64,000 nucleotides of DNA from Andalucia godoyi And28. Lineage: Eukaryota > Protista > Jakobida. The notes beneath the pieces were generated by a model, which was given only the letters and a program-made list of their open reading frames with translations, made no database searches and had not been told where the DNA came from. Within the stretch, counting starts at the first letter, position 1. Every line of letters starts with the position of its first letter. The translations under genes and the position numbers were made by a program. The DNA lies in contig VRVR01000010.1 in NCBI GenBank assembly GCA_009859145.1, positions 161,330-225,329 of the forward strand, read 5' to 3'. This document shows positions 1 to 64,000 of this stretch, piece after piece.

Positions 1-172
1 GTCATCATCGACGCCATCATCATTATCGCTGACGTCTCTGTCGGTTTTGACGTCTCTGGGCTTGGGGTTGGGCGCCGGTTGCTGATACTTTGAATTCCTC
101 AGCTTCATCTCTGCCCTTGCAAATTCTTCCTTGTACTTCTTCTTTTTTTATTTCTCTTTTGCTTGCTCGTAT
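1..172 (-). CDS. Probable exon fragment of a gene continuing left of the window (Lys/Glu-rich, then acidic)
   Basis: The minus strand has an acceptor-like CTTTTCAG ending at 173. It then reads YEQAKEK*KKKKYKEEFARAEMKLRNSKYQQPAPNPKPRDVKTDRDVSDNDDGVDDD off the edge. An in-frame TAA (150-148) inside an A-run makes the model uncertain. Confidence 0.3.
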
Positions 173-504
173 CTGAAAAGACAAAAATCATGGTCGAGAT
201 TCTTTCTTGCTGAAGTACCGGTGTCAAACGTTTGCTATCGCACAGTGGCATTTTCATTATTATTATTATTTTATTTTTTTTGAAAACTCAAGAATGTTTG
301 CAAACTGTTGTAATAAAAACAAAAAAAGGGTGTTCCCAACGAATCGGGAATCTCTACGCCTGTTACGTTCCATCAATCTCTCCATTTGCGTGCTCTCCAA
401 TATGAATGAGGTTTCATATGAATTTACGAATTCCGTATTGTTATTTTTTCTTCTTCTTTCTTTGCCTGCTTTTTCTGTTTGTTTTGTATAGGAAAGAGTG
501 GACA

Positions 505-3500
505 ATGGGCAGTGCAGATATACGCAGAAAAGCCAAGGCTGCGGCAAGCCGATTTGGCAGATGGGTTAAAGAACGTGCGCTCCAAACGATCTATTTGCTG
601 CAAAAGGAAGCGTTGCAAATTGTATGCTTTCGTATTTCGAAGCTGGTTTCTCTGTGCTTTTTTGGCTTTTGTTTTTGTTATTCAAGCGATTTGTATTCTT
701 ATGATCTGTTTGTGTACTCATCGGGCGGGGGTGCAGAGATTCGTCAAAGTTAGCATCCTACTGTCACTGACGACACTGACAGCATGCACGGTCTTGATTA
801 AGCTGTCTGAGCCGTGGTTTTCGACGGTCCCTTTCATTGAGCAAATGGAAAATCCAAGTATGTTTTTCGTTCACGGCGACCAATCCACCTCACCCCACCC
901 CACCCCACTCACTCACTCACTCACTCACTCACTCACTCACTCACTCACTCACTCACTCACTCACGCATTGATTTTTATTATTGCCACCATGAATCCTTTC
1001 CGAGCAGTTGTTGTACCACCAAAGACAAGAATCGGACAACTGGATCTTTGCCAATCGCTGTCTTCGGTGCCAAAATGCAAAAAAATACTCTACAGTCCTG
1101 CAGAAGCCCCGTTTTCGGATATCGTTCTTGGGGCGATGAACAAGGCCAAAGTCGATCTCAGTTCAGTTGTGGGCTTTGCGAAAGAGGATGATCTTGATGA
1201 ATACATCGAAAACAACAAAGAAGACGTGTTTGGAGCATACGTCTTCAACTCTTCTCGGGTTGCACTCGTTACGGAAAAACCGCCAAAGTTCAGATACTTT
1301 TATGCCGTCCAGTACGATTTCCAAAAAACTTGCTTTCGACGACTGAAGTGCACCAACCCAACCATGGAGGTTGCGGCGCCCATGATTGTAGCCATGGATC
1401 AGTATCTCTGTATGTGTTTTCTCATGTTCAGAAAAATACGCTCCTTTGTGTTTTCCTCTGCCTGCTGCTGACCGTTCTCTTCTTGCCCACTGAATTTTTG
1501 ACAATCATTCATCTTGTTCACGATTCAACGCCCCGCCGTTTCTCCAAACAGTGTCGTTTGAGAAAGCAGAAGCTTCCATTGAAGCGCAGCTTGCGCCATT
1601 TCCCAGAAGAAAACAGCAGATCAAAGAAGCGCACAGAACATTTGCCCCTCTCATTTACTTGTTCGGGTTTTCATTCATGGGAATGCTTGCCACTTACAGA
1701 ATGGACCAGGACCGTGAATGTTTTGTGAAGGAAATGGTAGTAATGCAAGCAGTCCGCGACTCCTCGGTGTGGATTGCAAAAGTCATCTTTGAATGGGCTC
1801 TGGCTATCGTTGGCCTGTTCACTGCTCTCGCCGTGGGATCCGCGATGGGCCTGCCGTTTGTGGTTCTGAATGGTTTTGACATGATTCTGAGGGCTTTCAC
1901 AGCGTTTGCCTTGTGGCACGTTTTGTTTGCCTGCATATGTGGTGCGAAAAAGCATTCCGGAACGAGGGCGTCGATCACATCGCACGCATTCTTGCACTGC
2001 TTCATCAACTTTCTGGGACTGGCTTTTGGTCAGTATGGCTATGCAGCAGCGGTTCCAGAAGCTCTCCGAAACTTGTTTGGTCTCCTTCCACCTGTCTTGT
2101 TCGTCAAGATGTTCTCCGATTTCGCCGATGCTGATTTGTGGGGATTCGCTGTGACTTCCGCAAACCAAGACTCGCACACGGAAGTATGGCCCCTTGCTGC
2201 GATCATGAACTGGGCCGTATTTGATATCTTCCTTTATTCGGTCGTTCTCTGGTATGTGGATGCTACCAATCCGAGTATGTCTTTCTTATTTCCGAAATCC
2301 CCGTTTTGTTCTCCCATCTCCCTCCTATTCTCCTCTCCACTCTCGTGTTCCCGCATCACCACATTGAAACTGACAAAATACCTGCTCCTGGCTAGCCGTG
2401 TACGGTCCTCGTCGAAAATGGTACTTCCTTTTCACGGAGTCGTACTGGATGTCCAAGAATACGGACAAGGCATCCGTGGATCCACTCACGAATGCGGATG
2501 GTGTGAATCTCGGTCTCCTGGAAGCGCTGGAAGACGACGACGTCCGACTTGAAAAGGAATCAATTCGCAAAGATGTTTCGAGCCCCGTGAAGGGAGCGAA
2601 CCTGCAAGGCATAACAATTGCCAACTTGTTCGTCGTGCATCCGACAGGCTTTGGAGTCGAACGAAAACGTATCATTGGTGTTGACCACATTAACGCAGCA
2701 TGTGAAAAGGGCAAGTGCACTGTGATCTGGGGCGATGCGAAATCAGGGAAGAGCTCCATTTTTGGAGCGGTAGCTGGTCTAACGCCGATCGAAGATGGAA
2801 CAGTTTTGTTCAATGGCCTGTCCGTCTTCATGCACAGCGACGGTTTGAAAAGCAGCATTGGATACTGTCCTTCCGTATGCAATCCACACATTTTCTTCTG
2901 AAAAGGAGTTCTTTCCCTTTCATTTTCCCCTTCTGGTTTTTTATCATTTTAATTTGCAAACAGCAAAGCTGATAGTTTCCCGTACGGATTTTGGAGTTTT
3001 TTCTTAATTATTTCATTATTGTTATTATTATTATTATTTTGTGCATTCTACCTAGTTCAACTGTTTCTATCCCAATCTGCCGATCGAAGAGTGCCTCAGG
3101 ATCATCGGCGGATTTCGGAAGCTCGATCGCATCGCCATCAAGGAGCAAACAGAGCATCTCCTAAAGCTCTTCTTTTTGTGGGAGGACAGATTCCGCTCCC
3201 CGGCAGAAGTAAATTACTACACGCGACGAAAGCTGGTTCTGGCGCAAACATTCATTGGCCAGCCTGCAATTTTGGTTTTGGACGACCCACTGAATGGTCT
3301 CTCCATGCGACAACGCCGTGAGATGTGGCCTGTCTTGAAGCAGTTGATCGTGGATCGCACAGTTTTGATGTTGACGTCGTTTCCAGAAGATGCCACCTAT
3401 CTTGCGAACAAATTCCTTATTCTGAAGGAGAACAAGATCTTTTTCACGGGTAGTCTGGCTCGATTGAAATTGCGCTACGCTGGAAGCTACATTATTCGTA

Positions 3501-3751
3501 TCGATTTGCACCCAGACTGCGCATGCCAGGGAGAAATTGTCGAGCAAATTTTGGATGTTCTGCCGGAAACGGAGCTCTTGAGGGTATCCGCTCTTATGAT
3601 CAAACTGCGGCTGTCCAAGAATTTCCTTCAGCATGCTCCGACAATGTTTGCAAATCTCGAAACCAACGCAGGTAGACTTCGAATCAAGAGGATGGTGTGT
3701 AACAATCAAACAATCCAAGAGATCTGCATGCCATCCGAGAACATTGATTAG
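505..3751 (+). CDS. ABCA-family half-size transporter with a degenerate nucleotide-binding domain; join(505..621,737..857,1008..1409,1552..2274,2396..2874,3056..3751), about 845 aa
   Basis: Five GTATG(T/C)...AG introns keep the frame. ABCA hallmarks are YGPRRKWYFLFTESYW after the TM domain, Walker A GDAKSGKSS, IGYCP, RRKLVLAQTFIGQPAILVLDDP and a C-terminal LKLRYAGSY regulatory domain. Confidence 0.85.
906..964. repeat. (CACT)n tetranucleotide microsatellite, about 14 units, inside ABCA intron 2
   Basis: Read directly; preceded by a few CACC units from about 888. Confidence 0.97.
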
Positions 3752-3820
3752 GATGATTCTGCGAACACGTGGCAGAGGAAGAGGTGCGGTAATGACGCCA
3801 TGCACCAGAGGAAGTCCAAA

Positions 3821-4762
3821 TTACACGACGTCGACGATGTCGTACAAGAAGCGCTTGCCTCCGTTGGATAGACTCCACAAAAACAGCAGTGACCACGTGA
3901 AAATAAGCGGAATGAATGCCTGAATCCAGTACCAGTCCAAGCGATTTTCTAGTTTGGATGCAAGGAAAATAATAAAGCAAAACAACGGAATCCAGACAAC
4001 CATCGTGATGACCAGGCAATCTCGCTGCTTTCTCCAAATGGCCTTCTGCGCAGTCGAGTCATCCGTAACAGTTGCATCGCCGTCTTCCTCGTCTCTCTTC
4101 TTTGACCGACTCTTGGGCTTCTTCTTTGTGAATCGAAAGCAGCAACACACAAACACACAAAAGAGGAACGCAAAAATGAACCAAAACACTCCAAAGATGT
4201 CCCAGAATGTCAGTGTATTGTCGTTGTTCATTCGGCCCAGCAAGACCAAGCAAAACACAAAACACGATCCAGAAACAACGAGAATGTACCCGGTGCGCGA
4301 GACCAGCGCAGAATTGAATCGCTCGGCAATAGGCTGAACAGAGCCAAAATCCAGGGTGGAGATCAAAAACATAATCACAGCCATAATCATGATCACACCG
4401 GAAACGACAATAATCGGTGCAAACACATCTGTCCATGACCGATCAATTTCTTCGTCGAGTTTTTGCGTCAAGAACGACAAGAACACACTGATTCCAATAA
4501 TCGATGCAAAGTACACACCGTGATAAAACAAGTTGTAGGCAATCAGCTTGAAGTCTAAATTCTTCGCCTTCCGGAACTTCCGAAACGAATCCAGCGAAAA
4601 CACAGCCCAAAACAACAAATTTGCATATAACGGAAGAAAAATCGGCCACCACGATGCTGAAAACTGGCCATCCAATCGCAAAGGAAGCGCCAGCGAAAAC
4701 GCCAGGGAAGCACAAGTGAAGCACACTCGGAGCACATAGTTTAGAGAAACAAACGTCTGCAT
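3821..4762 (-). CDS. Multi-pass membrane protein, TMEM185/TMEM60-like
   Basis: 313-aa ORF from ATG 4762 with repeated motifs ASWWPIFLPLY, TQKLDEEIDRSWTDVFAPI, LTFWDIFGVFW and SKLENRLDWYWIQAFIPL, typical of the TMEM185 repeat family. Confidence 0.7.
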   Translation of the reverse strand: MQTFVSLNYVLRVCFTCASLAFSLALPLRLDGQFSASWWPIFLPLYANLLFWAVFSLDSFRKFRKAKNLDFKLIAYNLFYHGVYFASIIGISVFLSFLTQKLDEEIDRSWTDVFAPIIVVSGVIMIMAVIMFLISTLDFGSVQPIAERFNSALVSRTGYILVVSGSCFVFCLVLLGRMNNDNTLTFWDIFGVFWFIFAFLFCVFVCCCFRFTKKKPKSRSKKRDEEDGDATVTDDSTAQKAIWRKQRDCLVITMVVWIPLFCFIIFLASKLENRLDWYWIQAFIPLIFTWSLLFLWSLSNGGKRFLYDIVDVV

Positions 4763-5599
4763 GCTGAGATTGTGCTTTCCCGTCTTTTTCGTTATTCGTT
4801 TTCTTTCTCCTCTGTTCCCCCTTTCTAGATTGACTGATTGATGAACCGCCTGATCGATGGACAAATACAACTCGTACTCTTATGATTTCGCATTTGAAAA
4901 CGGGGGAAAGTAGCATCATAAAACAAATGATGGCGAAAAGCATTATCTAAAGGATGGAACCTGTCTGGAAGCGCCAGTTCCTTGTTTTATTTACGACTGC
5001 ACCTCGGCCTTCCTTCCAAGATGACTCTTCTAAATTCCTTGCGCATGTCGCCTACATTATACACTGAACATGCATATCTACGAATAGGCATGCATATTCA
5101 ATCTTGCATCCCGTTGCCGGGAAGGGGATAGACCCCAACACGCCTCTCTGCGCTCTTCAGATCGATGTTCCGCGCTCCGCTCCCAATCTCGATCAATCTG
5201 TGAGCCACTTTCTCAGCGTGACACGTGGTTCCTGAGAAGGGTGCATTTTGATTCTGACGGCCCTGTATCGGGCGGCGTAGGCGTAGGCGAATGCGTCATC
5301 CGTGCGCGCTCACGCCCATATTTGAATTAATAAAGCGGAACCAACGAATGATAGAATAGATGGCTACGGATGCTGCGCTAAAGAGTGTCGAAAATGCAGA
5401 GCCTGTGTCACCGGCTGAATTTTGGCCGAGCGTGCGTAAGCACGAATTCACCGTGTCTGTTCATGTATACTTCCGTATGCATTACAATGACGTGTTATTA
5501 TTCAGCGGCAGCAGCAGCTTTAGCTGTTCAATGTCCACGGTGTTTTCGACTTTTTATATTTATTTATTATTCTTCTCTATTCCTGATTTCATTAGAGAG

Positions 5600-7765
5600 A
5601 TGATGCGGATGAGGTTGGAAATGCGGATGGGGATTGGGATGAATGTTCTGATTGTCGCATGGATTGGATTTTCATGCTTTGCAGCAAGAACTGTTCATGC
5701 ACAGTCTGCGAAGCGGCTCCCTTCGTACGTTCTTGGAAATTGGAAAGATACGGTTGCATATTGGAGCGCGTCTGAGAACTGCCCCCATGCAAAATCTGAG
5801 AATCTTCCTGGATTTTCATACTTTGCCAAAGGGTCATTCTCCTCGGCAGGGTCATCGTTTTCTGCTTCAGTGATCTCGGCCGACTCTTTTGCAGTCGAGT
5901 TTGACGGCACGGTCTATGCTGACCCGACGCAATTCTCACACGTGGTGACGGACGGTGGAGTTGTTCTTCGTTCCAACGGCGAGTTCGAAGCGGTGTTCAA
6001 TTCGTACGGAGGAAAACAGCTCCCGTTTGAACTTGCTGTTCGGACTTATATGCCACCAGGTGCTGACTATTATGCGACAGAGTTTGCGATAGAGCCTCTG
6101 GCAGCTGGGGTTCATACAGGCCATATTGTGTCGTTTCTGTACGCGGCATCTGCATGCTTGTCTGCAGTGTCAGCCGTCGAATTTGGTGCGTTCGTGCACG
6201 ACTTGCACTTTTGCGCAGGTGGTCCGAGCGAGCAAACGCTGGTTTCGATGTATCTTGGGGAATCCATGCCGACCTCACCGTCCTCGCTGTTGGTGGCTGC
6301 GGAGGCTGGGCAGGTTGGAACTGTGTTAGCCGCGCTCCAAAGTGGCCATTTGGCCAATTCTTCGAGCGCGCAGGCATCGAATGCTGGGCTTGAATCGGCA
6401 TTTGCAGTGTCGTTTTCCAGCTCTGGACCTTCGGAGAAGCGCGTATTCAGCATCATTCGTTCGATCCAGTCAAGTACGGAGCAGGCGCAGGCGTGGATCA
6501 AATCATTCAGGTCCGCGAATCTTACGATGAATTCCATCATCGCTACCACAGCTCAAGCGTACTCGGCGTTTCTGAACAGCGGGAAGCTGGCGAAACTCTC
6601 GGCAAAGCTTTCCCCGAATGAAATTGCAATGTACGAGCACTCGCTGCTGGCACTGAAGAACGGACAAAATCCTCTCAATGGCGCAATTATGGCTTCATTT
6701 CACCCGCTCTATGGCTACAAAGTTTGGTCACGTGATGCTGTTTTTGCGGCCATCATCTTCGCGGCCGCCGGGTATCCCGCAGAGTCCAGACTGTTCTTGC
6801 AGTGGGCCTCGCAAGCGGAGCTCCGAAGTGATTCTGCGTTCCACACGTGCTACAACTTCGCGGACGGTTCTGTCAATGGGTTTGTGGAGCCGCAATATGA
6901 CGGCACGGGCCTCTATCTTGTGTCTGTGCTCTACTATCTGCGAGAGACGCATGATTTGTCCATCTTGTCTGCCCCAAGTGTGCAAGATCGAGTCCGGACG
7001 TTCGAGCAATTCTTCATCCAGAACAAGGGATTCAACCAGCTAAGCGCTTCCGACTATTCAATTTGGGAGGAGTCCAGCGATCAGCATTCTGGAGCACCGC
7101 TCCCGACGCAATACTATGCATTTTCTCAAGTAATGGCGTGGGCCGGGTTGCGTGCGGCTGGAATTCTCGAATCAAGCGAGTTCCTTTCGAACCCACAAGC
7201 GGCAGCTGCAGTGCAGCAGCGGCAATCTGAGCTTCAGTCTGCTATCATGAATAACATGTTTGACTATCAGCAGGGATACATGTATCGTGGTCGGTGGAGC
7301 GATACCAACTCGCCGGACACTCGAGTAGACTCCTCCTCCACCGCTGCAATTTTCATGGGTCTTCTATCGCAGAATTCCACCATGTCCAAGTCTCTATTGT
7401 CGAATGTGTACGCACAGCTTACCCGGTGGGACAACGGGATTGGACGCTACGTGGGAGATGGGTTCTTCTTCGACAGCAAATGGGATCCCTGTGGCTCCGA
7501 AGTAGGACAAGCGTCTCCTCCCTGGGGAGTCACAACAATGTTTACCGCATTCGCAGAGCTTTCCCTTGGTCTTCCGATCGACAAGAGAATCAAGTTTATG
7601 CTCGATTCTTCGGCTGCCGAATTCTCTCCCGTCGGCGAAGCTGTCGACGGCCTGACAGGGCAGTTTGTGCGTGCCTCTGCTCCCGACATTTATGAGCATG
7701 GTGGGGTCTTCATCTTGGCTCAGTTGTTGCGCTACGGCCTAGCTACTCCTTTGTGGAGCATCTAG
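5600..7765 (+). CDS. Secreted glycoside hydrolase family 15 (glucoamylase-like), about 721 aa
   Basis: Hydrophobic signal-like N-terminus (MNVLIVAWIGFSCFAARTVHA). GH15 motifs YKVWSRDA, EPQYDG, DYSIWEE, GIGRYVGD and PVGEAVD. ATG 5600 is preferred over 5360 because the intervening DNA looks intronic. Confidence 0.8.
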   Translation: MMRMRLEMRMGIGMNVLIVAWIGFSCFAARTVHAQSAKRLPSYVLGNWKDTVAYWSASENCPHAKSENLPGFSYFAKGSFSSAGSSFSASVISADSFAVEFDGTVYADPTQFSHVVTDGGVVLRSNGEFEAVFNSYGGKQLPFELAVRTYMPPGADYYATEFAIEPLAAGVHTGHIVSFLYAASACLSAVSAVEFGAFVHDLHFCAGGPSEQTLVSMYLGESMPTSPSSLLVAAEAGQVGTVLAALQSGHLANSSSAQASNAGLESAFAVSFSSSGPSEKRVFSIIRSIQSSTEQAQAWIKSFRSANLTMNSIIATTAQAYSAFLNSGKLAKLSAKLSPNEIAMYEHSLLALKNGQNPLNGAIMASFHPLYGYKVWSRDAVFAAIIFAAAGYPAESRLFLQWASQAELRSDSAFHTCYNFADGSVNGFVEPQYDGTGLYLVSVLYYLRETHDLSILSAPSVQDRVRTFEQFFIQNKGFNQLSASDYSIWEESSDQHSGAPLPTQYYAFSQVMAWAGLRAAGILESSEFLSNPQAAAAVQQRQSELQSAIMNNMFDYQQGYMYRGRWSDTNSPDTRVDSSSTAAIFMGLLSQNSTMSKSLLSNVYAQLTRWDNGIGRYVGDGFFFDSKWDPCGSEVGQASPPWGVTTMFTAFAELSLGLPIDKRIKFMLDSSAAEFSPVGEAVDGLTGQFVRASAPDIYEHGGVFILAQLLRYGLATPLWSI

Positions 7766-8374
7766 TTTCTCAGTGGGGGTGGGATTTCCCTCTCGTCCTC
7801 CCCGGCATCACCAGTGCCGCCACCATCATCTAATTGTTGGTTTTTCTCTGTATGTTTATGTCGTTGTGGCTTCATGTGTTTTTTTCATTTAAAATATTTA
7901 TTTGACTTCGATTGTAAAAGAACATTATTATTATTATTTCTATTAATAAAAGGCAGAATTGGAAATATCTGGCAAGGATGAGAGATACATCGCGTCACGC
8001 CTACATTGCACACTAATCCACGGACAATCGTCGCTGATCACCCATAATCAATGTTGCAACCCAACAACATGCATAATGCAACGCGGCAGCGTATTTATAA
8101 AGGGATTTCATGATCAAAATGGGAGGCGAAACGAATCGGACATCGTGTGACGGAGTTGCTTAAGATAACAGACGCATGCGCATGGCGCGTGGCAGTGGTT
8201 CTGTTTACGTGCGCTTTAGATTGCTTCCCCATATCGCAAATAGTGACCGCGGTTTTCGAGTTTTCTCGTTTCTTCTCAGCATATCCTCTTTTTCTCCATT
8301 TATTTATTTGTATATTTGTATATAAGAGGAGGAAGAGATCACGGATATAGAGAAAGAGGGAAAGTAATGATGAG

Positions 8375-9403
8375 ATGAACGAGGCGTTTCATGACCTGGT
8401 GTGCGATTCGCTTTCATTGTTTGGGCGACTAACTCTTGCATCTCTTTGTGCACATCTGTCGTGCAGCATTGCGGAATCGACAGACGAAACCGCCAAACGC
8501 ACATTTTCGATCGAGGCGGAGCTGCAGTATCTTTCTCTTTGTGCTTCTGCAGCGAGTGCATCGCCGTTTCCTTGCATTTCCATTCGACGTGTTCAATACA
8601 TCTTGGCGATACCAATGATTGTTGATACGCTAATGGAGAGCAAAGGAGGACTTTTTCTGACCGAGGTTCCTTTTCTTCCATTGTTCTTTTCTTTTTGCAC
8701 CGCGCATTTCAGCAGCGGACTCACTCCGCGAATTGAATCAACGTCTCTCAACACCCTCATGCAGAAATCGTTGCGGGGAGTCTTGGACTTTTCGAATCGT
8801 GCTGCCGCCGAGCAGCAATTTGCGCTGCTTAAAGAGAGCATCAGTTCTGCCGCGTTAGAAAGCCCGTTTCAAAACGAGTGGAATCTTGGCATCGACGCTG
8901 TGGACTGGTGTGTGGATTACTCACAAATCGAGTGGTTCCCGTGCTCAGAGACCAGCACAGAAGTCCAGCAGCTGCTGTTCCTGACGTGTGTCTGCATCCG
9001 AAACCACGTTATTTTCGAATCAATGTTTACTACGATTATTGGAAATGCGGATAAGCAGTCTGAGCTTTCGAGTTCTCTCGTGGACTGTGCAACGGCTGCC
9101 TCTCGATTTGCTGTTGTGCTCTGCTCATTCTTGCGATGCAAATCAAGAATCCAGGAAGAACACGATCAAAGGAAATCCGCCAATCCGCGTCGATTTGGAC
9201 CTCACGACGTCCGAGATTTGATGGAGGAAATGCAAATCCTAAATGCAAAAACAGAGTTGTGGACTCACAAAGCTCGCAACTGGATCGACACCGTGATGGC
9301 GCCTGTGTGCCAAGTATCGAACGCACGCCTGAAGCAATATCTGGACAATTCATCGCAAACCATCGACGGTCTCATTCGCGAAATGCTCACATTCACTCGT
9401 TGA
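8375..9403 (+). CDS. Hypothetical protein, 342 aa, predicted helical
   Basis: Long ATG-initiated ORF filling the gap between genes; no family recognised. Confidence 0.6.
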   Translation: MNEAFHDLVCDSLSLFGRLTLASLCAHLSCSIAESTDETAKRTFSIEAELQYLSLCASAASASPFPCISIRRVQYILAIPMIVDTLMESKGGLFLTEVPFLPLFFSFCTAHFSSGLTPRIESTSLNTLMQKSLRGVLDFSNRAAAEQQFALLKESISSAALESPFQNEWNLGIDAVDWCVDYSQIEWFPCSETSTEVQQLLFLTCVCIRNHVIFESMFTTIIGNADKQSELSSSLVDCATAASRFAVVLCSFLRCKSRIQEEHDQRKSANPRRFGPHDVRDLMEEMQILNAKTELWTHKARNWIDTVMAPVCQVSNARLKQYLDNSSQTIDGLIREMLTFTR

Positions 9404-10595
9404 CAAGATTCGCCGGGTCAAGCGACGCATATTTTAGCGGCGCACTCTTCGTCGTCGGCACTTCAGCTGACACTTGCTGCTTCCGTTCGGACTGCTGTTG
9501 CTGTTGCTGTTGGTGCTGCTGCTGCATCTGGATGTGCTTGTTTGCCGATGAAGTGTTGGCATATCTCGTCTTTCCAGCGTCTCCGCGTGGTCTTGCCCAT
9601 CCAATGCGCACGGGCTTTCCCAGCACATCCACGACACCGCATACATGAGCAGCAGCATTCTCGGCAGATTCTCGATCGGCAAACTGGACAAAGACTAGCT
9701 GTTTGTTCGGAATGATCTTGACATTCGCAACTTGTCCGAATTCTGCGAACTTTCCCCTCCACAATTCCTCACTTTGCAAGTCAGTCGAGGCGGCGTTGCT
9801 GATGCAAAGGCTCGTGATTGTCGGATCTTCTGGCGGAGTCGGAATAAGCCCCCTTTCCAGAATCTTTTGGTATCGTCGTGCTGCGTCCATATCTCCAGAA
9901 GTTCCAAAGTATCTGCTTGCGATATTCTGTTCCCTATCCTGATTCCTCACCGAAGACGAGGACGGCGATGTTGATGACGATGCGGCAGTTGCATCTTGAT
10001 CATGTCGGAATGGACAGTACTCACCCCGCGTACACTTTCCTTTGAGCCAATATCCACACACAAACGGCTTGTTCCGTGCAAAATAAGGTTGATCTTTCGT
10101 CAGCGATCGCAAAATCGCTTCTTTTCCAGTCGCTTTCCCGGAATCGCTGGAAAATGGAGCTGCGGAAGAAAGCAGCAATTGTCGGTTCGTCGTAGACGTC
10201 GGAACGACGAGGGCATTGCTACTGCTACTACTGCTACTGCTACTATTATCAGCACTGTTGCCGTTGCTCTGATGACGATGATGCTCATCGACATGCGAGC
10301 TTATGATCTTGTCGCGAATCGCAACGGGAAGATTGTACTGCAAATCAAGAATGCAGCACTGACATACATTCTTCAGTTTCGCGCACGACTGACATACTTG
10401 GGTTTTCTTAAATCGAGCCTCAGCGGTTGTTCCAGGCCTCCATCGAAAGACTGTGAACGGCCGCTTGCACACTCCACACTCGGCTCCAAAAGGTGTCTTT
10501 TGCATCCGGACAGACGGATTAGGGCCCAAACAAACCTGGCATAGAACAGGAAAGTCGGATGACTCCCAGCCGGTTGACGAGTACTTCGTGTTCAT
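9393..10595 (-). CDS. RBM22: Pre-mRNA splicing factor RBM22/Slt11 (Cwc2-related), 400 aa
   Basis: WESSDFPVLCQVCLGPNPSVRM...FTVFRWRPG...CAKLKNVCQCCILDLQYNLP, a CCCH finger (CGYWLKGKCTRGEYCPFRH) and an RRM (LVFVQF). Confidence 0.95.
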   Translation of the reverse strand: MNTKYSSTGWESSDFPVLCQVCLGPNPSVRMQKTPFGAECGVCKRPFTVFRWRPGTTAEARFKKTQVCQSCAKLKNVCQCCILDLQYNLPVAIRDKIISSHVDEHHRHQSNGNSADNSSSSSSSSSNALVVPTSTTNRQLLLSSAAPFSSDSGKATGKEAILRSLTKDQPYFARNKPFVCGYWLKGKCTRGEYCPFRHDQDATAASSSTSPSSSSVRNQDREQNIASRYFGTSGDMDAARRYQKILERGLIPTPPEDPTITSLCISNAASTDLQSEELWRGKFAEFGQVANVKIIPNKQLVFVQFADRESAENAAAHVCGVVDVLGKPVRIGWARPRGDAGKTRYANTSSANKHIQMQQQHQQQQQQQSERKQQVSAEVPTTKSAPLKYASLDPANLVNE

Positions 10596-11225
10596 CTGAA
10601 AAAAAATACCCTCTTCTTCTGCTTCTCCTTCTTTGTGATTTCTCCCCAGATACTCTTGTATGAATGAAAACACATTCACACGCACACTCACACTCACACT
10701 CACACACAAAAAAGGTTTTCCGCGTGTCTGGGTAAGGCTGGAGTGTAGTAAATGGGCGTGGATTACGGCAGGCGGAGGGGGGCGTCGTTTCGACTTTCGC
10801 CAACCGAGGCACCGGCTTAATCGTTCTTCCGTGTTTCAGTTTGGATGCCGAAGACACGCACCGGTGCATACACACATATTTTACAGGAATACATTCGCAT
10901 TTCGCAAGCGGGCAGTATGCCAGTAAACGCTTCCAGCGAATCGATCGATCGAGGGCCGAATGAAGTGTCTCAGCTGGAAATGAATCTGACAGCAGGGTTT
11001 TGCTCAGACACAAGACCACGCATTCGTGTTTGCCTGTCATGAAACTGTCCAACGACCTTGCAAAAGGTCCCAATTCTGTGGGTTTTCACTTTCCCATTCC
11101 GCAAATTCCGGCTTCTGCCTTCCTCTCCTTCACCGTCAAATAGCAAATTCCTTTCTTGCGGGCTATCTTCGGACAGTGTCCCTTGGAAAAACAACTAGAG
11201 AAGTTCTCGGTTGGAGGGCGGGAAA

Positions 11226-13202
11226 ATGGACAAGCTTCAACCGGACAGCTTTGTTCGCAGTGACTTGTTAGTAGAACAGTATCCACCGTCTGCTCCGGCT
11301 ACCACGGATGCAGAGCTCGGGAAACTGGGGGGAGGAGAGTCGCAGCAACAGGCTGGTGAGGCAACTGAGACAGACATTGATCTCTTTCTGAGACATCCAC
11401 GGCTGTTTGATTTTGCTCATAGAAAGTTCCTGTCCATCGCCAATCCACTTGGGTATCTTGCGGCGTCACGAAAAGTGGTCTTGTCTCAATTCAAAGAAGA
11501 TGACTTTTACCCGTGGCATAGATCTGCTCTGCTGCTAAAACGATGCTCGGGAGTATCGCCCACGCTCGCTCGGGCACGCGCTGTGATTCTAGGAAGCCCC
11601 GAAGTGCAGGATGCATTGATGCGCTGGTGGCACTTTGTCAGTGGTTACTCCCCCAAACTTCCTTCTGACATTCCACGGGCTTCGTTCTTCTACATGTACA
11701 ATTCTCTGTACCGCGTGATTTCGCAGCAGCGTGATTACATGTTTGATGCGACGGAGAGCGCAATGCTAGACTTCCCGCTGTCATTAAATCCGTCGGTTGT
11801 GAAGCTACCGCCGATTTATCAGCTGTTGCTGGAAATCGTGGACAATGTGACCGTGTCTACGCAGCCATCTGAATGGGCTAAATGCTTATTGCTACTTCTC
11901 GAATGTATAGAGTCTGTAGATGTATCCACGTGGATCGACGTCCAAGCGAGCAGCGACAATCATCCTTTTTTGAGTGCAAAGAGCGTTTCTGGTACAATGA
12001 TGGCACTGCAGAAGGATCCGCAACCGAGTGTCGTGGACACTCTGAGCTCATCTCTGGTTTCCGATGTTGTCCCGGAAGATGATCTCAAAGTATCTGTCTT
12101 GTCGATTGCTCTCGAAGAAATGCTAATGTTTGAACGAAGACCGTCTTTGCTGGTGAAAGAAGACAGGGAAGCTATCGCAGATGCGTCCGACGACCTTGCG
12201 TTCCACGATCTTGGAGCTAGAATTATCGTTCGGAAGAACCAGTTTGAGCGTAGAGTTGCAGAAAATGCAGCGGCGAACGGCCCCAATAGGATCATCAAGG
12301 AAAAGTTTCGAAGAGAGCGGCGGAATCGACATCGACGCAGGATTGGAGGAGCGGGAAAGGGGTATGCTTCATCGGATTTGAGAAAATCGACACGGAGGGA
12401 AATGTCGGACGACGAAATGTCGGACGGTGACGATCTGGATTCGAAAGACGACGGGTCGGATGCAGAGGAAGACAATGAGTCGACGGAAGATGCTGGGAAT
12501 AGCAGTCACGAATTCGACGAGCTGCGCGCTTTGCTCAGCGGAAAGTTCCGATCCTCATGGAAACGGACGAATTCACGGACGATCGAAGACCTTGAAAAGG
12601 ATCGAAAGCGTCTCGGAGGTCTCTTTCTTGGGTCATCCTCTCCAACATCGAATGCGGCGGTAGAACGGTCACCGTCGAAACCTTCCGAGTCCTGGCAGAA
12701 GCACAATGAGGTCAACTCGCTTCAACAACTCCATTTTGCAATGCTCCAGCAAAAACTTGACACTGAAAAACAGCAAAATTCGATATTTGCAGCATGTGGG
12801 GCAACGCCGAGAACACGCAATCGCAGCTCCACGGATGTTTCGTCTGCAGCATTCGAAGGACTAGCGCTCGGCACCAAACCGAGTACTATCCACTCGATTC
12901 TGCATTCTTCGCATCCAGATTGTGGTGATTTGCATAGCATCCTCCACATACCCAAACCTTCGGCATCCATGTCTCCGCAGGCACAACGCTCGAGCGCAAC
13001 AAAGTCTCCCTGTCGCTCTACTCCTTTCTGCCGGTCGATTCGAACGTCGAATATCCAATGCAGAACGCCCTCGCCTGGTCCCAATTCGTCTCGGCCGCCC
13101 TCAGCGGCTGTCCGTTTTCCTCCTCTGAAGCCCTTTGCAAACACTCCTCGAATCCGATCTCCGATCGCTGAATTTGCAGCTCCGAAGACCGCAAGGTTCT
13201 AA
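11226..13202 (+). CDS. Hypothetical protein, 658 aa, with a helical (possibly degenerate EF-hand-like) middle and a disordered acidic/Ser-Pro tail
   Basis: Uninterrupted ORF. The segment EVQDALMRWW...FFYMYNSLYR...LLEIVDNVT...EWAKCLLLL recalls EF-hand-like protist proteins; this is a weak recollection. Confidence 0.65.
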   Translation: MDKLQPDSFVRSDLLVEQYPPSAPATTDAELGKLGGGESQQQAGEATETDIDLFLRHPRLFDFAHRKFLSIANPLGYLAASRKVVLSQFKEDDFYPWHRSALLLKRCSGVSPTLARARAVILGSPEVQDALMRWWHFVSGYSPKLPSDIPRASFFYMYNSLYRVISQQRDYMFDATESAMLDFPLSLNPSVVKLPPIYQLLLEIVDNVTVSTQPSEWAKCLLLLLECIESVDVSTWIDVQASSDNHPFLSAKSVSGTMMALQKDPQPSVVDTLSSSLVSDVVPEDDLKVSVLSIALEEMLMFERRPSLLVKEDREAIADASDDLAFHDLGARIIVRKNQFERRVAENAAANGPNRIIKEKFRRERRNRHRRRIGGAGKGYASSDLRKSTRREMSDDEMSDGDDLDSKDDGSDAEEDNESTEDAGNSSHEFDELRALLSGKFRSSWKRTNSRTIEDLEKDRKRLGGLFLGSSSPTSNAAVERSPSKPSESWQKHNEVNSLQQLHFAMLQQKLDTEKQQNSIFAACGATPRTRNRSSTDVSSAAFEGLALGTKPSTIHSILHSSHPDCGDLHSILHIPKPSASMSPQAQRSSATKSPCRSTPFCRSIRTSNIQCRTPSPGPNSSRPPSAAVRFPPLKPFANTPRIRSPIAEFAAPKTARF

Positions 13203-13340
13203 GTGCACCCGAAGGATTGCAATGCAGTACCCCATTACGCAATACAATATCTTTATTCTGCTTCTTTTCTCAGGTTCACACGATACCCAAAATAGACTGA
13301 CCCACGGATGAGAGAGCGACGGCAAGAAGAGACGATGGTG

Positions 13341-14405
13341 TTAGTTATCCTGGAGCAAGCCTTCCCCTCGCCCCTCGACAATCTCCGAATCCTTATGAAA
13401 CAGGTGGGTGAAGAACGAGTTTTCGGGAGTGAGTCGCGAGTACTGCGCTCGAGCAGCATCTCGCTTTTGTTTCTCGAGTCCGTAGAAAATGTCAGCCTTC
13501 ACCTTGTCTTCTGCAGTCACCTTTTCTCCATCAAGCACCGCGATGGTACGGATTCTGTACAAAATATCCAAAGTGTATCGCGTCAGTTCAAATGTAAACG
13601 GATTATTCGACAGAGACAACTCTTTCAGCAAGGGAAGGTTGCTCAGTGGACCTGCTGCTGCATCCAGCTTTTCAATGGCGTTCGACGACAGGTCAACAAT
13701 CTGGAGTTTCGGACACGCAACGATGCCATCGAGTTTCTTAATTCCATTATTGTTCAGCCTTAGTTCGCATAGCGTATTTGCCAAAGGCTCCAAATTCTCC
13801 ACAACCTCGATCCGGTTTTGGCTCAGATTAAGCCTTCTGAGCATGGCAAGCCCGCCCAAGTTTGCAATCTTTGTGATTTCATTGTTGGACAAGTCGAGTG
13901 TGACGAGCATTCGAAGATGCGATAGCCCAGTAATAGACTGGATGCAATTGTGTGCAACTGAAAGATACTCCAAGCTCGACCCATACTCCTCCGATACTTC
14001 GTTCATGTGCAAAATCTGGTTATGACTGAAATCTGCATGCACGAGGCGGTACGGCGCAGGAAACCCAAGAATCCGCCGAAGGCTGTTGTTCGACACATCG
14101 ATTGTTCGCAACGAAGAAAGCCCGGTAATCGTCCCAATGTCGTCCAATCCGGAATTTCCAGTTAGCATCAGCTTCGTGATCTGGGGGAAGTTGGACAGCT
14201 GCGATAGCTCAGACTTTGGCACCCCTTGATTCTCCACAATCAGCGTTGATTTCGCAAAAAACGTCCCGTCTGCAGACAATACTGGCTCCGAAAGATTGTC
14301 CAAAATCCACGCTGGAAACGGCGGTTGCTGCTCAGCACTCGGATCTGACGACGCCGGCGCTTGCTTCACAGGCGATCCGCTCTCAAGCACACCCTGTGCA
14401 CTCAT
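13341..14405 (-). CDS. SDS22-type leucine-rich repeat protein, LRGUK/LRRC23-like, probably axonemal, 354 aa
   Basis: About 9 LxxLxLxxNxI repeats plus the LRR cap LSLSNNPF...LDGEKVTAEDKVKA. ATG 14405; the upstream ORF extension is AT-rich non-coding DNA. Confidence 0.8.
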   Translation of the reverse strand: MSAQGVLESGSPVKQAPASSDPSAEQQPPFPAWILDNLSEPVLSADGTFFAKSTLIVENQGVPKSELSQLSNFPQITKLMLTGNSGLDDIGTITGLSSLRTIDVSNNSLRRILGFPAPYRLVHADFSHNQILHMNEVSEEYGSSLEYLSVAHNCIQSITGLSHLRMLVTLDLSNNEITKIANLGGLAMLRRLNLSQNRIEVVENLEPLANTLCELRLNNNGIKKLDGIVACPKLQIVDLSSNAIEKLDAAAGPLSNLPLLKELSLSNNPFTFELTRYTLDILYRIRTIAVLDGEKVTAEDKVKADIFYGLEKQKRDAARAQYSRLTPENSFFTHLFHKDSEIVEGRGEGLLQDN

Positions 14406-14888
14406 TCTCGAAAAATAATAAATACACACACTGTCGGAGAATTGATAATAATTCGAATATTTACATATGAAAAAAACCATATGTACATAACAGTAATAAT
14501 AATAACAGTAATGTTTTAAAAACCCTAGAAACAGCAAGGCAACGAGTTTTCCGTTTGGAGGTCGAAATCCCTCAACTGGCATCAACTGCATGTGTCGCAC
14601 AGCCTCAAAAAAACGCCACTGTAGTTAACGTGGAGGGATTATGGTGATGGTTGGGAGCCTATTTAAATGCGCTTTTGCGTCTGGGAAATTTTTGATTGAT
14701 GAGTGCAAAGTGTGGCAGATATTTTTATTGCTTTATATATCATTCTGCTCGCATCCGCACGAACTCCCCCCCGCGTGCTACTGAAAGAAAGAAAAACGTG
14801 AAATTTATCAAGCGGAAGGACGGTGGGAAGGGAGGGGGAGAAAAAAAGTCCCACATATTTGAGAAAAGAAGGAGGGACAACATCAAAC

Positions 14889-17438
14889 ATGCAGTCTCAT
14901 TTCCGTGCTTCTTCCCACAGTTCTGTTTCTGTTCAAAACATCAGAGCCAGAGCATCGTTGCTTCCTTTGATTTCACAGTCCTCTGCAACGAACCCTCTTC
15001 CTTTTGCTTCTCATCCTCCTCATCCTCCTCAGTCCTCTTCCGCTTCACAATCAGCGTCATCATCATCGTCGTCGTCTCATTCTCTGGCCTCCATATCCCC
15101 AAGCATCTCGACCGCTACTTTCCCTTCCTTATCTTCTGCAGCGGCAACTTCATCGATATCCGCCGTCCATACGAACAGTGACATTGACCCTGGCGCAAGT
15201 TCATTGTTATCCATCAGAAGTGTACATTCCATTCAAACAAACAGCGGCGCAGCGGCGGCTTCTTCAACAACAGTAACAACTCAGGCAAACCTGCTTCCAA
15301 AACCAGTTTCCCCAACACCGTTTGACATGCAGTCCGTTCACGATGCATTGGCTCGCAATGCCGGAAATCTCGGAAATTCGGAAAACAGCTCGATAGGATT
15401 TTCGTCGACGACGGCTGCGACAAACAATAATGGCCAGTGGTCAAGACTGATTCCTCGAGGAGCCGGGATGCAGAGACGCGGTGCGATAGCTCCCGTTCCC
15501 GTTCCCGTCCCAGTCCCAGTCAGTTCTGTACCATCATCCTCGACCCCATCTTATGCGCCTGGCCCTTCTGTTTCTGCCAGTCTTTCACACTCTGCCATCA
15601 ATTCGAATTCAGCATCATCTGTTTCCACGAATTCAAACTCGTCTCTAGAAACAGGCTTTTTTGATATTGATGCAAACAGGGATACGTCACTGGACACTGT
15701 CCGCAGAGGGCCGTCGACACTTCGACATAGCGAACACGCTGGAGGGCTGATAAGAAACCACATCGGTGGCCAGCGCAGTCGCTCCTCGCTTTCGTCGCTT
15801 CTTCGAAGAAGCTCAGGGTCTCCTGCGTCTCCGTGCACAATAACACCCGCGGGAAGATTCGTCTCGTCGGGTCAGAGCATTCAAACAGTGATTCATCGCC
15901 TTGTTTCGGAGGCATCGGCTGCGGCTGCGCGAGGTGATCTGGATGACGCACTCGCGTGCTACGATGAAGCAATCTGCATTTCGCCTCGAACAGCGTCCTT
16001 GTACTGTCATCGTTCTTCCGTGTACTTTCAAAAGGGAGACTTCCAGCAGTCGCTGGAGGATGCTCTGGAAGCTGTCCAGTTGCAGCCGTCTCTTGCAAAG
16101 GCCTATTTTCGCCTCGGTCGTGCTTGCTACGCTTTCGGTCGGGAGCGCGACGCAATTCGCGGTCTTGAAGTTGCGTGCAAGCTTGAGTCCAAGAACCAAG
16201 ACTATGCTCAACTGCTTTCGAGCATGAAGAGCACATGCATTGCACCGGCGACTCCAGTTGCGAAGAACCCTTTTGGAATTCTGAAGCTGCCCATTCGGGT
16301 GGATCCCATTGAATACCGATTTGTGGTCAATGTTCATGCCGATGGATGTATCGTGACTGTCGATGACGCGCTATTCGGGATATCCGTTTCGCAAGATGGC
16401 CATTCTCTGAGTGTGGCACGCGACGTCGTGCACGTCGAGGTCTGGGAAAAGATAATTTCAAACGAAGATGGATGTGCGAATGTGTCGGCTGTTTCCGTCG
16501 ATCCTGCCATCATGAAAACACGGCCGATCATGGAACAGAAGATTGGTCGGGCTTCGTTTCTTCGTGTTGACGTCACGTTCGCTCCAGGAGATATGGAGGG
16601 AACCCTTGTCCTGTATTGGCTTCGAGAGTCTGGGAAATTTGTGGGTTGGAATGTCGAGTGGCAACATTACGATGGCATGTCATGGATGCACTCGGACGAG
16701 CACCTTGCAGAGGCATTGGTGAATGAACCCAAGAGCCGTTTGCAGTCTCTGAACCTGCCGTTTGCCTGCGAAGATGTTCCTCAGGATTGCGTAGCCAGAA
16801 TGCAGAAGCTGGTGAACATTCGCGGATCCCGGCTGTGTCTGGAGAAGCACTCCTGTCGAGAAGTCGTTTTGCGGCACGGCTTCGGAATTACATCGAGAGT
16901 GCTGAACGAGCTCGCAGAAGTTTCGGCTCCTCTCATGTCGTTCGACCATCGACAGTGGATCCATGCGACCTCTTCCAATCCCATGGAAGATTTCTACACA
17001 AACACAGACCGCGCCTTTTCACTGGACCATCTCCATCGCAGCCTGCACTCAGTGGCTGGAATCTCTTGCACCGATGATCAGACCGTCTGCACGGGCGTCG
17101 GGTACATTCTTCCGGGAAACGACGATGGGCCAGGACAATTTGTTTCCTGTGATGGTGCCAGTGCGCGCATTAATATTGCGCAGGTTCTTATGCAGCCGTT
17201 GCACGCTGCTGTTGTTTCTCCGATCTCCCTGCCCGAGCATGGCAATTCACCGGTGCGACGACGCACTGCAGGAGCTCGAAAGCGTCTCGAAAGCGACCCT
17301 TCCAGCACCGTCCAGCACAAGGCACACTCGGACCAGTTGCTGCTTGTTGCAGCTCATTTTGGAGAGCGAGGAGTCTTTTGCGGAACTTGGGGAGGTCCCA
17401 ATGGCGTGTTTTACGGCGCCTCTTGCGGTCTGGGATGA
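14889..17438 (+). CDS. TPR-repeat protein with a Ser-rich disordered N-terminus and unassigned C-terminal domains, 849 aa
   Basis: Three TPRs at about 15900-16230 (ALACYDEAICISP, LYCHRSSVYFQKGDFQQSLEDALEAVQLQP, KAYFRLGRACY). Confidence 0.8.
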   Translation: MQSHFRASSHSSVSVQNIRARASLLPLISQSSATNPLPFASHPPHPPQSSSASQSASSSSSSSHSLASISPSISTATFPSLSSAAATSSISAVHTNSDIDPGASSLLSIRSVHSIQTNSGAAAASSTTVTTQANLLPKPVSPTPFDMQSVHDALARNAGNLGNSENSSIGFSSTTAATNNNGQWSRLIPRGAGMQRRGAIAPVPVPVPVPVSSVPSSSTPSYAPGPSVSASLSHSAINSNSASSVSTNSNSSLETGFFDIDANRDTSLDTVRRGPSTLRHSEHAGGLIRNHIGGQRSRSSLSSLLRRSSGSPASPCTITPAGRFVSSGQSIQTVIHRLVSEASAAAARGDLDDALACYDEAICISPRTASLYCHRSSVYFQKGDFQQSLEDALEAVQLQPSLAKAYFRLGRACYAFGRERDAIRGLEVACKLESKNQDYAQLLSSMKSTCIAPATPVAKNPFGILKLPIRVDPIEYRFVVNVHADGCIVTVDDALFGISVSQDGHSLSVARDVVHVEVWEKIISNEDGCANVSAVSVDPAIMKTRPIMEQKIGRASFLRVDVTFAPGDMEGTLVLYWLRESGKFVGWNVEWQHYDGMSWMHSDEHLAEALVNEPKSRLQSLNLPFACEDVPQDCVARMQKLVNIRGSRLCLEKHSCREVVLRHGFGITSRVLNELAEVSAPLMSFDHRQWIHATSSNPMEDFYTNTDRAFSLDHLHRSLHSVAGISCTDDQTVCTGVGYILPGNDDGPGQFVSCDGASARINIAQVLMQPLHAAVVSPISLPEHGNSPVRRRTAGARKRLESDPSSTVQHKAHSDQLLLVAAHFGERGVFCGTWGGPNGVFYGASCGLG

Positions 17439-17763
17439 GAATTCTCAGTAACATCTTCTTCGGAATATAATAACAGAGTACCTCATTATTTGAGTGTGCA
17501 TATGACTGTTTGTCTGCCTGCCTATGTGAAGTTAGTGCGTGCGTGTCTGTACAAAAGAAAAACAAGAATGCTTTCGATTTTGAATGGAATGCTTTGATAA
17601 TACAGGACAAGATAAATGATTCTTTGCTTGCTTGAGTTTCCTTTTGGCTGGTTCTGGAAAAAAAAAACGAAACAGTTCATGTACGTGCTCTGGTGCTCTG
17701 GAGAGGAGGAGCGTCTGCGCAGGTGCACCCACTCCACCCCAGACTGCAAATGTGTTTCTTGTT

Positions 17764-19338
<1,575 letters not shown>

Positions 19339-19783
19339 TTAAAGAGTAAAAAACACTCGATTTCAGCTGAAGACAGGAATGACAAAAGGCCCAAATGGTG
19401 CATAACCCTTCAATTTCTTTTGCCAAAAAACAAAAAACAAAAAAATATATATAACAATGCAATTCGAGGGTTGCCGAGATAGGGGAGGGACGGGTCAAGC
19501 CGCACTCATTACAGCAGTTTTGAAATCGCTCGCAGCTGCTTTCGTGAGTTTGGGACACATTTGCAGGACTATAGAAGGAACACTCCAAGCAGTCCAGATC
19601 GGCGAAACTGTTTCTCTCGACTTTCTCTGCTTCTTCTTCCCTTTCTTTTCTGTGTGTTTTTGTGATTTCTGAACTTTATGTTTCCTTCCTAGATTTTAGC
19701 AGTTCTCTGCAAGCACCACTCAAAGAATACAAAAGAGAAAATCGTCCTCAACAAAGAACAAGAACAAGAACAAGAGAATCAAA

Positions 19784-21937
19784 ATGCTACTAAAATCAGC
19801 AAAAACAAAGACAGAGTCTTCGGATGCATCTTCACCTTCGGCAGGGCCACGAGACGCATCTGCCTCGTCCGTTGGCGCTTTGGCAACTCACCCTCCTTCT
19901 GAAGAACCAGCTAGCAAGCGGCGCAGAACAGTCACCAAGGTCGTGGATCAGCCATATTCAGATGTTCACGCTTTAGAAGCCGAGGGAGGAAGTGCCGCCG
20001 CTGCTGTGGCTTGTCCCGAGGCGGTTCATGCAGGCAAGGAGACTGTTACTCCTGCTGAAGCATCGATGAAAGAAACCGGAGATTTGAAAGGCGTAAGCCA
20101 GAAAAGGAAGAGCACTTCGTTTGCGGTAGAGATAAAGAAAAGTGCGTTCACTGCAAGTGACAAGGACCACGGTCCAGGTCCCGCTTCAAACAGCAGCGAA
20201 TCTCTGAGCGATTCGACGGAAGAAGAACAGCAGGAACGAGAAGAAACGGTGTCGGAACAGCCGCGGACTGGTGGTCGGGAAGAGGATGGTGAAGAGGATG
20301 AAGCAGAGAAGGATGGTAATTTCAGTGAACACAAATCAGTGCGAATTTTCGCAGCAAAGAAATCCTCCAAGAACGGAGCTACAGCAACAGCAACAGCAAC
20401 GACGACAATGACGAAAAAAAAGGAACAGGGGTTCGAATCGCAGCAGATGCATGACGAGGCAGCAGGCTCTGCGGCTGTTTCGGCTTCTCCGCATGGAGAA
20501 GAGGCTGGAAATGGAAATGAGAGCCAGGATTTGGACGATGCTTTGCAGAACTCGCTGGGAGTATCTTGTGAGCGATGTCGCCAGATGCACAAGAAGTGCG
20601 ACAAGTCAGGTCCGCCGTGCAGCCGTTGTCGACTGTCCAATGAAAACTGCGTGTACGTTGGAAAGCCACCCGGGAGACCTTCTCGAAAGATTTCGGCCCC
20701 ACATACAGGAGGTATGCGGTTTGATCCGTCGTCGTCGTTTACGATCAAGAATTCTGCGGTACGAAGCGGAGGGAATGGTAGCAGTCGTCAGGAATCCTCG
20801 AGACTGTTTGATCAACAGCAGTATTCAACCTTCTTCACCCCATTTGAACCACTTCACCAGCTTAATGCTTCAGGCCCATTCGATGGGCAAAGAAAGATCT
20901 TGCACTTAGCGACATCCGAGGAAGACGGAGACAAGAAGTTCGGAATTGGAGATGCAGACGTTGCATTAGCAAAGCGCGCCGCAGATCAGATGATGAGTAT
21001 GTATTCTGCCACTCATCCGTCTGCTCTGGGAATGCATCTTGGAATGGGAATGCAGTTTCCTCTGCCAGGAACAGGGATGCTCTCCAGTGGTAACATTCCA
21101 AACTCTTCCGTTTTCGGCGTGCTGAACTCAAATACGAGTCATGGAGGGACTCCTGGAAGTCTTCCGCAGCAGCAGCAACAACAACAGCAGCAGCAGCAAG
21201 ATCCGTCAGGACAAATGCAGGCAGTGAATCTTTCTTCGTCGACATCGACGTCAGCACCAACCGCAAACTCTTCTTCGTACGGTTCTCATGCAAACGGGAT
21301 TGCAACTGGGACCTGGCCTTTTCTCCCACAGGCAGCGTTCGGACAGTATCCGCAAGCAGCAGCGTTCCACCAGATCTTTTCTCAAAATGGAGGCTTTTTA
21401 CCAAATGCAGCGTTTCCAGATATGAGCATGGGAATGGGAATGGGGATGAACTTGAATGGTACAAGTCCAATGGCGCTTCTGCAAAACCACAGTTCTACCA
21501 TGCCGATCGCTCCTGCAGTTAGCCGGCCTGGAGTGCTGAATCTGGCAACCTATGTTCGGCCGCCTTTGCAAGACAGCCAGTCCAGCGGGCTAGGAGGTCC
21601 AAAAGTGAGCAACCTCAGTCAAAGTAATAGTATCGTCGTTGCTCCGTGGACTGTTCCATCTAATAATCAGACCTCTGACGGAGGAGACGCTGCACAAAAC
21701 CTTCTGGATCCGGCGTCGTCTTCTCTCGCAGCGAGAGCAACACATGATTCTGAGGCTCGAAAATGCTGGATGGCTATGGGCATTTTGCAGTCCGCTTTCC
21801 AGACCAGACTTTCCTCCATTCCTCTGCAAAATCTAGTGGAACTCAGCAAACTCTTGGAGTCCGCTTGCAAGTCAGTGACCTGTCTCCCGAACCAAGAGCA
21901 AGAAGCCACTGCCACTCCCTCTTCGCAATCCACGTAA
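19784..21937 (+). CDS. Zn(II)2Cys6 binuclear-cluster transcription factor, 717 aa
   Basis: CERCRQMHKKCDKSGPPCSRCRLSNENCVY at 20567-20656, flanked by acidic and polyQ low-complexity regions. Confidence 0.85.
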   Translation: MLLKSAKTKTESSDASSPSAGPRDASASSVGALATHPPSEEPASKRRRTVTKVVDQPYSDVHALEAEGGSAAAAVACPEAVHAGKETVTPAEASMKETGDLKGVSQKRKSTSFAVEIKKSAFTASDKDHGPGPASNSSESLSDSTEEEQQEREETVSEQPRTGGREEDGEEDEAEKDGNFSEHKSVRIFAAKKSSKNGATATATATTTMTKKKEQGFESQQMHDEAAGSAAVSASPHGEEAGNGNESQDLDDALQNSLGVSCERCRQMHKKCDKSGPPCSRCRLSNENCVYVGKPPGRPSRKISAPHTGGMRFDPSSSFTIKNSAVRSGGNGSSRQESSRLFDQQQYSTFFTPFEPLHQLNASGPFDGQRKILHLATSEEDGDKKFGIGDADVALAKRAADQMMSMYSATHPSALGMHLGMGMQFPLPGTGMLSSGNIPNSSVFGVLNSNTSHGGTPGSLPQQQQQQQQQQQDPSGQMQAVNLSSSTSTSAPTANSSSYGSHANGIATGTWPFLPQAAFGQYPQAAAFHQIFSQNGGFLPNAAFPDMSMGMGMGMNLNGTSPMALLQNHSSTMPIAPAVSRPGVLNLATYVRPPLQDSQSSGLGGPKVSNLSQSNSIVVAPWTVPSNNQTSDGGDAAQNLLDPASSSLAARATHDSEARKCWMAMGILQSAFQTRLSSIPLQNLVELSKLLESACKSVTCLPNQEQEATATPSSQST

Positions 21938-22380
21938 GCGAATACAATGGCCTGATTACTCTTTCGAACGATCCCTTTCTACGTCTAGTTGTTGTTCATT
22001 CTGCTTCCCTATTTGCGTTTTATATATTTTTATTTAATACTCTTTCCCTTCCCAGAATCAGTGTCAACCATCGGAAAACCCGTTGTAGATAGTTCCCGCT
22101 CGTCCATCGATCGATCCAATGCATCCCACTGCAGAAGCCCTAAAGACAGCTTAAGGCCTTAACCCTCCTCAGGTTTTTGTTTTCTGGCTTTTTATTGTTT
22201 GGCCTTATGCATCACCACTACCTCCAGTCGGACTTCCAATGCACGTTTTCCGTCTCTTTGTTTAAAATGTTCGATCTTCATTCGTTGTAGAAAGGTATTT
22301 TGTTCTCCATTCTTATTGTTATTGTTGTTGCTGCTGCTGCTGCTGTTGTTTTCTTGTCTTTTGTACGTTTGGAGGAAAAG

Positions 22381-23697
22381 ATGGCGTCGTACGGTGAAGA
22401 TCTTGCAGACTACAACGACCTTGAAGACGCAGGTAAGCTGCCGATCGCGACTGCGGCGTCTGGCGCAACGACAGGCTCGGCAGCTGCACCTACGGCCTCT
22501 GCATCTCATGTTGGTGCGTTTTCTTCTGGGTTCCGTGACTTTTTCTTGCGCCCGGAACTGCACCGTGCGATTGTGGATGCTGGATTTGAGTTTCCGTCAG
22601 AGGTGCAGCATCAGTGCATTCCGAAAGCAGTACTTGGAACTGACATTTTGTGCCAGGCAAAGTCTGGAATGGGAAAGACTGCAGTGTTTGTGCTTGCGAT
22701 CCTCCATCAGCTTGATCTTTCTTCGCTTGCTGAAAAGGGAACTCAGGCGCTGGTCCTTGTGCATACTCGCGAGCTTGCATACCAGATTAACTCGGAGTTT
22801 GAGCGGTTTAGAAAGCACATGCCCGGTGTTACGTCTGTTGTTTTCTATGGAGGTACCCCCGTCAAGCAGAACTTGGCTGTTCTGGCCAAGGACAAGCAGC
22901 AGCCAACCGTGGTTGTGGGAACTCCAGGGCGAGTAATGGATCTTTTGAGTCGCAAAGACGGTCTCAAAGTGGACAACGTGCGCTTCTTTGTTCTGGACGA
23001 GTGCGACCGCTTGCTGGATGAGGTCGACATGCGAAACATGGTTCAGCAGATCTACGCAAAGCTGCCAAAGACAAAGCAAGTAATGATGCTTTCCGCAACA
23101 CTATCAAAGGAAACCGCCGAGACTGCAAAGCGGTTCATGCACAATCCGTGGACTGTGCTCATTGATGACCAGTCAAACCTTACTCTCCATGGTCTTCAGC
23201 AGTACTATGCAAAGGTCGAGGAAGCTGCAAAGACTCAGAAGCTCATGGATCTGCTGGACGAACTCGAGTTCAACCAGGTCGTCATCTTTGTAAAGTCGAT
23301 TGACCGGTGCAAGATGCTTACCAAGTTGCTCAACTCGGTCACGTTCCCGGCCGTCTCGATCCATTCGGACCTTTCTCAGCACGAGCGTATCAAGCGCTAC
23401 CAGGAATTCAAGGATTTCAAGCACAGAATCGTCGTCTCAACTGACTTGATTGCTCGTGGAATCGATGTCGAACGCGTGAACATCGTTTTCAACTTTGACA
23501 TGCCAAACTCCGACGACACCTATCTTCACAGAGTCGGTCGTGCTGGACGCTTTGGTACGAAGGGCCTTGCAATTTCGCTGGTTTCAAGCAAGGAAGACGA
23601 AGAGGTTCTCATGAAGGTACAGGCCCGGTTCGAAGTCCAAATCCAGGAACTCCCTCCAAACGGAAAGGTCGATCCTGCTTCGTATATGGCCATCTAG
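22381..23697 (+). CDS. DDX39B: DECD-box RNA helicase UAP56/Sub2, 438 aa
   Basis: GFRDFFLRPEL, PSEVQHQCIP, AKSGMGKT, LDECD, LHGLQQYY and YLHRVGRAGRFGTKGLAI. Confidence 0.96.
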   Translation: MASYGEDLADYNDLEDAGKLPIATAASGATTGSAAAPTASASHVGAFSSGFRDFFLRPELHRAIVDAGFEFPSEVQHQCIPKAVLGTDILCQAKSGMGKTAVFVLAILHQLDLSSLAEKGTQALVLVHTRELAYQINSEFERFRKHMPGVTSVVFYGGTPVKQNLAVLAKDKQQPTVVVGTPGRVMDLLSRKDGLKVDNVRFFVLDECDRLLDEVDMRNMVQQIYAKLPKTKQVMMLSATLSKETAETAKRFMHNPWTVLIDDQSNLTLHGLQQYYAKVEEAAKTQKLMDLLDELEFNQVVIFVKSIDRCKMLTKLLNSVTFPAVSIHSDLSQHERIKRYQEFKDFKHRIVVSTDLIARGIDVERVNIVFNFDMPNSDDTYLHRVGRAGRFGTKGLAISLVSSKEDEEVLMKVQARFEVQIQELPPNGKVDPASYMAI

Positions 23698-24139
23698 TCG
23701 AAGATGTTTTCCATCCGTCTACCAACCCGTTGTTCCTCATTCTCCTTCCTTTCTTTTTTTCTTTTCTTTTCTTTTTTTCTTTTTTGTTTTGTGGCTGTGC
23801 TTTTTTCTTTGGCCAAACCTATTTCATACCCCATCCATCCATACTATTGCTAATGCTGCTGCTGTTTGCTGCTGCTATTCCACGGTATTCCATTCCATAT
23901 CTGTTCTTCTTGTTGTGCTTCCAAAACGAAAGCACCAAAAGAAGAGAGAAATTAAAAAGAAATAAAAAGATTGAAAATCCTGGACTTTATCCTTTTGTGT
24001 GCGTGAAAAAAAGAAAAAGAGAAGAACGTTTCGAATGTCTCTTATCAAATATATATTTCGATAAGAATGGAACGATCTGTTCTTCTCTTTTCTTTTTTTG
24101 TTTTTGTTTTGTTTGCTTTGTTTTGTGAAAACAAACGAT

Positions 24140-26728
24140 CTAAGATCTTGGAATCGAGTCAACAATTGCCAATGGAACGCAGGCACAGTAGAAAAGTGGC
24201 CGGTTCTTTCGATTTGGAAGCTGTGCAACAGCCAGCCAAATGTCCACGGGCGTCTTCTTCTTTGTGAGAATGGAAAACACGGCACTGTATTCTTGCGAAT
24301 CTCGGAGAAAAAGAGCTTGCAAGGTCTTTCGAAGTCCAATCTTGCGCAAGCCATCGACCTGCAACTCACTCTCCGCGAACATGGACACTGAACAAAACCG
24401 ATTGTTTGCAAACACGATCTGCCAGTTGGTTGACAAAATAAAGCATGGAAATGCAGAATGATAAAAGACCTTCAGGAACAAATCGTGCTTTTCGCTTGGA
24501 GGACTGCTGGAGCCAGAAACAATGCTGACATACGAATTTCCTCCGGGACTCGGACTGGCCTGCCCAATGCTCTGCTGCCCCGGCGAAGGGATCGGAGAAG
24601 AACGGCCAAAGGGACTATTCAGGTTCGTTCCAGCTCCAGTTCCAGTTGCTGGGCCTACGCCTGCGCCAGGATTGAGATTGTAAACGAATGAAGATGCTGA
24701 TGGGACTGGAGAGTTCACAGACGGAAAGAACATGGATACTGCAGAAATGTCAGGACTTCCGAAAGTCGCTCCATACGGAGATCTCCCGGGTATGGAGTGC
24801 GAGCCGTCGGGAGCTGCATCGTACTTTGGGAATGACGAGTAGGACTCGCGGAGCCGCGCAGTGGTTTGCTCGCAGTCCAGTTGCAGCTTCTGGACTCTGC
24901 CACGCAACTGCTGGATCTCTTGTTCTTTGGTCTGCAACAGCGCTTCGTAAGCATGACACTTGTCCGAGGTGCGATTCCTCTCACGTTCCATCTCTGCATA
25001 TTTGGAATCGGCAGAATTGATCTTGTTGACTGCCAGTTTCCACACTTCTTCCATATTTTGCAGCTTTTCTTGCATCTTGTGCGGCTCCTCAAGGGCATTT
25101 AATGCAGAATTGAACCGATCCACCATGTTCTTCACACGGTTCTGCGACGTCGAAACTTCGACATATGCTTCATGCTTGGTGGTGTCTCCATATCCAAATC
25201 GCTCAAGCTTGAATGCACGAAACACAGACGCAGAGACCGCGATTGACAGGACCGTATCGCGCCTGGACAATCGTTCGTTCTTGGGAGGGGAAGGGCCGCT
25301 TTGCGATTGGGGAGCTGGGCTTGTGGACGAACTCAGCGAACTTCCCGGAATGTCAATGGTAAGCTTATGGATGCCCTCAGCAGCAGCAGCACCGCCTCTT
25401 CCTCCTCCTGTTGTTTCACTGGCAACAGTAGAGCCAGGCGCAAAGGAACGAACGCTTGGCGGCGGATTCATTGAACGCTGGTCCTGTTTCCAGCTCAAAA
25501 TCTTGGACAACAGATGTGTGATGGCAATCGTAAAACTGCGAACATCGTGCTCGAGAATATCGGTCAAGATGGTCAATCGAGGCTTTTGAATTTCCAGCCA
25601 CGCAAGAAAGCCCATCTTGGCAATCATCGGATTCTCAATGATAACAATTAATCGGTCAACCGTCCGCGTTCCGCGGTTCAGCTCGGCAAAAACCTTGTCA
25701 TCTCCAACAAGCACACTTCCCGACGGAGCTGCCAGTCCTCCGGAGTGGGATCCTTTTCTCCCAAGCGCTGCAAGCGAATTACTGGAGCCTTGCAAAACAT
25801 CGTTTTCTCGTCTTCGACCAGCGGCATTGTTGATTTGCGCAAATGTCACTGTTTCTGTCCGCCTAGAATCCACAAATCCATCCGTTTCAGGCCGATTGCA
25901 GAATATTTCGCCTGAGATGCCGTCTGCAAGATCAACCAAGCCCAGCGTCAAAATTTCCAAACTAGACTGGGTAATTGCTCGTGCATCCATCGCAGCGGAT
26001 CCCACGTTGCCGCTCGAACCGCCGAATGACAGGAACGCTCCAGCTCCTGGGCCTAACCCTGAGCCATGTGCATTGCGGCCTTTTCGCTTCCTCGCTACGG
26101 GGGAACGAAGTTGGGAACCAGACTCACTCCAATCGCCCCTCGAATGAGACGGAGAAGGGACCGTACCCAGAAAGTCGTCGCTGCTGGATGCGCTATGCGT
26201 CTTGGATCTTGTACGCCCGTGCCTCTTTCCAGGGACAGTCAGTTGGTTGGAATCCATTGCGGAACCACCACCGCTCATCACTGACGAGCCAGCATTCATT
26301 CTGCTCGAGTACTTGCTCACCTTGTTTTTCTCTTCTTGCAGACTCTCTTCAAGCTTCGTCACCAGCACTCTGTATGACGTGAACTTTTGCAGCAGCGCTG
26401 TTTTCGTCTGCAACGCATCTCGCCTGAAATCCTCGAGTGCTTCGCGAGACGTGTTCTTGGCTTCGCTGCTTCCGCCACAATGTGCATCCACGCACATGCT
26501 GATCTGGCGAGCACAGCGGTCAAAGGAAGAAAAAAACTGGTCAAGTACTGCTTCAATCGTCACCATGCTTGATCCAGCTGGGCTGGATGCAGAACTCCCA
26601 TACGGCGAATGCATCGAGACATCTTGGAACGCTGGACTTGGTGAGCGAGACAGCGAATGCAGCTGCGGAAAGGCAGGCGAATGAGTTCCGCTCGCCGGGA
26701 CGCCTCTGGGCTTCGCAGGGCTACTCAT
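24140..26728 (-). CDS. Coiled-coil protein with a C-terminal PAS-like domain, 862 aa
   Basis: Long ATG ORF with two coiled-coil segments. The C-terminus LFLKVFYHSAFPCFILSTNWQIVFANNRFCSVSMFAESEL...SILTKKKTPVDIWLAVAQL fits the PAS/PAC pattern. Confidence 0.7.
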   Translation of the reverse strand: MSSPAKPRGVPASGTHSPAFPQLHSLSRSPSPAFQDVSMHSPYGSSASSPAGSSMVTIEAVLDQFFSSFDRCARQISMCVDAHCGGSSEAKNTSREALEDFRRDALQTKTALLQKFTSYRVLVTKLEESLQEEKNKVSKYSSRMNAGSSVMSGGGSAMDSNQLTVPGKRHGRTRSKTHSASSSDDFLGTVPSPSHSRGDWSESGSQLRSPVARKRKGRNAHGSGLGPGAGAFLSFGGSSGNVGSAAMDARAITQSSLEILTLGLVDLADGISGEIFCNRPETDGFVDSRRTETVTFAQINNAAGRRRENDVLQGSSNSLAALGRKGSHSGGLAAPSGSVLVGDDKVFAELNRGTRTVDRLIVIIENPMIAKMGFLAWLEIQKPRLTILTDILEHDVRSFTIAITHLLSKILSWKQDQRSMNPPPSVRSFAPGSTVASETTGGGRGGAAAAEGIHKLTIDIPGSSLSSSTSPAPQSQSGPSPPKNERLSRRDTVLSIAVSASVFRAFKLERFGYGDTTKHEAYVEVSTSQNRVKNMVDRFNSALNALEEPHKMQEKLQNMEEVWKLAVNKINSADSKYAEMERERNRTSDKCHAYEALLQTKEQEIQQLRGRVQKLQLDCEQTTARLRESYSSFPKYDAAPDGSHSIPGRSPYGATFGSPDISAVSMFFPSVNSPVPSASSFVYNLNPGAGVGPATGTGAGTNLNSPFGRSSPIPSPGQQSIGQASPSPGGNSYVSIVSGSSSPPSEKHDLFLKVFYHSAFPCFILSTNWQIVFANNRFCSVSMFAESELQVDGLRKIGLRKTLQALFLRDSQEYSAVFSILTKKKTPVDIWLAVAQLPNRKNRPLFYCACVPLAIVDSIPRS

Positions 26729-27173
26729 TGTTGATTATGCTCCGAAAATGCGATTAAGAGAATGCCGAATCGATTGGAGAATGAGCTTGGAAAATATCAT
26801 ATATCGGTAGGGAGACAGTTGAGAAAGATTACGAACATACAAAAAGAAAGCACAATTTAATTAAAAAAACGCATGCCAGACGGTTGTTGTTCTCCTTCCG
26901 TGCACTCTCGGTCGGTTTCTCATGCTCCATACGAGCACAGTCTGGACATCGATGCGCATCAGAGCCTGGCTTTTGTCAGGCATTCTGATCACACCACTCA
27001 TTTCTTTTTTCTGCTTCCGCTTCGTTGGCGGATCGCAAGTGAGCAAGCCAGTCGGGGAACGAGAAAAAGGAAAAGAAAAGCAAATATACGTATATGCATA
27101 TGTATATATATAGGGGAAGGTTTTTTGGTGCGTTAGCTAATTCACTGTGGGCCGCGGGAAACGAGTGGAATGA

Positions 27174-29234
27174 ATGGGAGGTGCTCCGTCGAAAAATTCG
27201 AGTGAGCTTTCGGGCAATCGCAACATCCCGAACGCTCTGGACGGGCTGATCGACAGAGGCGATGGTACTTCTTCTTCCAAGTCCATATTAGTTCGAGATC
27301 TCATTGTCCGCGATGTGCGGCAGTATGAGAAGCGCGTTCAAATGCTAAGTCAAGCGCAGCAGGTGCGAATGGCACCGCAAGTGCTGCGCTGGCTGAAACG
27401 AGGCTGCGAAACAAAGGAGCTGTCCGAGTTTCACAATATGATCCTCCACGGCAATTTTTGCAAGATTGGTCTACCCCAGGGCAATCCGTTTGAACTCCCT
27501 CCGGTAGCCTCCAATATATTGCTGGCTGCGAACGCCAAGAACGATGTCGTGAAAGTTGTATCGTCAACGGAGTTTGACGATGAAAAGTCTGAGACGTGGT
27601 GGAAGCTCCAGAGGAAACGGTTGTCGCGAATGGCAATTGCCGTTCAGTCATCTCAGGAAGCTGAAGCACGCGAGCATACGGCTTCCAATGCTCGGATTCT
27701 CAAGTTTGCATCACCATCGTCGTCGTCTACTCTCTTGCTTTCACAGGCTTCGACATCGACTCTTGCGAGTGTGTCTGCGCGTTTTTCACCACTGTTGACC
27801 AATGCTGGTCTGTTGACCGATACGGAATTCGAAATTCTTCTCGAAGCAACACTTTCTTTTCCGGAAACAATGATTGGGCTGGAGTTGTGCGGCTCCTTGC
27901 TGCATTCGATGCACCGTGTAAGATCACTCGAGCAGCATATTCGGAAACGGACGGTGCTGAAGAGACTGTCTCTTCACGATCTTGCGTTTCCGTCTGCAAA
28001 TCTTGGTCGGGAGGTGTGCCGGGCACTCGATAGCGCGGCAGAGATCCACGAGTCCTCGCTGCTCTCTGTACATTTTGACCAATCAGTCTCGCAGTCAGAT
28101 CCTTTTGTGGGTGCATTCTTTGACGCAGTCGGACGGCTGACGAAAAAGTGCACAAACCTTGCACATCTCTCCATGAGTTTCCGCAAGGAATCCTTCTTGG
28201 GGAAATCGTCTTTAGCGCAGACATTGGAAGAGGAGCATGCAAATGCATTGTCAGGCATGATTCAGACGATCACTAGTTCCGGCTGCGCTGCTCTGCAAGA
28301 GCTCAGTCTCGTCGGAATGGGTCTTGGCCAGTACCCATTTCTAGTCAGCACGCTTGTGCAGTATCTCAAGTCTCCCGGACGTCGATTAGTTCATCTCGAC
28401 TTGTCTGTATGTTTTCTGCGTACATTGTTACGCGACCTTTCGCTTCTGTTTCCTTTCTCGTTTTCTTGTTTTTCGACCAGCTGTTCAGTGATTCATCGTT
28501 ACTCACGGAGGAGGAGCAGCATAACATGATGAATTCAGATGTCACGCTGTGGCTTGCAGAAGGGTTCACAGAACGGAAAGACACGGTTGGTGATCGTCTT
28601 CTGAGCTTTTTCTACATTGGCAATCGATGCAGTGGTGCAGGGGTGGCCGCCCTCTGCGATGCGTTTGCTCATCATCCGCGTCTCATCCAGTTGGATCTCA
28701 GTGAGTATGTTCTTCTTCTTCTTCTTTTTTCCTCTACCTCTTTACTGGTTGTCGATGCGTTTCACTCACGTAATTCAACGGATTTTGCACAGGAATCTTG
28801 GCAAAGCCCAGGGAGCACAGGGTCTGGCTGGACTGTTGAATCAGAACAAACGGATCAAGCACATTGGATACAATTACAATGAGTGTCCGCTCGCAGAAGC
28901 TGTTTCAATCGCCAATGCCATCCGGCAGAGTTCGAATCTGGAGTACATTGCATTTGTCGGAAACCACGTGCAGGACATGTTCCTGCGCGGTATCTGCGAT
29001 GCTTTGCGGTCTCCGACTTGTGCAATCCTGGCTCTCAATCTCGAATCAAACTCTTTCTCCGGAAATGCCGTTCTTGCCTTTGCACGAGCTCTTGCGTTCA
29101 ACCGCTCACTATGCTACCTTGCGCTGGAACGAGGCAACGGCGGCGAGGTAGTGCTTTACACCCGAATTCGCAACCAGCTCAAGAAGAACTTGGCAAGACG
29201 AGCGAAATATTCTCGCTCTCTCCTGATTCCGTAG
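27174..29234 (+). CDS. RNI-like (NLRC3/CARMIL-type) leucine-rich repeat protein; join(27174..28406,28481..28704,28793..29234), about 632 aa
   Basis: Two GTATGT...AG introns join three ORFs in frame. Repeats such as LALNLESNSFSGNAVLAFARALAFNRSLCYL; N-terminal MGGAPS myristoylation-like motif. Confidence 0.8.
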
Positions 29235-29280
29235 CTTGTAAATACGCATGTCCCTTGTCTTTGTCTTCCTCTTTTCCTGC

Positions 29281-29283
29281 TGC

Positions 29284-29326
<43 letters not shown>
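29281..29326. repeat. (GTTGCT)n/(GCT)n simple repeat in the convergent 3' gap
   Basis: Read directly. Confidence 0.9.
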
Positions 29327-29327
<1 letters not shown>

Positions 29328-29343
29328 ATGATCATGATTATGA

Positions 29344-29886
29344 TCATTGCCTGCAGGATGCACTGCGCATGGGACCCTCTGCATTCTCGCCGTTGCTCTC
29401 GCCAGTCCTGTTTTCTACGGGTATATGAGCAATCACAGGCTCATTCGCAACCAGCGGAACAGCCTGAGTGCAGTCCTCTGACCCCGTAGCGTTCGAGCAA
29501 CTGCTGTTACTGATGCAGTCATGCAGACCAGCGGCCGACGCAGCAGCATTGGATGGCCGTCCAGCTTGCATCTCGCATTTATAGGTACTCAGAAACTCTT
29601 GTAATGGTCCTGCATAATTGTCAAACCCAAGATTCCGTGCTGCCATCACCAGATCATCACCAGTCAGAATCCGGCGACGTTTCGAAACCATGATATCCGC
29701 AGCCTCTGAAGTCAGGAAAGCAATCAGCTCTGTAGCTGCAATCTGTGCAAATCTCTTCGCCTCGTTTGCAATTTTCGTGTTTTCAGGAACATGCGACTTC
29801 ATCATGCGAAGCAGATTCATCTGCGGTACCATTAACGGGTCTTCATCATCACGGACTGCACTCGTCGGTTTCGACGCAGTCTCCAT
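29344..29886 (-). CDS. Histone-fold NF-YB/HAP3-like protein (divergent), 180 aa
   Basis: RMMKSHVPENTKIANEAK...IAFLTSEA...RRILTGDDLVMAARNLGFDNYAGPL aligns by eye with the NF-YB core. Confidence 0.8.
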   Translation of the reverse strand: METASKPTSAVRDDEDPLMVPQMNLLRMMKSHVPENTKIANEAKRFAQIAATELIAFLTSEAADIMVSKRRRILTGDDLVMAARNLGFDNYAGPLQEFLSTYKCEMQAGRPSNAAASAAGLHDCISNSSCSNATGSEDCTQAVPLVANEPVIAHIPVENRTGESNGENAEGPMRSASCRQ

Positions 29887-30526
29887 TTGCAAACAAGTAT
29901 CAAGATTAAATTTTAAATAAAATCAAGAAATAAAACCAATTAAATTAATTAAAATAATATTAAAAAATGATGCACCGGTTCGGCGGTCGCAGCAACAACA
30001 ACAGCAACAACAAACAAAAAATTATGAAAAATTATGAGAACGACTCTCGGCAACAGTGAGCTTCGCTCTGTTCGTTCGTTCTTCAAATGAATGCACGTAG
30101 GTTTGTAAAGTAATTGTACGATTCCAACTTCATTGCACACAGTAATGCGTTTGTACAGTTTTCAGTTTGTGTGCTTCCGGTGATTCGGACAACAAAAGGA
30201 CACGTGGCGGATCGTGCACAAGCAGCAATTTCTACAACACATACACACACCTGGAAAACAAGAGAAACAGAGCAGAATGCCCCGACGCTTACTGTAGACG
30301 CTCACTCTGCAGTCATTCCTGTACGACAGGTCGTTGCAATTCGAGTGGTGAACCCGATCTTTTTCTTGGAGTGACTGCTCTACAGTTGGCGAATAATCCT
30401 TTTTTGGCGCGCACACAGTTTGCGCGGGAGACACTAAAATGGAGACAAAAAGAAATAGAACTCTTTCTCTCCTTCTTCAGTTTTTAATAAAGGAACTGAT
30501 CACACATTGGAAACACACGTCCAGGA

Positions 30527-31294
30527 ATGAAGAAGACCACGGAAACCTTGGCACGAGAGAACCCAGACTCAAAATCGTCGCACGAAATCGAGAGCAACGC
30601 GGCACAAAACCCACAAGCAAATGCAGCCGGACCCGCCCGGGAGCTCTCAGAGAACCGCTCCATATTTTCAACTTCAGTGTGGAAAGACGCGTGCCGTGGA
30701 CCTTTTGCGGATGCTGAAAACGAGCTTTTTCAGGAAAGAAACGCTTCTGAGCATTTTCCAGTCCGCCAGCCATTAGCTGAGGTGTTTGACAATTTTGTTC
30801 GTGTACCTTCACTGAGGCGACGAGGCGCGCAGGCTGTGGCATCTGCTTCATCTAGCGCGAGTGTTCCAAACCAGATTGCGAAACGAATCATGCCAGATGA
30901 TGAAAAGGTGATTCCCATTTCCCACACGGATGTGGCAGCTATTCCAGAACTGCAGGGGCTTCAAATGAACCAACTCAAATCGAGGAAACGGCTTTCGCTG
31001 GATGCTGCAAAGGAAGTTCGGGAAATGAAAAGAGCGCGGAAGCTCCAAAACAGCGATGCAGCACGGACGCTGACGATGCAAGCAGCAGTGCGAGAGACAT
31101 TAGCGAAGGCAACTCTTGCAGAACATCAGCGAAAGGAGGCTGTCGAAAAGGCGAAGGAAGAACTGGCGAGAACGCCGATAAAGACTACTGGAGTTGTATC
31201 GCAGGAGGATCGAAACATCATTTGGAATCAAATTAACTTCATGGGGAGCCGTACAAGCGAAGTCGCGGATTTCTTGACAGTTCCCGTTTCTTGA
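30527..31294 (+). CDS. 255-aa ORF forming the in-frame N-terminal part of the adjacent transposase relic
   Basis: Intact ORF ending in an HTH-like segment (SQEDRNIIWNQINFMGSRTSEVADFLTVPVS). The same frame continues past the TGA into transposase sequence. Confidence 0.5.
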   Translation: MKKTTETLARENPDSKSSHEIESNAAQNPQANAAGPARELSENRSIFSTSVWKDACRGPFADAENELFQERNASEHFPVRQPLAEVFDNFVRVPSLRRRGAQAVASASSSASVPNQIAKRIMPDDEKVIPISHTDVAAIPELQGLQMNQLKSRKRLSLDAAKEVREMKRARKLQNSDAARTLTMQAAVRETLAKATLAEHQRKEAVEKAKEELARTPIKTTGVVSQEDRNIIWNQINFMGSRTSEVADFLTVPVS

Positions 31295-32112
31295 AATCTG
31301 GAACGCCTAATCCATGCTCGTAGTGAATACGCATCGAAAATGCTTGGCGACAAAGAAGATCAGTACCAAAAAGCAATTTTCATCGACGAGACGCCCGTTC
31401 AATGTTGTTGTCCACCCCGAACAAGGGATATCCCTTCAAGGATGTCGTCCACTGCTGGCAATTGACAACATGCAAGTGCAGAGCCTGACTGTGATCGCAG
31501 CTGTCGACAGAAAGTTCGCTCGTCTATTACGAATGCTACACAGGGGGGCATCAATGGCGTCACGTACGCCGTATTTCTGAAGAATCTCTTCCAGCGTCTC
31601 GAACAAACGGGAAAGCTCCTCGAAGGTCAAAAGCAAATGATCATTCACGACAACGTCCCAATAAGCAGTGATCCCTTGTTGCGCGAGTGGGAATCCAAAA
31701 AAATTGAAGTAGAACAGCTGCCGCCGTATTCTCCATTTCTTGATCCTTGCGAAGAAGTATTCGGAATGTGGAAGTTCCAATTCTGTCAGATTGTCCGAGA
31801 AATGCAGCACTGGTTCATCACGCTGCGACCCAGATCTTGCCCGATCACACCATTGCCGCATACAAGCATGCACGTTCGTTCTTTGCGCAGTGCTTGAAAA
31901 AGATTCCAGTCAATTCACGCAAAATTCTGGATAGAAGCCGCCAATGCACTGCAGAAGTACAAAGAGTGAGGCATCGACCTGCACCAACTGCAGAGAATGA
32001 GGCCTGTTTCATACCCTCCTGTTCACGAAACCATAGCCGTGGAGCACAGTTGGAAGACGCTGTGATAGAGAACTTGGCGAGAAAGCAAACACGAAAAATT
32101 CGAATTTTCTAA
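31295..32112 (+). pseudogene. Decayed IS630/Tc1-mariner (DDE_3-type) transposase
   Basis: AIFIDET (D at 31385), IIHDN (D at 31649) and LPPYSPFLDPCEEVFGMWK (E at 31751), split across frames by about 4 frameshifts (near 31397, 31518, 31546 and 31826). No terminal inverted repeats found by eye. Confidence 0.85.
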
Positions 32113-32314
32113 TTGGTACAAGCGCTGGCTATGAATGACCTGGTTCACTCCAAAAAGAGCCCGCTTTTCACTCCATGAAAAGATCTGGTTCACTTCCAGG
32201 CGGTCGGATGCAAGTGGCAGCGGCATTTTTTAATTTTCATGTGAATTATCACTGATTTTTTGGTTGTCTTTCTCTCTGAATTTGGTTTTGGATAACTTCG
32301 TTGCGGAACACAAA

Positions 32315-33434
32315 ATGTCGACAACTATAACTCGCCGTGCTGCACATGCTGGGGCATGGTACTCGAGTAACCCTGGAGAACTGCAGAGAGAGCTTTCTCG
32401 GCATCTTGAAAACGCAGAGACTGTGGACGCTCTGCCGGGGTTTGTCTCGAGAGCCATCATCTGTCCGTATGTGGTTTTCCGGATTGCCAAGAACCGAAAT
32501 ACCAAACTGATCTATGCGCTCTTATTCTAATGTCTTATGTCTGAGTTTTATGGACTGTTTTTCTTTTCTTTTTTTGAGGGGGAGGAATTGTTGAATTTTG
32601 AAGAAAAAAATAATAATATGTACTATCAAATTGCTCTCCTGTTTCCTGTTTCCTTTCCTTTTTTTTTTTTTGCGCAGACACGCTGGATATTCGTACAGTG
32701 CTGCGACAGCGGCGTATTCCTACAAGCATTTGCACCTTCGAGGAGTGAAGCGCATCTTTATGCTTGGCCCGTCGCATCATGCGTACATTGATGGAGCTGC
32801 GTTACCAGAAGCAACAGTGTATGAGACTCCGTTGGGAGATCTGCAAGTGGATGTTGGTTTGGTTTCACGGTTGCGAGACTCGGGGAAGTTCCAGGTTTTC
32901 AAAAGGGTTCCGGATGAGGAAGAACATTCGTTGGAAATGCAGCTTCCGTTTGTGCGGCTGTTGATAAAGGAGAATTCAGTGGAGCTTCCCATTGTGCCGA
33001 TTATTATTGGATCCATTTCGGCCAAAAAACAGCAACTGTTCGGCGAGATCTTGGCTCCGTTCTTGGCGGATCGAGAGAATTTCTTCATCATTTCGTCTGA
33101 TTTTTGTCACTGGGGAACGCGGTTTCAGTACACGTTTGTGAACCAGGAATGGGGGCCCGAGATCTACAAGAGTATTGAAAAGCTCGATCATCTTGGCATG
33201 CAGGCGATCGAGAGCTTGAATCCAGACATGTTTGAAAAGTATCTCAAGCAAACAAACAATACAATTTGCGGGCGACATCCAATTGCGGTGTTGATGAACA
33301 TGGTCAGTGCGCTGCCCAACAAGAGAGCATTTCTGATGAAGGAAGCGCACTATAGCCAGTCTTCAAAGTGCGTGTCTCAGCGAGACTCTTCTGTCAGTTA
33401 CGGAGCGATGGTGCTTTTTGAACGAGTCGAGTAA
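32315..33434 (+). CDS. MEMO1: MEMO1 family protein; join(32315..32466,32678..33434), 302 aa
   Basis: HAGAWY, AIICPHAGYSYS restored across a GTATGT intron, LGPSHH, EEHSLEMQLP, SSDFCHWG, NTICGRHPI and DSSVSY. Confidence 0.96.
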
Positions 33435-33565
33435 AAACCGATACAAGATATGATACAGCAAAGCAAAGCGGGTGCAGAAGGACACGAGGAAGCCAGCGTT
33501 CGGATTTACGAACAAAAACCACCACCCTCTCCCCTCCCCCCTCGAGACCGCAGCAAAACCCGAAG

Positions 33566-36500
33566 CTAAGCTGGAGATTGCAGATCTGCAAACGAAAGTA
33601 TCCGAACCCCGTGGTTGAAAGTGTCAGCCACAGCCAACACATGTCTTGACGGAATCCAACAAATTCCAGCAGGCACGTTGAATTGAGCAATCTGAATGGT
33701 GGAAACCAAGCGGTTATAGATGTCCACAACGCGGATATGGTCACCAGCTTCCGTAACAAAGACAACTCCGCGAGTAGAATCATATGCCAACTTGATCGGC
33801 ATGTTAAATTGTGCCTGCTGTGCTGGGCCGTCATCGTGGCCAGCATATCCACAGCCAGCAAATGTGCTAACTCTCCTCCCGCGAAGGTCGACCAAGCGGA
33901 TACGGTGATTCTCGGTATCCGCAACAAGAAGTTCGGAGGGGGACAAGAAGCAGATCCCAGTAGGGTTGTTGAACATTGCATGATCAAGAGGTCCATCCTG
34001 CCACCCGCGCTGGGCGTTGGAGCAAACATCTGAAAACACGCGGCTCTTCAAGTGAAGTTTAGAAATGCCACGAGTGTGCGAAACGTAGACATGGTCCTCG
34101 TCATCCGCAATGAGATCATTCACCACACTGTGCTTTCCGCGGATGGAAGGAAGTCCTGCAATCAAAAGAGTGGCACCGGAACGGATATCGACACGAAGGA
34201 CGGAATTTCGCTTTGAATCGGCAACAAGCAAATGAGACTCATCACCGCTGATGGCCAACCCGGCCGGCTGGCTGAGTGAATTTTTCTTCGATCCCTGGGC
34301 AACGTTGGTGACTGTCACCACTAATCCGTCAGACAAGTTGATTTTTCGGACACAGTGGTTTCCGTGTTCCGTAACGAAGACCAGTGTGCCTGCACGGTTC
34401 GACGTAACTCCGTACGGCATGTTGAACGCCGCACGTTTCACATACCCATCAAGATGCCCTGCCCCATGGATGCCGAACACCGCCTCATCAATTCGCGATG
34501 CAATGAACGCTTGTACAAAAGAATCTTGAACAGCCGGAGGCTGCGAATATGTCCACATCAGCGGCTCAGATCCAGGGGGCGTCGCAGGTGAGAACGCAGA
34601 GCTTGCGTTTCCTTGGACACCTAGAACAGCCGACGTGTTGCTCACACTACTGCTTCCGTTTGGTTCCTGGCCCGCGACGTAGAATCCAGAAGAGCCTTGG
34701 ACGCTTGCATTATTTTGGTTAAAGCTGCTGCTAAACGACAAAGACATTTGTTGCTGCTGGCCTGGGTCAAGCAGCGACGCACCGGTTCCCGGGGAGCCTC
34801 GATTTACCGATGCCACACTGGGGGATCTCCCTTTCGAAGATGCAGTTGGCGATCCAAGAGTCAAGACTTGTACGTCGTGCGCAGCGGCAGCATTGCTACT
34901 CCACGGAGGGCGTTCGGACACAGCAGGCTGCGCAGCACCGGTACCGTGCATTGTATGCGCAAGTGCACGCTCAAGCAGAGTCTCGAGCATGGGAAGAAAC
35001 GAATTACCAGAACGAATGGAAGTCAACGCACGCTCTACAACTTCTTCCCCTTCTGCGCCGGGAATGGGCGTCGAACTAGCAGAGTCCGCGCTCACCGATC
35101 GTTTGTTTAGCAGTTCCATCAGCGGCAACATGAGCAATGCAATATCCTTCCACTTTGCAGTCTCGGATTCGGCCGTCTGCCCTCTGGACCGATTCTCCTC
35201 CAGTTCGACTTCCAGATTGGAAATTCGATTGAGCAATTCATCCACTCGGTTGAGATTTGGACTGAGCCGCCCAGCACCCTTTGACGACTTTTGCAATTTG
35301 CGGTGCGCATTCTCTGCCTCCCACTTCCAGCGAGAAAGCTCTCCAAGTAGCTCTTGTATCCTTTCACGTAACTCCAGAACCATAGGGGTTTCATAGGTGA
35401 TATCGACCGTGTCGGACACCATGGTCATGGATCCGGAATCTGAGACAGACGGCAGTGTCAACCCGGATGCTCGCTCCAACCGCGACTTCCACCGTTCCGC
35501 ATCCATCATCAGCTGGTTTACTTTTTCAAACGCAGATGTGACGTCCGTGCGGAACTCCAATTCCAACGAATGCGTTCGATCAGCTAACTGGCGTTGCATA
35601 GACTGACAAGTCGACAACACTGGATGGATTTGCGCACGGTCCTCATACAGCTCATCTTGAAGCCGCATCACCCGAGCAATGAGAGAATCCACCAGAGATG
35701 TCTTGTCGTCCAGCACACCACCGAACTTTTCAATCTTGTGCACGAAATCTTCCGAGTACACGGAAGAAGAGTGTTGTACTTGTCCCTGTGCCGTTTGCAG
35801 GGTTCCAGCTCGCACCATCTGAGGAGTCGTAGCGGAGTTCACAATGCGATCCGACGAATGAAACGACGACCGTGGAGTCAGATTGGGAGACGACCCCGGG
35901 AGTCCTGCAGACGAGTTCTGCACGGCTGTCTTAAACATGGATCTTGAAGACCCGCTCCGTTGCAACCCTACAGCAGGCGAACCCCCAGGAACTGGCGAGC
36001 CAAGGGACGCCGATGAGCTGGTTCTCCCGAGGACCCCGACCGAATTTCCAGCACTGTTCGGTCCATTGCTGTTATTGCTTCCGTAAGGCGTCGCTCCGGG
36101 GGACGAGGCACCAGCAACGGCTTCACCATATCGCGGTGGCGAAGGCAGCCTTGACAAGCGGACTGGAGGTGCGGCAGATTGCGGCTGTCCATATGCATAT
36201 TGCTGAAGAGGCTGGTCGGACATTGCGTGCGAATCGGGATACGCAGAATCTGTCCCGGTGGCAATATCATTTCTGAGCTTGTCGATAATTGCATTTCGCT
36301 TCTTGAGCTCGCTTTCAAACTCAAGTTTTTGCTGATACAGCTTGTCTTTCCAGCGCTTGACTTCGTCTGTCAGCTGGCCCACTTTATCCTGCAGAACCTG
36401 CGACTTCTGTTCGGAAAACACTCGCTGTTTATAGAACTCCTCCTTCCAGCGAACGACTTCTGAGGCCATATTGTACGTCTTTTCCGAGGAGTCGGCGTCT

Positions 36501-36940
36501 TTGACCGATATTTCCGTTTTTGACGCATCGACTTTGGCCTTCAACATTTTGACCTCTGCTCTCAATCGCTCGACAGTTGCAAAGCTATTTGCATCCTTTT
36601 TTCTCAACTCGCGATTCAGCCTCTCGACTTCTGATTTCCACCGATCTCTTTCTCCGAGTAAAATTTCAAATTCATCTTGTTTCTTCTTCAGCTCTGCCTC
36701 GTAGGACAACCGAACATCTTCCATCTTTGCAGAAAGCGTCGCTGCAAACTCGCTCCGGTCGCTTTCCTGCTTTGCCTCTGCCTCTGCCTGTCTTCGAAGC
36801 GCTTCTGTTCTCCATCGCGCAAGCTCTTCTTGTAAATGGATCAACTCGGACGATTTGAAACGAAGCCGATCTTCAGAATCCTGCATCACCAGATCAAACA
36901 AGCCTTCCAATGACTTGATGTCATCAATAAGCTTGCTCAT
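33566..36940 (-). CDS. Coiled-coil plus C-terminal NHL-repeat beta-propeller protein, 1124 aa
   Basis: Long heptad-rich segments, then NHL repeats (AFNMPYGV, VTEHGNHCVRKI, FNNPTGI, VADTENHRIRLV, FNMPIKL, FNVPAGI, VADTFNHGVR). Confidence 0.88.
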   Translation of the reverse strand: MSKLIDDIKSLEGLFDLVMQDSEDRLRFKSSELIHLQEELARWRTEALRRQAEAEAKQESDRSEFAATLSAKMEDVRLSYEAELKKKQDEFEILLGERDRWKSEVERLNRELRKKDANSFATVERLRAEVKMLKAKVDASKTEISVKDADSSEKTYNMASEVVRWKEEFYKQRVFSEQKSQVLQDKVGQLTDEVKRWKDKLYQQKLEFESELKKRNAIIDKLRNDIATGTDSAYPDSHAMSDQPLQQYAYGQPQSAAPPVRLSRLPSPPRYGEAVAGASSPGATPYGSNNSNGPNSAGNSVGVLGRTSSSASLGSPVPGGSPAVGLQRSGSSRSMFKTAVQNSSAGLPGSSPNLTPRSSFHSSDRIVNSATTPQMVRAGTLQTAQGQVQHSSSVYSEDFVHKIEKFGGVLDDKTSLVDSLIARVMRLQDELYEDRAQIHPVLSTCQSMQRQLADRTHSLELEFRTDVTSAFEKVNQLMMDAERWKSRLERASGLTLPSVSDSGSMTMVSDTVDITYETPMVLELRERIQELLGELSRWKWEAENAHRKLQKSSKGAGRLSPNLNRVDELLNRISNLEVELEENRSRGQTAESETAKWKDIALLMLPLMELLNKRSVSADSASSTPIPGAEGEEVVERALTSIRSGNSFLPMLETLLERALAHTMHGTGAAQPAVSERPPWSSNAAAAHDVQVLTLGSPTASSKGRSPSVASVNRGSPGTGASLLDPGQQQQMSLSFSSSFNQNNASVQGSSGFYVAGQEPNGSSSVSNTSAVLGVQGNASSAFSPATPPGSEPLMWTYSQPPAVQDSFVQAFIASRIDEAVFGIHGAGHLDGYVKRAAFNMPYGVTSNRAGTLVFVTEHGNHCVRKINLSDGLVVTVTNVAQGSKKNSLSQPAGLAISGDESHLLVADSKRNSVLRVDIRSGATLLIAGLPSIRGKHSVVNDLIADDEDHVYVSHTRGISKLHLKSRVFSDVCSNAQRGWQDGPLDHAMFNNPTGICFLSPSELLVADTENHRIRLVDLRGRRVSTFAGCGYAGHDDGPAQQAQFNMPIKLAYDSTRGVVFVTEAGDHIRVVDIYNRLVSTIQIAQFNVPAGICWIPSRHVLAVADTFNHGVRILSFADLQSPA

Positions 36941-37677
36941 CTCTCACTACACGATGCTCCTTCAACCCCCCCACCAACAAACAAAAGGGAGAAATGTGCT
37001 TTTTTTATTATTAAAAAATAATGATAATCTAGAAAATACAATGCATACGAAGATGAACGCCAAAAAAGAAAACAGGAATAACACACGGTGGACCGTTTTG
37101 TTCATGAGCATCAAACAACATCATACCAGAAAGCTTGTTTTATTCTAACCCTATGGAGACGCGATGCTCCTACCGTAGTCAAGTCTAGAGTTTCTTTCAT
37201 TCTTTTCTACTTCTTCTTTCCATTACTTTCTGTTTAAGGAAGCGATGACCTTTTGACTGCAGAGCAATCTGCACTGAAGAGCTGGTGCTGGCGCCCGCCC
37301 CTCCCCCCTTCAAACAAAAAAAACAAAAAAAAACACGTGGCTTGGGATCTGTCTTGGGTGACAGCTTAGCCGATGATGATCGATAATGATTCATGTTTTG
37401 GTGAGCGGAAAGGAATGTGGGTGCCGAAAAAGGCTCTGAAGACTACTGCAAGCATCAACTGATGCCTGGACCTCATTTGGCCGTTTACATCGTGTTTTAT
37501 GAATCATAAAAGAGAATTGGGATAAATTTTCGTTTTCATATGTTCGAGTGCTTTTATCATTTCTCTCGCATATATGCACATATATTCTGTTTTTTTAAAG
37601 TTCACTTAAATAATCCTTTCTTTTTTCTTATTTTTTCTTGTTATTGTTGCTGTTGCTAATTTATTCTGGTTGTAGAA

Positions 37678-39570
37678 ATGGCGGCAACTGGTTCGATTGA
37701 TCTGGAACGAGCAGTTGGTTTCAACGGATTGATACCAAGTGGACTCTCTGTTCGACGACCTCCGTCCAGTGATCTCATTTACGCTGCAGGCGGCTGCATT
37801 GTGGTCCAGTCGACTTCCGAGACAAGCGATTCTCAACAGACGTTTCTGCGGGGCCATGACTCGGATGTATCCGCAATCACATTGTCCTCGTCAGGAAGAC
37901 TTTTAGCATCCGGACAGAGAGGTCTCGACTCGGACATCGTTATTTGGGACGTGGATGCGCGTCGAGCAGCATATCGACTCGAGGAACACGACCATGGAAT
38001 CTCGTGCCTAGCATTTTCTCCGGATGAAAAACTGTGCTTTTCAAGCGGTGTCGTTGCGGATAAGAAATTGATTGTATGGGATCTAGCGTCTGGAAATATG
38101 GTTTCGACGATTTCCAACCAGTTTCAACCAGTGAACGTCATGTCCTGCGGAGGAAAAGAGCGAGATATCAAAAGAAGACCGACGCACAAATACGTCTTTG
38201 CGACGGGAGGTCCGGGGCTGTTGATTCTGTGGACACTGGATCCGCATACTGGAGAATGCACTTTCGATCGGATCAACACTGGCCACGCTGCTCGTGACTT
38301 TACATGCTTGCTGTTTTCAGAAGATGGAGAATATTTGTATGCAGGAACAAGTTCTGGGGACTTCTGTTGCGTGAACATCAAGAACAGGCTTTCAAATTCG
38401 TTTATTCCGGTGTGTTCCGGGGGAGTTTTCTCCATCGCCGGCATCAGCGACATGGAGGGATTCACGACAAGAATTGTGTGTGGTGGCGGAGACGGATCAA
38501 TAACGGTGTTCCAAGGCGACAAGGCACAATGGGTTTCGTCTAAACGAGTAACTGTTCAAGGTCCAGTAACCTCAATCGCAGTCCAGAGTCCACAGCTTAT
38601 TTATGCAGGAACGCGCAGTGGGAATGTGTACAAGATTGCCGTTCCTCCTCAAGGGGCGGCAAGCGTGACTGCTACATTGTCTGAAAGTCACGAGGGTGTT
38701 GTGGCAGATGCGTCATTCATGAAGGGCGTGTCGGACCGCGTAGCCACGTGCTCGGCAGACGGCACGATGCGGCTGTGGGACCTGAACACCTTCAAGGCAC
38801 AGTTCGTGACTTCGTATCGTTCAGTTCCGGGGATTGGGGCGCCGTGTGCAGGAGTGTTTGTTGGGGAATTGATGATTTCAGGATGGCAGGATGGAAAGAT
38901 TCGTGGTGCGGATTCGCTCGATGGACAGCATCTTTGGCAAATTGACAATGCGCACCGTGGAGGCGTAAGTTGCATTGCGGCGTCGCATAATAATCGATTC
39001 TTTACATCAGGGGGCGCAGAGGGCGAAGTACGTGTTTGGGAAGTATCGGGCCGTAAGATGGTGGTTCATCTCAAGGAGCACACTAGCCGCGTAGCTGCGT
39101 GCACGGTTTTTGACGACGATGCGCATCTGCTGACTGCTTCGCGTGACAAGTCGTTCTTGTGCTGGGATCTCAGAAGAGAAAAGAGGGTCGCGTCATTCTC
39201 ACAGAAGATGGGTGGCATCAATGACGTTGCCTTGGCTAATGACCAATGCACGGTAATCACTGTTGGCTCCGAGAAGCGAGTGACGTACTGGGACCTTCGC
39301 CAAGCAGATCCGGTTCGATCTCTCGAGTATTCTGCCGGTGCGGACCATGAAGCATCAACAGTTTCGCTCTCTCACGATAATCGATTCTTTGCGACGGGAG
39401 GCACGGACCAAGTCGTTCGTTTGTGGGATACAAGAACAGGACGGGTTCTGAACGAAGGCCCTGGACACTCCGGCACGATTTGCAGAGTGCGGTTCTCCCC
39501 GGACGACAGACAACTTGTAAGCGTGGGGTCGGATGGCTGCATGTTCGTGTGGAACGTCTGGAACGAATAA
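37678..39570 (+). CDS. CFAP52/WDR16-like WD40 flagellar protein, 630 aa
   Basis: N-terminal LERAVGFNG...LIYAAG...FLRGH...LASGQ and C-terminal GHSGTICRVRFSPDDRQLVSVGSDG match the CFAP52 family. It may be a paralog rather than the ortholog. Confidence 0.85.
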   Translation: MAATGSIDLERAVGFNGLIPSGLSVRRPPSSDLIYAAGGCIVVQSTSETSDSQQTFLRGHDSDVSAITLSSSGRLLASGQRGLDSDIVIWDVDARRAAYRLEEHDHGISCLAFSPDEKLCFSSGVVADKKLIVWDLASGNMVSTISNQFQPVNVMSCGGKERDIKRRPTHKYVFATGGPGLLILWTLDPHTGECTFDRINTGHAARDFTCLLFSEDGEYLYAGTSSGDFCCVNIKNRLSNSFIPVCSGGVFSIAGISDMEGFTTRIVCGGGDGSITVFQGDKAQWVSSKRVTVQGPVTSIAVQSPQLIYAGTRSGNVYKIAVPPQGAASVTATLSESHEGVVADASFMKGVSDRVATCSADGTMRLWDLNTFKAQFVTSYRSVPGIGAPCAGVFVGELMISGWQDGKIRGADSLDGQHLWQIDNAHRGGVSCIAASHNNRFFTSGGAEGEVRVWEVSGRKMVVHLKEHTSRVAACTVFDDDAHLLTASRDKSFLCWDLRREKRVASFSQKMGGINDVALANDQCTVITVGSEKRVTYWDLRQADPVRSLEYSAGADHEASTVSLSHDNRFFATGGTDQVVRLWDTRTGRVLNEGPGHSGTICRVRFSPDDRQLVSVGSDGCMFVWNVWNE

Positions 39571-40001
39571 CGTAAAATACTGTAATAAATCACAAAAAAA
39601 ATGGAAAGCAAGCAGAAAGAACGACAGAGATTTCAGAATCAAACATCGTAATTAATTTTATTTTATTTTATTTTATTTGATAAGAAGAAGGAATGCCTGT
39701 GTGTTCAGGTCGACGCCTACATTGTACTCCAAGCATGGCGCATCAGTTGCTGGCCAATCCATGTTCAGTCTTGCAGCAGAATGACGATGGACTGGGACGT
39801 ATATATATATAATTTTTTTAAAAAAAGAGGGGACCGAATGGAATAATTATAACATTGTCTGAAATGTCTGGGGGAGTGTGGGAAAAGAGTAGGCCGTGCG
39901 AATTACAAGTTGGATCATTTAGAATACGAGATGTGGTTTTTATTTATGCGTGCAGGACGATGGACGTCATGGGCTCACTCGCTTGCGAACGGTTCGTGGG
40001 T

Positions 40002-41174
40002 TCAATCGCTTCGGTGGTTCTGGTTCCAGCCAAAATACTTCCACACAGGAACCATGTGATCCGGGAGAGGCGCGACGATCCGAACCCGGGAACCGCCATC
40101 CACACGCTCAAATTTGCCATCTCCGTCTGGGTAGGGAAGGGTGATGGAGCGAGAAAACAGTTGAAGACCAATCGACTCGTTGAATGCGGGAACCAAGTGT
40201 GCGGCAACACCCAACCCCGATCCATACTTTTCATCTCCAATAATGGGAGCGCGCAGCGCCTCTGCACAGTGCACACGAATCTGGTGCTTTCGTCCCGTTT
40301 CAGGATACAATTCGACAAACGCACTGGATTTACCAGCGTGATCAATCTCGAGATATTCCGTGACTGCGGAAACGCGCATGCTGGGATCTTCTGTGGGAAC
40401 AATCTTCAGCGAGCCCATGACTCTGATCGCGTCTTTGCTAAGCGACATTTTGATGCGACCCTCTGGCGTCTGTGGTCTTGCAGACAGTGCAGCCCAGTAA
40501 ACCTTGGACAACCGATCCCCTTCGCGCTTTGCCAGATTTCCACCAAGCGATACTGCGGCTTCTCGCGTCCGCGCAAGAACCAGGCATCCAGCAACATCCT
40601 TGTCAAGACGGTGGACCAGTCTTGGCACCTCCTTCGATTCAAACTTCAAACACTCCAACATGCCGTCCACATGTGCAGTCAACTTGGGGCCGCCTTGTGT
40701 CGCGAGTCCAGCGGGTTTGTTGAGAATGAGAACATGCTCATTCATGAACAACACTCGTTTTCTGAATTCTGCAGCTTCGGCATCGGACAAATACACAGTC
40801 TTTTTCGTTCTGCCAGCTCCTTCGGCAGCTACCGCAATGTCTGCGCCCATTGGAACCGACAACTTGTCTCCCATCTGCAATTTGTACGAACCTTCAATCT
40901 TGTGCCCCTTGGAGCCGTCATGCAAGCGAACACGCCCCGTTCGAAGCATCTTTTGCGAGACAGAGAACGGAACACCCAGTCGAGCAGAAAGAAACTTGTC
41001 CACTCGATCTCCAACAACATCTGTAGGAATCTCTTGAATTGTGAACGACGCAGGCTTCACGACGGGCTCGTCCACCACCGCTGCACTGCTGCTGAAACAC
41101 CTGCACGACGCAGGCGTGAATCTCCTCTGGACGCGGAACCCCAGGCATGCACTTCCGCGAGTTGCGAGGAACAT
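40002..41174 (-). CDS. RluA-family (RluC-like, S4 domain) pseudouridine synthase, likely mitochondrial, 390 aa
   Basis: Presequence-like N-terminus, S4 domain (RVDKFL), NKPAGLATQGG, catalytic LVHRLDKD, TGRKHQIRVH and PIIGDEKYG. The poly-VC extension in the ORF track is the microsatellite. Confidence 0.92.
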   Translation of the reverse strand: MFLATRGSACLGFRVQRRFTPASCRCFSSSAAVVDEPVVKPASFTIQEIPTDVVGDRVDKFLSARLGVPFSVSQKMLRTGRVRLHDGSKGHKIEGSYKLQMGDKLSVPMGADIAVAAEGAGRTKKTVYLSDAEAAEFRKRVLFMNEHVLILNKPAGLATQGGPKLTAHVDGMLECLKFESKEVPRLVHRLDKDVAGCLVLARTREAAVSLGGNLAKREGDRLSKVYWAALSARPQTPEGRIKMSLSKDAIRVMGSLKIVPTEDPSMRVSAVTEYLEIDHAGKSSAFVELYPETGRKHQIRVHCAEALRAPIIGDEKYGSGLGVAAHLVPAFNESIGLQLFSRSITLPYPDGDGKFERVDGGSRVRIVAPLPDHMVPVWKYFGWNQNHRSD

Positions 41175-41182
41175 TGCTGATT

Positions 41183-41344
<162 letters not shown>

Positions 41345-42375
41345 TAAAATGACTGTGCTAATAACTTTAAATAACATAAACGATGTTTGAAATCAATGAG
41401 AGCGAAAATCATCAGGACTCGCAGTTCGGGCTTTCGAGGCTGGCAGAACCGGGCGTTTTTGTCCCGACTCGCTAGTGACAAGGCGAAAAAAAACTGCTTC
41501 TCACAAATGCGGCAACCAGCAACATGCATAAGCATACGTTAACAACAAGCAAACGAAAATGAGAGTCCGGATTTGTTCGCTTAACCACCCAAGGTTCGAA
41601 GCTGTTTAGATTGAATAGCCGGTTCACGTTTTCTTTTCTTTTTACCATGCGATGCCAATGCACATGACCCGCTGCCACGCTGTGCAAGACGTATAACATT
41701 CCCCCCGACGCTGGGCCGTCCGCACCGGGTCCATTCCACAGCCGAGTGGTGTGCGGGACGAGAACCAAGTCCCACTCAACAAGCGGCGCGTGACTGCGAA
41801 TACATCAACAGAGCCGCGCAACCTGACGACGAACATGCATCGCAAGCTTGCAAAATTGCTGTGTGAGGGAACATGACTGCATTCTACTTCCGAAATTCGA
41901 CCCCCCGTCTCGTATGGTGCGGAGGGAGCCGGCAGAAGGGAAGAAGCGCCGCGTTGGAGGGTGCTTGCATGTCCACAGTGTGCATGCCGGATTGATCGCG
42001 ATTCGAATGGTGCGCGCAACGACATTTATCTCAAGAACGGCTGCAAGGCGTGTTGGGGCCTAGCCCCTTCTTCTCGTCCATGGCGACATGGCCCGGGTTG
42101 CAACATTTGATTACGGCATGACTAGCGATGGTCATGCGTACTCAGTGTACAATGTAGACGACGCGAGTGGTGGTGGTGAGACAATAGTATTGTGGCACTG
42201 TAATCTACAAATGAACGTTTACAAATACTAAAAACATAATACGGCAAGCTTCTTGATGAAACATAATGGTGGTGCAGTGACGATGAGTAAACGGGCTCCG
42301 TGAGAGTTGAGACCACACATCATCGTCATCGTTGGCGGTGGCGGCTAGTGCGAGGCGCGGAAGGAGAAACCGCAT

Positions 42376-43990
42376 TCAATACTTTGAAGAATCTTGGGCA
42401 GCCTTGGCCTTTTCTGCAAGCGTCTTGATGACACGCTTGATAACGTTCTTATCCAGCTTGATATTGATACACAATTTGATGGATGGCGTCCATTCCTCAT
42501 CGGAAATGGTGGAGCGCGCGGGTGCGTCACTCGTCACTGAGAATCTCCACACGGACAGTAAAGCCTTGTCTTGTGCTGATACCTGGTCCACAATTTGCTG
42601 CAAGACGGCATCTACCCGCGTCGGGCTCAATCGCAAAGCAGGCTGTGTCAGGAAGTTGACATCGACGTGAATGAGTGCAGACGGGGCAGAACCACGAACA
42701 GTTAGGACATCCGAGTACAATCGCAGCTGCTCATGTGCAAACGAAGCGAGATCCTGCAACTTTTGGACCATTGCAGGATCCGAGTCGATGCGATCCAGTG
42801 CCTGGATCGAGGCAGTAGCCAAAAATGTGGGCAACGATGCTGAGAAGCAGTATCCAGAACCGGATAAGCGCTGATGATCACACACGATCTCCGAGCCTAT
42901 GCAGAACCCGCCGACGGATGCAGTCGCATTTCCGAGACCCGCTGTGATCATGTCAACCTCGTTGCACTCCATTCCCCAGTGCTCTGCAGTTCCACGCCCC
43001 GTCTTGCCCAAGGTTCCAATTCCAAATGAATCGTCCATAATCACACGGAACTTGTACTCTCTCCCAAGTTCCACAATGCGCTTAAGTGGTGCAATGTCGC
43101 CCGAGTTCGCGTACAGACCTTCGATTACAATGTACTTGCGAACGGATGCCTGGTGCTTCTTAGAAATCGACTTGTTCACTGCGGTTAGTGCTGCAATGAG
43201 AGAATTGACGTCATTATGTTCGAAAAACGTCAGATGCGAGCGCGAAAGTTCACAACCAACTTGAACAGCCATGCTCAGACCTTTATCCAGCACAATGTGA
43301 TCTCCGCGCTTCGCAAATGCAGGTATCACAGAGGCAATGGTCGCAAAATCGTAAGAATACAATATTGCAGAGTCCATCCGGAAAAATTCCTTCAAGCGCT
43401 TTTCCAGCGCAAGATGAACATCAACAGTTCCGTAGAATCCACGAGGCCCGCATGTTCCAACGCCATACTTGCGAATCGTGGATTCACATGCGTCTAAAAT
43501 CTGCTTGTCGCCGCCCAAAGCAAGGAAGTTGGAAGTTGCCATATCCACCCGCTCGCTTCCATCCGCCAGGACAACTTTGCCAGGCAAAACACTGCTCACA
43601 CACCCACACGCATTTCCCCATCTTCATTAGAACCGTGTACAGCAAAAAGGGAAAAAGAACATGACCTAAGGAAGATGACCCGTGAAACGTATTAGACATG
43701 GAGCAGGAAGAGAGAACATACGCAGAAATAAGAGGACCGTCAACTGGAGAATCAGCAACCTTGTTTGCCTCCGCTACGGGACACAGAGGTTCGGGAACCC
43801 ACTCTTTGCACAGCGCCTCGACTTCTTTCGAAGTCAGCTTTTCTCGCATGAGGTTTCGCATCGTCAATTTTTGAAAATAAACTTTTTGCGGAATGAGATA
43901 TGCGAGAAAAACGAGAAACAAGGACTCGAGAATAATGTGGTACGGATTTGCTTCCCATTCCTGTAGCAGAAAGGACGCTATCGAATCCAT
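42376..43990 (-). CDS. SPTLC1: Serine palmitoyltransferase subunit LCB1; join(43990..43722,43591..42376), about 494 aa
   Basis: N-terminal TM helix, EWVPEPL, NFLAL, KYGVGTCGPRGFYGTVDVH, EGLYANSG and GYCFSASLP. Asn replaces the PLP lysine (GLGNATAS), as expected for LCB1. One GTATGT intron. Confidence 0.95.
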
Positions 43991-44573
43991 CGTCGTCCCA
44001 CGAACAGCCAGTTTAGTAATAATATAAGAGTAACAAATAACGATGAATTAAAAAATTTAAATACTAAAATAAATAAATAAATAAATAAAACGAAGAAAAG
44101 AAAAAGAAAAAGACATACAGCAAGAAGAAACGAGAAACGAGAGAATGAAGAAAAAAATCACAGAGAGGACATGGAAGGCAGTTCGTGAGTCGGGAAACTG
44201 GTGAGGGTCTCGTGTTTTTCCGAGTGACTTTGGCCGCGGACGAGGAGGGGAACGTGTGTGTACAGCAGTCAGCACAACTGTGCTTTTGCTGGATTTTGTC
44301 CTTTCCGACCGACCGGCCCTTTCACGGCAGGCATGTGTACTCGTATTTCGTAATATGGAAAATATATAGAGGACGGATCCAACCGCTTACTAACCACAAT
44401 TTATGATCCATGCGGTGTTTTTCTAGCAAACCTGGGTCCCGAACTTTTGAACACGTTCAGTACGACGAGTTCAAAAAGACCATCCTCGCTTCTAAGGAGT
44501 GATTGGACTCATTTGTGGAAGGCGCTCGCGAAGTCCACGTTTGCCTTCATTCGTCCACACATCGGTACATTCG

Positions 44574-45989
44574 TCAGAGTCTGAGAGGAGGAGATGAATC
44601 GGGGGTGGCAGAAAAAAGAATGTTCTTAACGACGCACTTCGACAAGACTGCGACATGCATGGGGCTCCAGTCCTCCCCGGCATCTCTATTGAGACCAAAA
44701 AGGCGATTTGCATCGTCAAGTTTTCGAAAGAGCGAGTGCACGGCGTCGAAACCAGTGCACATTTTGGAAGCGGCAACGGTCGGGCGAAGAAGACCGTCGG
44801 TGCAAACATCGTCTTTGGAAGAATGCAGATTAGGGCAGAGGATAAACAGACGATCTTGGATATGACGATGTCGAAAGCACTCCACGACAGCAGCACCAAT
44901 ATCATTGCCTGGGCTGACCATTTCTGCAGACCGGGAACATATGAGAATCAGGTGCGCTTCACGGAGCAACGGATGCCGAACGTACGAAAAGGATGCCAAG
45001 TCCTTGTGCCGCAACAGCACGTGTTTCTCATGGATAATAAAACGATCTGCCATTGCCTCCTTTAACAGATCCACAAGCCGGGAACAGCGCTCCAAGCCCC
45101 TCTCCACCGAGATCATCTGGTCTCCCAATATGCAGATGCTCACGTGTCGTTTTCCAACACCCGATATGTCGGTCAGCTTCGACGAAGACACCGACCGTGA
45201 GACAGAAGCATCCGTTCCAGGAGGAGGACAATAACCCACTGTCGGCTCCCCTTGCTTATGCATTTCAACAGCAGTCGTCTTGGCTTTGGAAGACAGCAGT
45301 AACGCATGAGCACTTGCGTTGTGATTTCGAGAATCATTGTTGTCGAAATCCGCACGTCTCGATGCTTGCTGAACGATGCCCAGGTCGGGAAGAGACGCCG
45401 AAACCGTGAGCTGCGACGAACTGGAGCTTCTGCGCCTAGCATGGTCTCTGTTGATCACCGTTGGCGCAGACGTGTCGATCCGGACATGATGCTCATGAAG
45501 ATGAGGATGTGGCCTGCTGTCGGTAGCACTGGACAACGAGCCCGATTCATCCGAGGAGACGATTGTAGAAATGGACTCTTCCGATGGCGAGGCAGAAATA
45601 CTGTCGGGATACCCTTGACTCAATGTCGATTTTGCTGCAGCATGCGTGAGCACAACGGAAAAGACAAACCGAACTGGAACACGATTGAACATATCATACA
45701 AGAACGGCATGTTGTTCCGGGTGCAATAGCTTTTGGCAGGGGGCCGAGGACATTGACCCTCGGTTGTCTTCTGTGGGTTCGCTGCGCTTCCTGCGCGTTT
45801 GGAAATCCCTGCTTCCTCTTCAGAGCTGTGTGGTGCGCCGAAAGGCTCCAAGACTCGAACGTCTTCCAGCTGGAGCGATACTTCCACGCTTGCATCCGCA
45901 CCGAGTTTCTGATGTGCGAATTCACAGAGACCTTCGTAGCTTGGGTGCTCCAGCAGATCAACAGGAGACAACTCACATAAGAACCGCAT
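44574..45989 (-). CDS. Hypothetical protein with a C-terminal degenerate small-GTPase-like domain, about 471 aa
   Basis: Long ORF with an uncertain start; see the corresponding finding for motif mapping. Confidence 0.6.
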   Translation of the reverse strand: MRFLCELSPVDLLEHPSYEGLCEFAHQKLGADASVEVSLQLEDVRVLEPFGAPHSSEEEAGISKRAGSAANPQKTTEGQCPRPPAKSYCTRNNMPFLYDMFNRVPVRFVFSVVLTHAAAKSTLSQGYPDSISASPSEESISTIVSSDESGSLSSATDSRPHPHLHEHHVRIDTSAPTVINRDHARRRSSSSSQLTVSASLPDLGIVQQASRRADFDNNDSRNHNASAHALLLSSKAKTTAVEMHKQGEPTVGYCPPPGTDASVSRSVSSSKLTDISGVGKRHVSICILGDQMISVERGLERCSRLVDLLKEAMADRFIIHEKHVLLRHKDLASFSYVRHPLLREAHLILICSRSAEMVSPGNDIGAAVVECFRHRHIQDRLFILCPNLHSSKDDVCTDGLLRPTVAASKMCTGFDAVHSLFRKLDDANRLFGLNRDAGEDWSPMHVAVLSKCVVKNILFSATPDSSPPLRL

Positions 45990-46467
45990 AAGGAGGTCAA
46001 AACGTGTATACGTACGCAGATCGCAGACACATCCAACCCACAAAAAAAAAAGATTAAGTGTTAAACATTTGATTTTTCAACAAACACAAAAAGAGAAAGC
46101 AGGTTTGACTACTTCCTCCTCTTTTTAATTTTTAAAAATCGAAAAACGAAGGAAAATACAACGTATGGGTGATAATCCTGTGTTCCCTCCCGGCAGTCAT
46201 AGAACACGTCAGCTCCACGCTCCAATAAAAACCCAAACGAGAAGTTTGGAACGGAGTTTTTTCCTCATTTCCTGTTTCACGATTAGCGATTTGTATCTGT
46301 TCCTCTTGAACTTGTTGGAGCATTCCAGCGTCAAAGCAGAACCCAACCCCCCCCCGGCTCCAAAAAAAAAAACCGAAGCAGCTGCAACATCAGGAGACCA
46401 CGATGGCAGCACATAACGGCCCTTCTGCTGATGATGAATGGATGGTGACGAGGGTCCCGTTTCCTGG

Positions 46468-46502
46468 GTCCATCGTCCATCGTCCATCGTCCGTCGTCCA
46501 TT
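46468..46502. repeat. 7-bp tandem repeat (GTCCATC)x5, imperfect
   Basis: Read directly in the divergent intergenic region upstream of PGM. Confidence 0.85.
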
Positions 46503-46590
46503 CATAGCGATCGATAGAAGGGCAGCATCTGCTGTATCACGGGCCACTTGAGGTTTTACTTCAAGCTTTGCCTTCAAGTGCCAAAATTAG

Positions 46591-48360
<1,770 letters not shown>

Positions 48361-48459
48361 ATTCGAAAGGGCTTCTTCTGCCTGTCTATCCGTCTGTCTG
48401 TCTTCTTTGTTCACGTTTTCCCTCTTCAACGTTGATAAGTTGTGTATCGTAAAAGCTGA

Positions 48460-49866
48460 CTATTCTGTTGTTGGTGCCTCGGTCTCAGAACGTTGGCTGT
48501 TCGTGGAGAGCAAAGACTGTGTTTCCATGTGAGCCTTGATAGACGAATACTCGGGACGCCGAATGAAAACGATGGTGGATACCAACCCCGCAAAGCTCAC
48601 AAGTCCGCAAATGTATAGCGTGACCTCAACCCCAATGGCGTCGAGCAAGATCTTGAAGGAAAATGACCCAACAATCGCACCGACTTTCCCAGCAGCGGCG
48701 GCATACCCATGGTACGCGGTGCGATGCTGTGCAGAGAAAACCTGCGTTGGAATCAGATAGGTAGTGGCATTTGGACCGAAATTCGAAAAGAAAAACGACA
48801 GTCCGTACAGGGAGATGAAGAGGCTCATATTCGAAGAGACTGCGCTGTAGAAAAATCCCATTGCTAGATAGATCAATGTCGTCAATGTGAACCCCATTAT
48901 CTGCACAAGCACATACCCCATTCTGTCAACAAGCCACACGGAAGCCCAGTACCCAGGAAGTCCGATTGTGGAAATCAAAAATGTCCCTAAAGCAATTGCT
49001 TGCAGATCAGAGCGAGAAGGAGTTGATTCGTTGACGTCAAACACATCTTTCAGAATCACCGAAGAAAACAGAGCCGTGCCATAAAATGCAATGTCAAAAA
49101 AGAACCATGCAAGTGCACATCCCATCAGATTCAGAATCCTGCGAGATTCAAAAGCACGCTCTCGATTAACCAACGTTTGGTTCTCCGCAACGTCACGCTC
49201 TTCTGGTTCGGCGACCGCAGGGGGCAATGCACAAGCAACACGATCAGCAAGCACGGCATTTCTGGAGTCATTTTCCGTGACGACTTTGTGTAGTTTCCAC
49301 CGCATACGCACAAGGAAAAACGACGGGAGGAGAGCAACAACAAAAGCAATTCTCCAAACCGCATCCAAGGTCAGTTGCTGAATATACAACAGTGCAAGAC
49401 AGACCAGCGGAGCGATTGTGTTACCCACTCCTTGCATGGAAAAGACTCCAACGACAGAGCGGCCTGGTCTTGGATTATCAGGTTTCAGAAAATCAGAAAT
49501 GATACTGGCTGACAGAGGATACTCCATTCCAATGCCGAGACCGAGAATAAATCTCCAAATGGTGAGAATCCAATAGACAGATATATACCGGTTATGAAAC
49601 GATGAGACTATTGCGATCATTGAGAATATAACAAGGGCAATGGAAAGCACAAACGACGCGCCTTTCCCGATTTTCTTCGAAATCAAGCCACAAAAGAACT
49701 GGCCGAGCGTGGCGCCCACTAGAGTCGAAGCTGCCAAGCACGCAATTTCCAAATCTGTTGCTTCATACAAGTTGCTCAAAATCACGATGACGATGTTTAT
49801 CAAAAACAGATCATAGCTATCGAGAACGAAGCCACACCCAACCACTACAAACATCCAGCGTTTCAT
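48460..49866 (-). CDS. MFS phosphate:H+ symporter, PHO84/PHT1 family, 468 aa
   Basis: GFVLDSYDLF, RFILGLGIGMEYPLSASIISD (PHT1 signature variant), FSMQGVG, FDIAFYG, FGPNATTYLIP and AAAGKVGAI. Confidence 0.9.
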   Translation of the reverse strand: MKRWMFVVVGCGFVLDSYDLFLINIVIVILSNLYEATDLEIACLAASTLVGATLGQFFCGLISKKIGKGASFVLSIALVIFSMIAIVSSFHNRYISVYWILTIWRFILGLGIGMEYPLSASIISDFLKPDNPRPGRSVVGVFSMQGVGNTIAPLVCLALLYIQQLTLDAVWRIAFVVALLPSFFLVRMRWKLHKVVTENDSRNAVLADRVACALPPAVAEPEERDVAENQTLVNRERAFESRRILNLMGCALAWFFFDIAFYGTALFSSVILKDVFDVNESTPSRSDLQAIALGTFLISTIGLPGYWASVWLVDRMGYVLVQIMGFTLTTLIYLAMGFFYSAVSSNMSLFISLYGLSFFFSNFGPNATTYLIPTQVFSAQHRTAYHGYAAAAGKVGAIVGSFSFKILLDAIGVEVTLYICGLVSFAGLVSTIVFIRRPEYSSIKAHMETQSLLSTNSQRSETEAPTTE

Positions 49867-50176
49867 TTTCCAGAGAAAATGGGATTTGTGGGAGTACGCT
49901 AATTTGTGTGATGTGCCAAATGCCGATTGAGAATAAATGGGGAGGGAGAGAACGGGAGAAAGAACGAAAGAAAAATAGAAAGATAGAAAGCGAAGACGAA
50001 AGAAAACAACAATCCATACCCTTTTTCGCGGAGGGAAAATTCCCTCTCCCTTCCTCCTCCTCGACGCACTCTGCGCAGCGTGACAATGCAACGGAGAAGA
50101 AAAATAATAGAGTGATCCCAAGTGCGCGAGAACAGTGGGGGAAACAGTCTAAAGGCAAGCGTTTAAGGTAGAATAA

Positions 50177-52900
50177 TTATGGGTCTGAAAAGGTTTCGTT
50201 CAAAGAGAGAAACGGTGTCAGGGAATTCTCCAGCAGTGGGACAACAGAAGTCCGAAGCACACGCTGCAATCCGGTGGAAATATTGGGATCCTCGGATTTC
50301 TGTCGAGCCTTGGTCAGCACGTTCGACGCGGTTGCTCCAAAATGATGAGCCAGAACCTCGGACATCCCCTGTTGCAATATAGGCCTGCTCATTGCAACTT
50401 GCGAATAGTATCTCAGGCTCAGCAAGTACGCATTTTCATTGAATTCCCTGGATCGCAGTCTTCCAATGTCAGTTCCTTGGAATCTGTCATAGCCGGCTTC
50501 CAGAAAATACGGTTCCTGCACAAGAAGCAGAGATTGAAGGGAAACAACGAGCTGTAGGATGGTCGAAACCGCGGGACTCCACGACTCGCAAGTGGAGGCG
50601 GAATGCCAAGTACCGAGGAGTGACAGGCAGACGGTGCCATCCGTGTACAAATTTGGATGCAGTTTCGAAGATATCAATGACACAAACTGGAGGCGAGGTG
50701 GTTCGTTCGGATAGGAAGCAGAAAACTGTAGATCAAACATGAAGGGAACGTCTTCATACGGGGTATCGGGAGTCCCAACGATGATAAAACTCATAAGATC
50801 GAGACGCTCTTCGTACACAAAGCAGTGAATTCCTTGGGACGGAAGAATGGAAGTTCGCAGCACGTTCCATTCGTGTTGGATTCTTCGAAGCATGCGTGCC
50901 GACATTCCAGAAGAGGATTCTTCGATGAACTTGTGACTTGGTGCAGGACGCGGAAGAACATGAAAAACCGGAGATAATGCGTCTTTGGCAACAGAACTGG
51001 AGCTCGGATTCGAAGGGGCTGATTCCGCATCATTAGCGCTCCCTGCAGTCACGGACAACGTGGAAACTCTCACCTCCAAGCCTGCCGATGCATCTTCAGT
51101 TCGAGAAAAGTCCTGAATTCGCCCGTGATCACCTGATTCTTCAGAAATCCCCGCCTGCAGTTTTTTCTCTTCTTCCTCTCCTTGATGCTCTTCCCCTTCC
51201 TCCTCCTCTCCAGAGTCGTCTTCGTACTCGTCTTCGTCCTCCTCTTCTTCGTCATTTTCAGGTTCCAAATCAGTGCCCAGTCCCAAAATGACAAGTTCAG
51301 AAGGCCGAAGATCCCACTCAGAGCCGTCTTGGAACACAACAGAAACAAAACCATCTCTCCGCAACTTAATAACACGACCAAGCTTTCGATCCTGTGCATA
51401 GAAAACCGCATCGCCAATACGCATTTCCCACAACGGGTGGTTCTGGACGTCGTAAACTGGGACTTCTTCTGCATCCTCAATGCCCACCTGCTCCTCTCCA
51501 TCTTTGCAAACATATCCCAGCTTGCACATTTTGCGGTCCACGTCAACACTCAAGACAACACGAGCGGAGGAACTGAAGTCTCCTGCAGCTCCGGACACAG
51601 CCAGTAAGGAATTCAACACAGCTGCTTGAACATCTTCATCGAATTCGGCATCTGGATTCGACAACAGGGTCCTTGCCCGTTCAACATAGAAGCGGACGAC
51701 AGCCGGAATCATTTCGGGTTGCCCTGCATAATTCTGGAAAGAACTCACCGCCCGCTGCATGAAATGAGTGATGAGATCTTCGTCACTGAGCTCCATCGTC
51801 GATTGGATAGCCTCGCACTTGTCAGTCGGTAGTACAATGTCAAATGGAAACAGATCGTGGTCTTCGACATTTTGCACGGAAACGAGATCGATCGAGGGGA
51901 TGTAACCCTCTGATTCAACACCTGACTGCCACAGTACCTTGCACAGGCACCGAATTTTGCAAACACGACCAACAATAACGTCTCCCGTTGTGTCGAACGG
52001 CCACCAGATCGTGTAGACATCAAGTGACCTACGCAGTGCTCTCCCTTGGCCCTTTTCCAGATTGCCCCAATCAGATACTGTCTCGGCATCTTCGGTAATC
52101 AGGCTCCTAGATATCTTCAGATAATCGGAGAGTTGGAATTCCGTCGGATCAAACACCGGAATCATTGTAATGTCCGTCGGATCCACATCCTCCCAAGGAT
52201 CTTCTTGATTCCGTTCAAAAGACGGTCCTGAAAACCACATAACAGCAGCACTTGCAAGACGCTTTCCAACAATAACAGCCCATTGGTCAACATGTTCCTC
52301 CTTAAAAGACCCCGCAACATAGTTTTCAGGCGCGAGCAACTCCCTCCCAATCTCTCCAAACTTAACGCGAGACCCTACGGTTGCTCTCGAATCTCTGATT
52401 TCAGAAAACATTTCAGGTGACGCATCCTCGACTGTGACCATTGAAGCGTCTTGGGGAAAGAAAACCTGCACATCATGTTGCAGTCCCTGAATTCTGCCCA
52501 CGCTTCCGTTTGACACATGTTCCACAAATGCGCCATAGTCAAGGTGCGTGATATGTGAACAGTGTCGCGTGTCTACATTGTTCAACAGCACTTCCCCGCT
52601 TCGAGGATCGACCAGGTCAACATACATTCGAACGTCCTGCACTATTCCAAGCTCGCCACGTTGATCTCCGACACGATACGCTACGTCACCTGGACATAAA
52701 CAACGGTCAATAAGCTCAATGTCGCCAAGTGGAACAACAAGCGGATCCACTTCCTGGTCGGGAAAAACCAGAACTGAGCCTTCTGGGACATAGTACTGTT
52801 CTTCGTCCGAGACAAACGGGCTATACAACGACGTCACAATTCCAACCTTGTCCCTGCTCTTGATACGGACCACATCCTCTGGATGCAACTCCATACTCAT
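50177..52900 (-). CDS. UBE2O/UBC23-PHO2-like E2-E3 hybrid ubiquitin-conjugating enzyme, about 907 aa
   Basis: N-terminal IELIDR..PGDV and HDLFPFDIV conserved regions, an acidic linker, and a C-terminal UBC domain YEERLDL...GTPDTPYED...PNLYTDGTVCLSLLGTW with intact catalytic Cys. Confidence 0.92.
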   Translation of the reverse strand: MSMELHPEDVVRIKSRDKVGIVTSLYSPFVSDEEQYYVPEGSVLVFPDQEVDPLVVPLGDIELIDRCLCPGDVAYRVGDQRGELGIVQDVRMYVDLVDPRSGEVLLNNVDTRHCSHITHLDYGAFVEHVSNGSVGRIQGLQHDVQVFFPQDASMVTVEDASPEMFSEIRDSRATVGSRVKFGEIGRELLAPENYVAGSFKEEHVDQWAVIVGKRLASAAVMWFSGPSFERNQEDPWEDVDPTDITMIPVFDPTEFQLSDYLKISRSLITEDAETVSDWGNLEKGQGRALRRSLDVYTIWWPFDTTGDVIVGRVCKIRCLCKVLWQSGVESEGYIPSIDLVSVQNVEDHDLFPFDIVLPTDKCEAIQSTMELSDEDLITHFMQRAVSSFQNYAGQPEMIPAVVRFYVERARTLLSNPDAEFDEDVQAAVLNSLLAVSGAAGDFSSSARVVLSVDVDRKMCKLGYVCKDGEEQVGIEDAEEVPVYDVQNHPLWEMRIGDAVFYAQDRKLGRVIKLRRDGFVSVVFQDGSEWDLRPSELVILGLGTDLEPENDEEEEDEDEYEDDSGEEEEGEEHQGEEEEKKLQAGISEESGDHGRIQDFSRTEDASAGLEVRVSTLSVTAGSANDAESAPSNPSSSSVAKDALSPVFHVLPRPAPSHKFIEESSSGMSARMLRRIQHEWNVLRTSILPSQGIHCFVYEERLDLMSFIIVGTPDTPYEDVPFMFDLQFSASYPNEPPRLQFVSLISSKLHPNLYTDGTVCLSLLGTWHSASTCESWSPAVSTILQLVVSLQSLLLVQEPYFLEAGYDRFQGTDIGRLRSREFNENAYLLSLRYYSQVAMSRPILQQGMSEVLAHHFGATASNVLTKARQKSEDPNISTGLQRVLRTSVVPLLENSLTPFLSLNETFSDP

Positions 52901-53198
52901 TAGTAATGCGTCAAATGACACTCGCCAAAGTTCAGATAACAGCGCCTCTCATGGAAGAAAACATGGCTGTGGAAACAAGACGAGCCAAAGAAGAGGAAAG
53001 GCATCCCCGATACGCGCGTAATCATCGCTGAAATGACGCTAGCGGATGCATCAAGTTCGCAAATGCCCGACAGCCTTCCCCGCGACGACAGTCGATTCCG
53101 AAGGCGACTTCCAAGCGCGCGCAAAAGAAAAGGCTCTTTCGTGCGTTTTAATGGTCACTTTCGATTTTCGTCTTCAGCAGACAGAAAGTGTATGATGG

Positions 53199-54785
53199 AT
53201 GATCGATGACAATGAGTACGTTTCGAAACACACTCTTTGTTCTTGGATTGAATCCGTTTGCGAGCAGTTGAAATTGGGCGATGCGTCTGCAACTATTAAA
53301 TTGGACCGGTGGACGGATGCCGTGTATTTTTACTCGATCAGGAATTCGTACTTTTGGGCGCATTTCGTGGCACAACGGTTTCTTATTCGTCTAGCAGATT
53401 TGAACGATGACGCGATGCAGGAACTTGGCGACGTTACGTTCCAAAGGCTGGTCATCGTCATGTGCCGGTTTCCTTGCGCTCTGTACGGTTCCTCTCATTT
53501 TCAATGCGTTTCTCGGGTATGGAAGCATTTCAAGCGTGTTGCGCTGGTTGTTGATCTCACTAGGTACCATAAGCTACGTATTGCATTCCATTTGGTATTG
53601 CATCATGTTTCAATGTTGGCGAATCCGAAAGCAGTCGAACTTTCATTTGAGGGCGGTGCGAGCGATAGGAAGTACATCGATGTCCTGCGGTACAGTTGGG
53701 ATCCTGTTCTTTTGGGTCGTGTATTGCGAGGGCTGATTGGGAATCCCGTAGCGTGCAAACACTATTGTCAAACGCTTCCGTGGTTTGGGACGTCCCTGGG
53801 CATCAAAATTGGATGCTGCTGGGCGTTTGGAAATGAATCGGAGAAATGGAGACTGAAAGCCACAGAAGGGCTGTGGATGCTGTTGCAATATTGCGGCGCT
53901 CCGGAAAACATGCCATTTTCGTTTTCAGTTTCGCTGACTAAGCGGTTGCATTGTCTGTTTCTGGAAGCAGGGGACGTTGACGAGGCACTCACTCTGATCT
54001 CTTGGCTCGGCAAAGCGCCGCTGCCGGACAAGCTTCTCAGCTACCTCGCCCAGATTCTGATGCTGGGCATTTTCGGAAGACTGCACTCTATACCAGGCAG
54101 TCGATTCCAGGAGACTGCACATGCTGTCCTCAGCATTCTTGGACGTATTGCAAACCAAACTGCTGATGCATTTGTTGCTCGCGTAGTGTTTGATCCACCT
54201 TTGACGTTGCGCGACATTGACGTCCCGTCCAGTGCGTCAATCCTCGTTTCTGGAAAAGGAAGCAAACCGAAAACCGCTACAGCGCGCCGTACGAAAGTCC
54301 CCAGTCTTGTTTCCCTGGCATTTTCCTCGAATACGTCCTTGTTGTCCGCGAAACAAGCAAAGAAACCACGAATCAAGGTTCGGGTGCGGACGATGGAGTA
54401 TTTCTTTTCCTTTTGTTTTCTGGCAGTGCATACGCACTCCGAGTACTATTCCGAGTTCGCCCAGTGGAAAGAGCGACTGATTCGATGGGTTCCAGAACAC
54501 ATTTCTCGAACGCTTTTGCCGTTCTCGCTGAATCGCTGCCGCGAACTTGGCGGTGCTGCAAGATTAGAGAATTTGCGTGCTGCACGATTTGCAGCGTCTT
54601 TTCCAACATTCGCGTTGTCGTGCTCCCGTCATGGAACACTGCGGCACAGAGTTTGTAGCTCCGCAGCTCAGCTTGCTAGGTTTCTCGTTGAGTGCAAGTC
54701 CGTGGAAGATGCGTCAGATTTACTTGGTCGAGGGTTTCTTGGCTTCTTGCAGTCCTATTTGGTTAACGTGTTGTTGAGAGAATGA
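53199..54785 (+). CDS. Hypothetical helical protein, 528 aa
   Basis: Uninterrupted ORF; no family recognised. Confidence 0.6.
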   Translation: MIDDNEYVSKHTLCSWIESVCEQLKLGDASATIKLDRWTDAVYFYSIRNSYFWAHFVAQRFLIRLADLNDDAMQELGDVTFQRLVIVMCRFPCALYGSSHFQCVSRVWKHFKRVALVVDLTRYHKLRIAFHLVLHHVSMLANPKAVELSFEGGASDRKYIDVLRYSWDPVLLGRVLRGLIGNPVACKHYCQTLPWFGTSLGIKIGCCWAFGNESEKWRLKATEGLWMLLQYCGAPENMPFSFSVSLTKRLHCLFLEAGDVDEALTLISWLGKAPLPDKLLSYLAQILMLGIFGRLHSIPGSRFQETAHAVLSILGRIANQTADAFVARVVFDPPLTLRDIDVPSSASILVSGKGSKPKTATARRTKVPSLVSLAFSSNTSLLSAKQAKKPRIKVRVRTMEYFFSFCFLAVHTHSEYYSEFAQWKERLIRWVPEHISRTLLPFSLNRCRELGGAARLENLRAARFAASFPTFALSCSRHGTLRHRVCSSAAQLARFLVECKSVEDASDLLGRGFLGFLQSYLVNVLLRE

Positions 54786-54865
54786 AATGAAGCATCGGTC
54801 CTGCACGCGTTTTTTGTTTGTTTGTTTGTTTGTTTGCTTGTTTGTTTTTTTTGCTGACAAAAAGT

Positions 54866-55638
54866 TTACATAGTTGGATGATGCAGAGATTGGTCAAATG
54901 GCCACGGAATAATTCGAGATGCGTGCTTTCTGCACTCAATGTTGACTAGTTCACCGTTCTGTCGGTCGTTGCCGTTGATTCTTTCCATGGCGTGAGTCAT
55001 GCTGTCTGCAACCCCTGTCTCAACGTGGCGATGCGCCAGTCGAGTCATCGATTCTTCTAAATCTGCATCCAGAAACCATTTTTGGTCCAGGAACGAGGAA
55101 ACTTTCTTGAATCCGGCGTCCGAGTCCAGGTAGAGATACAGTCCTTCAAATACCACAATCGAATGACTGGTCTGTGCATCCACACAAATCGCATGCGGTC
55201 GAGGGTCTTTCGCCGCATGATCAAAATCCGGAAACGAGAACTTCCCAGTTTCCTTCAACTTGTGGATATCTCTGGCAAATGACTCGGAATCAAAGGTAAA
55301 CGGTGCCCCTCTTCGACGAAATGCTTCCTGCGGGTCAGGAAACATTTCAAGTTCGGTCCTGTAATAGTGGTATCCATCCATGGGGACGTGTGCGCATCTC
55401 TAATTAGGAAGGGAAAATGAGACGCGGTAAATTCATAACCACAATTCACAGCATGCATTCCGCCGCAAGAAACGAAAACAGAAAAACTGCATACTTTCAC
55501 GTGTGTTGCAAGGTACTGTGCAGCAGAAGACTTGCCAGATCCTGGAACTCCGCAAATGCCGACACAATACAATTCACCACGAGGCACGGATTTGCCGATC
55601 TCATTCAGTTCGGCAGCGAGGGATTCCAGTATCGTCAT
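54866..55638 (-). CDS. YFH7/YggC-like P-loop kinase (uridine kinase/PRK superfamily); join(55638..55495,55399..54866), 225 aa
   Basis: GICGVPGSGKSS, VPMDGYH restored across a GTATGC intron, RRGAPFTFD, DFDHAAKDP and VFEGLYL. Confidence 0.9.
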
Positions 55639-56487
55639 CCGTCCAACGGCTGATCGTTTTGTGCATCAATATTGAACATCAAACAAGCAACATCATACCG
55701 GACGTTTTGCTTATCCAACCCCTGTGGGGACGCGAAGTTCTTACCGTAGTCAAGTCAAGAATTTCTTTCATTCATCTCTTTTTTCTTTTCTTTCTATTAT
55801 TCCTTCTGCTTGTGTTTAATAATCGAACCCTCAATCAGCACCTTTCATCAGAGACAAAACATCTCATGGTTCCAAAGAGGGATCTTCCCAATAAGCTCAA
55901 ACCGGCCGTGCCCGAAGACACCGAGAACCATGAAATCCGCTGATCTCCTCTCGTCGCAACTTGCTGAGCAAGCGGATGATCAACAAATCACGACGATGTG
56001 ATCGATTTGCGTTCGGAATGCGTTTTCAAGTCAGAGAACAAGAAGGAGCAATGACAAATGCGTCGTTCGCCGACCACATTCTGTTTCCTTCAACGTTCAT
56101 CTTTTGAATGTTGAATCAATTGGTGAATATGTTTGCTGCGATAACCCTTTGACTGCACTGAAAAGTTGGTGCTCGCGCCACAACTAAAAGCAAAGCACAT
56201 GCGGCGGCTTTGGATCCTGTCGCTTAGCTGATGGTCAATAATGATTCATATTTTGGCGAGCGGTCAGCTTGTCCCATCAGGAACAAGTTCCTCTGGTTTA
56301 CCTGTACCCACTCTGTCGACGATTGTCAACAAGCAGCGGTCGATCTTACAAGCATGGGACGTGCAAAAAACGTTAATCGACCGGGCCTTCTTTGTTTTGT
56401 TATATAACATGTTGCCTTTGTTTCGTTCTTTCTCCGATGTACCGGCTTTCTCGTTTCCTTTTCGCACCCCTTCAAAGCCAGAAACGG

Positions 56488-57928
56488 ATGGAAGACATTA
56501 GACCGCATCTTCATAAATGTGTGTTTGTTGTGGGACCTACTGCGTCCGGCAAGTCAGCAGTTGCGATTCAGCTGGCGAAGGTCTTTGACGGGGAGGTAGT
56601 CAACTGCGATGCAATGCAGAGCTACAAGGGACTTGATATCGTAACTAACAAGGCTTCTGCATCCGATCAGCAAGGCATTCCGCATCACTTGATGTCGTTT
56701 ATTGATCCATTTGCAACACCCTACGTTCCGTTTGACATCCGAAAATTCACGGACGTTGCTGTTGCAACAGTATGTCGTGCCTTGTTAGATCGTCTTTCTT
56801 TTTCATCTTTTTTGAGCATCCTTTTTCTTGTCTGATTAGTAAGTTGAATAGATTACCGATATCATTGGCCGGAAGAAGATGCCGATTGTATGTGGAGGAA
56901 CCAATTATTATGTGCAGTCGCTTCTTCTGAAATCGTCCTTGGTCAATGAATCCTCAGAAAATGAGGAAGATGACGAGCTGTTGACAGCAGAATTGGATTC
57001 GCGAGATTCGAAAAGCTTGTATGCAGAGCTGCAGCGCATTGATCCGATCATGGCAGTTAAGCTGCATCCTAATGACAAGCGCAAAATTCTGCGAGCGCTG
57101 CAAGTTTTTCACAAGAAAGGCATACCATACTCGGAAATACTCGTTCAACAAGAGTCAAAAGGCATGGGTACGTTTAGGCCGTCCAATATGAGGTACGATG
57201 CAATGGTACTGTCCGTGACTGCGCCACGGGATGTTTTGAACCGCCGGATCGATGAGCGAGTTGAGCAGATGTTCGAGAATGGACTTCTGAACGAGATCCG
57301 AGATTTTCACAAGAGGCTTGGCCAACCAGAAGTATTCCCGAATCAAGGGCTCCTGCAGTCAATAGGATTCAAAGAGTTTCTTCCCTTCTTGCAGTCTGCA
57401 GAATCACTTGGGGAATGCAAGGAGGCGATGAAGGGTCGGACACGTCGATACGCGATTCGGCAAGCACATTGGATTCAGCACCAGTTTGTGAATCGAGGTC
57501 TTCCAATTTTCGAAATTCGATCCCCTTGGCTTTCTCATGAACCTGAAGGATACTTTGGGGATATCACAGCCGCTGTCAACGGCTTTTGTGCGACTCCTTC
57601 TTGCTATGACTCCATTTACAACAACAACAGCGATATCCGTGGAAAGCTTACGAACAGAACTGTCAAAATAACGCCAGCATCGGGTACGGCCCTGTCGAGG
57701 CCGCAGACAACACTGACGTGGAAAAAAGTTCGTTGTGAATCATGCAACATCACAATGAATGGTGAAAACGAATGGACCGTTCATCTGCAGTCGTCCAAAC
57801 ACAAGCGTCAGCTTAGATATTTGAAGGAAGTGGTAAACAGGCCGTCGCAAGCCAAGAAACCACGATTGCAATCGAATGACTCTGAATCGACGACAGCTCC
57901 AGCGACAGATACGCATGGAGGGCTCTAA
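56488..57928 (+). CDS. TRIT1: tRNA dimethylallyltransferase with a C-terminal zinc finger; join(56488..56769,56852..57928), 452 aa
   Basis: GPTASGKS, DAMQSYKGLDIVTNK, PIVCGGTNYY, LHPNDKRKILRAL, QSIGFKEF and the finger CESC...HLQSSKH. Confidence 0.95.
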
Positions 57929-58228
57929 CCCAACCATCGAACTGTTGTCGAAACAACTCTTGTTGTTGTTGCAGCATTATGTATGGCACAGGAATTTATT
58001 GACAGGTGGTCTGAGAGATCATTGGGAGAGCAAGAGAGATAATTGTAGTGCAAGTACATAGAAATACACAAGCTCGCAGGGGCTCACTGCCAACAAAACC
58101 AGTTGCATGTGTCGGCGGCCCTCTGAAAACGAAACAAAAACAAAAAAGAAACACTAGAATCACCCCTTCTCTTTTTGTGCTCAGCCCCATCGTCCTCGGG
58201 GCCTAATCTGTCTTTGCATACCGAAAAA

Positions 58229-58894
58229 TTACAAAGCAGACTTTGGAGCCCTGGAATCGGCAGATCGCAGACCAGTTGCAAGCCAATCCGCTTCGCATGC
58301 CTTTGTAAACTCTCCTCTCTTTGGCCGCATAGACTTACTCGTTGGTGAATCTGCAACAAGTGCGCGTTTATCCGTCACACCCATTATAGAATGCGATGCG
58401 TCATGTTCACGATGCACTGTTGGCTTGTACGCCTCCGATGGATTGTATCGCTCGTGCTTCTGTGCATCCCATTCTGCTTGTTTCTTTGCCGTTAACGAAA
58501 GTCGCTGCGCTGGTTCGGCGGCAACACCTCGAGAACCAGACCCACCAGAAAAGTTTTGGAACGTCGAACTAGCTGTCGAAGTCATCGTTCGCTGTTCGAA
58601 ATCCTTTCCATGGCCAAAAAGCATTGATCCAGGCAGGGCACGAGCTTCCATTGCCGCTGTCTCCAGTCCCGATGTTCGAGATTCCATGGGCTGCGGAGTA
58701 AATGCAGCTGCGCTCGTGGAAGTGTAATTCAAAGACTCGTACTTTGGCGAAAAATCAAACTTTTCATTGTGCGTCGTGCGGTCTTCGTACCAATTGTTCT
58801 CAAGTGTTCCGCGCGAATAGCTGTTCTTGTGCGATGAGTAGCCGATTCCTTCAGCATGCACAATTCGGTTCGTTGCAGGAGTAAGACGAGTCAT
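58229..58894 (-). CDS. Probable ciliary microtubule inner protein with an NWE-type motif (CFAP68/CFAP95/CFAP107-like), 221 aa
   Basis: YSRGTLENNWYEDR near the N-terminus, followed by short Mn-like S/T-rich helices (YTSTSAAAF, MTSTASSTF). Confidence 0.65.
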   Translation of the reverse strand: MTRLTPATNRIVHAEGIGYSSHKNSYSRGTLENNWYEDRTTHNEKFDFSPKYESLNYTSTSAAAFTPQPMESRTSGLETAAMEARALPGSMLFGHGKDFEQRTMTSTASSTFQNFSGGSGSRGVAAEPAQRLSLTAKKQAEWDAQKHERYNPSEAYKPTVHREHDASHSIMGVTDKRALVADSPTSKSMRPKRGEFTKACEADWLATGLRSADSRAPKSAL

Positions 58895-59438
58895 TTACAA
58901 TGGCAGGGTTGAAAGAACGACGTGATCGTCTTTCGTTTTCTTCTTTTCCTTCTGGTGGTAGTAACTGTGGTGAACAGCAAAAACAAAAACGAGATGAAAG
59001 CTCGTGGAAGAAAGAAAACTGATCTGTCTTGGGAAAAGCAGACGTTGACAGTTGCAAGCATCAACTGGTTTTCAACACGGCCCCCCCATAAAACCTGCTT
59101 TCGTACAACAGTTGAGGTCGAGGCCCCCCGTTCTCCCTGTGAAGCTTTTGATTCAATCTGACATGCGTGTGTGCGTGCAAAAACAAAACAGAGCAGCAGC
59201 ACCCCGTCGCCCGCAATCAGCATGCTCTTGGGAAGAAAAGCTGGAGGGAAAAAAATCTGCACTCAGAGCGAGTAGCATGTATGGTGGATCCTGAGATTTC
59301 GAAAAAGAAAAAGAAAAAAGAGTGGACAAGACACGCGCATGCTCCAAGACGTACATCAGTACCACGTGGTTCTGCACGGCAAGTGTTTTGTGCTCCTCTT
59401 CGCTCGGCTTGATTTAATACAGCACGTCTGTGGATGAA

Positions 59439-62400
59439 ATGAGTGCCATTGATCCACTGTCCGCGGTGGTTGGAGAAGCTGCAATCGCCGAAGTCCCGAA
59501 AAGAAGAAAAAGATCATCGTTTGCAACGTTATTCTGTCGTGTATGGTTCGTCACTGTTGTCATTTTGTTTTTGTTTGTAATGGCGGTTTCTTTTGTGTCC
59601 GTGTACATTATTGCGACTCACCGTTGGTCATCGAATTTCAAAGTCCGAGGGAAAACGTCGCTCGCATCCTTGAAAATACGCAACACTGCGGAAGTCGGCT
59701 CTGCGTCAGTTAATTCATGGACGACTGTCAGTGGTCTGTTTTCAGTATCCGGCGCTCTAGAGATATCCTCATATCTGTTTGTGAGTGGCCGTGTCCGTGT
59801 AGCAAAGAATCTGAGTCTTTCTGGAGAATCTAAGATTGGAAATATGAATGTTGTTTCGGGAGACTTGTACTGTCGAGGCGCCTTGGCTGTTACCAACGGA
59901 CTGTTGGTGAGTTCGAATTTTTCGTATGAAGCAGCGAAAGGAACGGTCTTTTCGCTCGGGCCCTCTCAAGGTGCGCTTGCTGCCTCCTCTGCTGCGACGC
60001 CCCCAACACCATCAATGTTCGTAGTACGTGGAAATGCATATTTTCATCCGTCATCCAACGTGACTTTTGGTATTCCGGTTTCCATCGCTGGCTCGTTGAC
60101 TGCCAACTCTCTCCGGATTTCTGGGAACCTCACACTTTTTGGTCCACTGTCGGGGAGGCAGACGACTCTGACGGTGCGCCAGTCCTTGACAGTCTGTGGT
60201 CAGTTACAGTTCTTGAACAGTTCTTCTGTGCTCTCAGCGCACAATCTGGTTGCTATGGGGAGTGTTTCCGGAAAGGATTTGTTGCTGAATGCTTCGCGGG
60301 GGGGTTTCCTTGCGCTTGGTCCTGTTTCTGTTGCGAGACGCTTTTTTGGTTCCAATGTTTCCACTGACCAGACGACAATTGTTCGGCACGGTTTCCTGGT
60401 CGCTGGCAAGATGCAGATTCTACAAACCGGACTTGTCATTGGAAACATGTCCTCACGTGCTCTCAAGATCCGCAATGCAACTGTGGAAGTGAGTGGGCGT
60501 TTCATAGCCTCGCAAGATGCGACTTTACCAGCTGCTTTTTCCACGTCCAATTTTTCGACGCAAGGCAACCTGTCAATTGTTGGCTCCATTTATGCGGACG
60601 CAGCGACTTTCGCGGATTCGGTGCTGAACATGAACGGGACATTGAACGTTTCTGTTGCACACCTCCGTGACCTGCATGCTCCGCGATCCGTCCTCTTCAT
60701 AACGTCCTTTCAGGGCTTGGGCAGCATGTCGGTATCAAGAAATGCATCGTTCTTGGGGTCGTTGAGCATTGTGGGTCCGTTGAATGTCACCAATATGCGT
60801 GTACGAAATTTCGAGGTCAGAGACGCTGATTTCTCCGTTTCGGATTCGATCAGCGTCCGTGGCTTGTTCCGTTCCCGTGATCCTGTTGTTGTTTCGTCTT
60901 CGTTTTTCGTTCGCTCGTCTACAATTGGGGGGCAGTTGAACTTTTCGCTTTTGGGGACACGCGCTACTGTGAGTGACTCGATGTTCGTCTCAAACACAAC
61001 TACTGTTTTGGGAACCACGACAGTTCGGCTGAACTCATCATTTAGCGGTCCGCTTCAAATCTATAGTTCCGGTTTTGTTAAGACTTTCATGTCCGTTGAC
61101 GGGGACGTCGAGGTCGGTGGGTCGCTTTCCTGCCAATCTCTCTTGGTTGACAATGCTGTCCATCCTCGCATGTTCGTCACCAGCAACATGACAGTTAATG
61201 GTTGTCTGAACCTGACGGTGGAGGAGCTTCAAGTAACCAGCGAGCTGCACGCTGCGAATTTCGGGATTCATGGAAACGTATCTGTCACTGACTTGCGGAT
61301 AACAGATATGTCCTTTGTCGATGGTAGCATCGACGTCAGTGACTCTCTAGTTGTGAATGGAGATATTATGATGGGAAGCGGACTGCGCGCGTACTGTGTG
61401 ACCATTAACAGCTCAAGGATCACTGGAGAGTCAACTTTCTCGGATTTCATTTCGAACGGGGTTTTAATCGTCCACCGGAACATGTCTGCCAATGTGCTGA
61501 GCTCGGCCATGATGGGCATCAACGTCAGGAATGGAACAGTGGCAAATGATTTGCTTATCGCTTCCGAGGTATTTATCGGACCCAGCGAAAGAGTTGCCAT
61601 TCGAGGATCGCTTCTTCTTTCTGGTGATGCTGTTGTCAGCGGAACCCGTGTGACAATCGGTGGGACCATATCCGCCAACAACGTCACCGTACCGTCGGCT
61701 TCGCATATTGTGGTACTTTCTTCGATCAATGCCTCTCGTATGATGGTGCAATCCGACGTGGTTGCAGAGGGCAGCATTGTTGTAGATGGCCATATTTTAC
61801 TGACGAGTGCTCTTTTTGCTTCTGATCTTGTCATTTCAAGGAATTTGGTTGTCCGTTCGTTCCACGCTTCGGGGAATGTTATTGCACTCGATTCAATGGT
61901 GTCGGACACAGTGATTGCAAAGGCCCCAGTTGTCATCTCAGGTAACGTGACTGTGGTTGGCTCACTGAGCGTAGGCTTGTTATCCACGTCCTCTATGCAG
62001 ATCTTCGGATCTTTGTCGGGCAGCGGTAACATGTCTGTCCGCGAAGATGTCTTTATTTTTGGATCCTTGAGCGTATCTGACATGCTTGTTGGAAGCGTTG
62101 CAGTGGAATCGGTGTTTGTTGACATCTTGCAATCAGCAAGGGATGCAGTTTTTGGTGATTCCTTGTTGATTAACGGAGATGTCAGTGCTATTTCCGGCGC
62201 TTTCTGCAAGTCGCTCGTCGTGTCTGCTGACGCAGTTTTTGACGGCGACATCTTGGTGAATGGTAGCTGCAACGTGTCTTCGGAGACGTTTGTACACGGC
62301 TTGGCACAGTTCAAACGAGGATTGTCTGTGGCAGGAAGTGTTTCTGCAAACGAATTGTTGTTTTCTTCGAATGTTACAATTCTTGGCTCGATGAATATTT

Positions 62401-64000
62401 CCTCGCCTCCTCAATCTGAAACTTCCCCGCCGTCGGCAGTCATCGGTGCTATGCTCATGGTTGGAAGCGATTTGACAATTTCAGGATCTCTCAGCAGCTA
62501 TGCAGAAGTGCGTGTGAGTGAGGATGCGTATTTTTCAGGGTACACTCGGTGGCCCGTCGGTGCGGCTGTGACCGGTTCCTCGTTCCTAGAAAACTTGATC
62601 GTTTGGGATGATGTTCGATTGCACGGAAACCTGATTGTGGAAGGAAATGCATCCTTCCAAGGAATTCTCCAAACCTCAGCTGACAAGGTGGTATTCAACT
62701 CTCCGTTGGTTTGTCTTGATCATTTCAATCGCTCCACAGAATACATTTGGGTTCTCAATAGTGGAATTGATGTCGGGACAAATAGATTCATGGGCCTCAA
62801 TCGTGTGCTCGGCGATCCGTCGGCGACAGCCATCGAGCTTAGGCCTGGTAATTGCTCTGGACTGTGGGTCTATGCGAATGGCACCGTTGGATTAGGAACC
62901 TCCAGTCCCCGTAAGGATGCGGGATTGCATATCCAAGGGGACGTTGTCCTTGGAACTCGACTTGGCGAGCGAGTCTTGCTGACTCCTTTTTGTAATGACA
63001 ATGCCTCGGACTTTTCCTGCTTTCAGTTTGCCCCCGAATGGCCGGCACTCCCCAATGTCTGGGACTTTTCCCTCGGCGTGACTGTCAGGGAAAACGGATA
63101 TGTTGGCATGCATACGATCTCTCCTTGCGTCATGCTGGACATCAACTCAAACAACAGTTTCATTGAAGCTGACATTATTCTTCGTGATGGAGGATTGCTG
63201 TCCTTGAAAAACGCGAGTGGATCTGCTTTGATTTTCGATTCTGTCGAGGCTGGGGTCCCCACTGCAGGGCAAGGTGCGGGACTGCGTTTACGTTTCGATG
63301 AGGACTACTCCGCTGCAGGGTTATCCGCTATTGTTTTTGAGCAGACGGTTGGATCTGGATCATATTCGGGTGCCAAAATTCTGTTCCGCACAAGGATGCA
63401 AGGCAATCCACAAAGTTCGTTGACGGGAATCATCATTGATTCTGCAAATCAGAGAGTGGCATTTGGTGCACAGAGTCCGTTGATGAGCTTCGATGCTCAA
63501 CTTGCTGTGTCGTTCGAGACAGATGTCGTATTCCACGATCTGCTGAAGTTGGATGGATTTTATACTCGAACATTGTTTTATTCCGCTACGAATGAGCAAG
63601 GGATTCCGGATGCACAAGGCGTCAGAATTCGGTATGATGAACGTTTTGATGGCCCTCTGAAAGATGCCCTTTTGTTTGAGCTGACAGTACCTGGCTCTAG
63701 CGCTCCATCGCATGCTTTTGAAATGATTTTCATCAACTCTGCGCTTGTGTCCACAAGCGCTATGCGGATTCAGGGAGATGGCAGGATTGGACTGGGAACT
63801 GCAACGCCGACATTGGGAAAAGTTCTGGATGTTTCAGGAGATGTGCAAGTGCGAAGTGATTTGTATTTGGATGGCTGCTTCGTCTTCAATCTGTACAGTT
63901 CTATGGATAGGGTCCTTTTCCATGTTCCAGGAGATTCATTGCAAGAGGATTTTCAGGTGCGCATTCGTCCCGCTTCGGATTATCCGGGTATTCCTCCTTC
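59439..64000 (+). CDS. Giant type II membrane protein with a beta-stranded stalk and tail-fibre-like modules; 3'-partial, >1520 aa
   Basis: Translated by hand: in-frame TAA at 59415, ATG at 59439, and no stop codon to the window end. KRRKR is followed by a TM helix, then about 1050 aa of G-x-(L/V)-x-(V/I)-x-G repeats, then GxVGLGTxxP-type motifs. Not listed in the ORF track. Confidence 0.9.
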   Translation, partial: MSAIDPLSAVVGEAAIAEVPKRRKRSSFATLFCRVWFVTVVILFLFVMAVSFVSVYIIATHRWSSNFKVRGKTSLASLKIRNTAEVGSASVNSWTTVSGLFSVSGALEISSYLFVSGRVRVAKNLSLSGESKIGNMNVVSGDLYCRGALAVTNGLLVSSNFSYEAAKGTVFSLGPSQGALAASSAATPPTPSMFVVRGNAYFHPSSNVTFGIPVSIAGSLTANSLRISGNLTLFGPLSGRQTTLTVRQSLTVCGQLQFLNSSSVLSAHNLVAMGSVSGKDLLLNASRGGFLALGPVSVARRFFGSNVSTDQTTIVRHGFLVAGKMQILQTGLVIGNMSSRALKIRNATVEVSGRFIASQDATLPAAFSTSNFSTQGNLSIVGSIYADAATFADSVLNMNGTLNVSVAHLRDLHAPRSVLFITSFQGLGSMSVSRNASFLGSLSIVGPLNVTNMRVRNFEVRDADFSVSDSISVRGLFRSRDPVVVSSSFFVRSSTIGGQLNFSLLGTRATVSDSMFVSNTTTVLGTTTVRLNSSFSGPLQIYSSGFVKTFMSVDGDVEVGGSLSCQSLLVDNAVHPRMFVTSNMTVNGCLNLTVEELQVTSELHAANFGIHGNVSVTDLRITDMSFVDGSIDVSDSLVVNGDIMMGSGLRAYCVTINSSRITGESTFSDFISNGVLIVHRNMSANVLSSAMMGINVRNGTVANDLLIASEVFIGPSERVAIRGSLLLSGDAVVSGTRVTIGGTISANNVTVPSASHIVVLSSINASRMMVQSDVVAEGSIVVDGHILLTSALFASDLVISRNLVVRSFHASGNVIALDSMVSDTVIAKAPVVISGNVTVVGSLSVGLLSTSSMQIFGSLSGSGNMSVREDVFIFGSLSVSDMLVGSVAVESVFVDILQSARDAVFGDSLLINGDVSAISGAFCKSLVVSADAVFDGDILVNGSCNVSSETFVHGLAQFKRGLSVAGSVSANELLFSSNVTILGSMNISSPPQSETSPPSAVIGAMLMVGSDLTISGSLSSYAEVRVSEDAYFSGYTRWPVGAAVTGSSFLENLIVWDDVRLHGNLIVEGNASFQGILQTSADKVVFNSPLVCLDHFNRSTEYIWVLNSGIDVGTNRFMGLNRVLGDPSATAIELRPGNCSGLWVYANGTVGLGTSSPRKDAGLHIQGDVVLGTRLGERVLLTPFCNDNASDFSCFQFAPEWPALPNVWDFSLGVTVRENGYVGMHTISPCVMLDINSNNSFIEADIILRDGGLLSLKNASGSALIFDSVEAGVPTAGQGAGLRLRFDEDYSAAGLSAIVFEQTVGSGSYSGAKILFRTRMQGNPQSSLTGIIIDSANQRVAFGAQSPLMSFDAQLAVSFETDVVFHDLLKLDGFYTRTLFYSATNEQGIPDAQGVRIRYDERFDGPLKDALLFELTVPGSSAPSHAFEMIFINSALVSTSAMRIQGDGRIGLGTATPTLGKVLDVSGDVQVRSDLYLDGCFVFNLYSSMDRVLFHVPGDSLQEDFQVRIRPASDYPGIPP

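What the first reader, a model, noticed from the sequence alone, without database searches (positions are those of the whole stretch)
59439..64000. Membrane-anchored, phage-tail-fibre-like giant protein in a eukaryote (missed by the ORF track)
Seen: one intronless frame open for >1520 codons. It begins MSAIDPLSAVVGEAAIAEVPKRRKRSSF, then a hydrophobic helix (VWFVTVVILFLFVMAVSFVSVYII), which implies type II topology with an external C-terminus. A long beta-rich stalk follows, then four motifs: NGTVGLGTSSP..GLHIQG (62877), NGYVGMHTISP..MLDI (63093), NQRVAFGAQSP (63447) and MRIQGDGRIGLGTATP..VLDVSG (63777). Established: the 'MRI...GNVGIGTTSP...LDV.G' pattern typifies bacterial, phage and giant-virus tail-fibre-like trimeric proteins. 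These often end in a self-cleaving intramolecular chaperone (Peptidase_S74), a domain eukaryotes are known to have co-opted in MYRF/MrfA. Inference: this is a domesticated viral/bacterial fibre displayed as a long trimeric surface filament, for adhesion, prey capture, or scale/extrusome structure. It sits among ordinary host genes with no viral neighbours on the visible side.
Basis: partly seen in the sequence, partly recalled or inferred. Interest (0 to 1): 0.85.

Follow-up and report, generated by a model that had tools for sequence, protein, structure and literature searches.

The report
Bacterial-type surface fibre in Andalucia
A nuclear gene of the bacteria-eating protist Andalucia godoyi encodes a 1,961-residue membrane-anchored fibre whose outer modules are homologous to the trimeric recognition fibres of predatory bacteria and phages, but it lacks their self-cleaving chaperone and lies among ordinary host genes.

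Summary
The frame from 59439 is open to the window end. The database copy (P0001) continues 441 residues further, giving 1,961 aa. There is one N-terminal membrane helix, and the four quoted motifs sit exactly where stated.

The window is Andalucia godoyi, a jakobid: two published proteins match it letter for letter.

Anatomy:
- a 30-aa tail and a signal-anchor helix;
- a stalk of about 990 aa with 6-residue periodicity, bactofilin-like in the paralogue ANDGO_01802;
- about seven modules of roughly 100 aa;
- a Cys-rich, all-beta tip of unknown fold.

The modules are homologous to those of bacterial 'tail fiber domain-containing' proteins; 20 of 73 relatives scanned carry Peptidase_S74. They also match the solved Bdellovibrio MAT fibres (profile E 2.9e-17, also top Foldseek hits), MYRF weakly, and cyanophage fibres.

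No Peptidase_S74 is found in any of the four eukaryotic members. N-glycosylation sequons are enriched about twofold in the three full-length eukaryotic proteins and not in the bacterial relatives. Codon usage equals that of the neighbours, and a relative's orthologue has host genes on both sides.

Verdict: a long-resident host gene of bacterial or phage ancestry, closest to non-S74 MAT fibres. Trimerisation, surface display and prey binding are inferred.

The parts
59439..64000 (+). Coding sequence of the giant fibre protein (residues 1-1520 of 1,961; continues past the window end)
   Evidence: Open frame with no stops. Upstream in-frame stop ends at 59417. Identical to P0001 over 1,196 aa.
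59439..59528 (+). Short N-terminal cytosolic tail (res 1-30) with a basic cluster just before the helix
   Evidence: Read from the sequence. Relatives have longer tails, 85 and about 145 aa, before their helix.
59529..59612 (+). Single transmembrane signal-anchor helix (res ~31-58)
   Evidence: Top Kyte-Doolittle 19-mers, mean 2.5-2.9, all lie here. The helix and the juxtamembrane stretch align with P0003 and P0008.
59619..62588 (+). Beta-solenoid stalk (res ~61-1050) with hexapeptide periodicity and rich in N-x-S/T sequons
   Evidence: Hydrophobic autocorrelation peaks at 6 and 12 residues. PHROG 4549 'tail fiber protein', E 3.7e-12. Aligned with the stalk of paralogue P0008, which passes Pfam Bactofilin at 1.8e-14. 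Thirty-two of the 39 sequons lie here.
60411..60413 (+). Internal ATG used as start by the database gene model P0001 (residue 325); probably a truncated annotation
   Evidence: The region upstream of it is open and aligns with P0003 (res 20-233 vs 68-289, E 6e-8).
62589..62843 (+). Neck between stalk and modules (res 1051-1135)
   Evidence: Aligned with P0003 and P0008. No family assignment.
62844..64000 (+). First four of about seven MAT/tail-fibre-type modules of roughly 100 aa (res 1136-1520); three more and the tip lie beyond the window
   Evidence: The exhaustive search gave 106 relatives. PDB profile hits to Bdellovibrio MAT fibres.
62877..62948 (+). Capping-loop-type motif 1 (res 1147-1170)
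   Evidence: Partial module match at res 1142-1170.
63093..63158 (+). Capping-loop-type motif 2 (res 1219-1240)
63267..63491 (+). Module instance at res 1277-1351, ending in motif 3 (nt 63447)
   Evidence: Module profile i-E 4.8e-7.
63570..63863 (+). Best-conserved module, res 1378-1475, ending in motif 4 (nt 63777)
   Evidence: Module profile i-E 3.7e-27. AF2 pLDDT about 85-92 over this stretch. This is the stretch most bacterial relatives hit.

Best explanation
This is a long-resident nuclear gene of Andalucia godoyi. It encodes a type II membrane-anchored, probably heavily N-glycosylated extracellular fibre.

Shown:
- The gene and its anatomy.
- Homology of its C-terminal modules to bacterial 'tail fiber domain-containing' proteins, to the crystallographically trimeric Bdellovibrio MAT fibres and to phage fibres.
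- Absence of the Peptidase_S74 chaperone.
- A paralogue in the same genome and an orthologue in a related organism.
- Host-like codon usage and host gene neighbours.

Inferred mechanism:
- The signal-anchor helix inserts the protein with its N-terminus in the cytosol.
- The roughly 1,900-residue ectodomain passes through the secretory pathway and is N-glycosylated.
- The C-terminal modules assemble as an intertwined three-chain beta-helix, each unit bounded by capping loops as in MAT fibres.
- The hexapeptide solenoid stalk holds this head roughly 60-130 nm from the membrane.
- The Cys-rich tip, probably disulphide-bonded, is the ligand-binding end. It stands where non-S74 MAT fibres carry their exchangeable adhesive tips.

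Most likely role, the least certain step: binding surface structures of bacteria, the food of this flagellate. General adhesion is the alternative. The ancestry is bacterial or phage, followed by eukaryote-specific remodelling: membrane anchor, sequons, new tip.
For: Organism:
- The published A. godoyi DLD (ANDGO_02527) and tRNA isopentenyltransferase (ANDGO_02568) N-termini are found exactly in the window.

Homology:
- The exhaustive phmmer search gave 106 relatives.
- Twenty of 73 scanned carry PF13884 and 4 match Bactofilin.
- Named ones are from Moorena, Pleurocapsa, Anaerolineae and Bacteroidota.
- A module profile finds 484 instances in 105 proteins.
- A PDB profile search hits Bd2133 (8OND, E 2.9e-17), 8OML, 8OJN, 8OL4, 8ON4 and MYRF 7DC3 (8.7e-4).
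- The AF2 model has mean pLDDT 72, about 90 in the best module. Its top Foldseek PDB hits are the same Bdellovibrio fibres at probability 1.0.
- There are 158 BFVD hits, led by cyanophage S74/IMC fibres.
- The last motif and the junction to the tip align with Bd2133 (E 5.8e-5).
- MAT fibres are surface-displayed trimers with S74 and non-S74 subgroups and a shared capping-loop motif also present in MYRF (PMC10769870).

Eukaryotic adaptation:
- The TM anchor is conserved in P0003 and P0008.
- Sequons are enriched at z = 5.5, 3.2 and 5.6 in the three full-length eukaryotic proteins, against a mean z of -0.03 and none above 3 in 102 other hits. All sequons lie C-terminal of the helix.

Residency:
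- GC is 0.49, GC3 is 0.50, and RSCU correlates at r = 0.78 with neighbours, whose own range is 0.55-0.82.
- The visible neighbours are host genes.
- The orthologue P0003 lies between TatD and an MFS transporter gene.
- The paralogue ANDGO_01802 aligns over 1,340 aa at E 7e-32.

Food: A. godoyi is grown on live bacteria (PMC7050145).
Against: - Trimerisation is not tested; only a monomer could be modelled, and TM-scores to solved fibres are low (0.2-0.5).
- The tip model is unusable (pLDDT 38), so no binding fold is known.
- The stalk resembles bactofilin, a single-chain solenoid, which need not be trimeric.
- Only 4 of the 7 motif-led units reach significance with the module profile.
- Nothing was available on transcription, localisation, glycosylation or ligand.
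- DNA downstream of the gene in A. godoyi was not seen.
- The charge bias around the helix is modest, 6 versus 4 basic residues (read).
- The database gene model starts at residue 325 and would lack the anchor.
Confidence: 0.6

Rival explanations
1. It is a structural coat or substrate-attachment filament (glycocalyx, cyst wall or surface lattice). It would be built mainly from single-chain beta-solenoids, with no role in recognising bacteria. The fibre modules would be retained only as a rigid scaffold.
For: - Half of the protein is a hexapeptide-periodic stalk, and in the paralogue this passes Pfam Bactofilin.
- Sequon density is high, typical of coat glycoproteins.
- The tip has no recognisable lectin or adhesin fold.
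- The three full-length members diverge strongly (24-28% identity).
Against: - The C-terminal position of a distinct, conserved tip after a last capping loop mirrors the adhesive-tip layout of non-S74 MAT fibres (PMC10769870).
- All solved relatives are recognition or adhesion fibres.
Confidence: 0.28
2. The gene belongs to an integrated virus or virus-like element, such as a polinton-like virus or a giant-virus insert. Its other genes would lie downstream, outside the window.
For: - Polinton-like viruses in protist genomes commonly encode very large phage-like fibre proteins (PMC12220804).
- The downstream flank in A. godoyi was not seen.
- The fold matches many virion fibres.
Against: - No PF13884, which is the hallmark of those viral fibres.
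- A membrane anchor and sequon enrichment make no sense for a virion fibre.
- Codon usage and GC are indistinguishable from host genes.
- Sixty kb upstream is host.
- The orthologue has host genes on both sides.
- A divergent paralogue points to old duplication in the host lineage.
- There is no phage DNA or protein match.
Confidence: 0.03
3. It is a MYRF-like membrane-tethered factor. A trimeric fibre segment would drive self-cleavage and release part of the protein.
For: The module profile weakly hits the MYRF stalk (7DC3, E 8.7e-4) through the shared loop motif. Both are single-pass membrane proteins.
Against: - No Peptidase_S74/ICA domain and no DNA-binding domain.
- The cytosolic part is only 30 residues.
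- The fibre modules lie on the opposite, sequon-rich side of the membrane.
Confidence: 0.02
4. It is bacterial contamination or an assembly chimera at the contig end. A. godoyi cultures contain food bacteria.
For: The relatives are overwhelmingly bacterial. The culture is non-axenic. The gene lies at the window edge.
Against: - It is contiguous with 59 kb of A. godoyi genes and has the same GC and codon usage.
- It has a eukaryote-type anchor and sequon enrichment that bacterial relatives lack.
- Best identity to any bacterial protein is about 30-40%, and only within single modules.
- There is a paralogue in the same genome, and an orthologue between eukaryotic genes on an independent contig.
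Confidence: 0.01

Closest known systems
Bdellovibrio bacteriovorus mosaic adhesive trimer (MAT) fibres, non-S74 subgroup (Bd2133, Bd1334, Bd2439; PDB 8OND, 8OML, 8OL4/8ONF; PMC10769870)
   Same: - Repeated beta-helix units of about 100 aa, bounded by the same capping-loop motif (profile E 2.9e-17; top Foldseek hits).
- No S74 chaperone.
- A distinct tip domain after the last capping loop.
- Displayed by a cell, not a virion.
- The owner feeds on bacteria.
   Different: - Eukaryotic host.
- An N-terminal transmembrane signal-anchor in place of a signal peptide plus the conserved ~130-aa MAT N-domain.
- A bactofilin-like stalk of about 990 aa.
- N-glycosylation sequon enrichment.
- A Cys-rich tip with no detectable relative outside four eukaryotic sequences.
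- About twice the length.
Bacterial 'tail fiber domain-containing proteins' (Cyanobacteria, Bacteroidota, Chloroflexota) ending in Peptidase_S74 (PF13884)
   Same: These are the nearest sequence relatives of the modules (E down to 4e-20). Some also carry bactofilin-like segments upstream of the modules.
   Different: They have signal peptides, are mostly 300-1,400 aa, often end in S74 with a coiled-coil tail, and show no sequon enrichment.
Phage tail fibres and tailspikes with an intramolecular chaperone (K1F endosialidase 3GW6, T5 L-shaped fibre 4UW8, cyanophage S74 fibres)
   Same: Same fold class by Foldseek: 158 BFVD hits at E<=1e-3, and 4UW8 only weakly in the PDB list.
   Different: No sequence-level match to any phage record. 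No chaperone domain. Not part of a virion gene set.
MYRF / MrfA (eukaryotic co-option of the S74/ICA domain with its beta-helical stalk; PDB 7DC3, 5YHU)
   Same: A eukaryotic single-pass membrane protein carrying the same capping-loop motif.
   Different: MYRF has a DNA-binding domain and a working ICA domain on the cytosolic side, and only a short stalk. The protein here has neither domain, and its fibre is extracellular.
Bactofilin (PF04519) beta-helical polymers
   Same: Hexapeptide-based periodicity of the stalk. The paralogue ANDGO_01802 scores 54 bits against a cut-off of 27.9.
   Different: The window protein itself has no significant PF04519 hit. Bactofilins are small cytoplasmic polymer-forming proteins, not extracellular stalks.
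Fibre proteins of polinton-like viruses integrated in protist genomes (PMC12220804)
   Same: Very large phage-like fibre genes found inside protist genomes.
   Different: Those end in PF13884 and sit inside 14-40 kb viral elements. This gene has neither feature.

Membership tests
MAT fibre superfamily (PMC10769870) | Repeated beta-helix units carrying the capping-loop motif defined in that paper | tested here: met
   Profile of the modules hits five MAT structures (best E 2.9e-17), aligned on the motif. The same structures are the top Foldseek hits. The motif core occurs 5 times against 0.04 expected.
MAT fibre superfamily (PMC10769870) | [quoted passage not shown] | tested here: not met
   The N-terminus is a 30-aa tail plus a transmembrane helix followed directly by the stalk. 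No MAT chain matched the N-terminal part. The solved chains do not include that N-domain, so its absence rests mainly on the different anatomy.
MAT fibre superfamily (PMC10769870) | Intertwined homotrimer along the fibre | not testable with these tools
   Only monomer prediction was available. Trimerisation is inferred from homology.
MAT fibre superfamily (PMC10769870) | C-terminus is either S74 or an independently folding alternative tip (NS74) | tested here: met
   No S74. A distinct tip of about 170 aa follows the last capping loop and is conserved in four eukaryotic sequences. Its fold is unknown.
Peptidase_S74 / intramolecular chaperone proteins (PF13884) | C-terminal PF13884 domain | tested here: not met
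   The full C-terminus was scanned at E<=10 with no hit. There is none in P0002, P0003 or P0008. Twenty of 73 bacterial relatives do have it.
MYRF family | Ndt80-type DNA-binding domain plus ICA domain N-terminal of the membrane helix | tested here: not met
   No such Pfam hits. Only 30 residues precede the helix.
Bactofilin (PF04519) | Significant match to the bactofilin beta-helix profile | tested here: inconclusive
   The window protein has no hit. The paralogue P0008 scores 1.8e-14, above the cut-off. That region of P0008 aligns with the window stalk, and both share the 6-residue periodicity.
Integrated viral element (polinton-like virus, giant-virus insert) | Neighbouring capsid, packaging or integrase genes and foreign composition | tested here: not met
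   The upstream 59 kb is host genes. Composition and codon usage are host-like. The orthologue is flanked by host genes on both sides. The downstream flank in A. godoyi was not available.

The most novel reading that the evidence does not exclude
A phagotrophic eukaryote has taken a bacterial or phage receptor-binding fibre and put it on a membrane anchor. It passes the fibre through its glycosylation pathway and uses it as a prey-recognition receptor. That would make it a eukaryotic counterpart of the Bdellovibrio MAT fibres. The two old paralogues with shared architecture would be the beginnings of a recognition repertoire.
Probability: 0.3. Interest if true: 0.85.

Novelty: new variant of a known kind. 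Interest (0 to 1): 0.62.

Why it matters
How free-living bacterivorous flagellates recognise and hold their prey is poorly known at the molecular level. Jakobids are a reference lineage for early eukaryote evolution. A host-encoded, membrane-anchored relative of the fibres that phages and predatory bacteria use to recognise bacterial surfaces would be a concrete candidate receptor. It would also be only the second kind of eukaryotic co-option of this fibre fold after MYRF, here used outside the cell and without the S74 chaperone. In addition:
- it shows that a bactofilin-like solenoid can serve as an extracellular stalk in a eukaryote;
- it defines a ~100-aa module, widespread in bacteria (484 instances in 105 proteins), that Pfam-A did not match in any protein scanned;
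- it shows that the public gene model is probably truncated and lacks the anchor.

Tried and rejected
- Whole-protein searches against Pfam, NCBIfam, PADLOC and PDB sequences gave nothing useful.
- The same tool with the tip alignment returned nothing, not even the input proteins, so that result is uninformative.
- tblastn of residues 1051-1520 against 50,697 phage records: no match.
- tblastn of the protein against the window: no paralogue within the 64 kb.
- BLAST self-comparison does not detect the module repeats; they appear only by motif and profile.
- The tip-domain AF2 model, from a 4-sequence alignment, has pLDDT 38 and was not used.
- The metagenome scan with the tip found no relative.
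- Exact look-ups of P0001, a window neighbour and P0008 found no contig, so the downstream flank could not be read.
- Nearest-neighbour ranking of single modules does not group the eukaryotic modules together. Each is closer to conserved bacterial modules, so it says nothing about one versus several acquisitions. Common origin rests on the shared overall architecture and tip.
- A literature search for the run SRR15116022, and for A. godoyi together with tail fibres, found nothing relevant.

Full report
**Observation.** Translating 59439-64000 (+) gives 1,520 codons without a stop. An in-frame stop ends at 59417, so 59439 is the first available ATG. The ORF list omits the frame only because it runs off the window. 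The protein search returned one entry, P0001 (1,637 aa). It is identical to the frame from residue 325 (nt 60411) onward and continues 441 residues past the window. From the first ATG the protein is 1,961 aa. The only strongly hydrophobic segment is at residues ~31-58. The four quoted motifs are at the stated coordinates. Three more motif-led units follow outside the window, at residues 1560, 1658 and 1757. The motif core occurs 5 times against 0.04 expected by shuffling.

**Whose genome.** Neighbouring ORFs are ordinary eukaryotic genes:
- tRNA isopentenyltransferase with a JAZ zinc finger;
- ubiquitin-conjugating enzyme;
- MFS sugar transporter;
- phosphoglucomutase;
- aminotransferase;
- WD40, NHL, LRR and TPR proteins;
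- an STL11/RBM22-type protein;
- dihydrolipoamide dehydrogenase (DLD);
- a Zn2Cys6 protein.

The supplement of the Andalucia godoyi genome paper prints protein sequences. The first 100 residues of its DLD (ANDGO_02527) and the first 74 of its tRNA isopentenyltransferase (ANDGO_02568) occur letter for letter in the window, at nt 19230 (-) and from 56437 (+). The window is therefore A. godoyi nuclear DNA. This jakobid has a ~20 Mb, compact, intron-poor genome and is grown on live bacteria as food (PMC7050145).

**Anatomy.**
1. Residues 1-30 form a tail with a basic cluster.
2. Residues ~31-58 form one membrane helix.
3. Residues ~61-1050 form a Ser/Val/Gly/Leu-rich stalk whose hydrophobic positions recur every 6 residues (autocorrelation 0.26 at 6 and 0.13 at 12).
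4. A neck follows.
5. From ~1136 to ~1800 there are about seven units of roughly 100 aa, each carrying the motif. A profile of the unit detects four of them significantly. The best is residues 1378-1475, at i-E 3.7e-27.
6. Residues ~1800-1961 form a tip with a cysteine-dense patch and a beta-rich end.

There are 39 N-x-S/T sequons against 18.9 expected (z = 5.5), all C-terminal of the helix.

**Relatives.** An exhaustive phmmer search of 1.84 billion representatives with residues 1051-1961 gave 106 hits. Three share the whole design.
- P0003 (2,276 aa) comes from a 14.6-kb contig of sequencing run SRR15116022.
- P0008 is A. godoyi ANDGO_01802 (1,707 aa), a paralogue in the same genome, aligned over 1,340 residues at E 7e-32.
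- P0002 is a 376-aa metagenomic C-terminal fragment, 38-40% identical to P0001 depending on the tool.

The three full-length proteins each have a tail, a single helix, a similar juxtamembrane stretch, a 6-periodic stalk, modules and the same tip. The window region upstream of the annotated start aligns with P0003 (residues 20-233 vs 68-289, E 6e-8). P0001 therefore looks like an N-terminally truncated gene model.

P0003 scores higher with the window protein (253 bits) than P0008 does with either (134 and 87 bits). By inference, the two A. godoyi paralogues separated before the split from the SRR15116022 organism. That organism is a relative: its DLD is 71% identical, and a TPR gene and an LRR gene lie beside it, as in the window. 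Its fibre gene lies between TatD and MFS-transporter genes, with CAP-Gly and ASTER genes beyond. That is host context on both sides.

**The other ~100 hits are bacterial.**
- Named examples are 'tail fiber domain-containing protein' or hypothetical proteins of Moorena, Pleurocapsa, Anaerolineae and Bacteroidota.
- Of 73 scanned, 20 carry Peptidase_S74 (PF13884) and 4 match Bactofilin.
- Pfam-A matched the repeated unit in none of the proteins scanned.
- The unit profile finds 484 instances in 105 proteins.

**Solved structures.** A profile of residues 1271-1600 plus 70 homologous segments (A3) hits five Bdellovibrio bacteriovorus fibre structures: 8OND Bd2133 at E 2.9e-17, then 8OML, 8OJN, 8OL4 and 8ON4. 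It also hits MYRF 7DC3 at 8.7e-4. All alignments fall on the motif.

These are the 'mosaic adhesive trimer' (MAT) fibres (PMC10769870). According to that paper:
- they are displayed on the predator surface;
- they are built as intertwined trimeric beta-helices;
- their units are bounded by capping loops with a consensus motif that the authors also found in MYRF;
- they fall into S74-terminated and non-S74 members, and the non-S74 members carry exchangeable adhesive tips.

**Predicted structures.** The AF2 model of residues 1271-1600 has mean pLDDT 72, about 85-92 across the best module.
- Its top Foldseek PDB hits are the same Bdellovibrio fibres (probability 1.0). TM-scores are low, as expected when one chain of an intertwined trimer is modelled alone.
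- In the viral library there are 158 hits at E<=1e-3, led by cyanophage 'Peptidase S74' and 'intramolecular chaperone' fibres.
- The tip profile (A4) aligns with Bd2133 only through the last capping loop and the junction that precedes its tip (E 5.8e-5).
- The tip model itself is unusable (pLDDT 38).

**What is not there.**
- No PF13884 hit in the complete C-terminus even at E<=10, and none in P0002, P0003 or P0008.
- No DNA-binding domain.
- No match to any phage record.
- No defence-system match.

**The stalk.** The window stalk gives PHROG 4549 'tail fiber protein' at 3.7e-12 and no Pfam hit. The paralogue's stalk passes Pfam Bactofilin (1.8e-14, 54 bits against a cut-off of 27.9). That region aligns with the window stalk. 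The stalk is best described as a bactofilin-like hexapeptide solenoid. Whether three such solenoids run side by side or intertwine is unknown.

**Host gene or foreign body.**
- GC is 0.49 and GC3 is 0.50. RSCU correlates with pooled neighbours at r = 0.78, inside the neighbours' own range of 0.55-0.82.
- Sequon enrichment is seen in all three full-length eukaryotic proteins (z = 5.5, 3.2, 5.6) and in none of 102 other hits (mean z = -0.03). This is a signature of passage through a eukaryotic secretory pathway.
- Together with the anchor, the paralogue and the orthologue's host flanks, this argues against contamination, an assembly chimera or an integrated virus. Polinton-like viruses do put large S74-terminated fibres into protist genomes (PMC12220804), but neither S74 nor viral neighbours are seen here.
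- The one gap is that the downstream flank in A. godoyi could not be retrieved.

**Mechanism.**
- Shown: the architecture, the homologies and the residency.
- Inferred: N-in/C-out insertion, N-glycosylation, trimerisation of the module region by analogy with MAT fibres and MYRF, and a disulphide-stabilised tip as the business end.
- Length is a rough inference. The MAT paper gives about 150 A for the 370-residue Bd2133 tip construct and about 550 A for the Bd3182 model. At 4.8 A per 18-residue solenoid turn, the ectodomain would span roughly 60-130 nm.
- Role: A. godoyi lives on bacteria, and every characterised relative is a device for recognising bacterial or cell surfaces. Prey or surface adhesion is therefore the most likely function, but nothing here tests it. 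A structural coat role is the main rival.

**Comparison and novelty.** It works like, and is homologous to, non-S74 MAT fibres. It fails one family feature, the MAT N-terminal domain. It also adds a membrane anchor, a long bactofilin-like stalk, sequon enrichment and a tip seen only in four eukaryotic sequences. It is not a Peptidase_S74 protein and not a MYRF relative in any functional sense. No paper in the library links A. godoyi to such a protein, and ANDGO_01802 is named 'hypothetical protein'. I class it as a new variant of a known kind. It is interesting as a candidate eukaryotic prey-recognition fibre and as a second, extracellular co-option of the phage-fibre fold. The functional claims remain inference.

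Noticed in passing
window 17764-19320 (-) and 56437-57928 (+): The window is identified as Andalucia godoyi. The DLD here equals ANDGO_02527. The tRNA isopentenyltransferase ANDGO_02568 has its first coding stretch at 56437 onward and its main ORF at 56879-57928. That fits the single 82-nt intron listed for it in the paper's table.
   Followed up: yes
window 60411: The database gene model P0001 starts at an internal ATG (residue 325). It would lack the tail, the membrane helix and the first 260 stalk residues. Conservation with P0003 and P0008 indicates the true start is at or near 59439.
   Followed up: partly
window 61268-62314 (-): A 348-codon antisense ORF (TTG start) lies wholly inside the giant gene. 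It is probably a by-product of the biased composition of the sense strand. No homology was looked for.
   Followed up: no
window 60001-64000: AT skew is strongly negative (-0.21 and -0.18) and GC skew positive across the giant gene, unlike most of the window. This presumably reflects its Ser/Val/Leu/Phe/Gly-rich codon content.
   Followed up: no
window 13341-19320; L002 1246-5739: The gene set LRR - TPR - DLD is also found together on a contig of the related organism in SRR15116022, so local gene content is conserved. The relative orientation of the LRR gene appears to differ.
   Followed up: partly
window 58229-58894 (-), 53199-54785 (+), 44574-46043 (-), 24140-26728 (-), 27174-28529 (+), 11211-13202 (+), 8375-9403 (+): Several long ORFs have no Pfam match. 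They include the 221-aa ORF immediately upstream of the fibre gene on the opposite strand. The relative has a TatD gene in that position, so no conserved partner or chaperone gene is evident.
   Followed up: no
window 19784-21937 (+): An ORF carries a fungal-type Zn2Cys6 binuclear cluster domain (PF00172, E 2e-7) in a jakobid genome.
   Followed up: no
P0008 (ANDGO_01802) residues 434-533: The stalk of the A. godoyi paralogue passes the Pfam Bactofilin threshold. This would be an extracellular, eukaryotic use of a bactofilin-like solenoid. Four bacterial relatives also carry such segments upstream of their fibre modules.
   Followed up: partly
bacterial relatives P0004-P0106: The ~100-aa module is abundant in bacteria (484 instances in 105 proteins), yet Pfam-A matched it in none of the proteins scanned.
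   Followed up: partly
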